Source: the human T2T-CHM13v2.0 reference genome, Homo sapiens
NCBI RefSeq assembly: GCF_009914755.1
Contig: NC_060935.1
Reading direction: 5' to 3' (one strand)
DNA: 64,000 nt
Below the pieces are notes generated by a model. The model worked only from the letters and a program-made list of their open reading frames with translations, had not been told where the DNA came from and searched no databases. Numbering within the stretch: the stretch's first letter is position 1; the number at the start of each line of letters is the position of its first letter. Shown piece after piece: positions 1 to 64,000 of the stretch. Position numbers and translations under genes: made by a program.

Positions 1-369
1 GAAGCCCACTGCTGTGGCTGCTGAAGTAATAGATGCATTTTATCTTAATACTTGACTAGAAATTTCCTGTATCTTCATTTTGTATCTTATTATGAATCTT
101 CATCATTAAAATGTATGATAGCTTTATGGTAGGTCTTGAAATCAGGTAGCATATGTCTCATATTATTTTTCTTCATTAACAAAATTGATTTAGTCAAAGT
201 CTTTAATTATTTCATGTACATTTTGGAATTACTTCGTCAACTTTATGCAATCCAAAAAGACCTTCTTGGATTTTGATTAAGAAGGTATTGAGTCTATAGG
301 TCTATAAGGGAAAATTGCCAACTTAACAATATTGAGTTTTCTAATCCATTAACAGAATATACCTTTTCC

Positions 370-620
370 TTTATTTATTTATTATTTTTATTTATTTATA
401 TTTTTTTGAGATGGAGTCTCGCTCTGTCACCCAGGCTGTAGTGCAATGGTGTAATCTTGGCTTACTACAACCCCTACACCTCCTGGGTTCAAGTGATTCT
501 CTCACCTCAGCCTCCAGGTACCTGGGATTACAGGCACACGCCACCACACTAGGCTAATTTTTTGCATTCTTTTAGTAGAGATGGGGTTTCACCATGTTAA
601 CCAGGCTAGTCTTGAACTCC
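370..620 (-). mobile_element. Alu (AluS-like), 5'-truncated, with (TTTA)n tail
   Basis: T-rich tail, then GAGATGGAGTCTCGCTCTGTCACCCAGGCTG...TTTAGTAGAGATGGGGTTTCACCATGTT...CTTGAACTCC; stops before the Alu 5' end. Confidence 0.93.
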
Positions 621-963
621 GTAAATGCACAGCTTAGTGTTAGAAAACAAATTTAGAATACTTCCCTGCAGATTTCTGGACCTCTGTCTCTGCATAGCTA
701 TCCCCTTTATGGTTCTCTTCTCACTAATTATAGCTGTCTCACTGCCCTCAAATTCTGGTTTTTGTCTTCTGAATTTGGCAATATCAGAATGGATCCCTCT
801 CCCTGACCATGGTCTGGAAAGTTTCTTCATGCAGAAAACCAGAGCAATTATTATATTCACATTTGTTTTCATTTTTTCAGTGTTGAAAGTCCGGCACTGT
901 TTCCCAATGTCTGGAAGCAGTTGTGCTTAATTTTTTTCCGGTTTTATTTATGATATAAAAAAA

Positions 964-1114
964 TTTTTGAGACAAGCTCTAACTCTAACACCCAGGTTTG
1001 AGTGCAATGGTGCAATCATAGCTCACTGCAGCCTCAAAATACTGAGCTCAAGGGATTCTCCAACTTCAGCCTCCCAAAGTGCTGGGATTAAAGGTATGGG
1101 CCACTGTGACCAGC
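964..1114 (-). mobile_element. Old Alu monomer (FRAM/FLAM/AluJ-like)
   Basis: Single ~150-bp arm: GAGTGCAATGGTGCAATCATAGCTCACTGCAGCCTC...CCTCCCAAAGTGCTGGGATTA. Confidence 0.8.
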
Positions 1115-1203
1115 GCAGTTTTCTAACTGAACAGAGTGGAAGATTAAGTCTGGTTCTATCATAATTGGAAGAGCTGAGTTTCAACTTTAAAAAGATGATC
1201 ATA

Positions 1204-1494
1204 GGCTGGGCATGGTGGCTCACGCCTGTAATTCCAGCACTTTGGGAAGTCGAGGGGGGCGGATCACTTCAGGTCAGGAGTTCAAGACCAGCCTGACCAA
1301 CATGGTGAAACCTCGTCTCTACTAAAAAATACAAAACTTAGTTGAGCATGGTGGTGCGCGCCTGTAATCCCAGCTACTTGGGAGGCTTGGCAGGAGAATT
1401 GCTTGAACCCGGGAGGAGGAGGTTGTAGCGAGCCAAGATTATGCCACTGCATTCCAGCCTGGGCCACAGAGTGAGACTCCATCTCAAAAAAAAA
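1204..1494 (+). mobile_element. Alu (AluS-like), full-length dimer
   Basis: GGCTGGGCATGGTGGCTCACGCCTGTAAT...ACTAAAAAATACAAAA...GAGACTCCATCTC plus poly(A). Confidence 0.96.
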
Positions 1495-3705
1495 GCTCAT
1501 GAACACAGATGTTAGCATTTTTATTTCATTTGTTTATATTTAAAATCGATTTAAGCATGTCAACATATGTAACTTAATAAAATTAATACTTATAATTTAA
1601 AATATTCAAGCAGAAAATTGAAGTATTGTCCTTTTCATATGCTGATATTTTAGTCACCTTAATTGGGTTTCATAAGAAGCAACTATTAAAAGACACTAGC
1701 ATGTTGCAATTATTTTTTATTTAAATTAATTTGTGTTATTTTGCAATGTTTTATATAGTAATATCCAGACAGTTTTAATATACACTCAAAAGTTTTGTTT
1801 TCACACAACATAAATATAGGAAACACAATGAGACAAAGCTATACAAATTCCAGGGAAAATATTTAAATCTTTGAATTTATTAAAATATGTCTCTCAGTTT
1901 GAATTTTGAGTTTACTGTAGGAAAACACAGAAATGATGTGTAAAGTAACTTCCTTTTGATTGCCTGGTGGATAGAAAAACAAAAAACAACTAAATTTGAG
2001 ATATGGTTTGAACAGAGCTGATGATGCATTTGTTTTCCTGTTTGAATCTCCTCAAGATCAGCAATTTGTTTTTTTACTGACTAAGGTTTGTTCAGATTGC
2101 TACTGCTCATATGATTCCCAGGAACTTAAGTACTTTCGAGTAACTGTGTGAGGCTGATAACACTAGATTTAAAAAAAATTTGTCTTCAATAAGTACACTC
2201 TTTCCAGCAGAGGAAGCAGTTCAGAAAGTTCTTTGTGGTTTCCCCTCTGGATCTTTCTATCATCAATTTCAGCAAAAGGTGGTATTTTTCTTTTAATAAA
2301 AGGTCAAGACCACTTGTTTTAATCCTTCTCAGACTCCAGGTACAGCTTAACCAGATATAGCCTGTAACTTGCTCCCATCTCTTGAATGCATGCTTTCAGC
2401 TTGGCCAGGAGGGGCTGGACATCAAAAGGAGGAGAGTCACAGTCTGGATGGGGCTCAGGAACCTCACAGTGCTGTATAAGCCAGCTATCATCTAGGGGGG
2501 TTCTTTTCCCCTTAAGCCAGCAGCAAAATGCTTCAACCCTTGTCAATTACTTTCAGTAACTGATTCTTTTGTCTTGTTTTTTTTCTACTTAGTATTCTCT
2601 CCCATATTTAGAGAATACTGAAAGCATTCCCGTTTTACCTCTAACTCTGAAGCCACAGAAACTGTGCCCATAACAGGGTTGCTAAATGGCCTAAATGACA
2701 TATATGCAAATATATATACACAAACACACATGTGTATGGAATATATATGTTTGTATATTATTTGAAAATATATTTAAATAACTTGCATATTACATATAAA
2801 TTTATATATATTTCATATCCATATATGCATATACTTTTTCTCATACATTATAAAACTCTGGCAACATCTACATGTAACATATGAGTCTTTATTTGTTTTG
2901 CTGACAAAGATTATCTTTCCCAGAATCTGGATTAGAAAATTTAGTTATTTAGTATTTGGTTGTTATTATTTCAATATTTTGATTTAATTTATTTTGGAAC
3001 AGAAATTAGCCTGCAAATTCTGCAAATTTTTCTTAGAAATGTATCATATGCATAAATTTGTTTTAGCTGACCTAGAAAACGGAGGGCTTATATTTCCCTT
3101 TTTATTTTTCTATATAAAAGATATTTGATTTAAGAAGAAAATCAGTTCGAAGTCTTTGTAAATCTGATATATTCTCTTTTCCCAATTGTATTGCCCAAGT
3201 CAGAGTCTATTATTTTCCACAGGCAGATATTTGAAAGGACTTAACAAATACCACAGAAGGTACTCACATAAGGCTTTTATCTAAAGGCAGAGAGTACAAT
3301 GCAGCAAGAGAGAGAGGGCAAGCACTGGAGACATTCCAAGCAGTACAAGACATTCCAGATAGTACAAGCTCCCCATAGACCTAACCAGACACATGAACCA
3401 TGCCAGTTTCTGACTTGAACTGCCCAGATCTATGCAAGAAACTCTCTATATCCCATTAAGTAGTAGTCAAGCTTGTCAAACTCATTAGGCTAGTTGCAAG
3501 TCATTAGCAAAGAAACTGACCTTGGGGCTTGCCAAGAGAGTTTAAAATTATTCTAAACTGCATATTATAAATTCTAATGGTCTTATCTTGACCAAGAGCC
3601 AAAATTCATACATTCAGGCATCCCCAGGATTAAGACAGAGCTCTTAAGTACCTCTGTAAATTAACTCTATCTCACAATATCTTCATTCAACAAATATTTA
3701 TTGAG

Positions 3706-5012
3706 CATCTACTACATTCCAGGTACTACTGGGAATATAGAGTGAACTAACTGAACTGTCTATGACCTCATGGAGCTGACATTCTAGTTTCGTTCTACAG
3801 TTATCCTTTAGGAGGCAGTTTTAGCACATTCAATGCGAGTTCTCAGTTAAAAGTGAAAATGAAAACTTGGCATAGTTTCTAAACTTTAATTTTTTTATCA
3901 TTAGCCTCTTCTCATCATACTGAAACCTCACTGACTTGCAAACTTGAGAGGAAATATACATATTTAATTTAATCTCTGAGTTTTTTGGTTGTGTGTTACT
4001 TAGCAAAATAACACAAAACTGAAGAGAAGTCAAACTTACAAAAAATGCATGCCATATGATTTCATTAATTAAAAGATCATGCCAGTGAAACTAATCACAG
4101 GTATTAGAGGTCGAGATGGTGATTACTTTTGGGGTATAGTGGCTGGAAGGGAGCAAAGGGGCTATATACCTTCTTAGTACTTGCTATTTTCCAATTTTTA
4201 ATTAGGAAATAGGAACACACATGTCTTTACTTTTTGATAATTCATTGAGCTGTACATTTATGATTTATGTCCTTTATGTACTCTTCCAACTAAAACATTG
4301 GCAGTAAATCCCTGTCTCAGATCCTGTTTTCTAGTGAACCCAGACAGAGGGTGCTTGAGCTGACATCTACTATATTCCAGGCACTACTGGAAGTATAGAG
4401 TGAACTAATTGGGCTATCTGTGACCTCATGGAGCTGACATTCTAGTTTCATTCTAGAGTTGCCATTTAGGAGGCAGTTTTAGCACATTCAGTGTGAGTTT
4501 TGAGTTAATAGTGAAAATGAAAAGTTGGCATAGTCCCTAAACTTTATTTTTTTTCCTTATTGTTAGCCTCTTTTCACCATAATGAAACCTCACTGACCTA
4601 CAAACTTAAGAGGAATAATACAGATTTAATTTAATCCCTGAGTTTTTTGGTTGTGTGTTGCCCAGCAATGTAATACAATAATACTGAAGAGAAGTCAGAC
4701 ACACACGAAAATACATGCCATATGATTCCATTAATTAAAACGCCAAAACCAACAAAACTAATCATGGGCATTACAAACAGAGACAGTAATTACTCTTGGG
4801 GGTGTATTGGCTGGAAAGGAGCAAAAAGGCTCTGTACCTTCTTCATACAAGCTATTTTCTAATTTTTAATTGGGAGGTAAGAACACATGTGTCTCTATTT
4901 TTTGATAATTTATCGAGCTGGACATTTATGATTTATGTACTTTATGTGTTCTCCCAACAAAAACACTGGCACTAAATCCCTGTCTCAGGCTCTGTTTTCT
5001 AGTGAACCCAGG
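3706..5012. repeat. Diverged tandem duplication, two copies of ~650 bp (3706-4343 and 4364-5012)
   Basis: Both copies run colinearly from CATCTACTA(C/T)ATTCCAGG through GACCTCATGGAGCTGACATTCTAGTTTC to TAAATCCCTGTCTCAG...TGTTTTCTAGTGAACCCAG. Confidence 0.95.
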
Positions 5013-5193
5013 CTAACACAATGAAAATTAATTTAGAAAAAGGTTTTCCACATTCTTATGTAAATAGATTATACATGAAGACATTTATTTATGTGTAGTA
5101 TATATAGAGATTTATCTGTGCATTAATCATTTTTGCCATGCTATCTATGCAGGGGAAAATAAAACATTATGCCAGCATTCAAGTTTTCATTTC

Positions 5194-5298
5194 AAGAGAA
5201 AGAAAGAAAGAAAGAAGAAAAGAAAGAAAGGAGAAAGAAAGAAAGAGAAAGAAAGAGAAGAGAAGAGAAGGAAAGAAAGAAGGAAGGAAAGAGAGAAA
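5194..5298. repeat. Pure purine (GAAA/GGAA)n low-complexity tract
   Basis: ~105 nt containing only A and G. Confidence 0.95.
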
Positions 5299-8057
5299 CT
5301 TCCATTGCAGAGCTTTACATGATAGATTTCAAAATTCAACATTACACAGTTTTTTCTTTACTTTGTAGTTCCAAGGAAACAGGACTCTGTATGAGGCTTG
5401 CTGTTAAGCCCTTTATAGACAGGTCTGCTTTTCTTGGAGCCAATAAAACACTACAAATTTAATGTTACCCAAACTCCACCCTTCTCCCAAATCATGAAAT
5501 AACTTCATCTCTTCTTTTGGTTGATTAGATGCCTCTTGGTTCTCCTAGGGTGCATTATCACTTATGAAAACAAGTCAATAAATCTATTGTGTTCGACTAC
5601 ATGTTTGTCTCTAGTGGTGTTTATTAGATGGACATTATCATATGTAGATAATATTTTGTTTTGCTAAACATACATACACACACAAACACACACACACACA
5701 GCCCACACGCATATATTCCTGACATTTTGAAAGTAAGTGCAGCGACATCAGCAAGATGACCAAAAGAAGTTCTTAGTGCTCATCCCTACCACTATTAACC
5801 AAAACAATGAAAAAACGACTACATTTTGAAAAAAAAAAACAAAGAAAAGCCCAGGAGTAAAGCAAAACAATAGCAAAAATCCTATAGAGCACAGAAATCC
5901 AGATGGCTACATTTTGTGTCCTGGAAACACAACATTTTAGCCAAGCCAAATAGCCACAGAGGGTACTTGAGCTGAAACAGTGGCTTCTATGGGAAATAAA
6001 ATCATGGTTGAGTCAAGCAGTCCCACCTCTCAGGGCCTGAGCTAATGCAGTGTCCCACTTCTGGGTTACTACTGTCTTGACCTAGCCAAACGGTCATGCC
6101 TCCTGACACCTGAGTTAATGCAACGCCCTCCTTTCAGAAGAAATAGAATATTAGTCATTTCAAGCAGCCATGCCTGCAAGGCCTAAGCTGACGTGGTGCC
6201 TCACCTCCTAGGAAACCAAAACCTTCACTGAGCTATGCCACCCCACACAAACGGCCAAATATCTACAGTTCTCTGCCTCCCTGGAACTCGTCACTTGGAA
6301 TTTGAGCTGCTGAGGTATGCTGCCTCCTAGGGAATGCAGCCATTGCTGCACTACTCTCTGCCTACCAGGACCCAAGCCACAGTTGCATCTCACCATTCTT
6401 GTATCTTTGCTGCCACTGCACTTCCCTTCACTGAGCCTGGGCTACTGCCATGTTCCATAAACCCAGAGTACAGAGTCATAATTAAATGGTGCCTCATCCC
6501 ATGAGGTCTGAGTTGGTATTGCACATTGTTGACTCCAGGACCTGAATTGCAGATACATCCTCCTGTTATCCAGGGCCTGAGCCTCTGGACCACCCATCAT
6601 CCTCCAGAAGTATGGTGATACTTCATTCTACCCCCGAAAGTCACAGTCATAGCTCCATCCCTGGCTCTTGCGCCTGAGCTGCTGCGGTACTCCAGAGTCA
6701 CAGACCTCAGCTTTGTGGGTAATCTACATTCACCATGACCTGGAGAGTGAACCAGTGCCCCAAGACTTAGGTGGAAGTACATTCATAGACTATGGGTCCA
6801 GGACCCTGGCTCCAAAGCCACTCTAAGAGGCTGTACCTCATATCCCAAAGCTGTGTGGCCACCTGTGGGCTGTGTTAGACCCAATACTGAAAGAGATCCC
6901 CTCAGCTAAGATTCTCTAGTGTGAGGAAAATGAGTAAAAGAGGACACCAAAAGCCTTGTCACTGAGGACCCAAATAACCAATGCTGTCACCATAGCTGCC
7001 ACCAACTCCTGAAGCTTAGGCCACTTTGACACCTGCAGTCATCACTGACATGGATCACAGATGAAGAAGCTGCATGATGCCTGCACCCCTATGCACAACT
7101 GGAACCAGAGCCACCACATCCTGCCCAACTGGCAGCCTGGGATGCATTTGCAAGTGAGTCTATCCCTATAAAATCGAACCTGTAAAGTTTGAAAGAGGTG
7201 ATTGCTCCATCAGATGTATCGACATGACCACCGGCATCCAAGAAATGTGAAAAGGCAAGAAAATATAAAACCACCAAAGAAATACAATAATTCTCAAGCA
7301 ACTGGCCTCAATGAAATGGAAATATACAAATTGCCTGGAAAGAAATTCAAATTAACAATCTAAGAAAACTCAGTAAGATACAAGAGAATATATATAGGCA
7401 ATTCAACAAAATCAGAAAAAAATATTATATGAATGAGATTCAGAAATAGAAATCATTGAAAATAATTAAACAGAAATCATGAAGCTGAAGAATTCAATGA
7501 GTAAAATAAAAAATACAATAGAACTTGAAAGGAGATTAGATCAAACAGAAAAAAGAATCCAGTAACTTAAAAGGAGGTCATTTAAAATTACCCAGGCAAA
7601 GGGGAAAAAAGGAAAAAGCAGTGAAAAAAAGTGAAGAAAACCTACAGGACCGATGAGACACTATTAATCAAATAAATTTTTGCATTATGAAAGTTCCAAA
7701 AGGAGATAAAACAGAGAAAGGACCAAAAAGCGTACTTAATGAAATAACTGCTGAAAACTTTATAGCTCTTGGAAGAGATATAGACATCCAGATCCATGAA
7801 GCTCAAAGATGACCAATAAGGTTTAAATCTTATAGGTTCTCACATTATAATCAAATTGTCAAAAGTCAATATCAAAGAGAATTTTCAAAGTAGCAAGAAA
7901 AAAGTGAGATTTTTAAATACAAGGGGATTTCTATTATGCTATCAGAGGATTTTTTAATAGAAAGTTGCAGGGTGGGGGAGAATGGGATGCTATATAAAAA
8001 GAAATTGAAGAAAAACCAAGACTTGCCAGCAAAGAGTATTTTACCCAACATGGCAAT

Positions 8058-9943
8058 CTTTTTTTTTTTTTTTTTGGTCCCAGGGTACATGTGCAGGTTT
8101 GTCACATAGGTAAATGTGTGACATGGTGGTTTGCTGCACCTATCAACCCATCAACTAAGTATTAAGCCCCACATGCATTAGCTATTTTTCCTGATGTTCT
8201 CCCTTCCCCCACCCCCCTATGCCCACCAGCAGACCCCAGTGTGTGTTGTTCCCCTCCCTGGGTCCGTATTTTCTCATTGTTCAGTTCCTACTTATGAGTG
8301 AGAACATGCTGCAATGTTTGGTTTTCTGTTCCTTCATTAGTTTGCTAAGGATAATGGCTTCCAGCTCTATTCATATCCTGCAAAGGACATGATCTCATTC
8401 CTTTTTATGGCTACATTGTATTCTATGGTGTATATGTACTACATTGCCTTTATCCAGTCTATCATTGATGGGTATTTGGGTTGATTACATGTCTTTGTTA
8501 TTGTGAATAGTGCTGCAATGAACATAAGCTTGTATGTGTCTTTAAAATAGAATGATTTACATTCCTTTGGATGTTTACCCAGTAATAGGATTACTGGATC
8601 AAATGGCATTTCTTGTTCTAGGTCTTTGAGAAATCACCACACTGTCTTTCAAAATGATTGAACTAATTTACATTTCTACCAACAGTGTAAAAGCATTCCT
8701 ATCTCTCTGCAGCATTGCCAGCATCTGTTGTTTCTTGACTTTTTAATAATCACCATTCTGACTGGTGTGAGATGGTATCTCACTGTGGCTTTGATTTGCA
8801 TTTCTCTAATGATCAGTGAAGTTTAGCTTTTTTTCATACATTTGTTGCCTGCATAGATGTCTTCTTTTGAGAAGTGTCTGTTTGTGCCCTTTGTCCACTT
8901 TTTAATGGGGTTGTTTGGTTTTTTTTCTTGTAAATTTGTGTAAGTTCCTTATAGACACTGGATATTAGATCTTAGTCAGATAGATAGTTGGAAAAATTAT
9001 CTCCCATTCTGTAGGTTGTCTGTTCACTCTGATGATAGTTTCTTCTGCTGTGCAGAAAATCTTTAGTTTAATTAGATCCCATTTGTCAGTTTTTGCTTTT
9101 GTTGCAATTGCTTTTGACATTTTTGTCATGATATCTTTGCCCATGCCTATGTCCTGAATGGTATTGCCTAGATTTTCTTCGAGGGTTTTTGTAGTTTTCA
9201 GTTTTATATTTAAGTCTTTAATTCTTCTTGAGTTAATATTTGTATAAGGTATAAGAAATGGGTCATCCAAAAGCTTCTTAAGCTGATAAGCAACTTCAGC
9301 AAAGTCTCAGGATGCAAAATCAATGGCAAAAATCAACAGCATCCCTATACAACAACAATAGACAGGCAGACAGCCAAATCATGAATGAACTCCCATTTAC
9401 AATTGCTACAAAAGGAATAAAGTACCTAGGAATACAGCTAACAAGGGAAGTAAAGGACCTCTTCAAGGAGAACTACAAGCCACTGCTCAAGAAAATCTGT
9501 GAGAAGCCAAACAAACGGAAAAACATTCCATGCTCATGGATAGGAAGAATCAATATCATGAAAATTACCATACTACCCAAAGTAATTTATAGAGTCAGTG
9601 CTATTTCCATCAAATTACCATTGACATTCTTCACATATTTAGAAAAAACTATTTTAAAATTCATATGGAATAAAAAAGAGCCTGTATGGCCAAGACAATC
9701 CTAAGCAAAAAGAACACAGCTGGAGGCATCATGCTACCTGACTTCAAACTATACTACAAGGCTTCAGTAACCAAAAACGCATGATACTGATATGAAAACA
9801 GGAACACAGATGAATGGAACAGAATGGAGAACTCAGAAATAAGCCCTCACACCTACAACCATCTGATCTTTGACAAACTTGACAAAAACAAGCAATGGGG
9901 AAATGATTCCCTGTTTAATAAATAAATGCTGGGAGAACTAGCT
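8058..9943 (-). mobile_element. L1PA-type insertion with 5' inversion (twin priming)
   Basis: poly(T) at 8058, antisense 3'UTR/ORF2 to ~9265, then an oppositely oriented ORF2 segment 9266-9943 (ORF 9312..9704, [21 protein letters not shown]) ending just 5' of where the other segment starts. Confidence 0.9.
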
Positions 9944-10206
9944 GTGAAAGCCTCACAATCATCATGGAAGGTGAAAATCATGTCTTACATGGTATCAGGC
10001 AAGAAAGAATGAGAGCCCAGTGAAAGGGGAAACCCCTTATAAAACCATCAGATCTTGTGAGACTTATTTACTACCATGAGAATAATATAAGAGAAACTGC
10101 CCCAATGATTCAATTATCTCTCACCAGGTCCCTTCCACAACACGTGGGAATTATGGGAGCTACAATTCAAGATGAGACTTGGGTGAGAACACACCAAAAC
10201 TATATC
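9944..10206 (-). mobile_element. Partial THE1/MST MaLR LTR
   Basis: AAAACCATCAGATCTTGTGAGACTTATT...CACGTGGGAATTATGGGAGCTACAATTCAAGATGAGA; one end missing. Confidence 0.85.
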
Positions 10207-10306
10207 GTAGCTTAAAATAAAGTATTCCAGCTTTAAGATGTTTTATGTAAGATTATGGTAACTACAAAACACAAAGCTATTGAAGATACACAAATGATAC
10301 AGAGAA

Positions 10307-10838
10307 AACCATTGTGAAAGACAACGTGATGATTCCTCAAGGATCTAGGACCAGAAATACCATTTGACCCAGCAATCCATTACTGGGTATATACCCAAAC
10401 GATTATAAATTATTCTACTATAAAGACACATGCACACATATGTTTATTGCAGCACTATTCACAATAGCAAAGACTTGGAACCAACCCAAATGACCATCAA
10501 TGATAGACTGGATAAAAAAAATGTGACACATACACACCATGGAATACTATGCAGCCATAAAAAAGGATTAGTTCATATCCTATGCAGGGACAATAAAGCT
10601 GGAAACCATCATTCTCAGCAAACTAACACAGGAACAGAAAACAAACACTGCATGTTCAGAACATCACACACCAGGGCCTGTTTGGGGGTGGGGGGCTGGG
10701 GAAGGATAGCATTATGAGAAATACCTAATGTAGATGACGAGTTGAAGGGTGCAGCAAACCACCATGGCATGTGTATACCTATGTAACAAACCTGCACGTT
10801 CTGCACATGTATCCCAGAACTTAAAGTATAATAAAAAA
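10307..10838 (+). mobile_element. L1PA 3' fragment (5'-truncated)
   Basis: GATTCCTCAAGGATCTAG...AACAAACCTGCACGTTCTGCACATGTATCCCAGAACTTAAAGTATAATAAAAAA. Confidence 0.92.
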
Positions 10839-13289
10839 CAGAAAGAAATAAGAAAGAATCAAACCTTAGTACTAAAGAAAATAACCAAATAACAAAGGCA
10901 GACAAGAGAGGAAGAAAAGAAAATTGGATTTGCAAAAGAACCAGAAAACAATTAGCAATATGACAATCACAAGTCTTTGTTTATCACTAATATCCTTGAA
11001 TTTAAGTAAATTAAATTTTTCAATTGAAAGTCAGCGTGGCTGAATCAATAAGAAACAAGATCCAAGTATGTGTTTCTGGCAAGAGACCTACTTTAGCTTT
11101 AAAGACACACAAGGCTAAAAGTGGAGGAATGGAAAAAGATATTTTATGCAAATAGAAACCAAAGGAGGTCAGAGGTGGTTATGCTTTTATCAGATAAAAT
11201 AGACTTTATGTCAAAAATTGTCACAAGACAAAGAATGTTATTATTTAGTGATGAAGAGTTCAATTAATCAGGAGGACATAACAATTATAAATATATATGC
11301 ACCAAACTTTGGAGCAACTAAATATATAAAGCACATATTAATGGACATGAAGGGAGAAACAGATAGCAATACAATAATATAGGCATCTTCAATACCTTAA
11401 AAATAGATTAACCAGACAGAAAATTAATCAGGAAATTCTGAACTTGAATTGTCCACCAAATGGACCTAATGGACATATATAGAACATTCCATCCTAAAGC
11501 AACAGAATATTCATTCTTTTCTGGTGCATATGAAACATTCACTAAGATAGATTATATGTTAGGCCACAAAATAAGTGTTAATCATTAAAAAGATTGAAAT
11601 TCTATCAAGTATAATTTCTGACTATACCGATACTTAACTAGAAATCAATAACTGGAGGAATATTCCTCCTCCACAAATTCACAAATATGTAGAAATTAAA
11701 CAACATGCTCCTGAACAACCAAAGAAGAAATTAAAAGAGAAATTTAAAAATATCTTGAGATTAATGGCAATGAAAACACAATAAAACCTATGGAATGCAA
11801 AAAAAAAAGAAAGTTCTAAGAGGAAATTTTATAGCAATAAATGCCAGTATTTAAAAAAGAAAGATTCAAAATAAATAGTCTAACATTACACCTCAGGAAA
11901 ACAGATTTAAAAAGGTCAAAATGAACACAATGTTAGCAGGAAAAAAAAGAGAAAACAAAGATGAGAAATAAAGCGATGATTAAAAAATACAAAGAAAAAA
12001 TTAGTAAACTAGGATTTGATTTTTAAAAAATAAACACAACTGACAAATCTTTAGCAGAACTAATAAAAAAAGAGAGAACACTCAAATAAATAAAATCGGA
12101 AATGAAGGTAGAGACATTACAACAGATGCCTCAGAAATAAAAAGGATAATAAGGGACTATAATGAATAATTAAAGGCCAATAATGAGATAACCTAGCGGA
12201 AATTGATAAATCTTTGGAACATACGATCTACCAAGATAGAATGAGGAAGAAATAGAAAGACTGTGCAGACTGATAACAAATAAAAAGATGGAAGTAGTAA
12301 TTTAAAATTTCTCAACAAAGAAAATCTCAGGACCAGATGGCTTTATTGCTAAATTCTAAATAAATAAATAAATAAATAAATAAAGAGTTAATACCTCTTA
12401 AACTATTCCAAACTAGACAAAGACACCATAAAAAATGAAAGTTGAGACCAGTATATCTGAAGAATATTGATGCAGAAATCCTCAAAATATTAGAAAACTA
12501 AATTCAACAACACATCAAAAATGTTACATATCATGACCAAGTAGGATTTATCCCTGGCATGCAGAGCTGGTTTAATGTATGCAAATCAATCAGTGTGATA
12601 CATCACATTAACAGAATGAAAGACAAAACCACATGATCATTACAACAGATACTGAAAAAGCATTTGACAAAGTTCAACATCCTTTCTTGTTAAAAATACT
12701 CAACAGTTTATGTATAAAAAGAAAGTTCCTCAATATAGTAAAGACTATTTATAAAAACCCACAGCTATCATTATAATTAATATAGAAAAACTGAAATATT
12801 TTTCTCTAATATTTAGTTCAGGGCAAGCATAACCACTTTCACCATTTCTATTCAATATTGTATTAGAAATTCTAGTCAATGTAATCAGAAAAGAGAAAAA
12901 TTAAAAGCTATCCAAATCAGAAAAGAAGTAAAATTATTTCTATTTGCCTATGGCATGATCCTATATGTAGAAAACCTCAAAAACCACCCTCCACCCACTA
13001 GCACTGTTAGAAATAATAAATTAATTGACTAAAGTTGCAGGATACAAAATCAACAAACAAAAATTAGCTAAATGTTTGCACACAATTAAAAACTTAGCTG
13101 AAAAGAAATAAAGAAAACAATCCTATTTATATTAGCATCAAAAATATATAGGAATAATTTTAACCAAGGAATTGAAAGATCTGTATAGTAAAAACTATAA
13201 AACATTGATGAAAGAAATTGAAGACACAAATAAATGGACAGATATCCTGTGTACACACATTAGAAGAAATATTGTTAAAATGTCTATGC

Positions 13290-14091
13290 TGAAGTTTCCC
13301 TGACACCTACACAGGTGGGAACTGCACTGCATGAGTGCCAGCAGAGGCAAATTTAACTCACTTGCTGCTCCACCCTTTGCTGGAGGGGGAGCACAGGTGA
13401 GCAGGTGCAGGACTCAGGGCAAGCACTTTTGGGTGCTGGCAAGAGCAAACTCCATACCAGTCCCATGGCAGCATCTAGGGAGAGGGTGACCGTGATCTCT
13501 GAAGACCCAGAAGAAGTGTTACACTGCCCATTTTAGCTTTGCCATCCAAGGATAGCTTAAGTGTTAATAGCTCAGTGGAGGGTCAGTGTGACAGCGTTTT
13601 GCACCTACACTCATGGCACCCAAGTTCTTGTTCAGCATCCAGGAGGAATGAGGTTGCATGAACGAACTGAAGACGGTAAATGCAAGAGATTTTAGTGCTG
13701 GTGAAAGTGGCTTTCAGTGGGAAGGGGATACGTAAAGGGGATGGATGGAGCGGGAAGGTAATCTTCCCCTGGAGTCTGGCCGAGGACTAGATGCTACACC
13801 ATCAAGCTCTCCCTCTCATGTCAAGCTGCTTCTGTCTGCCATACAACCATAGTCTTCAACATCCAGCTGCATCTCCTCTCTCTGCTGGCTGAGCCTGGGG
13901 TGTTTATGAGCATAGGATGGAGGGTGGGGCAGGATATGGGTGGTTTTGGAAAAGGCGACATTCAAGCAGGAAAACAGGGATGTATGTTCTCACTTTGGGC
14001 TGAGTTATCAGGCTTTTTGGCTTGACGGTGGGGCCCTTGCTGGGGACCTGCCTTCTTCTGCACAGAATTTCCCTGCCTCCTATACTTATCA
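13290..14091 (-). mobile_element. Solo ERV1 LTR (LTR1/LTR27/LTR28-like)
   Basis: TG...CA termini, 4-bp TSD ATGC (13286-13289 / 14092-14095), interrupts host L1 ORF2; minus-strand start TGATAAGTATAGGAGGCAGGGAAATTC. Confidence 0.85.
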
Positions 14092-14364
14092 ATGCTAATA
14101 AAAGCAGTATAAGGATTCAACACAATCCATCTTCACAGAAATATAAAATGAAATGCTAAAATCCACGTGTAATCACAGAAGACCCTGAATAGCCAAAGTA
14201 ATTCTGAGAAACAAGAACAAAGTTGGAAGCATTATGCTTCTTTATTTAAAAGTATATTATAAAGTTATAGTAATCAAAACAGTATAATACTGGCATAAAA
14301 GCAGACATATAAACCAGTGGGACAAAAATATACAACCCAGAAATAAACCCAAATATATATGGTT

Positions 14365-15757
14365 TCTATGGTTTGAAGCCTTGAATGTTTGTGTCCTTTC
14401 CAAAATGCATGTTGAAACTTAATCTCAAATGCAATAGTTTGGGCCTTTAAGAGGAAATTAGGTCATGATGACTCCTCCCTCATGGATGGAATTAAGGTCC
14501 TTATAAAAGAGGCTTCACAAGACATTTGGACTATTTCACCCTTCCATTCATTCCACCATGTGAGGACACAGTTTGTCCTATCTGGAAGATGCAGCAACAA
14601 GATACCATCTTGGAAGCAAGCAATGTGACCCTAAGTAGATGCTGAATCTGTGGCACCTTGATTGTGGACTTCTCAGTTCCAAAACTGTGAGAAATAATTT
14701 TCTATTTTTTATAATTACCCAGTTTGTGGTATTCTGTTATAGCAGCACAAATGGACTAAGAAAGAAACTGGTACCAATAAGTGGAGTACTGCTGTATCGA
14801 ACACCTAAAAATGTGGAAGTGGCATTGGAACTGGGTAATGGGTAGAGGCTAGTCTCTAACAGACGATTCTGGTAAGGACTAAGAAGAAGAGAGCTGTAGA
14901 CAGAACCTCAGTCTTAGAGATTATTTTAGTGGTTGTAATTACAATATCAATTAAAATGTGGGCAGTGAGTGCCATTCTGATGTGGTGTCAGATGGAAATG
15001 AGAAATAATTAAAAACTGGAGGGGGCCAGGTGCAGTGGTTCAATGCCTGTAATCCCATTCACTTTGGGAGGCCGAGGTGGGCAGATTACTGGAGGTCAGG
15101 AGCTCAAGACCAGTTTGGCTGACATGGTGAAACCTCGTCTCTACCAAAAATACAAAAATTAGCCTGTCATGGTGGTGCACACCTATAATCCCAGCTACTC
15201 AGGAGGCTGAGGCTGTAGAATTGCTTGAACCTGGGAGGCGGAAGTTGCCATGAGCCAAGATCGCACCACTACACTCCAGCCTGGGTGACAAAGTGAGACT
15301 CCATCTCAAAAAAAAAAAAAAAAAAAAAGTGGATCAAAGGCCATCCTTGTTATCAAGTGGCAAAGAATATGGCTGAATTGTGTCTATGTCCCAGGGCTTT
15401 GTGGAAGGCAGAACTTAAAGGCAATGAACTAGGATGTTTGGTGAAATAAATATCTAAGTGAAGTGTTCAGGGAACTGACTGCTTATAATAAAATACGGGA
15501 AGAGAGAAATGAATTAAAAGATAAAATGTATAATCAAAAAGTAAGTGAAATTTAAAGATTTAGAAAATTATCAGCCTGGCCATGTGAAGATAAAAGGCTG
15601 TTCAAGAAAGAAAATTAAAGGTATGGCCAAGCTACTGTTTAAATAAGAAATATATATGTGTAGGTAGAAGCCAGATACTATTCACTAGAACAGTGGAGGG
15701 GTGATCCCAGTGATATTTGGAAGATCTTTGGGGCTCCCACTCCCATTACAGGTGCCA
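14365..15757 (+). mobile_element. MaLR LTR (MST/MLT1A-like) plus start of internal region
   Basis: LTR ends GTTATAGCAGCACAAATGGACTAAGA (~14761), then the internal signature ACTGGTACC...AAAATGTGGAAGTGGCATTGGAACTGGGTAATGGGTAGAGGCT. Confidence 0.82.
15024..15328 (+). mobile_element. Alu (AluS-like) within MaLR internal region
   Basis: Full dimer with poly(A); imperfect TSD AAAAA(C/G)TGGA. Confidence 0.95.
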
Positions 15758-15799
15758 AGTGCTAAGTTTTTATTGACAGATGAATGGATAAACTGTGAG

Positions 15800-15835
<36 letters not shown>

Positions 15836-17097
15836 ATATAATTCAGACTTAAAAAAGGAGATCTTGCCATTTGCCACAACATGGAAGAAACTGGAGAAAC
15901 TTATGCTAAGTAAACTTACCCAGACACAGAGACATATTGCACAATCTCATTTATATGTGGAATCTAAAATAACAACAAAACAACTAACAATATAGAATTC
16001 AGAGAGATAGAGAGTGAAACTGTGGTTACCAGGGGTAGAAGAAGAGAGAGAGAGAAAACTGGTAGGGGAGAGCAGCAGGTCAAAAGATACAAAGTGAAAG
16101 ATAAGTAGGATGAGCAAATCTAGAGTTCTAATGTACAGTACAAAGACGATAGTTAATAACAAGGTATTGTATTTGGCATTTTTGCTAAATGACTAGATTT
16201 TAGCTGCTCTTGCCACACATAGAAATACAAACGAGTGACTATTTGAAATAATAGATATGTTAATTTTTAAATTTTTATTATTATACTTTAAGTTCTGGGA
16301 TACATGTGCAGAATGTGCAGGTTTGTTACACAGGTATACACGTGCCATGGTGGTTTGCTGCACCCATCAACCCGTCGTCTACATTAGGTATTTCTCCTAA
16401 TGCTATCCCTCCCCTTGCCCCCCACCCCCCGACAGGCGTCGGTGTGTGATGTTCCCCTCCCTGTGCCCATATATTCTCGTTGTTCAACTCCCACTTATGA
16501 GTGAGAATATGCAGTGTTTGGTTTTCTGTTCCTGTGTTAGTTTGCTGAGAATGATGGTTTCCAGCTTTATCCATGTCCCTGAAAAGGACATGAACTCATT
16601 CTTTTTTATGGCTGCATAGTATTCCATAGTATATATGTGCCACATTTTCTTTATCCAGTCTATCATTGATGGGCATTTGGGTTGGTTGAAGTCTTTGCTA
16701 TTGTGAATAGTGCTGCAATAAACATACGTGTGTATGTGTCTATATAGCAGAATGATTTATAATCCTTTCGGTATATACCCAGTAATGGGATTGCTGGGTC
16801 AAATGGTATTTCAAGTTCTAGGTCCTTGAGGAATCACCATACTGTCTTCCACAATGGTTGAATTAATTTACACTCCCACCAACAGTGTAAAACTATTCCT
16901 ATTTCTCCACATCCTCTCCAGCACCTGTTGTTTCCTGACTTTTTAATGATCACTATTCTAATTGGCATGAGATGGTATCTATTGTGGTTTTGATTTGCAT
17001 TTCTCTAATTACCAGTGATGATGAGCTTTTTTTCCTATGTTTGTTAGCCATATAAATTTCTTCTTATGAGAATTGTCTGTTCATATCCTTCACCCAC

Positions 17098-17393
<296 letters not shown>

Positions 17394-17581
17394 TCCTTCA
17401 CCCACTTTTTGATGGGGTTGTTTGTTTTTTTCTTGTAAGTTTGTTTAAGTTCCTTGTAGATTCTGGATATTAGCCCTTTGTCAGATGGATAGATTGCAAA
17501 AATTTTCTCCCATTCTGTAGGTCGCCTGTTCACTCTGATGATAGTTTCTTTTGCTGTGTAGAAGCTCTTTTGTTTAATTAG

Positions 17582-17911
<330 letters not shown>

Positions 17912-18971
17912 AATTTTGGCTTTTGTTGCAATTGCTTTTGGTTTTATTCATGAAGTCTTTGCCTATGCCTATGTCCTGAATGGTATTGCCTAGGTTTTCT
18001 TCTATGGTTTTTATGGTTTTAGGTCTTATGTTTGAATCTTTAATCCATCTTGAGTTAATTTTTGAATAAGCTGTAAGGAAGTGGCCCAGTTTTAGTTTTC
18101 TGCATATGGCTAGCCAGTTTTCCCAACGTCATTTATTAAATACGGAACACTTTCCCGATTGCTTGTCTTTGTCAGGTTTGTCAAAGATCAGATGGCTGTA
18201 AATGTGTGGTGTTATTTCTGAGGACTCTGTTCTGTTCCATTGGTCTATATATCTTTTTTGGTACCAGTACCATGCTGTTTTGGTTACTGTAGCCTTGTAA
18301 TATAGTTTGAAGTCAGTAGTAACCATTTTATTCTCTATATGTATCTCATAATATCATGTTGTATACTTTAAATATGTACAATGAAATTTATTTTACAAAA
18401 TGTAAGTGCTTGATATCCTGATACTTAATGTCTAAATACTTAAGACATGTTCCCTAAGAATAATATTCTACTATATAGCTTTAATACAATTATTACATCC
18501 CAAAATTTATTAATATAATAATCCAATATATAGTTCTTATTACAATTTCCTCCATTATTCCCTAATTATAAAAATATGAGGATAATGGAGGGGCTTATGT
18601 GTTTATATATAAATAAACACATAAATTATGGTTCACTCATACATTTGGTTCTCTTGTCCTTTGAGTCTTTCATAATCTACTCATAGAGCAGTTTCTCACC
18701 ATTTTTTGTTTGTTTGATTTTGCATTTATTTTAGTCTTTTATGACACTGACTTTTGTTTTTGTTTTTTTAGTCTGGAGCATTTGTTTCATATAATGCCCC
18801 ATATCTTGGACATTTCTTCTTGTTTTCCATGAGTTCAAGTTAATAATTTTAATAAAAACACAACATAGATGATGTGACTTACCAACTTTTCGTTGCATCA
18901 CACAAGGATGAACATAATAACAGTTTATTTCAATTTTGGTGGTGGTTACTTTAATCAATTGATTCGGGTGG

Positions 18972-19339
18972 TGTTATCAGTTGAATGTTTATGTCTTCCC
19001 GAAATTCACATGTTAAAATTCCAACCCCTAAAGTGATGGTATTAAAAAGTGGGGCCTTTGCAAGGCGATAAGGTAACAAAGGTGGAGTCCTCATGAATGG
19101 GATTGGTGCTCTTATAAAAGAGACCCCACAGAGCTCTCTTGCTCCTTTTGACCATGAGAGGACACAGCAAGAAGACAGACATCCTTGAACCAGAAAGTTG
19201 GCCTTCATCACACTTGAGGATATGCCAGCAATTTGACGTCAGATGTCCTGGCCTCCAAAATCGTGAGAAATAAATGTTTGTTTTTTCAGCCACCTAGATT
19301 ATGGTATTTTTGTTATAACAGTCTGAACAGACAAAGACA
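18972..19339 (+). mobile_element. Solo MLT1A-like MaLR LTR
   Basis: TG...CA, 368 bp, 5-bp TSD GGTGG (18967-18971 / 19340-19344). Confidence 0.88.
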
Positions 19340-19673
19340 GGTGGTATTCACATGCTATTTTCATTTTAAAGGTATATTTTTAACTTCATAACTAAAAAGG
19401 AATCAGTAGGCTTATGCTTTTAAGACAAAGTGAATATTATGTTTCAAAAAATATTTTCACTGAATGGTGTTAGCATCCATTAAATTTGTCATCTCATCCT
19501 CTATTCTCAGCCTAAATGTATTAGTCTACTTTATTACTCAAGTTACAACTGAAAGACGGAAACTCGGATATCAAGGTATAAAAGTTTTGCATTTCCTGGG
19601 AACACACAATTGTAGTAAACTCTTAGATAAATTGATCCTAATTATGTGTCAATGCTCATTATTCATGAGGAAG

Positions 19674-20976
19674 TTAGAGAATAAGAAGGCTTTAACTCTT
19701 TGGACCCAAAACAACTATCTGAGTTTTTGTTTCTCAGCTAGTCCTGTTTCCCAGGTCCCATCTGCATCTCAGCTTTCATTTCCCACTCTCCAACTCTCTC
19801 CTTCACGACCAGGGGAATCTTCTATTCCCTAAGGACATCTGTCCTTCTCTTATTTGATCTTATGTCAGTTTGACAAGGCATGGTTTAAGTCAATGTTTCC
19901 CCATGTAGCTGAGGTGCTAAGTGCAAATATTAACTGATTCAGAGAACCATCAACCTTGTCAAAACCATAAAACTGCTCTTTATTAGTTGACCCAAAATCA
20001 TAATTTGGACAGAGATATTTCAAGACATTTTCAGATATAAACCATAAAACAAATATACCAAATAATATATGTAAGACACAAAGAGAAAGCAATTGATCCG
20101 AGGCTACTATGTATATAACAAATAAGATTTTATCTTGTTAAAACACCTGCATGCCTGCAGAAATCAGTCAGAACCAGATGACTCTTTCTAGCTGTTGATT
20201 CCTCCTCCTCACAAAGAGCCCACACACTTCATTTTGCTTAATTGTCACTTTGAGGAAAATGTTTCTTCCTTTCTTTCCTTCACACTTCCCTCTTTTCCTT
20301 CATTATAGGAAGAAACTTCTCACTTACATATGAGAAATCACAGTCACTTTTGTGAAATAGCTTATGCTGAACATTAGTCCTTCCTTCTCTGGATCCCTTG
20401 AATACTGGAATAGTTGCCAGGCTGTGTTTTCAACTGAGGACTTCCTGTTGCCCAATACTAATGTATCCAATGCAGATTACAAGAAAGATTAAAAGTCTTG
20501 CAAACACATGAATATTTTTTCTTTCTATCCCAAGCATTTAAGACTTTCTTAGTACTTTTCTTAAGATAATATACGCAAAGGGAGAGATAAGTGGAGGAGT
20601 TAGAGGAATATAGTAATGGAGGAAGGAAAAGGAGATTTTGCTTACTAGTTTCTAGCTTTTGTTTTCCAGCAATCCAAAGAACAATATCTCACTAAAAAGT
20701 TTATGATACATGCTTTAGAAAGATATATCAAAAGAGAAGAGTTCCTAGAGTACAGGGTATGAGAGGTATCATGGAATGGAGGGGGAAACACGATAAATAA
20801 GAGAAGGACACATGTCCTTAGGGAATAGAAGATACCCCTGGTCCTGAAGGAGAGGGTTGGAGAGTGGGAGATGAAAGCTGAGATGCAGATGGGACCTGGG
20901 AAACAGGGCTAGCTGAGAAACAAAAACTCGGATAGTTGTTTTGGGTCCAAAGAGTTAAGGCCTTCTTATTCTCTAA
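19674..20976. repeat. 182-bp inverted repeat (arms 19674-19855 and 20795-20976, 939-bp spacer)
   Basis: Manual alignment of arm 1 to the reverse complement of arm 2: equal length, no indels, 8 mismatches. Explains the shared peptide in ORFs 19464..19832(+) and 20818..21345(-). Confidence 0.97.
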
Positions 20977-22166
20977 GGAGGGATCCCTAGAACTAGAAAT
21001 GCCAGGGAGACAGTTTTGCCCATGGACCTGCAGGAACAAGAGATATTTTATGGAGAATGTGCACAGAGAGTTGTATATATTGTTAGAGAAACACCAAAAT
21101 TTATCTCCAACTCCTTTGTTGTCAAACATAAATATCTGTTTCTGAGCTCTGCCACGGGAACTTGGGAGCACTTCAGGTGAGTGCAGAGCCAGGAAAAGAT
21201 GCATCAAAATGAGTAGAAAAAGTCGTGGCATTTTACTCGTCCTGGCCTCTCTCACCCTGATACAGTGAGACTCGATCTGGAGAAAACCCTGAAGTCCCAG
21301 CTTCTCCCTTAGGGAAGCAACAGGAGTGGGCCATGAGTCCAGCATTCTGGGTTTCCAGCGGGGTTGCCCAAGGCACTGGTTTCTGTCTTATATGACTCAG
21401 AGTGCAGAGTTTGGATGCCATGTTGGGGGCCTCTGAGAACAAAGGCAAGCACCCTGTTTCAGCACTAGGGAGATTGTAGTACTGAAGGCGGACACCAGGG
21501 GGAGAAAGAGGTTACGGGCTCCAGACAAGAAACAAGCAAACCTCTTTAACTGGGAAATTACACACACAAGCCCATAAAAAGCTTGAAGGGCCCCTAGAAT
21601 CTCTAGCTATGCTAACCAATAAAGGTCTTCCAATGTATGAAGCCAGTCTGTAATGACTGGAGGAGGTTGGGTGTATTTTTCAAATATTAAAAGCACTGCA
21701 GGATAAAAACTAAGAGCATGTCTAGTAAAATATGATAAACATATCTAAGATGCATGCTAATAGACAAAAAATAAATGATTAGAGTGCATTTGTCTAAAAA
21801 ATTCATCAAATATATGGCAATACAGTTGTTGTCAGTAGGACTGGGCAAAGGGACATTGCTGCATATTGCAAATTTTGTGTGACCCTTTGCCTCTGGATAT
21901 TGGGACCTCTCAAGATTCATGCTGCTGCCACCCTGTGATGTGTTTATTATCTACAATGGACTGTGTCAAACATTATGGAAAAATCCTCATGATACCAAGG
22001 TTGTGTGGCTTTCACTGCTCCATAATATCAGTTTCTTTCTCTAACACACAGGCCAAGTCTGGACTAATTGGCAGAAACTGACTTACCAGTTTTGCAGCCA
22101 GAACTTGGGAGCTCTGTACTTTTAAGAGCTAAATCTATTTTTTCTTCCGTAGTTGGCAACACCATT

Positions 22167-22313
22167 ATGACATCACAACCTGTTTCCAATGAGGCCATCA
22201 TAATGCTCCCATCAAATGTCATCAACTTCTCCCAAGCAGAGAAACCCGAACCCACCAACCAGGGGCAGGATAGCCTGAAGAAACGTCTACAGGCAAAAGT
22301 CAAATTTATTGGG
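22167..22313 (+). CDS. MS4A6E: MS4A6E coding exon 1 (aa 1-49, MTSQPVSNEAIIMLPSNVINFSQAEKPEPTNQGQDSLKKRLQAKVKFIG)
   Basis: Acceptor TTTCTTCCGTAG| at 22152, ATG at 22167, phase-0 donor GGG|GTAAAT at 22314; recognisable MS4A6-family N-terminus. Confidence 0.96.
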
Positions 22314-23114
22314 GTAAATCTAATTCAGAACATGTTGGAGAGGGGTTAGGGGAAGTGGGAAGAGATGATGTATGTTTTGGGACTGGTCATCCTTGTGAGT
22401 GTGGAGACCCTTAAGTTTTGCTGGAGGGGCTTTGGGGTAGAAGCCACTTGGAGAAAACTGTCCCAGAACTTTTCCACAGGAGATTGTCTTAGAAACGTTT
22501 TTTCCCTTATTCTGAATATGAGGAGTTGATTTTCTGTTGTTGTCTTTGTATTTTTGCAATACAGTACTTCTCTATATTTTCTTTTACGAAAGTAATGGTG
22601 GTAAATAATGACATATTGTATATACATTTTTCTGTATTTCACAACTGCATGCTTAACAATCCACACTGATTCTTTGCAAGGAATTTTTCCCTTACTGCAA
22701 ATTACAGAAAAAATATACCTCCTCTCCCTGTTTTCTTCTTACCTTTTTGAGAATGGAAATGATATTTACCTTTTATTTGTCTGTTTCTCCTCTCATCCAG
22801 AGTTTATTAAAGAAGCTGTATTGCATGAAGGGAGGAGAGAAAGAAGGGATCTATCTTGGATTGGGAGGGAAACACAGAGTTTTGGTTTCTAGACTTGCCT
22901 CTGCACTTACGTGATCTGAGGTGAGGCACTCTGTTTGACTGGATTTCAGGACCTGGTGGGACTGGTTTCCTTGCCTCATGTACAATCATATGGGTTTCTA
23001 TGAGGCTCAGGTGACAAAAGGTCTAGGAAACTTCTTGGTAAATGATAATAGAGCTGTGAATCTCTGAGGTGGATGTCAGGAAGGAAAACTACCTCCTAAG
23101 ACAGAGCTTCAGTT

Positions 23115-23273
23115 ATACATGAGAACATGCAGTATTTGGTTTTGTTAGTTTGCTAAGGGTGGTGGCCTCTAAATGATGAGAACACATGGACACGTAGAAG
23201 GGAACAATGCACACTGGGGCCTTTCAGAGGGTGGAGGGTGGGAGGAGGGAGAGGATCAGGAAAAATAACTAAT
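23115..23273. mobile_element. Short L1 3'UTR fragment in two opposite orientations (MS4A6E intron)
   Basis: GAGAACATGCAGTATTTGGTTTT...TTAGTTTGCTAAGG (antisense) joined to GAGAACACATGGACAC...GAGGGTGGAGGGTGGGAGGAGGGAGAGGATCAGGAAAAATAACTAATG (sense). Confidence 0.75.
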
Positions 23274-23423
23274 GCACAGAAACTCAATTTGGAAGCTCTG
23301 GCTACAAAAATCTCCCAAAGCCAGCAAGGAAGTCAGAGAGAGTGCCCAGAAAAATGCCAGTTCTTTCTTTCCCTCGTTGGTATTTAGAGATTATTGTTTG
23401 GAACCCTCAGTTACAATCCAACA

Positions 23424-23645
23424 CTAGATCTGTGCTGTGCAATGTAACTGTCTATGATGGAAATGAAATGTAACTTTCTATGATGATGGAAATCCACAAC
23501 AGCTGCACTGTTACAATATGGCGGTCACATGTGGCTATCGATGATGTGAAATATGGATAGTGCAACTGAATTTTAAATTTTACTTAATTTTACTTCAAAT
23601 ATAAGTAGCCCATGTGGCTACTGGCAACCATACTGAGTAGCCTAG
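23424..23645. mobile_element. MER3-like hAT DNA transposon remnant
   Basis: CTGTGCTGTGCAAT...ATGATGGAAAT...CACATGTGGCTA...TGAATTTTAAATTTTACTTAATTT...CATGTGGCTACTGGC. Confidence 0.7.
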
Positions 23646-24505
23646 TACAAGAGTAATGTTTTCAAACTTTTAGTAGGAAATATATGGGCCTCTTACTCCA
23701 GAGAACAATCCCACAGTGAACATGCAGGAAGCTCAAGGATGCAGGATGTGGTCTCGGGGTGGGCTCAGACTCACCAGAGACATCGAGGCTTTAGTGAGTT
23801 CTACTCTTGTCACACATTGTACCAGCCCTTTTTGAGATTGAAGAAGAGTGCCATCTCAAGACAAATCTAGCTTATTCTAAGAAATATAGACTCTAGGCAT
23901 CAAGACTACTACTGGCTACTAGGAGGCCCAGGAGTGTACACTTCAGTCATTATGTTGGGAAATTGGGGTCCCAGAGCATCAACTGGTGAGTTCCTAAAAG
24001 AAGAAGTGCCCATATGGGATTAAATAACACTCTACTGTATGGCTGTGGGATGTGCCCTGGAGCCTACCTACCTGTAACAATAGCTTTCAGAATGCTGTGA
24101 GCTCAGTTCTCTTTTCTGTGTGAGTTGGAGTAAAGGAAGTCACTTCTGAGGTCAGTTTATTTATTTCCTCCACTTCATAAATGTAGAAATGAGAACCAGA
24201 GTGGGAAATAAAACCAAGGAACTGAGTACCCAAGGGAACAAGCTGGGTCAAGTCTATATTGTGACCTCAATTTTCTGACATCCAGTCCAGGCCTTTATTC
24301 TGTACCTCCCGCTGCCTCCCACACATTACACCATCCTTGGGCCCGCACCTAGACCTCTGCCCACAGCCACCCCATGCTGCGCTCAATGTGGCCAGTCATA
24401 TGCCTGCCCAGGTTCCAGGGCCTGCCTGAGACTCAGAACCACCCCCTCACTCATCTTTGAGAGGTGTGCTTTTGAGAGAGGCAATAGGCACGCAAAAGTG
24501 AGCTA

Positions 24506-24584
24506 TTAGGTTGGTGCAAAGGTAATTGCGGTTTTGCCATTGAAAGTAGTGGCAAAACCCAAAATTACTTTTGCACCATGCTAA
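24506..24584. mobile_element. MADE1 (mariner-derived MITE), palindromic
   Basis: TA|TTAGGTTGGTGCAAAGGTAATTGCGGTTTTGCCATT...GTGGCAAAACCCAAAATTACTTTTGCACCATGCTAA|TA; TA TSDs, long TIRs. Confidence 0.93.
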
Positions 24585-25011
24585 TACACCATCCAGATTT
24601 TCTGTGTGGTTGATGCTTGCACGAGGGGTTTCTGAGTTGGCCGAGAGAGAAACTGCATCTGGTACATTGCCACCTTTGCTTGTGGTCACACTCACAGTAA
24701 TTTTCCAGGCAAGCCTCGTGGGCCCTGCTATCTGTCCCAGGGAAAGAATTTAGGAGAGTAACATTCTCTACCACACTACTGAGGTCCTGTTTGAGGGGAA
24801 CCAGTTCATATGTTCATTCATTCAGCCAAGTTTTACGTTGCAGATTCTGAGTTTTTGGCTGGACACTGGAGAGGCCTACAACAAGAAATGATCCCTCCGG
24901 GACTTCCTGAGGGAGACAGATAAGGGAATAACTTGCAATGTAATGGCAAAAAGGGATAAGAGAGATTCGTGGCCCTTTGGGAATGATTCTTACCCACCAT
25001 GTCTCTTTCAG

Positions 25012-25218
25012 GTGCATAGCAGCCTGGCTGGAAGCATTCTGAGTGCTCTGTCTGCCCTGGTGGGTTTCATTCTCCTGTCTGTCAACCCGGCTGCATTAAA
25101 TCCTGCCTCATTGCAGTGTAAGTTGGACGAAAAGGATATACCAACCAGACTTCTTCTTTCTTATGATTATCATTCACCTTACACCATGGACTGCCATAGA
25201 GCCAAAGCCAGTCTGGCT
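25012..25218 (+). CDS. MS4A6E: MS4A6E coding exon 2 (aa 50-118; TM helix plus Cys-flanked extracellular loop)
   Basis: Acceptor TCTCTTTCAG|GTG, 207 nt, donor GCT|GTAAGT; VHSSLAGSILSALSALVGFILLSV...QCKLDE...DCHRAKASLA. Confidence 0.96.
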
Positions 25219-27136
25219 GTAAGTATTTTTTAGATGGGATGTTCTAATTTTATGAGGTTTCTGAAAGCCTTGATTTCTTATTATTCCATCCTTTGAAAAT
25301 CTCTCTGTTAATTCTGGTTTGGGCATCTGGAGGAAGGCCAAGGTTATGTAAATCAAAGGGGGGCTGCATGGATGAGATTAAGGGGATTACATACTAACAG
25401 AGTGGAATTGAAATGTCAGATAAGGTTGATGATGAAAAACTAAAACTTACGGTTTGTAGAGTTTCTTAATTACTCAACTAATCTAATTTTGGAGGCATAA
25501 ATTATGAGTTTGTCAAACTGAGAATGTTGGTACATAGAGTGGTGAATTCAGATTGGCAAACAGAGCAGAAAGACCCGGGTGATCAGAAAATGCTGACAAG
25601 GAAATGTGGTATGTGTGTGTGGTAGGGGGTCAGTTTGGTCTAAAAAGACATCAGACTAAAGATGAAGAAACAGAGAATAGGAAATATGGGGTTAGATGGT
25701 AAGGGTTTCTCCTAATGATTACAATAATGAATAATACTAATCAGGTGAAACGGTAACATTATTATTGCTTTTTGTTATAGCTGAAAGAAGTGTGATATCT
25801 TAAATCAGGAGATAAGAAATATAGGGAGATGGAGAGTGTAACTGAGAATTATCGCAGGAGAATTCTCTCTCTTTGGAAGAAGAAAAACAATGAAGTTTGG
25901 CTAACAGAAATAATGTGTCTGAAGTTGAAAAATTAAGGGGTATGTGCATGGCCAGCAACGCATTGAGAGGAAAACAGGCAACATAAAAGTAAAGAAGTTG
26001 CAGAATATTTATTGTCCTGCAATCATAAAAATGAGGTCAGCCAAGAACTCACCTGGACGATGGACAGATAGAAAGGTCTGGTCAAATTCATGCTTGTACA
26101 GCACCCATTATAAACTGAGCCTTGCTTCCAAGGTAATGGTATAATGAGGAAAAAGTGCATGCAAATGAGGCTGACAGTAATTGGTACAAATTCCACCTTG
26201 GGAAAAATTCTGGAGAGAAATTTGGGAGAAATTTGGTAGTGATAAAGTATAAATTCATGATGGGACGATTTTATATTGGAAATAAGAGAGATTCTGTTGA
26301 GCTTGCTTGCTGGAACAATTTCTAGGTAATGGACACAACATGTATCTTCTATTTAACTGTGTGTAAATACCACAAAACAAAAGTTCATGTGATCAAATTA
26401 TCCCCCTTTATTATCAGATGACCAGTTCTGCACAAAGAATGTCTCAGGACAGAAATGGTAGAACTCATCCTTGTGAGTTGGTGTTGGTGATTAGCAACAG
26501 TTTACTACCTTCACTGTTTTTTTCCAAGTCTTAAAACACCAAAAACAGCAAAAATAAAAAATAAACAACAAAAATAAAAAACATCCAAACAGGTTCAGAT
26601 ACATAGACAGGGATGTCAATACTGAATTTTACAAAGGGCTTACACAGCCAAAACCTCCTTGATCCTCACAAATCTCTGAGAAATAAATGTTAGTATGCAT
26701 GTTTGATACATGAGGAAACAGGAGCTAGAGAAAGAAAGAGACTTGTCCAGGCTTACACAGCTACTCAGCAGTAAAGATGAGACTATAATGGAGCTGCTGA
26801 TTCTCAGTCCTGGGAGCTATTACACCACTCTGCTCTCTTACTGAGTGAACAATGTCATCAGAACTACGTACGTCTCAAAGAAGTGAGAAACAAGTGTATG
26901 AAATGGATTAGTTGATTTAGTTACTACTCATCTTCCCTTCTCTTCTCAAGAAACTGAATGAGTGAAGGAGTTGAATTAAGACAATTGTGAGGAGGAGCAG
27001 TTTTGTTTTCCTGATTGTTTCCTTACTTCATTCTCTAATGGTTGAGGTGGTCTTCATCTCTATGGTCACCTCTAAACTAGGCATGAAAGCTTCGGCTGAC
27101 CCAAGCATCACTGATATTTTATTTCTTGACTTTCAG

Positions 27137-27226
27137 GGAACTCTGTCTCTGATGCTGGTTTCTACTGTGTTGGAGTTCTGCCTAGCTGTGCTCACTGCTG
27201 TGCTGCAGTGGAAACAGACTGTCTGA
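27137..27226 (+). CDS. MS4A6E: MS4A6E coding exon 3 (aa 119-147 plus TGA; last TM helix)
   Basis: Acceptor TTGACTTTCAG|GGA; GTLSLMLVSTVLEFCLAVLTAVLQWKQTV*; spliced total 49+69+29 = 147 aa; a further donor TGG|GTGAGT lies at 27236. Confidence 0.95.
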   Translation, partial: GTLSLMLVSTVLEFCLAVLTAVLQWKQTV

Positions 27227-28023
27227 CTTCCCTGGGTGAGTGTGCTGGCCAGCCTCGCTTAATCTTGCCTAGTGTATCTTATCTCTGCACTGTGTTGAGT
27301 ATGTCACCAAGAGTGGTAGAAGGAACAATCAGTCAGTCATGAGATACACATGGGAGGTCATTTAAATGGTGATGGAAGACCGAGAAGAAAAGCAGATGGT
27401 AATTGAGTAGCTGACAAGCTGAGAGTTCACTGGATATGAAAATAGTTAAAATGAGAACTCAACTGGTTCATTCTTCCCATTTTGTCATTGAAGGGAATGA
27501 GACTCTGGGAAGTTAAATGACTGGGCTGGCATTATGATATGAGTTTGTACCTGTGCTGAGGACGCTAGAACCTGGCTTGCCTCCCTTCTAAGCAGAAACA
27601 ATTTCTGCCACAACCACTAGTCTCTTTAATAGTATTGACTTGGTAAAGGGCCTTTACACATGTGACTGGATCCAGTGAATGTCTTATGCTCTGCTTTTCC
27701 TCCTGGTGATTTTAAAATTCTTTTTCCTTTTAAAAGATATATTAAAAATGTATTGTTGAATCAAATTCCAAGGGATACCACCCCTATGGACTTATTGCTT
27801 TATTTAACTGAATTTAAAAGCCTTGATTTATCCAGAATTTTATTATAGAGAATAGAAGAATACTAGACTGATAAATTGTAATTATTTGAAGAACCCAGTG
27901 ATCTGCTCTACTTGTCTTGGATTAGCTAAGAATTCTATGTATACAGTTGGAAAAAATGGCATATCCACATGTATCTTGAACCTGAGTAAAGTCTGAAGAC
28001 CTAACATACTTTGTTTCTTCTAA

Positions 28024-28127
28024 AGTGTGCTTTTCCTGCCTCACAGTTACTCATGTCCTCAAAGACGACTCATGATGCTGGATATGAAGAACTATTGACT
28101 TCTTGGGAAAAAACGGAGAAATATTAA
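28024..28127 (+). pseudogene. Fossil MS4A6A-type terminal coding exon, now presumably MS4A6E 3'UTR
   Basis: Translates SVLFLPHSY / MSSKTTHDAGYEELLTS, matching the recalled MS4A6A C-terminus SVLFLPHSYIGNSGMSSKMTHDCGYEELLTS, with an internal deletion and an altered acceptor. Confidence 0.85.
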
Positions 28128-28586
28128 TTGGAAAGTTGATTTTTATGATAATATGGAAAACCTAACCATTATAAAAAAGCAAACTTGAGTTTCCTAAATG
28201 TAAGCATTTAAAGTAATGCATATTTGTTTTAAAAAATTATTTCGCTGTCATTTATGATATGTGTTCATTGGGGATCTCTTGGTTTGCCTGATACTGACTT
28301 CAGCAAAAGCACAGGGCTGTAAATTACCATTTACTAGACTAGCCAAATAGTCTTAGACATTTCCCAGAAAACTAGGCAGAATGATGATTCAATGGATCAC
28401 AGTGAGGCAAAGGATACAGCTTTTTCTTATACTCCTCAATTGTGAACAGGAGTTAACTGATTTGCTGTGGTGCGCAGACTCTTTTATCACAGGTGCTACT
28501 GATTTATCCCATGTATTTTACTCATTAGTGCATAAAGGCAAACCCCATAATGAAGTCTCCGAGTGTATGAAAGTAGCCGGCTTCAA

Positions 28587-28657
28587 AATAAAATCTTTGA
28601 GTGCATACTTTATTTTAATACTTATTTTGTTATTTTTTCCTTTAAACACAGAATAAA
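28587..28657 (+). terminator. Candidate polyadenylation signals for MS4A6E
   Basis: AATAAA at 28587-28592 followed by a T-rich tract, and AATAAA at 28652-28657; usage not provable from sequence. Confidence 0.45.
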
Positions 28658-29412
28658 TCAACAATGACAGACATAAACCCAAATTTTAACTCAATTTTCT
28701 CCTCACCAATATTCAAACAAAACTAATGAGTGAACAAATGCTAACCAGGAATGCTTATCTGTTATGAAGAGACAACCAGTTCATACTTACGTCCTTATTT
28801 CAAAATAAAAAAGACGAATTGTTTGAGTATAACAAACATAAGCCTCACCTTGCTCATGCACACACACGCACACACACACACACACGTGTAAAAAAGTATT
28901 TCAATTTTATATGACCTCCATTTCTTTGAAAGATTTTGTCATATTTCCTTGCTCTGACCCTCTGTAGCAGGGGTCATACTTCATACTCACTGTCTCAGAT
29001 ATCCTGATACTCAGAGAGTTTCTCTGCTCTTTTTTTCCAGTCTCAAATGGAACTGTCAGTTTCTTTGATTTTAGCTTTATCTTCAAATCTGTTTCATTAG
29101 GTCTTCTCCCTGTCCTTTGCACCCCCCACTGACACACACCATTTCTTTTATTTATTTGCCTATTGTGGACATTCAACTTTTATTGATACTTATTGGATAC
29201 CAGACACTATGCTTTTAATGCCAGGGCTACCAAAGTGAATAAGATACATGATTTGGCTTCAAGATATTTATAGTCAAATAAGGAAAACAGAGATGACAAT
29301 GAAGTTAGGGATTTCGCTAACTGTTATTTGAGCACAGAATAAAGACACTAACTGTTATTTGAGCACAGAATAAAGAATATCATCTTCTGCCTAAAAGAAT
29401 GTAGAGGATAAA

Positions 29413-29415
<3 letters not shown>

Positions 29416-29468
<53 letters not shown>
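29416..29468. repeat. Compound (TG)n(AG)n microsatellite
   Basis: Direct reading. Confidence 0.95.
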
Positions 29469-29469
<1 letters not shown>

Positions 29470-29574
29470 AGGGGGGGGAGAGAAAGACAGAAAAGACAGA
29501 ATGTACTTCCTTTGAAAATCCACCTCCCCACTATTAATCACATGGTGCCACCTTCCGCCACAGGAGAGGACCAT

Positions 29575-30205
29575 TGAAGCATTGTCATTTGTCTGGGGTA
29601 ATATCAGAGGTTCATTGTCTCATGCCAAGAAAATTGAAGACATGGACACACAAAGAGTGAATTTAAGAGCAGAAGTTTAATGGCTAAAAGAAAGAAGAGT
29701 GCTTCCTCATGCAGAGGAAGGGATCCCGAATGGATTTCTGGGTTTGGGCTGAAGATGAGGCTGGTTTTATAGATGAGTCTGAGGAGGTCGTGTCTGATTT
29801 ACATCAGGCATAGTAGATTGGTTGGACCAGATGTGCCATTTACATAGCATGGGAAGTGCTGGCCATCCCACACTAATCTTTTATTATGCAGATGGGGTCT
29901 CCACCTGGCCGGCACCATATTGCCTGCTTTTTTGCTGCACACATGGTGACAAAGAAAAGGGAAGAGGGAACCTCCATGCTTAATATATCTAGCTTCCAGG
30001 TATCCCTTTTCTATTGGCACAACTGCTGGCATTCACCTTTGCAAGCTTCCAGCTTGCTTATCTATTCTTGCAGCTGGATTTTTCAGGCTTCTTTTGCTAG
30101 ACAAGAAATGATTTGGGGGCTGCTTTTTAATAAAAAGAAAATCTTACTGAGAACTCCCTTACCCTCACTAGCTACTTAAATAATTTCTTTTTAGCTCCTG
30201 TGTTA
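29575..30205 (-). mobile_element. 3' LTR of a class I ERV (MER50/MER4-group-like)
   Basis: Minus strand starts TAACACAGGAGCTAAAAAGAAATTATTTAAG right after a polypurine tract (GAGGGGAGAAA) and ends ...ACCCCAGACAAATGACAATGCTTCA. Confidence 0.8.
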
Positions 30206-36213
<6,008 letters not shown>

Positions 36214-38044
36214 AGGAGAAGAATGGGAGTGAAGAACAATTAGACAAAGTCTAAAAGATTTCTTTCAATTCACCCAGAGTGAAGAGAATGGGGTGGGGGT
36301 GGATAAAAAAGTGCAATAAAGTTAGGATAGCACAAAAAGCACTTTTTGAAATTAAAGCACTTTAATATTGTCTTGAGAATCAACTTATGATAAGCTTTTA
36401 ATATTCTCAATTATCCTTACAAACACCTTTCAACATAAGTAATCATCTCTACATTTAGCAGATGAAAAAGAGGCTCAGAGGGATGACTTACTGTATCCAC
36501 TAGACTCTCCAGTAGGCAGAGTCGGGTATTGAGTGGTTTGAGCCCTTACAGACACTAGGTCTGCTTAGCTCCCGTATTCCATACCAAGAGGGTTTGGGCA
36601 ACATCTGGATCACGGATCCAAAGTACACCTTCTGCCTCCTAGTATGTGCTACACCTAGGCCACGCACCTCCAATCCCTTGGCTTTTCTTCTTAAAGGAAA
36701 GCCCTGGGTGATGGCTGATAGGCAGAATATTCCATGATCTTCCTAAGGGTCCATGAGGGATAGCAACCTGGAGGTCATTGTTACTCTCCAAGGCTTTCAG
36801 AAGCTGACTCAGTTTATTACTTCTCAGGCTGCCAGGCAAACAAACAAAAAACACTCTTTCTCTTCTAATGAATGAAAAGCTAGAAGATGTTCACTTGGGC
36901 CAAGGAAAATAATCAGGGCGTAGTAGGCAGCTATAGTCCTGATTCTGTGGTTTTCCATATTTAGGTTCAACCTCGGGTCATTGGCTGAGATCAGCTGGAC
37001 CTGGGTGTCATCTGATCACTTTTGTTACAGGACCAGTCCTGAGCCTGTGCACTGAGGCCTCTTCAGTTCTTTCTCTGAACCAGTAATACAAGATTCCAAA
37101 TGCCAGGTACAGGAGAAACCCAGTGTTGGAGTTTTCTTGTCCCAGGTTTTTAAAAGACACGTAAGGACAAAGGATGTCAAGATGTAGAACTTTGATGTTC
37201 AACTTTCTCCTTCAGTCTTCCTTGACCTTCTCTCCAGCCCTGAAGGAAATATACCATTTCCATGCCATGAAATTGCCCCATGGACATAATTGTGGTGCAT
37301 TCTGACTAGACACAATCAAAACACAGCAGGACTTGCGTTTCACTACCAGTCCCTAAAAGACCACATAACAGCTACCACATATTCTTACTGAAAGAGCCTC
37401 CCTGGGTACTTGGACTCCAACACTCTTCATGCTGATCATGTAAAAACTGCAGTGTTGCATGTCCTTTCCCAGCTTCCTCTTTCCCAGGGACTTTCATATC
37501 TTGACTGTTTCTCTTGCAGTACTCTTGGAGCTTTTCTCCACCAACAACTTGCTTTTTTTGTTTTTTGTGTTTTTTTTTGCATTTCAAGACACATCACTTT
37601 TTGTTTATTTTGTTATATAAATTATTTATTTTCAAATCCATTGTTTTTCATGCATAAATGCATGGCCATGTCTATTTCTTTTAGTTAAATTGTCTGTCTG
37701 GTCATGCACTTCATCCATTTATATTTTTTTCTGTCTTTCTTTCTCTTGTGCCTTATTATAGATGTTATAAAGATTTATCCCTTGTTATAATTTGGCTTTG
37801 CCTTTTGAATTGTTTATCAGATTTTTATGTTAATTTAAAAATGCTGAAATTTTTGGATAATTAAACATATTTTATATGTGTAGAAATTGCTTCCAAACTC
37901 TAAATGACAACAAGGAAACAGACATCTTCTTTTTTCTTATTTTTTTAATCACTTGGCATTTTCTTATTTATAGTATAAGTATAGTTATAGTTATAGTATA
38001 AGTTATAGTATAAGTAATATGAGGCAGGACCTAATGTATATATT

Positions 38045-38881
38045 TTAAATCAGAAATAAAATTCCAAGTTCCCCAATCAACTGATGGACCCTCCTCTTGG
38101 CCAAGGGCATTCCAAAATTAACCTGAAAAACTAGTTCAGGCCATGATGGAAAGTGGGGGTTAGACACGCCGCATTATACAATCCTTTCTTTGGAATTCAG
38201 GCACAGCTTACCAGCATTAACATTAAAACAGAGACCTCAAGATTGATGGAACAGTCTCTTTAAGTCCAATAGGAAACATTTACAATCTATTCACGCTGAA
38301 GCCTGCTACCAGGAGTCTTCAATAAGAACTTTGGTCTCCACAATTCCTTATCTTAAGCCAGACACTCCCTTCTATTGATTCCAGGTCTTTAGATAAACTC
38401 TTTCAATCAATTGCCAGCCAGAAAATGTTTCGAGCTACTTATGATCTGTAACCCCCATCTCCAGCCCCCACTTTGGGGCATAGCTTGGTTTTATACATTT
38501 TAGGGAGACATGAGATATCAATCAATATTTGTAAGATGTACATTGGTTCTGCACAGAAAGGCAGGACAACTCAAAGCTGGGAGGGGTCTTCCTGGTTATA
38601 GGTAGGTAAGAGACAAATGGCTGCATTCTTTTGAGTTTCTGATTAACCTTTCCATAGGAGGCAATCACATCTGCATTAATTCAGTGAGCAGAGGCATGAC
38701 TTTGAGTTCTGTCTGCCCTTGTCCACAAGGAAATTCCTTGTGAGAGAGGTATGTGGCTTATCTTAGTAGGTATCTTTATTTTAGGAATAGAATGGGAGGA
38801 AGGTTTGCCCTAAGAAAGTCCCTGCTTGACTTTTCCTTTTGGCTTAGTGACTTGGGGGTACCAATATATTTTCCTTTCACA
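38045..38881. mobile_element. Two MER4-family LTR halves joined in opposite orientation
   Basis: + strand MER4D/E-like 5' part (AAATAAAATTCCAAG...GGCCAAGGGCATTCC) to ~38470, then - strand MER4A-like part ending TTTTCCTTTCACA. Confidence 0.72.
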
Positions 38882-38910
38882 TTTCTCTCAGATACTTTTG
38901 AGTTTACAGT

Positions 38911-38942
<32 letters not shown>

Positions 38943-39194
38943 GCACATTTAACCACTTGTTCTATTATTACTTACTGAGTTAACTGTGTTTCTGTCTATG
39001 GTTTAAAATATATTTTTAAAAATACACTCAACATTTATTTACATTCATTGTAGTACTACATTTGTCTAGTCTCATTTTTTTGTCATTCAGTCTATTTCAA
39101 CACAAGTAACACATCACTTGTATTAGTACACTGCATTTTAATTTCTGACAGTACAATCCTTACTTCAACACTACTCTTTATTAAAATGATTTTG

Positions 39195-39520
<326 letters not shown>

Positions 39521-41471
39521 TCATTCCACATGAACATAAAAATCATTAAGTCAAGTTCCACAAGGGTTTTATTTGGAAGCACATTATATTACATCTGAAA
39601 AAAATTTGGAATAATTGACAACCAGAAATATGTCAGTACAGTCAAGTGTCCATTTGCCTTCCTAAATAAAAAATGTGTATCTTTTATCATATAAATTCTT
39701 CATGTTTTCAATTAGGTGAATTACCAAATATTTCATATTTTGTTTTAATATGAACACTTTAGATGTTTAACCTGGTTATTAACAATTAAAAATCTATAAC
39801 TATTCATTGGGCTTGAAATTAATCTTACTTTGGTAACAAATATTTGTATTATTTACTTCTAGTTTTATTGCAATTGATTAGTTAACATGGCCTGCAATTT
39901 TTGTTTTATTTATTTGGAATGGATATATGGCCAATTGTTGCCAATGTACCAAGGATTCTTAAAAAGCATGCTTTCTTTAGTGTTGATTCATTCAAGTATT
40001 TTATAATTCAAATCATATTTTTTGGCTTACATTCATCAAAACTTATATTTGTTAAAAATTTTCATGATTACTATGTTTTTGTTAGTTTCTCATACTCAGG
40101 CACATTTTTTATTAGTAGTATATTATATTATTTGATCATAAAATTGTAAACAACATATTATTATAAATGAATTCCTTTGTCATATTTAAGAATTTTCCTT
40201 AGACATTTTATTGCCTAATATTAATACACCATCCTTTGTCTTATTATTTTGCATTTTCTGACCTTTATTTGCCTTTCCTTACCCTTACATTCACTACTAT
40301 AATAGGAACCTTTGGAATAGAAATGGGATTTTGGCACTGTGCTGCTTATATCCTTCTGTGGCTACACATTGTCTCTATGACAAAGCCCAATGTCTCCAGG
40401 AAGCATTCAAAGCCCTGTAAATCTCTCATTTTGCACATCCAGGATCTTATCTCTCTCCCAACTGAATCTGTCACTTCTCCCTCTGTGATAGAATAATACT
40501 AAAGTGTTTCCAGGTCTGCTAGTAAGCCAAACTGTTTCAGAACTCTAGTCTCTGCACATTGATCCCTCTACCGAGAATGCATATGGCTACAAGCACCTGC
40601 TGTTCTTTGAAAGCATGATTTGAAAGTTAATTTTCAATGGAGCCTCCTCTTCCAAGAGAAGTTTAATATCTGACCTTTGTGCTCCCATGATGCTCCCTAT
40701 GTACTGTGTGACCTTTGTGCTCCCATGATGCTCCCTATGTACTGTGTTCAAGGGCAGGGACATTATCTTCCACAGGTATTGTTAGTCTCTAGCAGTGTTG
40801 CATGCACCAGATACTTAATAAATATTGGCTGAATAAAATAATTCTGAATGGTAGCTCATTTGGACTAGAAACCCAGGATAACTCTAGAAAGGTGGGACAA
40901 AAATGGCAGTCTTGTTCACATATACAGTGGCTGTCACTTAGGAGTCCCTCCCGTGTGAAGCAGAGAATTGTTGCTGTACAAATCTGTTTTCAAACATGCC
41001 TTCATGGAAAGAGAGTAACAGCAACATGGAAAAATATGTGAATTTGGAACAAGAGCAAAATAAGATGACAGAGCAATAGTAGACAGTGTAATTACTTGAT
41101 ATCAATGCTAGGCAGTGTATTAGCATATTTCTTTTGCACAATTGGGTGCACAATAGTAGCATTAAATGCCGCAGCCTGTGATGTATTCATCAAGACTCCT
41201 CAACTCAGTATCAATTTCCTACAGCCTAGAAAAACTGTTTGTCTAAGTATTCATTAGGAAGAGCCACAATTTTTGGTGGGAGGTGAGCTAAACTTTTTAC
41301 TTGGTTGTGTCAGTGTTTTTCATATATTAATCCAGATAAAGATTTCTATTGCCTCTCTCCAAATCATTTTTCCATTATTTTTCCAAAGAATGGCCTGCTT
41401 TCTTAATTTTTCCCTCCTCATTTTCCATCCTTCATTTCCAGGGCCAAGAGTAAAGGGTTTTGATAATTTAC

Positions 41472-41829
41472 TGATATTGTTTGTCTGTGTCCCCACCCAA
41501 ATCTCATCTTGAATTGTAACTGCCACAATTCCCACGTTTCGTGGGAGGAACCCAGTGGGAGGTGATTGAATTATGGGGGCGGGTCTTTCCTGCACTGTTC
41601 TCCTGATAGTGAATGAGTCTCATGAGATGTGATGGTTTTAAAAATGGGAGTTTCCCTGCACAAGCTCTCTTCTTTTGTCTGCCTCCTTGTGAGATGTGCC
41701 TTCCACTTTCTGCCATGTTTGTGAGGCCTCTCCAGACATGTGGAACTGTAAGTCCAATACACCTTTTTCTTTTGTAAATTGCCTAGTCTCAGGTATGTTT
41801 TTACAGCAGTGTGAAAATGGACTAATACA
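41472..41829 (+). mobile_element. Solo THE1 LTR
   Basis: TGATATTGTTTGTCTGTGTCCCCACCCAAATCTCATC...GTGAAAATGGACTAATACA; 5-bp TSD TTTAC. Confidence 0.94.
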
Positions 41830-43409
41830 TTTACCTATCTAAATTGCAATCTGAATTGGAGAAACAGTGGTCTTTGTGACATTAAATAAATTATTTTTTG
41901 TGTTTCTAAATGGAAATGGAGGATGAAAAGGGAGAAGTACATTATCATACAGAGAAAATCTAAACAAAATATGTAGGCTAATGTATCTGAAAACTACAGA
42001 GTTGAAGCAAACTTCAAAAAATAGGAACTACTGGTTTAGATGTTTAGATGTCATGGAGACTCCAGCCCATACTCCTGTGTACACCTGTGCAGTGTATTAG
42101 CTCTACCCTCTACTGTGTGTTGGCTTAATGCTTAGGCCTATTTCCCACCTCTTAGCAAAAATTTCCACATCAAGTATTGGCCTTACATCCATTTATCATC
42201 CTGCAGTTTGGAAGAATAGTGTTGTCTGAAGTTTCAAAACAAGACTATTGATAATCATTCTGACGAGGCCATGTAAGGTTATATGTCCACATTGGTTCAA
42301 TCATTGCAATGGAAAGTGGGGGTGAAAAGCACTGATTGACTTAGCCTAGAGCCAGAGCACAGTGGAGGCAAGGGCGGACTCAGTCCTCAGAGTTACATGG
42401 ATCCCCAGTCGGAATTCACAGACTGTTTGAAAGAGGAAAATGGAAGATGGATTCTGGGCAGGCAACAAGCGCATGCTACAGGTCACTCCTTTGTCTGCCC
42501 TATGCCCAAAAACACTTTCTTCTGATCCATACTTCCAACAATGATCACAGCTACATGATAGGCATTCAGCTTTTCCCAAGAGGACATCAAGCCAGAAATC
42601 TCATGCACTTAACACTGCATTGGAATATGAAGGGAGCTCTGTCTAAACAGGAAACTCTGTCTCAATAGTAACATGTGTTTCTTGGCCAGACAATTGAGCC
42701 ACCTCCAGGTATGTTCTCCAGGAAGATTGCCTTGGTCCATTGTTCTCTACAACCACATCCAGCATGGGAACTAAAAAATTGCAGCTTCTAGGAGCCCACT
42801 TAATATTTGGTACAAATTTGAGGGCCTAGATGCCAATCATCTATAGTTGTTTAATCCATAGGGCAATTCTTGGGTCTTCCACCAAGGAATAAGAAGGAAA
42901 TTAAACAAAATTTTGTCAGTCTAATAGAATAAATTACAAAAATTTAAAAAATTAAAGCATGGTGAGTAGAAAGAAAAATATACCATGAAACATTTAAAAT
43001 TTGATATATTAGTAATCAAAATAAAATTGAATACAGAATACTATTTAAAATAAATATTAAATATATTAATAATTAGAAGACATATTTAAAATATACATAT
43101 AAAATTAAATAAATGACTAAATAAATAAAACACTATGCCCTGAGAAGTGAGTTTTGTGATACTAAAAAAAAGACAATTGAAATATTATTCAAAATATTCA
43201 GAAGATTTTTTTAAAAGGGAATGCTCACAAATTTATTTTAAAAGATCTTGATCTAAACCAAACCAGAGCAATAAGAAATGGGAAAATTTTCAGATATTTT
43301 TCAATCTCTGAAAAATCATATTTAAAACACAAGGAAATATAATCCCACAGTGTAACATATATCATTCCCAAGGTGTAATTATACTGAGAATGTATGGGTG
43401 TTTTAATAA

Positions 43410-44260
43410 TATTTCACTGCGGACTTCAGAGGTTAGCATGATAAAGAAGGCAATCCTGTAGAACTTAGTGAGGGAGCAGGGCACCACGTGGCCACATCAC
43501 TGTAGACCCTGTCCCTCACAGTGACCTGAAAACAGCCACCACCAATACAGCAGAGCGCACGCACCTAAGCTCCCAGGTATCTGCCATGCAAGGCCACCTA
43601 AGCCCCTAGCTGTCTGCCATGCAGAGATGGGCTATGGTTTACAGACAGTCCCACCCCTGAAGAGAGCTCTGTCCTTCTGCTATACTGATGGTACTTTGGT
43701 GGACTCAGACAAAGGCACTGCCCAACAAGGACTAGACACCCTGTTGATCCACATGCAGCAACACAGCTAGGCCTTTAACACAGACAAGATACAAGGACCT
43801 AATGATACCCAAATGAAACTAATAAAACTCCTGGGCATAATTCAGAAAGGAGCAAAGCCTCTCATTGCAAAGATGATTGTCAAGATTTTGACCTTTTTTT
43901 TTCCCTCCCCACTCCCTCAAAAAAAAAAACCCCCCAAAAGAGCAGCAATTTGTAGACCTATTTGGCTACTGGCAGCAATCCCAAATACCCCACGTAGATA
44001 TCCTGAAAGTATTCATCTACTGGCTTACAATAAAGGCCACTACTATGGAGTTGGACCCCGACCAACAGGACACTCAGGAGGACCTCCAAAGGGCCACCCA
44101 CCCCACCCTTCTCCTGGACCCCATTGACTCCATTTGCTGTTTGAATCACAGGTCTCAGCAACCTCTCAGTTCACTGAGTGGAGCCTATGGCAAAAGAACA
44201 CACAGGCCATCGGGCTTTGGATTCATAAACGTAACTCCCCACCCCTTAAGTCTGGGCTGT
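43410..44260 (+). mobile_element. Highly degenerate ERVL-type pol (RT/connection) remnant
   Basis: Frame-hopping motifs CYTDGTLV (decayed YIDD), IKLLGI and QQFVDLFGYWQQSQIPHV, resembling HERV-L RLVGLFGFWRQHIPHL. Confidence 0.6.
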
Positions 44261-44264
44261 GAAT

Positions 44265-44856
44265 AGTGACTTCCTTTCGAAGAACACAGAATGTAAAGGG
44301 GAATAAAAAGAGTAGATTTACAGTGAAGAAGCCTGACATACACTACCTCAATCAAGTGACTAAGATAACAGTGGTAAGTCATGTTGATAGTGTGGACTGT
44401 TGATGGGATGTGATGATACTGGCTCTTTACATCTGTGATCTCCTTCCACAAAACCCAAACACCAGTCTAATCTGAGAAAAATATCAGATAAACCCCAACT
44501 GAGGGAGTTTCTACAAAACACCTGACCAGTACTCCTCAAAACTCTTAACGTTATAAAACACAAGGAAAGTATGAAAAACTGCCACAGTCTAGAGGGGCCT
44601 AAGGAGATGGACACCTGACTGGAATGCTGCACCTTGGATGGGATCCTGGAACAGAAAAAGGACATTAGATCAAAATCTAAGGAAATCTGAATAGGACAGT
44701 ATGAACGTCAGTTATCAATGTTTGTTCATTAATGGTGTATCATACTAATGTAAGATGTTCATAATTGGAGAAACTGAGTGCAGGGCACAGGAGAACTCTC
44801 TGCCATCTTCACAACTCTTCTGTAAATCTAAAACTTTTCTAGTATAAAAGTTTATT
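44265..44856 (+). mobile_element. Old L1 (L1MC/L1MD-like) 3' end
   Basis: TTTACAGTGAAGAAGCCTGAC...GGATGGGATCCTGGAACAGAAAAAGGACATTAG...CTTCTGTAAATCTAAAAC...TAAAAGTTTATT. Confidence 0.75.
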
Positions 44857-45593
44857 TCAAATTGTTTAATTTCTCTTTTGTTTTTCACTCTGTATTCTGC
44901 TAAACCATGTTGTCCAACAGAGCTCACTAAAATGGCACATGGTGAATTCACAAAATAAGATGAACTCTCCAATTTTACATTATCAACCATATACACACAC
45001 AATTTGTATACATACACAGTTTGGTGTAAATTCTCGTTCAATACCAGGTTCCCAGGAAGAAATAAAATAAAAACTTAAACTCCTTTACTTTGGGAGTTAA
45101 GCAAACACTCTCAAAATTATTCTGCCCCCATTTTTCTGTTTTGCTACATTTTGTTCAGAGATGTTTCCTTCAGATTCTGCATGGGGTTGGGGATTTTTTT
45201 TTTTATTGGCATTATTCCAACTTTTCTTAGTACCCGTTTCACATTTGCAAAATAGAGAAGTTGAAACCAAAATCAAGCCCCTTAAACAATTAGCCCAGGG
45301 AAAATTACGTTTCTAGACCTCATACTTAATCTAGACCTATGATATTATTTCCAAACACCAAAGCAGTAACTCAGGAGTATCTAAAGGAAGGAGGGTAGAT
45401 GGAGAACAAGAAACCTTGATTTTCAGCCTCAAGGATGACAATCAACTCCAGATTTCCAGAATCAATGATTTGTCTTAAAATCAGTTGACGCTGAATTCAG
45501 GCACCTTTTCATGCTGCTTTCATTGGAGGATGGAGAAATCCACGTGTGCATATTATGTTCCCTCTCAGAGCATTAGAGCCTTAGAGACATTAT

Positions 45594-46520
45594 TGTTGAT
45601 AAAAAGTGTCAAACTCTGTAAAATATTTGAAGAGATTTATTCTGAGCCTAATATGAGTGACCATGACCCACGACACAGCCTTCAGGAGGTCCTGAGAACA
45701 TGTGCTCAAGGCTGTTGGGGTGCAGCTTGCTTTTATACATTCTAGGGAGGCATGAGACATCAATCTTATACATTTAAAATATATATTGGTTTGGTCCAGA
45801 AAGGTGGGACAATTTGAAGCAGGAAGTGAGTGATGGGGCAGCTTCCGGGCTATAGGTAAATTTAAACATTTTCTGGTTGATAATTGGTCGAATTTATTTA
45901 AAGACCTGGAATCAATAGAAAGGAATGTCTGGGTTGAGATAAGAGGCTATGGAGACCAAAGTTTTATCATGCAGATGAAGCCTTCAGGTAGCAGGCTTCA
46001 GAGATAATTGGTTGTAAAATATTTCTTTTCTTTCTTTTTTTTTTCTTTTTGAGATGGAGTCTCCCTCTGTCACCCAGGCTGAAATGCAGTGGCACAATCT
46101 GGGCTCACTGCAACGTCCACATCCTGAGTTAAAGCGATTCTCCTGCCTCAGCCTCCCAAGTAGCTGCGACTACAGGTGCATGCCATCACACCTCGCTAAT
46201 TTTTAGTAGAGACAAGGTTTCACCATGTTGGCCAGGCTGGTCTCCAACTCCTGACCTAAAGTGATCCACATGCCTTGGCCTCCCAAAGTACTGGGATTAC
46301 AGGCGTGAGCCACCACTCCCAGCCATGGCTGTAAAATGTTTCTTATCAGACTTAAAGTCTGTGTTGATGTTAATGCTGGAGAGGTATAAAGAGGCATGTC
46401 TCAACCACACTTCCCATCATGGCCTGAACCAGTCTTTCAGGTTACATTTTAAAAGAGCCCTGGCTGAGGAGGAAGTCCATTCAGATACTTGGGGCCTTAG
46501 AATTTTATTTTTGGTTTACA
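45594..46520 (-). mobile_element. MER4-family solo LTR interrupted by an Alu
   Basis: TGTTGATAAAAAGTGTCAAACTCTGTAAAATATTTGAAGAGATTTATTCTGAGCC...AATTTTATTTTTGGTTTACA. Confidence 0.85.
46026..46325 (-). mobile_element. Alu (AluS-like) within MER4 LTR
   Basis: Dimer; TSD TGG(T/C)TGTAAAAT(A/G)TTTCTT. Confidence 0.94.
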
Positions 46521-47457
46521 TTGTGGTACTTTTGCAAAGTTTGGATATTTGATGGTGGTCCCAGGTGTCAAAGTCACTCTTGAGGCACTTCTGTCCCATT
46601 GGCCTTGCTCAAAACCTCCTGATGTTTTTTTCCTCTCTCGTCTCTGTGTTCCTGGCATCCTCATGTTGCATCAAGTGAAATCTGTCTCTAGTGACAAAAG
46701 TCCTTTGCCACAGTAGCTATGGCCACTATTTCTTTCAATGCACTCACTTAGGCTTCTAAAGCAAACCTTACAGGCACAATTTTCCTCTTGTCCTCACTGT
46801 AATTTCAGCCAAAGAACACCTCTGAGAGAAAGGCTGAACCAAAGCTGCTATGAGGGCCTAGGGAGCCAGTGGCCCTTGGAGGCTCAGGACAGCTAGTCAC
46901 GGTGCCACTGTGCTCCATTCTAGAACTGAGCATCTCCTCAGCCTTTGAACTGTCAGGCCTGAGTGTGGTGCTTCATACGAAAATGCTGTAGTACTTCAGA
47001 GAAACAGAAATGTTTCTTTTCTTTGGAGCATTTATTTCTGCAGGATTTATATATGACCCTAGAATTCTGCATCCTTTTAAAGCATTCCCACATTTTGGAA
47101 GGCTTTTGCTAAGCTGCTAACAATTCATCTGCTTCTTAAATGGATCCATTTCCATATCTGTTGATGTAAAGTTGATGTGGTTCATTGATTACAGTATATT
47201 CTGTTGGTTTGTTTTTTGTTTGTTTGTTTGTTTTGCTTTCTGGCCTGGACATTTTTGTCTTCCTAACATACCTCTTACATTGATTCTTCAAGATGCTTAG
47301 TGTTCCCAAAGCATCCATTGTTCAAACAAGGCTTGTCCACTTCATCTCCCAGTGTCCCATGACCCCCCTAAATGACATACTACTGTGTTACCAGTGCGGA
47401 ACCAACACTGGACTTGATTGTTGACTTCAAACCACCCAATCAAGGCTACAACAGATG

Positions 47458-48592
47458 TAACACAGGATTTTTCTTGGCCTCTTTGCCAGCTGAAGACCTC
47501 CAGCCAGTGACACCCCTGCCCAGGCTTTGCTTGGGCCCAGGCTTACTGCAGGAGATGCCCTATCTACTCAGCCTGGCAGGCCACACCTGTCTTGCACTCC
47601 AGCACAGATCCCATGGCCACTGCAACTGTGCAATAAGCCTCTGGTGGGAGGGGGTGTGTGAGTAAGCAAGTGTGGGGTTGGGCCAGCTATTTCAATCACC
47701 GGCACAGGAGTGGGCTCTGTGCAGGGCTTGCAGCTGGACCAGGCATGTCACAAGCAACTCCCGCAGTGGACTCTGGCATTCAGACAAGAGGAACACGTGG
47801 TACCCAGGCAGGGATGCCCATATCCCTGAAGCCCCAGAGGGGGTGTTGCCACATTCTAATAGCTCTTTTAGTTCTGCCATCTGCAGCCCAGTGAACAGCG
47901 GCATGTTAACAGCTCTGTCAGTCCCATTGCCCTAATCCTGCCCATGGCTCTGGGGCTAGCTTGGTCCTGCTGCTACTTCCTGTTGCATGGGGTGGCTGCC
48001 CTCCACTGGCGAAGGGGAAAGGGCCACAGTGTTACAGCTTTTTTTGTACTCACATTCAGTGGGTCCTGAGTTATTGTCCCACGTTCAAGAAGAATGAGGT
48101 TATGTTGACAATTGAAGGGTGAGGAGGGTGGGGAAGAATTTTATTAAGTGACAAAACAACTCTCAGCAGAGAGGGGGTTACAAGGATGGTCCCCCACCCA
48201 AAGTCAGGTGGTCTCTCTCACCCAGAGGTGGGCAGTTCCCATGTGGCTGAGTCCCAGGCTTTTATGGGCTCAGAATGGAGGAGTGCAGGCTGATTAGTTT
48301 GTGAGTATGCAGAAAAGGCTAAAACAAAGACACCACTCAAAAGTGGGCATGACAATGTAAAAGGCCAATTATGGAAGTGTAGGTACATGTAAAACAGGGG
48401 AAGGGTGGTGAAGGGTGGGGACCAATCAGAGAAAAGCATGCCAAATGGGAAGAGAGGTTCTCCATCCAGCCTCAGATTTATCTGAGACTTGTAGCTTGGC
48501 TTTCAGGCTTTAAACTCTCTTTGGGTTAAAGGTGGTGTTCACCGGACTCCTGCCCCTGTCTGCCTACGATTGTCTACCTCCTGGCGCTGTCA
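47458..48592 (-). mobile_element. Solo ERV1 LTR (LTR28/MER52/LTR9-related)
   Basis: 1135 bp, 4-bp TSD GATG (47454-47457 / 48593-48596); minus strand starts TGACAGCGCCAGGAGGTAGACAA. Confidence 0.82.
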
Positions 48593-51500
48593 GATGCATC
48601 AATCTCCCCAAGTACTTGCTTTAATTTATTTTTCAAAGTTCCTAGTCTTTGAACATATGTTTTTAGGAGAACTAAGGGACTAGGAATATAAATAATACCC
48701 CTTTCTTCTAGTCCCATATTTACAGTGACTTGCAAAATAAGATACGGCAAATGCTCAGATGAAAAACCAAAATACCACTTTATTCCTGATATGCTGAAGG
48801 AAAAGCATTCCTTCAGTTCAAGGCCAAATGAAATTCAATTGATGTGTCCAACCAGTCACTGGCAGAGCTGGGTCACCCCAGGCCTCCCCCATAAGAGGAG
48901 GCACCTCCAAACCCTAGCAAGGGAAGGGAAGAACAGATGATAGTGGTTTCTAGCAGGCAGACTGTCTCCAAAACAAATGAAGAAACACAGATGGGCTGAG
49001 CCACACAAGCCCAAGCCCTCCTTCCAAACTCTGCAACTTTGTGCAGCATTCCTCCTTCCCTGAAGAGAACCAGGTTAAGGAGAGGAAAGAAACAGGTGTG
49101 TTTCTCTATAGGAAGTTCTGCTGGAAGGAAATGTGAGGCTGGAGACAGATGAAGTTCCCTCCTAACTGTGGCTACCTCTGGGGAAGGAGGGAGGGGGAGG
49201 AGGAGACAGGGAGAGCTTTGGGGCTACCTGCAGCATTTTATTTCTGTAGAGAGGAAAAAAGTGAATCTAAATAATCATGTAAAATGATAATATCAGTTGA
49301 ATCACTGGGGGAAATATGTAGATACCTGTTTTATTATTTTCTGCATTTTTATCTATGTGTATAAAGTTTTGGAATTAGCATATAAACATTATAAATTATT
49401 CTGAGTCATTTATCATCTCACCTTTCTATATATCTGATTCTTTCAGAAGGAATACAGAAAAGAAAAAGAAGAAAATATAAGTCTCCTATGAACCTCAAAG
49501 TTATTTTATTATTATTTAATGTACCATTTTTATACAGCTCTGAAATGTATAAAAGTCCCTGAGTGGCAAATATTTATAGTTGTTTTTCCTCATTTGACCT
49601 TCTTGCCTTCCTCCTTTTTTGTGTTTCACTGTAGCCCCCTCAGACAACAGTGAGTACTCTTTTCAGGACAAAATGTCAGGTGTGAGTCATAAAGTGCAAA
49701 GGAACTATACCCTCCAGAACGATGGGAAGGAAAACTTTCTGCCTAAGAGATACTTCATATTAACCAAGCAGTAGATTTCTTCTCAAACAAATGGAAAGCA
49801 ATTGAAGAGAAACCTCATGAAAACATAGCACATTTTTGTTTCCCAACAGTTATAAACAACCCAGTTTTCCTTTCCCTTCTCACCCCATGTTCAGACACCA
49901 TGAGTGTTTCCCAAACTTTGGAAACAAAGACCTAAGTTTCAGGTTCCTGCAATGACCTGTTGCTGACATTCTACTGCAGTCGTCAGAGTAAGTATGGTGG
50001 CAGAGTTGCAGCTGGCTTGGAAGATTTATTTTTATTTCTAAGGACAGAAGCAAAGGAAGCCCCCACGTTCACTCACTGAAAATAACAATTGGCCATCTGC
50101 ATTTGTTTCTGCCGCAGCTTCAAAAGCCAAGGTAGAGAGCCTGCTGGTGCGGGCAAGTCTGGTCTTGGAGCTTAGGGCCACTTACAGATCCTGAAACTCA
50201 GGGTCAGCGTAGGCTCAGAAAGGTCACTGATATCCAACCCAGCAGACCAGACGTATGAGCACTCTGCCCAGAAGCCTATTTACTTCTTCAAACACACAAA
50301 AAAATATCTTGAGCAACTTCCTTAACTTTTTGGGGTCTTCCTCTCTCTTTTCAGAATGAAGATAGTTAAATGTAATAGTACCCCATGGTGACAGGATGAG
50401 AAAATATATATATCCAGCACTTAGAACAAAGCCTGACAATGTAATCTCATCAAGACTTATGAGCTTCCTTTCCTTCCTCTTCCATCTTTCCCTGCCTCGC
50501 TTCCCTAGATGATAGAGCTAGATGATAGAGCTAGACTACCCTTCCATAGCCAGACACCAGAGCTAGATGATAGAGCTAGACCACTCTTCCATAGCCAGAC
50601 ACCCTCCTCACTTCCTCCCTCCAACACTTGCCCACAGGCACACCTAGAATCCTCAAGACCACTCAAGTGGCTTCCTGGTACCACTCTTGCTAGACCAAAG
50701 AAAATGGTAAGATGTGGAGGGAATTATGCACTCGATTCTTCATATCTTCGATAGTGTTAAATGGTCCATATGCTTTCTTATAGCTGGGGGCACATGCATT
50801 TACACAAACACATGCACACACACAAAACACCCTTACATAAGTGTGTGCTGGGGGAAAGCTATGCAACTCTGAGGCTCCAACCACTTTTTGTGTACTTTTC
50901 ACAATTGCCCAGCAGATGGCAGCAAAGTGTCCTGAGGAACTACTTTTTCTGTATAATTCAGCCCTATGTGGCAGTGTAAAGCTAGAGGCTAAATTGTCCC
51001 TCTAGATATATAACAGAGCATAGACAGGAGAGGCATTCTGTTCAGTTTCATCTGTGGCCCGAAGACAAGAGATGACACAGAATTGTGCCAAGGGGCAGGA
51101 CAGAAGGAGGAGTCAGCCCCCGGAGCAGGTAATTATTCAGGTAGAATTTAGATCTTTTTCGTTGTTGTTGCTCCTGAGAGCAGTATTCTGTTACCAATAC
51201 TGTTTAGAATTGTTTAAAAATGGATGCTAAAAAGCATATGGCAGTTTGTTATTGTTGTAAAATTTTCTACAGACCATGCTTCTCCTCATTGTCTGCACCT
51301 GAAGAGACCACACCCACCACCCGTTCTTGTTTTGCCATAGAGATGACAATCGCTCCTAATTTACACAATAAAACCCCATTCACCCAAGTAGAAATTAAGA
51401 AAAAAGAGCCAAACATGGTTTTCTCAACCAGATTATAAAACTTTAAAGATTGAGTAAAAGAGTAAGAAATTGAGTAAGACTGAAGGAAGAGGATTTCATT

Positions 51501-51769
51501 AGAAACAGAATGTCATTTGGAAACTGTACTGGAGAATTTCGTTAGAAGGACATTGTTGATGTTTTGTGTGGTTTCCTCCCTCCTGTCACTATAGGAGAAG
51601 GAAGGAGGAACCTCCCCCTCATCTCCAGCTCAGAGAGAGAGGCTGGAATGGGACCGCATGGGGATCATGTTGTAGATCCTCTGCAGTTTAGGGAAAATGA
51701 GAAACTTGAGTCCAACACACCAGGAGAAACCAAAGAATGCTAAGACCTGGACTGTCTACTCTATAGCCA

Positions 51770-52345
51770 GTGTTTTTATCTATTGCTATATAATAAATCA
51801 CCCAAACGTAGAGGTTTAACACAGCACACCTGTTATCTCACAGGTCGGGACTCTGGGCATGACTTAACTGAGTTCTTTGCTTCAAGGTCTCACCAAGTTC
51901 CATTTAAGGTATTGGCAGGGATGAGGTCTCAAATGAGGTTTGACTAGAGAAGAATCCACTTCCAAGCTTACAATGTTATTGCTAGAATTCAGTTCCTTGC
52001 AGTTGTAGGATAAATGGTCTCATTTCTTGCCAGGTGTTGGCTCGAGGTCTTTGTAGGATATTGGCTAGAGACCACTCTCAATTCCTAAGGGCGGCTTATA
52101 CTCTCTTACCATATCAAGACTGCAACATGACAAATTGGTTTCTCAAGGCCAACAATGGTGAGAATGAGACACCAGTAAGACAGAGTTTACAGTCTTCTGT
52201 GACATGATCATATAATCACATACCCAAAATCACATACATCCTGTCACCTTTGCAGGATTCTGGTTATTCAAAGCAAGTCACAGATCCTGCCTATATTTAC
52301 AGGGAAATAACTACAAAAGGGCATGAAGACCAAGAGGCAGGAATC
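51770..52345 (-). mobile_element. Old MLT1-type MaLR LTR
   Basis: CTATTGCTATATAATAAATCACCCAAA...TTATCTCACAG...GAATCCACTTCCAAGCT...AATTCAGTTCCTTGCAGTTGTAGGA...AAGCAAGTCACAG. Confidence 0.7.
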
Positions 52346-53041
52346 ATCTAGCCACCCTAGAGTGGCTCTCATGGTGGCACAATTAAGCAAGAGGAGTAGA
52401 TTGTGTGGGGGTGGTCTGCACTTCCACCTGTATGCCGTGTGAAAGAGATTCTACATGGATGGTCTTAGAGCTTGCTCTGAAAAGAAATCAGGAGGGAGCA
52501 AGGAGACCTTGAAGAGAATGAGGCTGGAGATTTTCTGATGGACATCCAGGGACAGGACATAGGATAATCGTCAGCTGCCAGCTAAGTCCATGAGGATACT
52601 GAGAGGAAGCCCAGCCAAGGAATCCCAGTGATGGAACCACAGATGCATTCAACATCCACCAGCCTGCATAGCACTGACATCGAGTTGGGAAACGGCCAAT
52701 CGAGAGAGACTTTTTCTGTTCCTCTCTCCTCATTCCTGCCCCTGACTCTGTGAGGATCAGGAATCCCTCTTAGCAATCCTCAGGGTGAAGAGTTAGAGAA
52801 GAAATAGCACTGACCCCCACTTTACATGTCAGCTGCCCTGCCTAAAGCAGGCCAAACTGAGGAAAAGAAGAAATTTTAATATGAATGACAGTTGGATTTT
52901 GATTTTTGCATAAATCTATATTTTAATTACTAAAGTGACTGAGGAACTCTTCTATTAGCTGACAGTAGTAACATCTTAGATTTCAAACAAGCAGCAGGGG
53001 AGAGCTAGCCCTACTGAGGATCTTAGAAAGAACAGTTGTGG

Positions 53042-53332
53042 GGCCAGGCACGGTGGCTCATGCCTGTAATCCCAGCACTTTGGGAGGCCGTGGCGGACGA
53101 ATCGCCTGAGTTCAGGAGTTCGTGATCAGCCTGGCCAACATGGTGAAACCCTGTCTTTACTAAAAATAAAAAAATTAGCTGGGCATGGTAGTAGGCACCT
53201 GTAATCCCAGCTACTCAGAAGGCTGAGGCAGGAGAATCACCAGGCTGGTCTCAAACTCCTGACCTCAGGTGATCTACCCACCTCGGCCTCCCAAAGTGCT
53301 GGGATTATAAACATGAGCCACCTCACCCACCC
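53042..53332. mobile_element. Fused inverted Alu pair (+ Alu 53042-53240 joined to the 5' part of a - Alu, 53241-53332)
   Basis: ...GGCTGAGGCAGGAGAATCAC|CAGGCTGGTCTCAAACTCCTGACCTCAGG...; neither has a poly(A) tail. Confidence 0.92.
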
Positions 53333-54078
<746 letters not shown>

Positions 54079-54926
54079 ATTTTTTTAAATTTTAACCAAC
54101 ATTATTTTTAAAATTTTAACCAACGTTAATAATCTAAATACCCTGACTTGATCATTACACATTCTATGCATGTAACAAAATATTATATATACCCCATAAA
54201 TATGTACAAAGATCATGTATCAATTAAAAAGAATCTCAAATCACATGTGTATTGGGTCAGATGTTGGTAAAATCTGAATCCCATTTTCTGACAAGATCTT
54301 ACACTTGTGTTAAAGAACAAATTAAAGATCACTAGAGCTATAAATAGAATATAAATTGAAAAGCTGAGTTTATGTGTTTGTGTATGTGCCCAGTAAGGAA
54401 AGAGCCCCGTGGCTCTTTCCCTGTGGGGAAATTCATTAAGTATTCACCAGCTGGGGGAAATTCAGGGGTTTTTTCAAACTGAATAGAAAGAGGTTTCATA
54501 ATAGTTATGCAAATTGAAGACTGAAGACTAGCAGTCTTCAGTCTTTAGGCTGGGAAAGTGAGTTGTTTAAAACAAGTCCTGTTGTTTATAATCACTTACC
54601 AGTTTCGGTCAACTGAATCAGCTGCAGTGAGAAAAAACATTCAGTTTTGATTTGTTTCCTAAAAATATTTTCCTTTTATACTCAAAATTAGTTGCTAACC
54701 AAAATTAAAGAAAAAACTTGAGCAATACATTTTGTTTTCTAAATGCCACTAAAATTTTATATGATATAGGAGTGTGTGTATGTGTAAAAATGAAAAATAA
54801 AATGTTTCCAAATGCGTTTTAGTAATATCAACAAAAAGATGGCAAAGTTGTTTCATTCCCATTCTCTGCTACCATCTGGTTTAAGAAAATACTTAGAAAT
54901 TTGTTCAAGTCATAAAGGTATCATTT

Positions 54927-55659
54927 TGAGAGACAGGACTAGCTGGATTTCCTAGGCCAACTAAGAATTCCTAAGCCTAGCTGGAGAAGGTGACGGTACC
55001 CACCTTTAAACACAGGTCTTGTAACTCAGCTCATACACGACCAATCAGGTAGTAAAGAGGGCTCACTAAAATACAAATTAGGCTAACAGCAGGAAGTAAA
55101 GAAATAGTCAAATCATATATTGCCTGAGAGCACAGTGGGAGGGACAATGATCGGGATATAAACCCAGGCATTCGAGCAGGTAGCGGCAACCCCCTTTGAG
55201 TCCCCTCCCTTGTAAGGGAGCTCTGTTTTCATTCTATTAAATCTTGCAACTGATTGCTCTTCTGGTCCGTGTTTGTTCTGGCTGGAGCAGAGCTATCGCT
55301 TGCGTCCACCACTGCAGTTTGCCGCCGTCGCAGAACCACCGCTGACTTCTACCCCTCCGGATCTGGCAGGGTGTCCCCTGCGCTCCTGATCCAGCGAGGC
55401 GCCCATTGCCCCTAAAGGCTCGCTATTGTTCCTGCACGGCTAAGTGCCCGGGTTCGTCCTAATCAGGCTGAACACTAGTCACCAGGTTCCACAGTTCTCT
55501 TCCGTCATCCACGGCTTCCAATAGAGCTATAACACTCACAGCATGGCCCAAGCTTCCATTCCTTGGAATCCGTGAGGCCAAGAACCCCAGGTCAGAGAAC
55601 AAAAGGCTTGCTGCCATCTTTGGAGCAGCCCACCACCATCTTGGGAGCTCTAAGAACAA
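54927..55659 (+). mobile_element. LTR17 (HERV-W LTR), near full length
   Basis: TGAGAGACAGGACTAGCTGGATTTCCTAGGCC start; CCAAT 55041, TATAAA 55157, ATTAAA 55236; the last few bases of U5 are absent. Confidence 0.93.
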
Positions 55660-55785
55660 CTATTTTCAAATAAATCTTTGAGTAAGTTCACAATTGGGTT
55701 ATCTGAAATATGCAAGGAATCCTGTTCACCAAGATAAATCCACACACTCCAATAGAAATTATCTTGCAAATTCAATGTCGATAGT

Positions 55786-56161
55786 TGACATGGTTAGGCA
55801 TGGTGTCCCCATCCAAATCTCATCTTGAATTGTAATCCCCAAGTGTTTAGGGAGAGACCTAGTGGGAGGTGATTAGATTATGGGGACAGTTTCCCCTATG
55901 CCCATTCTTGTGATCATGAGTGAATTCTCATAAGATCTGATGGTTTTCTAAGCAGTAGTTTTTCCTGCACTCTCACACACTGTCTCCTGCCACCATGTGA
56001 AGAAGTCCCTTGCTTCCCCTTTGCCTTCCGCGATGATTGTGTTGTAAATTTCCTGAGGCTTCCCCAGCCACGTGGAACTATGGGTCAATTAAACCTCTTT
56101 CCTTTATAAATTACACAGTCTCAGGTATTTCTTTAGAGCAGTGTGAAAACAGAGTAATATA
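55786..56161 (+). mobile_element. Solo THE1D/MSTA-like MaLR LTR
   Basis: TGTCCCCATCCAAATCTCATCTTGAATTGTAATCCCC...; 5-bp TSD ATAGT. Confidence 0.88.
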
Positions 56162-56585
56162 ATAGTCAACATAATTTGTCTTTTTATTATCTGATCTCCC
56201 CATTTTTCTTATAAAAGAATGATTACTTTATTGAGAAGTGGGACTCTGCACAATTAAGAGATGATATTTCCCAGCCTTCTTTGTATATAAAAATGGCAGT
56301 GTGACATAGCTCTCGCTAATGAGACCTAAGAAGAATTTTGCTGGAATTTGTGGGAATGGGCTAATTTCTTATTTAGGCATAGCCCTTCCTCTCCCTTCTA
56401 CTGCTCTCCTCTCACCACCGTCCTTCTTTTCCTTCTTGTTCTTCATAGTCTTTCAAAAGAAAAGGCAAATAGAAAGCTGACAATGGATTATCCAACTTGT
56501 TACCATACAGCTCCCATGGAGATGAAAGCTCACCTTATGGAGAACTGAGCACAAAAACCTGAGAATCTGAAAACACTGATGATAC

Positions 56586-57311
56586 TGAAATGGCCATTGC
56601 AAAATTCTGGCTGAGAGCATTATTACAGTGAAAGAGATCTGACCTAACCAACTTCACCTTGCTTCTAACCTCCAAGCCATCCTTGTTCATTCCTGGGCCT
56701 AGGCCAAACTAACTTTGGGAGGAACTTAATTTACAGTTTGAAACAAAGACAATATCTCCTTTCCAAAACAAGACCCCTTCCTGCCTGGGGTCTAGACTGC
56801 CTTTGTAGGAGTAACCAATTAGCCACACAATTAGAAATTATGGTTTAGGAGTCATATAGCTGGAGGCTGCGAAGTTCTCACCCTCCCCAGTCGCTCCTGG
56901 GGATAACATCACTATTGTAAAACCTAAGATCAGTGCTTCGGATATTTTGCAGACCCTGCAATTGATGGATCAGCTGGTACCACCCACATTAATAAACTGG
57001 CTCATCTGGGTCCTGTGGCCCCCACTCAGAAACTGACTAAGTGCAAGAGGGCAGCTTTGATTCCCTGTGATTTTATCTTCGACCCAAGCAATCAGCACTC
57101 CCAACTCACTGGCCCCTTACTCACCAAATTATCCTTAAAAAACCTAATCCCTGAATCTTTGGGGAGACTGATTTGAGTAATAATAAAAGTCTAGAGGGTC
57201 TCCCATAGAGTCAGCTGTGCATGAATTAAACTCTCTCTATGGCAATTCCCCTGTCTTGATAAACTGGCTCTGTCTAGGAACTGGGCAGAGAGAACCCACT
57301 GAGCGGTTACA
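56586..57311 (+). mobile_element. Solo LTR8-family (LTR8A-like) LTR
   Basis: TGAAATGGCCATTGCAAAATT...ACAGTGAAAGAGATCTGACCTAACC...GAACCCACTGAGCGGTTACA; near-TSD ATAC/ATAT. Confidence 0.85.
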
Positions 57312-59631
57312 ATATCGTAGGTCTTGTTAATTAGCTCTAGACAGTTTCCCTAGACTTCTTGAAAAAGCCTGCATTTCTAACTGGTGAAGCTTTGGCATTA
57401 AGGAATGCAATCTCAAATTGATATACTAATCTAGGTATTTTTAGAAATAATGTAATTGTACAAATGAGCAAATAAACTTCAAGTTATTCTAATATTAAAA
57501 GTGAGGTTAAAATTGTTTTCACTAATAATTACCTCAGTCACCTTTCCCCACCATTTAGAATGCACCATTTGTTTAATGCTATAGCTGGGATTACCTTAAA
57601 AATCTCCTGGTTTTATTGATTTCTAGTATTTAATGGGTGAAGAAATTAATCTACAGAAAGCCATAGTGACTCACCCAGATTTATGATTCAGACTTAGAGT
57701 TTATAAGTCCAAGACCAACATTGTTTCTTATATGCTGTGTTGCCTACAGGGGTCCATAGTACCTGTTCTCTACCATTTATTGTCAATACTCAGCAGAACT
57801 ATTAATACCTCAGGGAAGCAAGATTAGTAAATAATGGAATATGTATCAGCATTGCAAACATGAGCTATTTCATGAAGGCCAGGGTGAGAGCATTTCATCA
57901 GCTTGGATTCTCAAGGTCTCATAAATGCTTTAATTTGTAACTGCATCAACATGTCTTATGGTGATGCTGGACATCAGTGTAACACAGACGTAGACAATTA
58001 CCTTCAAATCCAATTATCGGGGAAGCCAAAGGTTTACCTAGGAAATATTACCTTTGCCAGGACTAGGAACGTCTCAGTTTGTTTTTGTGAAGCCTTCGTG
58101 ATTGGCACAATATGAGTTTAAAGTATGGAGAACCGGATTCGGTTTCTAGCTTGTACAATTAACAGCTGTGTAAACAATGACTCACTCAAGAATTTTGTCA
58201 GCAGAGTATTATTTGTATTGGGTTTTGTTTGTGGGGATTGTTTTGTTTGCATATATATTTGTGTATTTTATGTGGTTTTGAGGGGCATGGGGGTTCTGCT
58301 CATCTCTGTGTGTCTACCCAGGTCTCTAGTAGTCACTTTAGCCCAGATAGATTCTTTAGCCATTAACTAAATATTGGCTTCCTAGTTTTTCACTACACAT
58401 ACAATAACGTACGGTAATCAGATGTGTGACTTTGCCATGTGTACATACTTCCAGAACTGCCAGTTCAAAATAAACAGACCCTCCTTGACATGGAGAATCC
58501 ACATAATGTCACAGGAATGACTCACATACCTTCCAGGAAGATATGTGAGTAAAAGAAGCTCTTCTATGCTGTGGATAGTGAGCAGAGCTATAAAGAATTA
58601 AGGCTATAGAACCTATAATTTAATAAGATTTTTTTTTCTGAGTTTTCCCTGGTGGAATAAACAAAGGGAAAATGCATTTTTGTCTACCTTGGGAGGGAAA
58701 GTAACATGATTGTGAAGTCTCTTAGATTTAATGCAGCTTTGTTTGATTTCTAGATATTTCTAAGAGTTTGTTAACATTTGTAATAATAGGCACCAGAAAC
58801 TTCTATGGGAAAAAAGGGAAAACGTGAACAAAAAAAGGAACTATGGCATTTTCACTGAGGAAGTAAAGCGTGATCTGGAGAAATAAAAAACAGACAAACA
58901 CATATTGGTCCCAGGCCAGTTTTAAGAAACCCTTTTATACTAAGCCCTTTTTAACAGAAAGTGTTAATAGTATTCAATTTTTTTAAAAAAAGAAGGAGAA
59001 CTCATAAAATTCACTTAGCTCTCCTAATTACGGCAAATTATTGGAACAAATTGTTTTGTTAAATTCAATCAGTCTTAGGTCTTAGAGACGCTACAAATGG
59101 GATTATCTTATGGACAAATGTGACAGAAATGGGATGGGAACTTGAAGAATATAATGATTTCTGAGGATCAGGAAAGTGGAATTAAGTCCTTCTGATTTCG
59201 AGAAATTACTGGGCAATAGTGCAGATCAGCTGCTGTTGGGAGATAGAAATCATTGCAATTTTAATAGGCTAAGATCAGTGGTAGTGCAAAGGAGGGCATA
59301 GGATGAAGCAAACTTTATAGATATAAAATGCAAACCTATAAAATGGCCAGGATGTCATATTGGAGATAAAGACACCTTTGGGAGACTGTACTAGAGAGGA
59401 TTAGCAAGGCACCTGTTGTGGTTACACACAATCCCAGTGTCTTCTAAACCCCAGTTTAAAAGACAGTTATCTGACCTCTCTCCAAGTTTATTACAGACTA
59501 AAGAATCACAGTTGCCTGTAAATATGTCTATGTTTGAGGAATTGAATGACTATCACTAAGAGATGGGATTCGAATTTATTGGAGCTTCCAAGAGTCTTTA
59601 CAAGAATGGCAAGAATGTTGCAGGGGCCCAG

Positions 59632-59915
59632 GGCCGGGCACGGTGGCTCACGCCTGTAATCCAGCACTTTGGGAGGCTGAGGCGGACGTATCACGAGGTC
59701 AAGAGATCGAGACCATTCTGGCCAACATGGTGAAACCCCGTCTCTACCAAAAATACAAAAAATTAGCTGAGCGTAGTGGCATGCACCTGTAGTCCCAGTT
59801 CAGGAGGCTGGAGCAGGAGAATCACTTGAACTCGGGAGGCAGAGGTTGCAGTGAGTCGAGGAGCCAAGATCATACCACTGCACTCCAGCCTGGCGACAGA
59901 GTGAGACTCCGTCTC

Positions 59916-59940
<25 letters not shown>
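59632..59940 (+). mobile_element. Alu (AluSc-like)
   Basis: GAGGTCAAGAGATCGAGACCAT; poly(A); ~21-bp TSD AAGAA(TG/CA)TTGCAGGGGCC(C/A)AG. Confidence 0.94.
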
Positions 59941-59946
<6 letters not shown>

Positions 59947-59948
59947 AT

Positions 59949-60565
59949 TGCAGGGGCCAAGGGTATAGCTTCCCTTTTGCCCTCTGAAGTTTCGCTGAAA
60001 AGTCAACTTGTAAAAGTCAGATTAATTGAGAAAAGGCATACAAATTATTCAACACATAGACATGAGGGCCTTCAGAATGAAGACCCAAAAAATATAGGGG
60101 AAAGTATCCATTTGTATGCTTAGGTTCAACGAAGTAAGGACAGCCCTGTAGAAATATGACTGGATATAATCTATGCTAATAGGCTTAGTTAGAACCGAGC
60201 AAGACCCGTCTGTCTAGGTTTTTCTTGGCCTCTCTGTGCTGCATTCCTTCATTTTGGTTGTAGGACAGGACCATCTCTGGAATGGGCATCTTATGACCTA
60301 CAGTCAAACAAGATAGCTCAGATGATTTCTTTATGACCAGTTTTACACAGATAGAGTGGAAGGAGAGTTAGAGTAACACTTTTAGGTTTTAAGGCTGGCT
60401 GTGGCAAGAGGGGTGTCTGGTTTCTATGACCCACCTTGGGGAGGGATTCTTGTTTGTACAGCTAGCCTCAAAGGAAGATAGGACTGAGAGACAGGAAAGG
60501 AAGTCAGAGAAAAACTTTTGCTTCTGAGGTATTGTTTTGGGGTATTGTTTTCTGAGCCCCTAAAT
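59949..60565 (-). mobile_element. ERV1 LTR (MER67-like)
   Basis: CCCTTTTGCCCTCTGAAGTTTCGCTGAAAAGTCAACT...AAAAGGCATACAAATT...TTTGGGGTATTGTTTTCTGAGCCCC. Confidence 0.68.
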
Positions 60566-60827
60566 ACATAATAGGTATCTTTGTCTTTGCCCTTTTTATT
60601 GTTCTTTTCCTCCTTTTTTCTCTTATGTGCCACTGTCACCATTCTCAGGTGGGCTTTCGAGAATGAATGTGCAAAATTCATGATTAGGGTCAACCACATC
60701 TCCATAGCTATGGGCCTTACAAGCATTAACTGTCTATCATTTGCATCTTCAGACTGATATTCAGAACAGTTTCAGGATTCTCACACTAGCCTAGAGAACA
60801 ATTTTTTAAATAATTCCATCAACATAT

Positions 60828-61616
60828 TGATATGGGAGAGGGGCAGGGAAGTGCTAAGTAGAGAAGGGCAGGGTCCCTGGCGAGGTTCCACCCTCGGCCT
60901 TTGCCCACAAACCCAGGTGAGGACAGGCACTCCTGTTTTCATGCCAAATGTTGCATTTCCAAGCCAGCCATGCCCCTCCTCCTGTGCCTATAAAAACCCT
61001 GATACCCTAGTGGGTATACACACACAAGTGGCTGGATGTCAAGAGGAACACACTGGCAGAAGAACACACCAACAGTTGCTGGCAGACCATCGATGGCAGA
61101 ACAAAGCAGATACCAAAGGAAATTCAGCTGAGGGTGGTTGGAGGAGAGCCAGGCTGCTGAGCAGCCCTACTCCAGAGAAGACCACCTTCCCACTCCATCC
61201 CCGTTCTGGCTCCCTGTCCATCTGTTGATAACTACTATCACCACTCAATAAAACCTTGCACTCACTCTCCAAGCCCACATATGATCTGATTTTTCTGGGA
61301 CACTTGGGCAAGAACCCTGGGATACAGAAAGCCCTCTGTCCTTGCGATAAGGTAGAGGGTCTAACTGAGCTCATTAAAGCAAGGTGCCTGCGGACGGCTA
61401 AGCTGAAAGAGCACATTGTAACATACACCCATTTGGGCTTCGGGAGCTGTAAACACTCAACCCTAGATGCTGCCATGGAGTCGGAGCCCACGCTCCCCAT
61501 GACCTGCCCGTCTGCATGCTTCCCTTAGGGGTTTGAGCTGCGGGGCACCAAAGAAGTGAGCCACACCCCCATCACGCACCCTGCAAGGGGGATAAGGGAA
61601 AACTCCCCTCGTTTCA
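60828..61616 (+). mobile_element. Solo LTR1-like ERV1 LTR
   Basis: TGATATGGGAGAGGGGCAGGGAAGTGCT...CCTATAAAAA...AATAAA...GTTTCA; 4-bp TSD ATAT (60824-60827 / 61617-61620). Confidence 0.88.
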
Positions 61617-61631
61617 ATATGTTAAAGCTTA

Positions 61632-62387
<756 letters not shown>

Positions 62388-63059
62388 TCACCTTGTTACT
62401 AGGCTTATTACTAGGACTATGTAGTATGCTTCCTCACTGTTCTATTTGAACATTCTAGGAGAATGAAAACACCATAGAGGAAGGTGGTTTTTTCTGTTCT
62501 GTCCATTGATGCAATCCAAGCACCTAGAACACAGCCTGGCACAGAAGAAGCACTCAAACTGTGGTATTTCAATGAAAAGTGAGGAATATTTTTCATGTGG
62601 AATTTTTTAAAGGAATGTTGTGCCCTACACCTTTTCAGTAAGGAGATTTTCTGTGAAGTACTACGCGAGGCCTGCTGTGTGCATGGCGAGATCAGCAGAG
62701 GCAGAGACCAAGAGAGGCAGAAACCTGGCAGAGCTGCTGAGGATGGTGTAGAAAGAGACTCCCCCATGCTTAGTCATCCCATCATGCCCATTGTCATGTG
62801 TAGCCTCCAGTTATACAAAGCTAGAGATGCTCAGCCTCATCCCCATTTGAGATAATTGCATTCTTTTGCCCTATTCATCATCACTGAATGGTGAGTCCCA
62901 GCAATTCTGATATCAAGAGCACCAGGAAATAACCATTTGTTTGTATTTCACTTGGAAGGTAGGGTCTCACACCAGGTTTGGGGATTTACTGTTCAAGTCC
63001 AGATGACCAGTAAAGCAAGTTCCTGGAAGTAATAATATAGCAGTTAAGAGCACAGTCCC

Positions 63060-63360
<301 letters not shown>

Positions 63361-64000
63361 TCACAGAGCACAGTCCCTGAATTAAGATTACCTGGATTCA
63401 AATCTAGACTTCATTACTTTCTAGGGTGTGTGACAGGGTAAGTTACTTAACCTCTCTGTAATTTAGGTTATCAGCCAAAAGACAGAAACCTTCTGTTATT
63501 TTAGCAGAGAATACTTGCTAGAAAGAGTCATTACCTGTGTATTAAAGAACTGCAAAGGCATAAAGAAAACACTGAAATAATACAGACATAGAAACTGCAT
63601 GAATCAGCCACAGCCCAGTCACTACTAACTCCCTAAGCAATCCCTGGCCTTTAGTTTCCCCACCTGTAAAATGCTGAAGTTGGGGGGAAAAATCGTTTCA
63701 CTTTCATTCCGGTGGCGTGATACGAGATTCTAAGAAACAGGGAGAAAATTCCGTGAGTGGAGCCAATAACCAAGTCAAACATCAGGGGGGTCTATGAACA
63801 CTGCTCCAAGGAATCTCTCTCTGGATAACCAGACCTTGTGCCCTAGCCCCAGCCCGTCATCTCCACTGCTAGAGAAAAAAAATAGTTAGTCTGTCCAAGG
63901 CTGTTAGAGTCCTCCAACATGTAAGACGTATTTCCATTTTACTAGCTTCATGGTCTGCTTGGGGTGGAGATGGCGGGGAGATCGTATCCTTGAAGTAGGC

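What the first reader, a model, noticed from the sequence alone, without database searches (positions are those of the whole stretch)
19674..20976. Unexplained 182-bp indel-free inverted repeat just upstream of MS4A6E, with strand-biased G-U mismatches
Seen: the arms are 174/182 identical around a 939-bp spacer, end ~1.2 kb 5' of the first coding exon, and do not resemble any repeat family I recognise. Five of the 8 differences are T in arm 1 opposite G in arm 2, so a + strand transcript could fold into a 182-bp stem with only 3 true mismatches; the - strand would have 8. Inference: (a) a substrate for recurrent NAHR inversion or gene conversion of a promoter-proximal 0.94-kb segment; (b) a scar of the duplication that created MS4A6E; or (c) a non-Alu dsRNA source (ADAR, Dicer, PKR) in myeloid cells. 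The bias could also be ordinary transition mutation.
Basis: partly seen in the sequence, partly recalled or inferred. Interest (0 to 1): 0.72.

Follow-up and report, generated by a model that had tools for sequence, protein, structure and literature searches.

The report
Old inverted duplication in MS4A6E intron
A 182-letter piece of DNA in the first intron of the human MS4A6E gene has a backwards second copy 939 letters away, most likely left by a one-off copying slip in an ape or monkey ancestor, an ordinary kind of mutation with no sign of a function.

Summary
The repeat is real: arms 19674-19855 and 20795-20976, 174 of 182 identical, no indels, 939-bp spacer. A genome search finds only one more copy, 137 kb away on the MS4A6A side of the inverted MS4A6A/MS4A6E duplication. 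Arm 2 sits inside a longer block shared with that side; arm 1 has no shared flanks. So arm 2 is the original and arm 1 a local inverted copy. The arms differ by 4.4% and share 16 differences against the paralogue (about 10%), so the copy postdates the gene duplication. This fits the common 'inverted duplication' class. The G-U bias is borderline (P about 0.05-0.06, post hoc), comes from both arms, and transversions are not depleted. No inversion is listed here in 44 and 65 genomes; the longest perfect match is 37 bp. The repeat is intronic, under an LTR-derived first exon, in a gene reported mainly in testis. Ordinary; interest 0.14.

The parts
19674..19855 (+). Arm 1: derived inverted copy (inferred templated insertion) of arm 2
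   Evidence: 174/182 to arm 2; neither flank matches the MS4A6A-side paralogue; no target-site duplication or extended junction homology
19856..20562 (.). Left part of spacer: old sequence with no counterpart on the MS4A6A side; holds a 67% match to a chr1 locus at 19952-20143
20563..20794 (+). Right part of spacer: collinear with arm 2 in the paralogue, so in ancestral orientation relative to arm 2
   Evidence: 11.4% divergence from C11:60146670-60146442
20795..20976 (+). Arm 2: original copy, embedded in block 20563-21167 that is 87% identical to C11:60146670-60146070 (inverted)
21167..21685 (.). Dispersed old repeat (LTR-like by recall) that contains the RefSeq enhancer 21307-21601; also present on the MS4A6A side
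   Evidence: some 40 genome matches at 65-89%; enhancer from hub annotation
21685..21686 (.). Blunt junction: 11.4 kb present on the MS4A6A side (C11:60133506-60144890) is absent here
14381..14764 (+). LTR-like repeat (MaLR type by recall) holding MS4A6E exon 1 (14533-14686), with TATAAAA at 14502 and a GT donor after 14686; it puts the inverted repeat inside intron 1
   Evidence: 59-63% matches to the 18982-19340 element and three of its genome-wide relatives; exon from hub annotation

Best explanation
Arm 1 is a backwards copy of arm 2, likely made once by a replication or repair template switch that copied 182 bases from the opposite strand and resumed about 0.9 kb upstream, after MS4A6E had split from MS4A6A, and it is probably a fixed, neutral scar. 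Shown: copy number, which arm is embedded in paralogous sequence, and the order of divergences. Inferred: the template-switch mechanism, an age in the ape or Old World primate ancestor (4.4%, 95% interval 1.9-8.5%, set against recalled primate divergences), fixation and neutrality.
For: Three copies only. Arm 2 has paralogous flanks on both sides and arm 1 on neither. The arms share 16 differences against the paralogue; private changes are balanced, 4 in arm 1 against 3 in arm 2 plus 1 opposite a gap. Arm-arm 4.4%, arm-paralogue 9.9% and 10.5%. Size and distance match the class: stretches under 1 kb inserted within 5 kb, 54% of sequenced inversions (PMC4617611 passage); median 284 bp, mostly 1-15 bp microhomology (PMC12350158 passages). 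No inversion row at CHM13 chr11:60.28 Mb in 44 or 65 genomes. The 5:3 transition:transversion ratio is ordinary.
Against: The pre-insertion site was not found, since the paralogue lacks 2738-20562; junction microhomology and any deletion at the site are therefore untested. No ape or monkey sequence could be read, so age and fixation are inferred. All 5 transitions give G-U on the transcribed strand (P 0.0625 two-sided; 0.05 in simulation). An old complete conversion of an older arm would look the same.
Confidence: 0.8

Rival explanations
1. The arms act as a recombination substrate: the 939-bp spacer has flipped at least once in humans or apes, or the arms are kept alike by conversion (including an origin as a staggered-break inversion that later flipped back).
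For: 96% identity at under 1 kb; close repeats can recombine through matches shorter than 50 bp (PMC2583991 passage). A 97% patch between MS4A6A and MS4A6E suggests conversion happens in this cluster.
Against: Longest perfect run is 37 bp, against 134-232 bp (mitotic) and 300-500 bp (meiotic) efficient segments. Mismatches are, if anything, more even than random (P 0.075 for a longest run of 37 or less). The right part of the spacer is collinear with arm 2 in the paralogue. No call in two tables that hold chr11 calls as small as 282-784 bp. The one printed 'MS4A6E inversion' fits a paralogue misalignment elsewhere.
Confidence: 0.1
2. The repeat is a selected RNA hairpin: the LTR-driven + strand pre-mRNA folds into a 182-bp stem used by ADAR or Dicer, probably in testis, and G-U pairs were tolerated while mismatches were purged.
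For: Intronic on the + strand (hub annotation). The predicted stem closes over the full arms. All 5 transitions preserve pairing on that strand. It is the best-matched inverted pair of the 3 in intron 1.
Against: Every transition gives G-U on one strand or the other; P 0.05-0.06 post hoc, and 0.19 for five or more G-U among eight differences. 3 of 8 differences are transversions, as expected without selection (P 0.50), and none is compensatory. No Rfam match. No paper holds both MS4A6E and 'A-to-I editing'. Incidental folding or editing would not show function.
Confidence: 0.05
3. Arm 1 was created at the same time as the MS4A6E duplication, as part of a complex rearrangement, and was later homogenised with arm 2.
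For: The MS4A6E copy is a patchwork of the MS4A6A side, with breaks at 2737/20563, 21685/21686 and 23274; arm 1 lies 0.7 kb from one of them.
Against: It needs a conversion covering all 182 bp evenly; 16 shared differences are spread along the arm and the ends are sharp.
Confidence: 0.04
4. The arms are terminal inverted repeats of a DNA transposon, or two copies of a dispersed repeat.
For: The geometry resembles a non-autonomous element; Dfam could not be queried.
Against: Only 3 copies. Arm 2 is continuous on both sides with paralogous sequence that has no partner arm. No target-site duplication seen at arm 1.
Confidence: 0.01

Closest known systems
Inverted duplication (inv-dup) class of small structural variants (Sudmant 2015, PMC4617611; Schloissnig 2025, PMC12350158)
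   Same: A stretch under 1 kb copied in inverted orientation within 5 kb of its source; no long homology at the junctions; copy gain rather than balanced inversion.
   Different: Those are polymorphic, near-identical copies; this one is 4.4% diverged and probably fixed, and its empty allele was not seen.
Inverted-repeat-mediated (NAHR) polymorphic inversions
   Same: Inverted homologous arms flank a short unique segment.
   Different: Arms are short with a longest perfect run of 37 bp; no inverted allele in the two tables read.
Intronic inverted-Alu dsRNA substrates of ADAR (recalled)
   Same: Long inverted arms about 1 kb apart on one pre-mRNA, predicted to pair.
   Different: Unique sequence, higher identity (96% vs 79-81% for the two Alu-length pairs in the same intron); no editing evidence.

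Membership tests
Inverted duplication SV class | Duplicated stretch under 1 kb in inverted orientation within 5 kb of the other copy | tested here: met
   182 bp, 939 bp apart; definition
Inverted duplication SV class | One copy is the source in its native context, the other an insertion | tested here: met
   Arm 2 has paralogous flanks, arm 1 none
Inverted duplication SV class | Junctions with 0-15 bp microhomology and no long homology | tested here: inconclusive
   No homology extends beyond the arm ends; microhomology cannot be scored without the empty site
Inverted duplication SV class | An allele or ancestor without the inserted copy exists | not testable with these tools
   No other primate genome or haplotype was available; the paralogue lacks the whole site
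NAHR-mediated polymorphic inversion | Both orientations segregate | tested here: not met
   No row at this place among 16 of 16 chr11 rows in Porubsky 2023 Table S1, nor any 'chr11-60' id in the readable part of the Logsdon 2025 workbook; rare alleles not excluded
NAHR-mediated polymorphic inversion | Uninterrupted identity near the efficient processing length | tested here: not met
   Longest run 37 bp vs 134-500 bp; exceptions under 50 bp are reported there
DNA transposon / MITE | Dispersed copies, terminal inverted repeats and target-site duplication | tested here: not met
   3 copies, all in this cluster; the paralogue has one arm only
Functional dsRNA (ADAR/Dicer substrate) | Both arms on one transcript | tested here: inconclusive
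   Intron 1 of NM_139249.4 by hub annotation; no read data
Functional dsRNA (ADAR/Dicer substrate) | Selection for pairing (compensatory changes, fewer mismatches) | tested here: inconclusive
   5 G-U, 3 mismatches, 0 compensatory among 8 differences; P 0.05-0.19 by statistic
Functional dsRNA (ADAR/Dicer substrate) | Editing or small RNAs over the arms | not testable with these tools
   No RNA data; literature search empty

The most novel reading that the evidence does not exclude
An LTR promoter brought a chance inverted duplication into a testis-expressed pre-mRNA, where it folds into a 182-bp non-Alu hairpin that has been kept pairable (all five transitions G-U) and is edited or diced, a primate-specific RNA structure born from a replication slip in the Alzheimer-linked MS4A cluster.
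Probability: 0.05. Interest if true: 0.55.

Novelty: new member of a known kind. Interest (0 to 1): 0.14.

Why it matters
As read here it matters little: one more, older example of the commonest small inversion-type event. Its uses are practical. It is a dating marker for MS4A6E history, and a place where short-read or alignment pipelines could call false inversions. If primate comparison showed selection for pairing, or testis RNA showed editing or small RNAs, it would be a clean case of a structured RNA arising from unique sequence.

Tried and rejected
Rfam scan of 19300-21700: 0 matches at E up to 1. Search for the empty insertion site through old repeats on either side of arm 1: the two fragments (19339-19468, 19952-20143) match different loci, and those loci do not match each other, so this was uninformative. 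Searches of 10900-14950 and 2700-8200 returned only dispersed old repeats among the 40 candidates scored each, with no MS4A paralogue. Feuk 2005 human-chimp 'inversion' in MS4A6E (828 bp, 93.77%): rejected as this feature; it fits window about 22450-23277 aligned to MS4A6A (coordinate conversion recalled). Supplements that gave nothing: Giner-Delgado 2019, 12 of 18 files searched, no 'MS4A'; Schloissnig 2025, whose index lists no inversion coordinate table; Yoo 2025 ape genomes, unreadable. DNA hairpins at the four arm ends: 1 of 4 windows folds better than shuffles (19810-19910, z -3.3), post hoc and not used as evidence. A PU.1-like core GAGGAAGT spans the left junction of arm 1, but 4 occur in the window (motif recalled). 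No genome-wide background count of such repeats was obtained.

Full report
Observation. The inverted repeat is as described: arms 19674-19855 and 20795-20976, 182 nt, 939 nt apart, with 8 substitutions and no gap. Five place T in arm 1 opposite G in arm 2 on the + strand; three are C/C, A/A and C/C. Similarity ends abruptly on both sides. The perfect runs are 17, 28, 21, 37, 14, 10, 9, 22 and 16 bp. By the hub annotation both arms lie in intron 1 of NM_139249.4, not upstream of the gene.

Copy number. A search of the whole genome with arm 1 gave 3 matches from 3 candidates: the two arms and one copy at C11:60146260-60146441, 89% identical. The tool warns that such searches can miss common or very old repeats. 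A search with 20563-21690 did find some 40 dispersed matches at 65-89% for the neighbouring 21167-21685 element but none beyond those three for the arm. Rfam gave 0 matches. Dfam was not available.

Which arm came first. The third copy lies in a region that mirrors this window in inverted orientation: window 1-2737, 20556-21685 and 21686-29574 align to C11:60150773-60146910, 60146677-60144890 and 60133506-60122075. That the last block is MS4A6A is read from its near-identical first coding exon and recalled gene order. Arm 2 is continuous with that paralogue for 232 bp on its left and 190 bp on its right. Arm 1 matches for exactly 182 bp, with no flank. So arm 2 is the source and arm 1 the inserted copy. 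The right part of the spacer is in its ancestral orientation relative to arm 2, which a simple staggered-break inversion would not leave. The paralogue lacks 2738-20562 altogether, so the empty site cannot be seen.

Timing. The arms differ at 8 of 182 sites (4.4%; 95% interval 1.9-8.5%). Each differs from the paralogue at 18 or 19 of 181 (9.9%, 10.5%), like the flanks (11.4%, 13.2%). The arms share 16 differences against the paralogue; 4 changes are private to arm 1, 3 to arm 2, and 1 falls opposite a gap. Arm 1 is therefore younger than the MS4A6A/MS4A6E duplication, or was fully converted later. Against recalled divergences (orangutan about 3%, macaque about 6.5%) this points to the ape or Old World primate ancestor; that date is an inference.

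The G-U bias. Any transition yields G-U on one strand or the other. Five of five on the same strand has P 0.0625 two-sided. In a neutral simulation a strand difference of five or more occurs in 5.0% of runs, and five or more G-U on one strand in 19%. Three transversions among eight is what neutrality predicts (P 0.50). Polarised with the paralogue, the five are 3 C-to-T in arm 1 (one beside an indel) and 2 A-to-G on the + strand in arm 2 (one at a CpG, so uncertain). No change is compensatory. The arm duplex is -341.9 kcal/mol on + and -327.0 on -; whole-region folds are equal. The bias is borderline and noticed after the fact. Germline transcription is known to skew substitutions by strand (recalled; only a search listing seen), which could add to it.

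Recombination. In Porubsky 2023 Table S1 (PMC10150506, supplement rows; 44 sample columns), none of 16 chr11 rows lies between 55.63 and 62.09 Mb (CHM13 v1.1 coordinates taken as equal to v2.0, recalled). In Logsdon 2025 (PMC12350169, supplement rows; 65 samples; file cut when stored), consecutive rows of table 37 go from 50.29 to 62.09 Mb and no id begins 'chr11-60'. These tables hold chr11 calls of 282, 392 and 784 bp, so the size is within reach; rare alleles are not excluded. The 37-bp longest run is far below the 134-232 bp and 300-500 bp efficient segments, though events through under 50 bp occur between close repeats (PMC2583991 passages). A longest run of 37 or less has P 0.075 under random placement, so there is no recent conversion tract. 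Feuk 2005 (PMC1270012, supplement rows and passages) lists an 828-bp human-chimp inversion inside MS4A6E at 93.77% identity, 835 bp in chimp. Sliding an 828-bp frame along the MS4A6E/MS4A6A alignment peaks at 22450-23277 with 93.2% and 832 bp (835 bp one and two steps earlier), where recalled offsets also place it. It is probably a paralogue misalignment and not this spacer; the authors note many false positives.

Transcription. Exon 1 (14533-14686) lies in an LTR-like repeat related to the element at 18982-19340, with TATAAAA 31 bp upstream of the annotated start (MaLR label recalled). Silva-Gomes 2021 (PMC9290968, passages) reports MS4A6E almost exclusively in testis among tissues, though it also clusters with myeloid members in blood-cell data. 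A + strand pre-mRNA would be predicted to fold the stem; two Alu-length inverted pairs of 79-81% share the intron. No paper in the library holds both MS4A6E and 'A-to-I editing'. 'MS4A6E' with 'inversion' gave 21 papers; none of the 20 listed is on this feature by title or abstract start. No RNA data could be read.

Mechanism and comparison. The anatomy matches the inverted duplication class: 54% of sequenced inversions, nearly all under 1 kb and inserted within 5 kb of the source (PMC4617611 passages); 277 events of median 284 bp, mostly with 1-15 bp microhomology, read as replicative (PMC12350158 passages). I infer a single template switch that copied arm 2 from the opposite strand and resumed 0.9 kb upstream, followed by neutral drift (0.8). 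Two class features are met; the junction and empty-allele features are untested. Rivals: recombination substrate 0.10, selected RNA hairpin 0.05, by-product of the gene duplication with later conversion 0.04, transposon 0.01. Other papers touched without bearing: PMC2826416 and PMC3511432 (passages), PMC8755829 (first fifth), PMC6748972 (12 of 18 supplements), PMC12058530 (supplement unreadable). Unseen ape and pangenome tables could bear on spacer orientation.

Verdict. Real, explained and ordinary: a new member of a known kind. Interest 0.14.

Noticed in passing
window 14381-14764 and junction 21685/21686: MS4A6E lacks 11.4 kb that lies upstream of the first coding exon on the MS4A6A side (C11:60133506-60144890; recalled to hold the MS4A6A first exon), and its annotated first exon sits in an LTR-like repeat with a TATA box 31 bp upstream. 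This suggests a promoter swap that would explain the reported testis expression.
   Followed up: partly
window 22772-23140: Patch with only 10 differences in 369 bp from MS4A6A (97%) against about 90% around it (P 6e-8 at 10%, post hoc); probable gene conversion between the paralogues, covering the alternative exon 22801-22920.
   Followed up: partly
window about 22450-23277: The human-chimp inversion listed in MS4A6E by Feuk 2005 (828/835 bp, 93.77%) fits an alignment of human MS4A6E to the inverted paralogue MS4A6A, so it is probably a false positive.
   Followed up: yes
window 23274: About 3.2 kb present on the MS4A6A side is absent in MS4A6E; the break falls inside an L1-like 3' fragment (label recalled) with 3-4 bp of imperfect homology.
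   Followed up: partly
window 21167-21685: The RefSeq enhancer 21307-21601 lies inside a dispersed old repeat that is also present, with extra internal sequence, on the MS4A6A side.
   Followed up: no
window 2738-20562: 17.8 kb, partly old fragmented repeats, with no counterpart on the MS4A6A side, where a TA/CA microsatellite and AT-rich stretch stand instead.
   Followed up: partly
window 19667-19674: The left junction of arm 1 completes GAGGAAGT, a PU.1-like core (motif recalled); 4 such 8-mers occur in the window, so it may be chance.
   Followed up: partly
window 19810-19910: Three short DNA hairpins cluster at the inner end of arm 1 (z -3.3; 1 of 4 windows tested).
   Followed up: no

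What the first reader, a model, noticed from the sequence alone, without database searches (positions are those of the whole stretch)
27221..28127. A single UGA-C stop hides an in-frame YEEL (hemi-ITAM-like) tail behind MS4A6E
Seen: the MS4A6E stop TGA (27224-27226) is followed by exactly 9 nt (CTT CCC TGG) and a consensus donor GTGAGT (27236). Two downstream acceptors, AAAG|28026 and pyrimidine-tract CACAG|28047, are both in frame with ATG 28053. That frame reads MSSKTTHDAGYEELLTSWEKTEKY* (TAA 28125-28127). Readthrough or stop loss would give a 177-aa (28047) or 184-aa (28026) protein with the tyrosine motif restored. Known (recalled): MS4A6A ends ...SDFPGSVLFLPHSY...THDCGYEELLTS with a hemi-ITAM-like motif, and UGA followed by C is the leakiest stop context. 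Inference: several indels relative to MS4A6A cancel out, so MS4A6E might switch between a tail-less and a signalling-competent form. Caveats: frame restoration has a 1-in-3 chance of being accidental, and the context is UGA-CUU, not the strong UGA-CUAG motif.
Basis: partly seen in the sequence, partly recalled or inferred. Interest (0 to 1): 0.8.

Follow-up and report, generated by a model that had tools for sequence, protein, structure and literature searches.

The report
Fossil YEEL tail behind MS4A6E stop
The in-frame YEEL peptide behind the human MS4A6E stop codon is real, but it looks like a leftover of the parent gene MS4A6A that landed in frame by chance, not a hidden signalling tail switched on by stop-codon readthrough.

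Summary
TGA 27224-27226 is followed by CTTCCCTGG and a GTGAGT donor. Acceptors at 28026 and 28047 both join in frame to a tail containing YEEL that ends at TAA 28125-27. That gives 177 or 184 aa.

The proposed readthrough switch is not supported.
- MS4A6E is a decayed copy of MS4A6A. It lacks the TM1 and TM2 exons.
- Its stop arose by a 2-bp deletion.
- It also has a 1-bp loss at the donor, a dead ancestral acceptor, a 13-bp deletion and a lost ancestral stop.
- The indels sum to -18 or -39. One frame in three would do this by chance.
- The tail is 90.2% identical to MS4A6A, against 92.1% for the intron.
- No primate MS4A6E-type model that continues past exon 4 in the normal frame reaches YEEL (0 of 9). 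Five use another frame (...KDDS). The human DNA still encodes that tail, 16 of 16 identical to orangutan.
- Published UGA-CUU contexts read through at 0.13-0.66%, close to the 0.10-0.20% of the UAA contexts in the same table.
- No unusual RNA structure follows the stop.

Verdict: an ordinary relic, of low interest.

The parts
27137..27235 (+). MS4A6E exon 4, homologue of the MS4A6A TM4 exon. It is 99 nt here against 102 nt in MS4A6A.
   Evidence: Identity to the MS4A6A exon is 89.9%, excluding gap columns.
27218..27226 (+). Site of the 2-bp deletion relative to MS4A6A. MAFFT places the gap between 27220 and 27221. The deletion shifts the frame and creates the TGA stop at 27224-27226.
   Evidence: alignment. 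One search shows the ancestral ...SDFP reading surviving in frame 2.
27234..27241 (+). G-run plus GTGAGT donor. The run has 3 G here and 4 in MS4A6A, a 1-bp loss at the exon end.
28022..28025 (+). The ancestral acceptor, CTAG|AG in MS4A6A, reads CTAA|AG here and is lost. A new AG lies 2 nt downstream, giving the possible acceptor at 28026.
   Evidence: alignment. acceptor listing.
28047..28612 (+). Last exon of NM_139249.4 (hub annotation), all 3'UTR. Its first 81 nt hold the fossil of the MS4A6A C-terminal coding exon.
   Evidence: Hub gene table..
28050..28051 (+). Site of a 13-bp deletion relative to MS4A6A, in the part that encodes IGNSG there.
   Evidence: alignment, columns 959-971.
28053..28127 (+). 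Frame A ORF, MSSKTTHDAGYEELLTSWEKTEKY plus TAA. YEEL lies at 28083-28094. TGG at 28104-28106 replaces the MS4A6A stop TAA.
   Evidence: 46 of 51 nt are identical to MS4A6A.
28025..28075 (+). Frame B ORF, VCFSCLTVTHVLKDDS plus TGA. This is the C-terminal tail used by the orangutan, Old World monkey and Saimiri MS4A6E models.
   Evidence: 16 of 16 identical to orangutan P0003, 13 of 16 to Cercocebus P0005..
25012..25218 (+). Exon 3, covering TM3 and the extracellular loop. An internal donor after 25117 is used by other RefSeq transcripts. With it, exon 4 is read in its open third frame and the protein ends ...VTHVLKDDS without any readthrough.
   Evidence: Hub gene table..
23273..23274 (+). Breakpoint where about 3.2 kb of the MS4A6A-type sequence is missing. 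The missing segment holds the TM1 and TM2 exons.

Best explanation
The YEEL reading frame is a fossil of the MS4A6A-type C-terminal coding exon. It now lies in the 3'UTR of MS4A6E, a decaying anthropoid-primate duplicate of MS4A6A.

Shown here:
- Human MS4A6E has lost the TM1 and TM2 exons and keeps two hydrophobic spans.
- Its stop was made by a 2-bp deletion near the end of exon 4.
- The exon end lost one more G.
- The ancestral acceptor is mutated.
- 13 bp are missing from the last exon.
- The ancestral stop is gone.

These lesions happen to sum to a multiple of three along the annotated splice path. So the old YEEL frame sits in frame behind the TGA.

Inferred:
- The coincidence is accidental (prior 1 in 3).
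- The tail stopped being translated in the normal frame of this gene at least before catarrhines diversified.
- It is still recognisable only because neutral divergence since the duplication is about 8-10%.
- Ribosomes terminate at the UGA with ordinary efficiency. Extended product would be a few per thousand at most.
- Because the stop lies 9 nt before the last exon junction, the main mRNA escapes nonsense-mediated decay under the 50-55-nt rule (established knowledge). The 147-aa two-span protein can therefore be made.
For: 1. Paralogy and lesions.
- The genome search found the MS4A6A exon at 88% identity, 101 nt against 99 nt.
- The 1.2-kb alignment shows the -2, -1 and -13 indels, CTAG>CTAA at the acceptor and TAA>TGG at the old stop.
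- Homology runs only over window 21686-29574. About 3.2 kb holding the TM1 exon (12751-12885) and the TM2 exon (14401-14457) is missing.
- No TM1 or TM2 match was found in window 14000-37000.
- There are two hydrophobic spans. Passages in two papers call MS4A6E a truncated gene with 2 TM domains and not a four-TM protein.

2. No extra constraint.
- YEEL-frame segment: 46 of 51 nt identical (90.2%).
- Intron: 711 of 772 (92.1%).
- Exon 4: 89.9%.
- dN/dS over the three retained exons is 1.19 (9 synonymous and 33 non-synonymous differences).

3. Orthologue models. I count 25 MS4A6E-type models among the 52 hits.
- 10 end at or next to the human stop position.
- 3 end at ...SDFPG or ...SDFPV.
- 5 continue in frame B (...KDDS).
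- 4 continue in frame C (...CPQR).
- 3 are isoforms with exon 4 read out of frame.
- So 0 of the 9 that continue in the canonical frame reach YEEL.
- Human DNA keeps the frame B tail, 16 of 16 identical to orangutan.

4. Stop context (UGA CUU CCC).
- Schueren 2014 table, HeLa cells: PRDM10 TGA CTTCCA 0.13%, DHX38 UGA CUU G 0.27%, EDEM3 TGA CTTGCT 0.66%. UAA contexts gave 0.10-0.20%. LDHB gave 1.55% and MDH1 2.91%.
- Loughran 2014 passages: the three nucleotides after the C are critical, and deleting CUAG makes readthrough almost undetectable.

5. Folding the spliced RNA after the stop gives z-scores from -1.93 to +0.57 against 200 dinucleotide shuffles, over 6 length and acceptor combinations.

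6. The word-index protein search with the tail found only 2 candidates, both siamang models. It found no human model.
Against: - UGA followed by C is the generally weakest stop class (passages). A little extended protein is therefore almost certainly made whenever the mRNA is translated. Nothing here measures how much.
- The frame is open in siamang too. Two predicted siamang isoforms (P0049, P0050) end in ...HDAGYEELLTSWEKREKC by alternative splicing. So the frame can reach protein in gene models of this lineage.
- With two membrane spans, the tail would face the cytoplasm as it does in MS4A6A (inference). Topology does not exclude a role.
- GYEELLTS (24 nt) is unchanged between the paralogues. 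By my arithmetic, 0.92^24 is about 0.13, which is unremarkable but not nothing.
- Orthologue evidence rests on predicted protein models, not on primate DNA, which these tools do not hold.
- With tail columns removed, platyrrhine '6E' and catarrhine 6E do not form one clade. One clade is not rejected either (p-AU 0.246).
- No expression, Ribo-seq, proteomic or population data were available.
Confidence: 0.9

Rival explanations
1. Regulated or basal readthrough of the UGA makes a functional 177-aa MS4A6E with a cytoplasmic YxxL tail that recruits SH2-domain kinases.
For: - The tail is in frame along the annotated junction.
- The stop is UGA with C at +4, a weak stop class.
- YEEL is the same tetrapeptide that opens the full ITAM encoded by a neighbouring MS4A gene...DRVYEELNIYSATYSEL....
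- The predicted cytoplasmic side is right.
Against: - Measured UGA-CUU contexts gave 0.13-0.66%.
- There is no CUAG motif and no unusual RNA structure.
- Tail divergence equals intron divergence.
- 0 of 9 canonical-frame orthologue models use this frame.
- The protein lacks TM1 and TM2.
- The literature search for MS4A6E plus readthrough listed 2 papers. By title and abstract, neither is about this (listing only).
Confidence: 0.03
2. Some people carry a stop-loss or frame-restoring allele at 27224-27226. In carriers the YEEL-tailed protein would be the main product, with a possible bearing on the Alzheimer-associated MS4A locus.
For: - A single base change in the TGA would give the 177-aa protein.
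- The orangutan model (...KQTDFPG...) shows that this exon end has been re-framed again in evolution.
- The locus is an Alzheimer GWAS locus (passages).
Against: - No population data were available here. One genome only was read, and RefSeq has the same stop.
- Nothing suggests such an allele exists.
- The GWAS signals discussed in the passages are common non-coding SNPs.
Confidence: 0.03
3. ATG 28053 starts an independent 24-codon downstream ORF in the 3'UTR. It would make a micropeptide or tune translation of the main ORF.
For: An ATG-to-TAA ORF of 24 codons exists.
Against: - The start context is poor: C at -3 and T at +4 (the Kozak rule is established knowledge).
- The ATG is simply the Met codon of MSSK inherited from MS4A6A.
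- In Old World monkey models the frame-B residue over this position differs (P for H). This implies that the ATG is not kept there (inference).
Confidence: 0.02

Closest known systems
C-terminal coding exon of human MS4A6A (paralogue at G000:C11, about 60.12 Mb, minus strand)
   Same: It is the direct homologue. The 1.2 kb compared are about 91% identical, including the intron. MSSK.THD.GYEELLTS is shared, 15 of 17 residues.
   Different: In MS4A6A the exon is translated in the canonical frame of a four-span protein. It ends at TAA straight after ...LLTS. In MS4A6E it lies behind a stop, has lost 13 bp and its acceptor, and runs 7 codons further.
ITAM of the neighbouring MS4A gene (FcεRIβ/MS4A2 by recall; exon at G000:C11:60046856)
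   Same: The first YxxL is the identical tetrapeptide YEEL, in a C-terminal cytoplasmic tail of an MS4A protein. The review passage gives the ITAM consensus for MS4A2.
   Different: The neighbouring gene has the whole motif, YEEL-x6-YSEL with a further Tyr between. The MS4A6E frame has one YxxL only. Its second Tyr, 9 residues after the Leu, is the last residue.
Mammalian readthrough genes with UGA-CUA(G): OPRL1, OPRK1, MAPK10, AQP4, MDH1, LDHB
   Same: UGA stop with C at +4 and U at +5, and an open in-frame extension.
   Different: Positions +6 and +7 are U and C, not A and G. Those genes show a conserved motif and a conserved extension and 1.5-31% readthrough (abstract and passages). None of this is seen here.
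PRDM10 stop context (TGA CTTCCACCCT), measured by Schueren et al. 2014
   Same: It shares TGA CTTCC with MS4A6E, which has TGA CTTCCCTGG.
   Different: It is another gene, and the upstream context differs. Its 0.13% readthrough is only a proxy for MS4A6E.

Membership tests
Efficient or programmed stop-codon readthrough genes of mammals (UGA-CUAG class) | UGA stop codon | tested here: met
   TGA at 27224-27226.
Efficient or programmed stop-codon readthrough genes of mammals (UGA-CUAG class) | CUA(G) immediately 3' of the stop | tested here: not met
   The sequence is CUUC. The motif definition comes from Loughran 2014 and Schueren 2014 passages.
Efficient or programmed stop-codon readthrough genes of mammals (UGA-CUAG class) | The extension is conserved as coding sequence across species | tested here: not met
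   0 of 9 canonical-frame MS4A6E-type primate models read the YEEL frame. Divergence from MS4A6A equals that of the intron.
Efficient or programmed stop-codon readthrough genes of mammals (UGA-CUAG class) | Measured readthrough well above background | not testable with these tools
   Proxy only: published UGA-CUU contexts gave 0.13-0.66%.
ITAM / hemITAM signalling motifs | YxxL/I in a cytoplasmic segment | tested here: met
   YEEL at 28083-28094 in the hypothetical extension. The cytoplasmic side is inferred from two hydrophobic spans.
ITAM / hemITAM signalling motifs | A second YxxL/I 6-12 residues later (full ITAM) | tested here: not met
   The second Tyr is the C-terminal residue and no xxL/I follows it. 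Compare the full motif in the neighbouring gene and the consensus in the passage.
ITAM / hemITAM signalling motifs | An acidic cluster just before the Tyr (hemITAM of C-type lectin-like receptors, DEDG-type; definition recalled) | tested here: not met
   The preceding residues are H-D-A-G, with one acidic residue only. The definition is from memory, not from a call.
ITAM / hemITAM signalling motifs | Tyrosine phosphorylation and Syk/SH2 recruitment | not testable with these tools
   No assay was possible.
MS4A / CD20 family (PF04103) | Sequence membership in PF04103 | tested here: met
   The bonobo orthologue P0002 (147 aa, 99% identical over exon 3) carries a precomputed PF04103 assignment. 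However, the six-frame PF04103 search listed no match inside the window at E<=10 (0 of 37 listed matches). The spliced human protein itself was not scanned.
MS4A / CD20 family (PF04103) | Four membrane spans | tested here: not met
   The TM1 and TM2 exons are absent. There are two hydrophobic spans. The literature passages agree.
Fossil coding sequence in the UTR of a truncated gene duplicate | Homology to a translated exon of the parent gene | tested here: met
Fossil coding sequence in the UTR of a truncated gene duplicate | Frame-breaking lesions and lost signals between the CDS and the fossil | tested here: met
   The -2, -1 and -13 indels, AG>AA at the acceptor and TAA>TGG at the old stop.
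Fossil coding sequence in the UTR of a truncated gene duplicate | Divergence no lower than that of neutral flanks | tested here: met
   90.2% against 92.1% for the intron.

The most novel reading that the evidence does not exclude
In hominoids that carry the TGA, leaky termination at UGA-C on an mRNA that escapes nonsense-mediated decay supplies a small, possibly cell-type-dependent pool of a two-span MS4A6E with a cytoplasmic YEEL tail. YEEL is the same tetrapeptide that opens the FcεRIβ-type ITAM. This minor form, or a rare stop-loss allele that makes it the major form, would modulate myeloid signalling at the Alzheimer-associated MS4A locus.
Probability: 0.03. Interest if true: 0.55.

Novelty: already known. 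Interest (0 to 1): 0.12.

Why it matters
MS4A6E lies in the MS4A cluster associated with Alzheimer's disease (passages). A hidden signalling tail there would be worth knowing about.

The evidence instead shows an ordinary decaying duplicate, already described in print as a truncated MS4A gene with 2 TM domains. The practical value of this check is threefold.
- It removes a tempting false lead.
- It documents exactly which lesions separate MS4A6E from MS4A6A.
- It shows that the tail used by the other primate MS4A6E models is a different frame (...KDDS), which human DNA still encodes.

Anyone modelling MS4A6E function or designing antibodies or peptides should use these facts, not the YEEL frame.

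Tried and rejected
- Topology argument. I expected that a missing span might put the tail outside the cell. Rejected: both TM1 and TM2 are missing, so two spans remain and the C-terminus stays cytoplasmic.
- Pfam scan of the spliced human protein. It was not run, so family membership rests on the precomputed PF04103 of orthologues. The six-frame PF04103 scan of the genome listed nothing in the window.
- RNA structure after the stop. Nothing beyond shuffled controls.
- Search with the tail peptide. The first query of 33 aa was under the 40-aa minimum. The 40-aa query found only the two siamang models. It did not even list MS4A6A proteins, so it is weak evidence of absence.
- A single 6E clade including platyrrhines. 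It was supported at 93/93 when 7 tail columns were included. It was not recovered without them, and not rejected either (p-AU 0.246). I therefore give the counts for catarrhines (0 of 5) and platyrrhines (0 of 4) separately as well.
- Rows left out of the trees. Daubentonia P0043 was dropped and P0045, because each lacked the anchor motif used to cut the sequences.
- Literature on a hemi-ITAM in MS4A6A. None of the 12 listed papers contains 'MS4A6A'. The MS4A review passages name an ITAM only for MS4A2. This is not an exhaustive search.
- Supplementary files of the readthrough papers were not opened. They may hold further UGA-CUU measurements.

Full report
OBSERVATION

The sequence is exactly as described. 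Exon 4 (27137-27235) ends ...CAG ACT GTC TGA CTT CCC TGG, followed by GTGAGT. AAAG|28026 and CACAG|28047 are 21 nt apart. Both are in frame with ATG 28053.

The frame from 28047 reads LLMSSKTTHDAGYEELLTSWEKTEKY and stops at TAA 28125-28127. Splicing the annotated exons in a script gives a 147-aa protein. Beyond the stop there are 29 further residues via 28047 (177 aa) or 36 via 28026 (184 aa). The junction 27235>28047 is the one in the RefSeq transcript of the hub table.

WHAT THE GENE IS

The window's genome holds one other copy of exon 4. It is 88% identical and 101 nt long against 99 nt, on the minus strand about 167 kb upstream. Its translated exons match orangutan and human MS4A6A proteins at 90-100% and end ...SDFPG / SVLFLPHSYIGNSGMSSKMTHDCGYEELLTS.

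Homology between the two genes covers only window 21686-29574. About 3.2 kb of the MS4A6A gene has no counterpart in the window, and the two flanks abut at window 23273/23274. The missing piece holds two exons:
- the 135-nt TM1 exon, which matches PF04103 positions 4-41;
- the 57-nt TM2 exon.

tblastn with a four-span orangutan MS4A6E model found no TM1 or TM2 match in window 14000-37000. The human protein keeps two hydrophobic spans, at about residues 52-79 and 115-143. This agrees with passages in Zuccolo et al. [quoted passage not shown]

THE LESIONS BETWEEN THE CDS AND THE YEEL FRAME

The 1.2-kb alignment (mean column identity 91%) and the splice-site listing show five differences from MS4A6A:
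- a 2-bp deletion near 27220/27221, which shifts ...TCT GAC TTC CCT GG into ...GTC TGA CTT CCC TGG and so creates the stop;
- one G fewer in the G-run at the donor;
- the ancestral acceptor CTAG|AG now reads CTAA|AG, with a new AG 2 nt further on (28026), while RefSeq uses 28047;
- a 13-bp deletion at 28050/28051;
- the MS4A6A stop TAA is TGG here, so the frame runs 7 more codons.

Along the path to 28026 the length changes are -2, -1, -2 and -13, which sum to -18. To 28047 the sum is -39.

IS THE COINCIDENCE MORE THAN CHANCE?

No. Only one of three frames gives YEEL. The other two frames of this exon are also open for a stretch: VTHVLKDDS and YSCPQRRLMMLDMKNY.

The segment 28053-28103 is 46 of 51 nt identical to MS4A6A (90.2%). 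The intron between the two exons is 711 of 772 (92.1%), and exon 4 is 89.9%. So the tail is no better conserved than non-coding DNA.

Over the three retained coding exons, dN/dS between the paralogues is 1.19 (9 synonymous and 33 non-synonymous differences). This fits relaxed constraint, though positive selection cannot be excluded.

By my arithmetic, intron divergence of about 8% corresponds to roughly 40 million years at a recalled neutral rate of about 1e-9 per site per year. At that divergence an unchanged 24-nt GYEELLTS has probability of about 0.13.

ORTHOLOGUES

A protein search with exon 3 returned 52 proteins. I read the C-termini of all of them. Eighteen contain YEEL.
- Sixteen are MS4A6A-type or outgroup proteins. 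One is a Callithrix model named 6E that is identical to Callithrix 6A in the tree region. Another is a colugo model that falls outside the anthropoid groups.
- Two are siamang isoforms, discussed below.

I count 25 MS4A6E-type models. Seventeen are placed in the trees. The rest I assigned by name and near-identity to rows of the same species.

| Ending | Models | Count |
|---|---|---|
| At or next to the human stop position (...QTV, ...QTL, ...IQT) | bonobo, gorilla, three gibbons, baboon, gelada, Aotus, Cebus, Saimiri | 10 |
| ...SDFPG or ...SDFPV | | 3 |
| Continue in frame B, ...GVCFSCL.VT..KDDS | orangutan, Cercocebus, Chlorocebus, M. fascicularis, Saimiri | 5 |
| Continue in frame C, ...CPQR | macaque, two Aotus, Cebus | 4 |
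| Isoforms with exon 4 read out of frame | gelada P0048, siamang P0049 and P0050 | 3 |

So 0 of the 9 models that continue in the canonical frame reach YEEL: 0 of 5 in catarrhines and 0 of 4 in platyrrhines. The orangutan frame-B tail is 16 of 16 identical to the translation of human 28025-28072.

On grouping:
- Catarrhine 6E forms a group with SH-aLRT support of 89.
- Platyrrhine and catarrhine 6A form a group with support of 86.
- Platyrrhine 6E is a third group.
- A single 6E clade is neither recovered nor rejected (p-AU 0.246). It had 93/93 support when seven tail columns were included.

My inference is that the YEEL frame left the canonical reading frame of this gene before catarrhines diversified, probably earlier. 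The platyrrhine tails (...IDKSACPQR) look like a 1-bp loss at the place where catarrhines lack 13 bp. This is an inference from proteins, and primate DNA is needed to confirm it.

The shared ...QTV ending of gibbons, gorilla, bonobo and human suggests that the 2-bp deletion dates to the ape ancestor. The orangutan's ...KQTDFPG would then be a secondary 4-bp loss that restored frame B. This is a parsimony argument and is not shown.

EVIDENCE ON THE OTHER SIDE

Two predicted siamang isoforms (P0049, P0050) do end ...TSLECAFPASQLLMSSKTTHDAGYEELLTSWEKREKC. They use the short form of exon 3 and read exon 4 in its third frame, which is open in human too. They enter the last exon 2 nt upstream of the 28026 position, the place of the ancestral acceptor, which reads AA in human. 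So frame A is intact in a gibbon and can be reached without readthrough in a gene model. But that product has a frame-shifted TM4.

In human, the same short-exon-3 isoform runs into frame B, whichever acceptor is used:
- via 28047, a 126-aa product ending ...VTHVLKDDS;
- via 28026, a 133-aa product.

READTHROUGH LIKELIHOOD

The context is UGA CUU CCC.

Loughran et al. 2014 (abstract and passages) report:
- efficient readthrough needs UGA-CUAG;
- the three nucleotides after the C are critical in OPRL1;
- deleting CUAG makes readthrough almost undetectable;
- UGA-CUA alone supports 1.5%.

Schueren et al. 2014 (table and text passages) measured these contexts in HeLa cells:

| Context | Readthrough |
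|---|---|
| PRDM10, TGA CTTCCACCCT | 0.13% |
| DHX38, UGA CUU G | 0.27% |
| EDEM3, TGA CTTGCT | 0.66% |
| UAA contexts in the same table | 0.10-0.20% |
| LDHB | 1.55% |
| MDH1 | 2.91% |

PRDM10 shares TGA CTTCC with MS4A6E.

Folding the spliced RNA that follows the stop gave z-scores between -1.93 and +0.57 for six length and acceptor combinations. No sign of a stimulatory structure was found.

A full-text search for MS4A6E with 'readthrough' listed two papers. By title and abstract, neither concerns this (listing only).

THE MOTIF

A neighbouring MS4A gene, which I recall to be FcεRIβ/MS4A2, encodes ...PEDRVYEELNIYSATYSELEDPG.... So YEEL is literally the first half of the family's ITAM, for which the review passage gives the consensus. 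The MS4A6E frame has only that half. A second Tyr sits 9 residues after the Leu, but it is the last residue, and siamang has Cys there.

The acidic cluster that I recall as typical of hemITAMs is absent: the preceding residues are H-D-A-G. I found no paper describing a hemi-ITAM in MS4A6A in the listings and passages I saw. This search was not exhaustive.

MECHANISM AND VERDICT

The most likely account (about 0.9) is that the YEEL ORF is a fossil of the MS4A6A-type last coding exon in the 3'UTR of a decayed duplicate, brought into frame behind the stop by accident.
- Termination at the UGA is ordinary.
- The stop lies 9 nt before the last junction of the main transcript, so the mRNA should escape nonsense-mediated decay (50-55-nt rule, established knowledge).
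- The product is the known 147-aa two-span protein.
- Any extended protein would be a few per thousand of it, with no evidence of selection.

Rivals are functional readthrough (0.03), a segregating stop-loss allele (0.03) and a downstream ORF starting at ATG 28053 (0.02).

NOVELTY

The truncation of MS4A6E is in print. The detailed lesion map and the frame-B tail are small additions. Interest is low.

WHAT REMAINS OPEN

Primate DNA, expression, ribosome profiling, proteomics and population variants could not be examined. The supplements of the readthrough papers were not opened.

Noticed in passing
window 23273-23274: The two flanks of a roughly 3.2-kb segment of the MS4A6A gene abut here. The missing segment holds both the TM1 exon (135 nt) and the TM2 exon (57 nt). 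This explains why human MS4A6E has two spans. A gorilla model (P0004) and gibbon models still contain the TM2 exon, so the loss may be recent.
   Followed up: partly
window 28025-28075: A second ORF in the MS4A6E 3'UTR, in another frame, encodes VCFSCLTVTHVLKDDS plus TGA. It is 16 of 16 identical to the C-terminus of the four-span orangutan MS4A6E model and 13 of 16 to Cercocebus.
   Followed up: yes
window 25012-25117 with 27137-27235 and 28047: The short form of exon 3 (donor GTAAGT after 25117, listed for other RefSeq transcripts) puts exon 4 into its third frame. That frame is open (NSVSD...TDCLTSL). The predicted 126-aa product ends ...VTHVLKDDS, with no readthrough.
   Followed up: partly
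P0003 (orangutan MS4A6E model, 238 aa): This model reads ...RWKQTDFPGVCFSCLTVTHVLKDDS and has all four spans. Compared with the human ...KQTV-stop, the exon end looks re-framed by a further small deletion. That would make orangutan the only ape among the models seen whose canonical frame runs on past the human stop position.
   Followed up: no
P0049, P0050 (siamang models): These predicted isoforms reach the YEEL frame by alternative splicing. They enter the last exon 2 nt upstream of the 28026 position, where the ancestral acceptor lies (AA in human). They end ...GYEELLTSWEKREKC.
   Followed up: yes
P0010 (Chlorocebus, 241 aa): The TM1-TM2 part looks like catarrhine MS4A6A (…QVTSTLLNS…FFFIISGSLSIATEK). 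The rest, including the ...KDDS-type tail, looks like 6E. This could be gene conversion between the paralogues or a chimeric gene model.
   Followed up: no
window 22167-27217 against the MS4A6A exons: Pairwise dN/dS over the three retained coding exons is 1.19. Exon 2 has 8 non-synonymous and 0 synonymous differences.
   Followed up: partly
window, whole: The six-frame PF04103 (CD20) scan of the genome listed 37 matches at E<=10. None lies inside this window, although MS4A6E lies here. Its surviving exons are too short or too diverged to score singly.
   Followed up: no
P0033, P0035, P0046: Some MS4A6A models (two from orangutan, one from an unnamed source) continue after ...SDFPG into a long second part that looks MS4A-like. 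This suggests read-on transcripts or fused gene models with a neighbouring MS4A gene.
   Followed up: no
G000:C11:60046856 (L006): An exon of a neighbouring MS4A gene encodes a complete ITAM...DRVYEELNIYSATYSEL..., about 5 kb downstream of a PF04103 match.
   Followed up: partly
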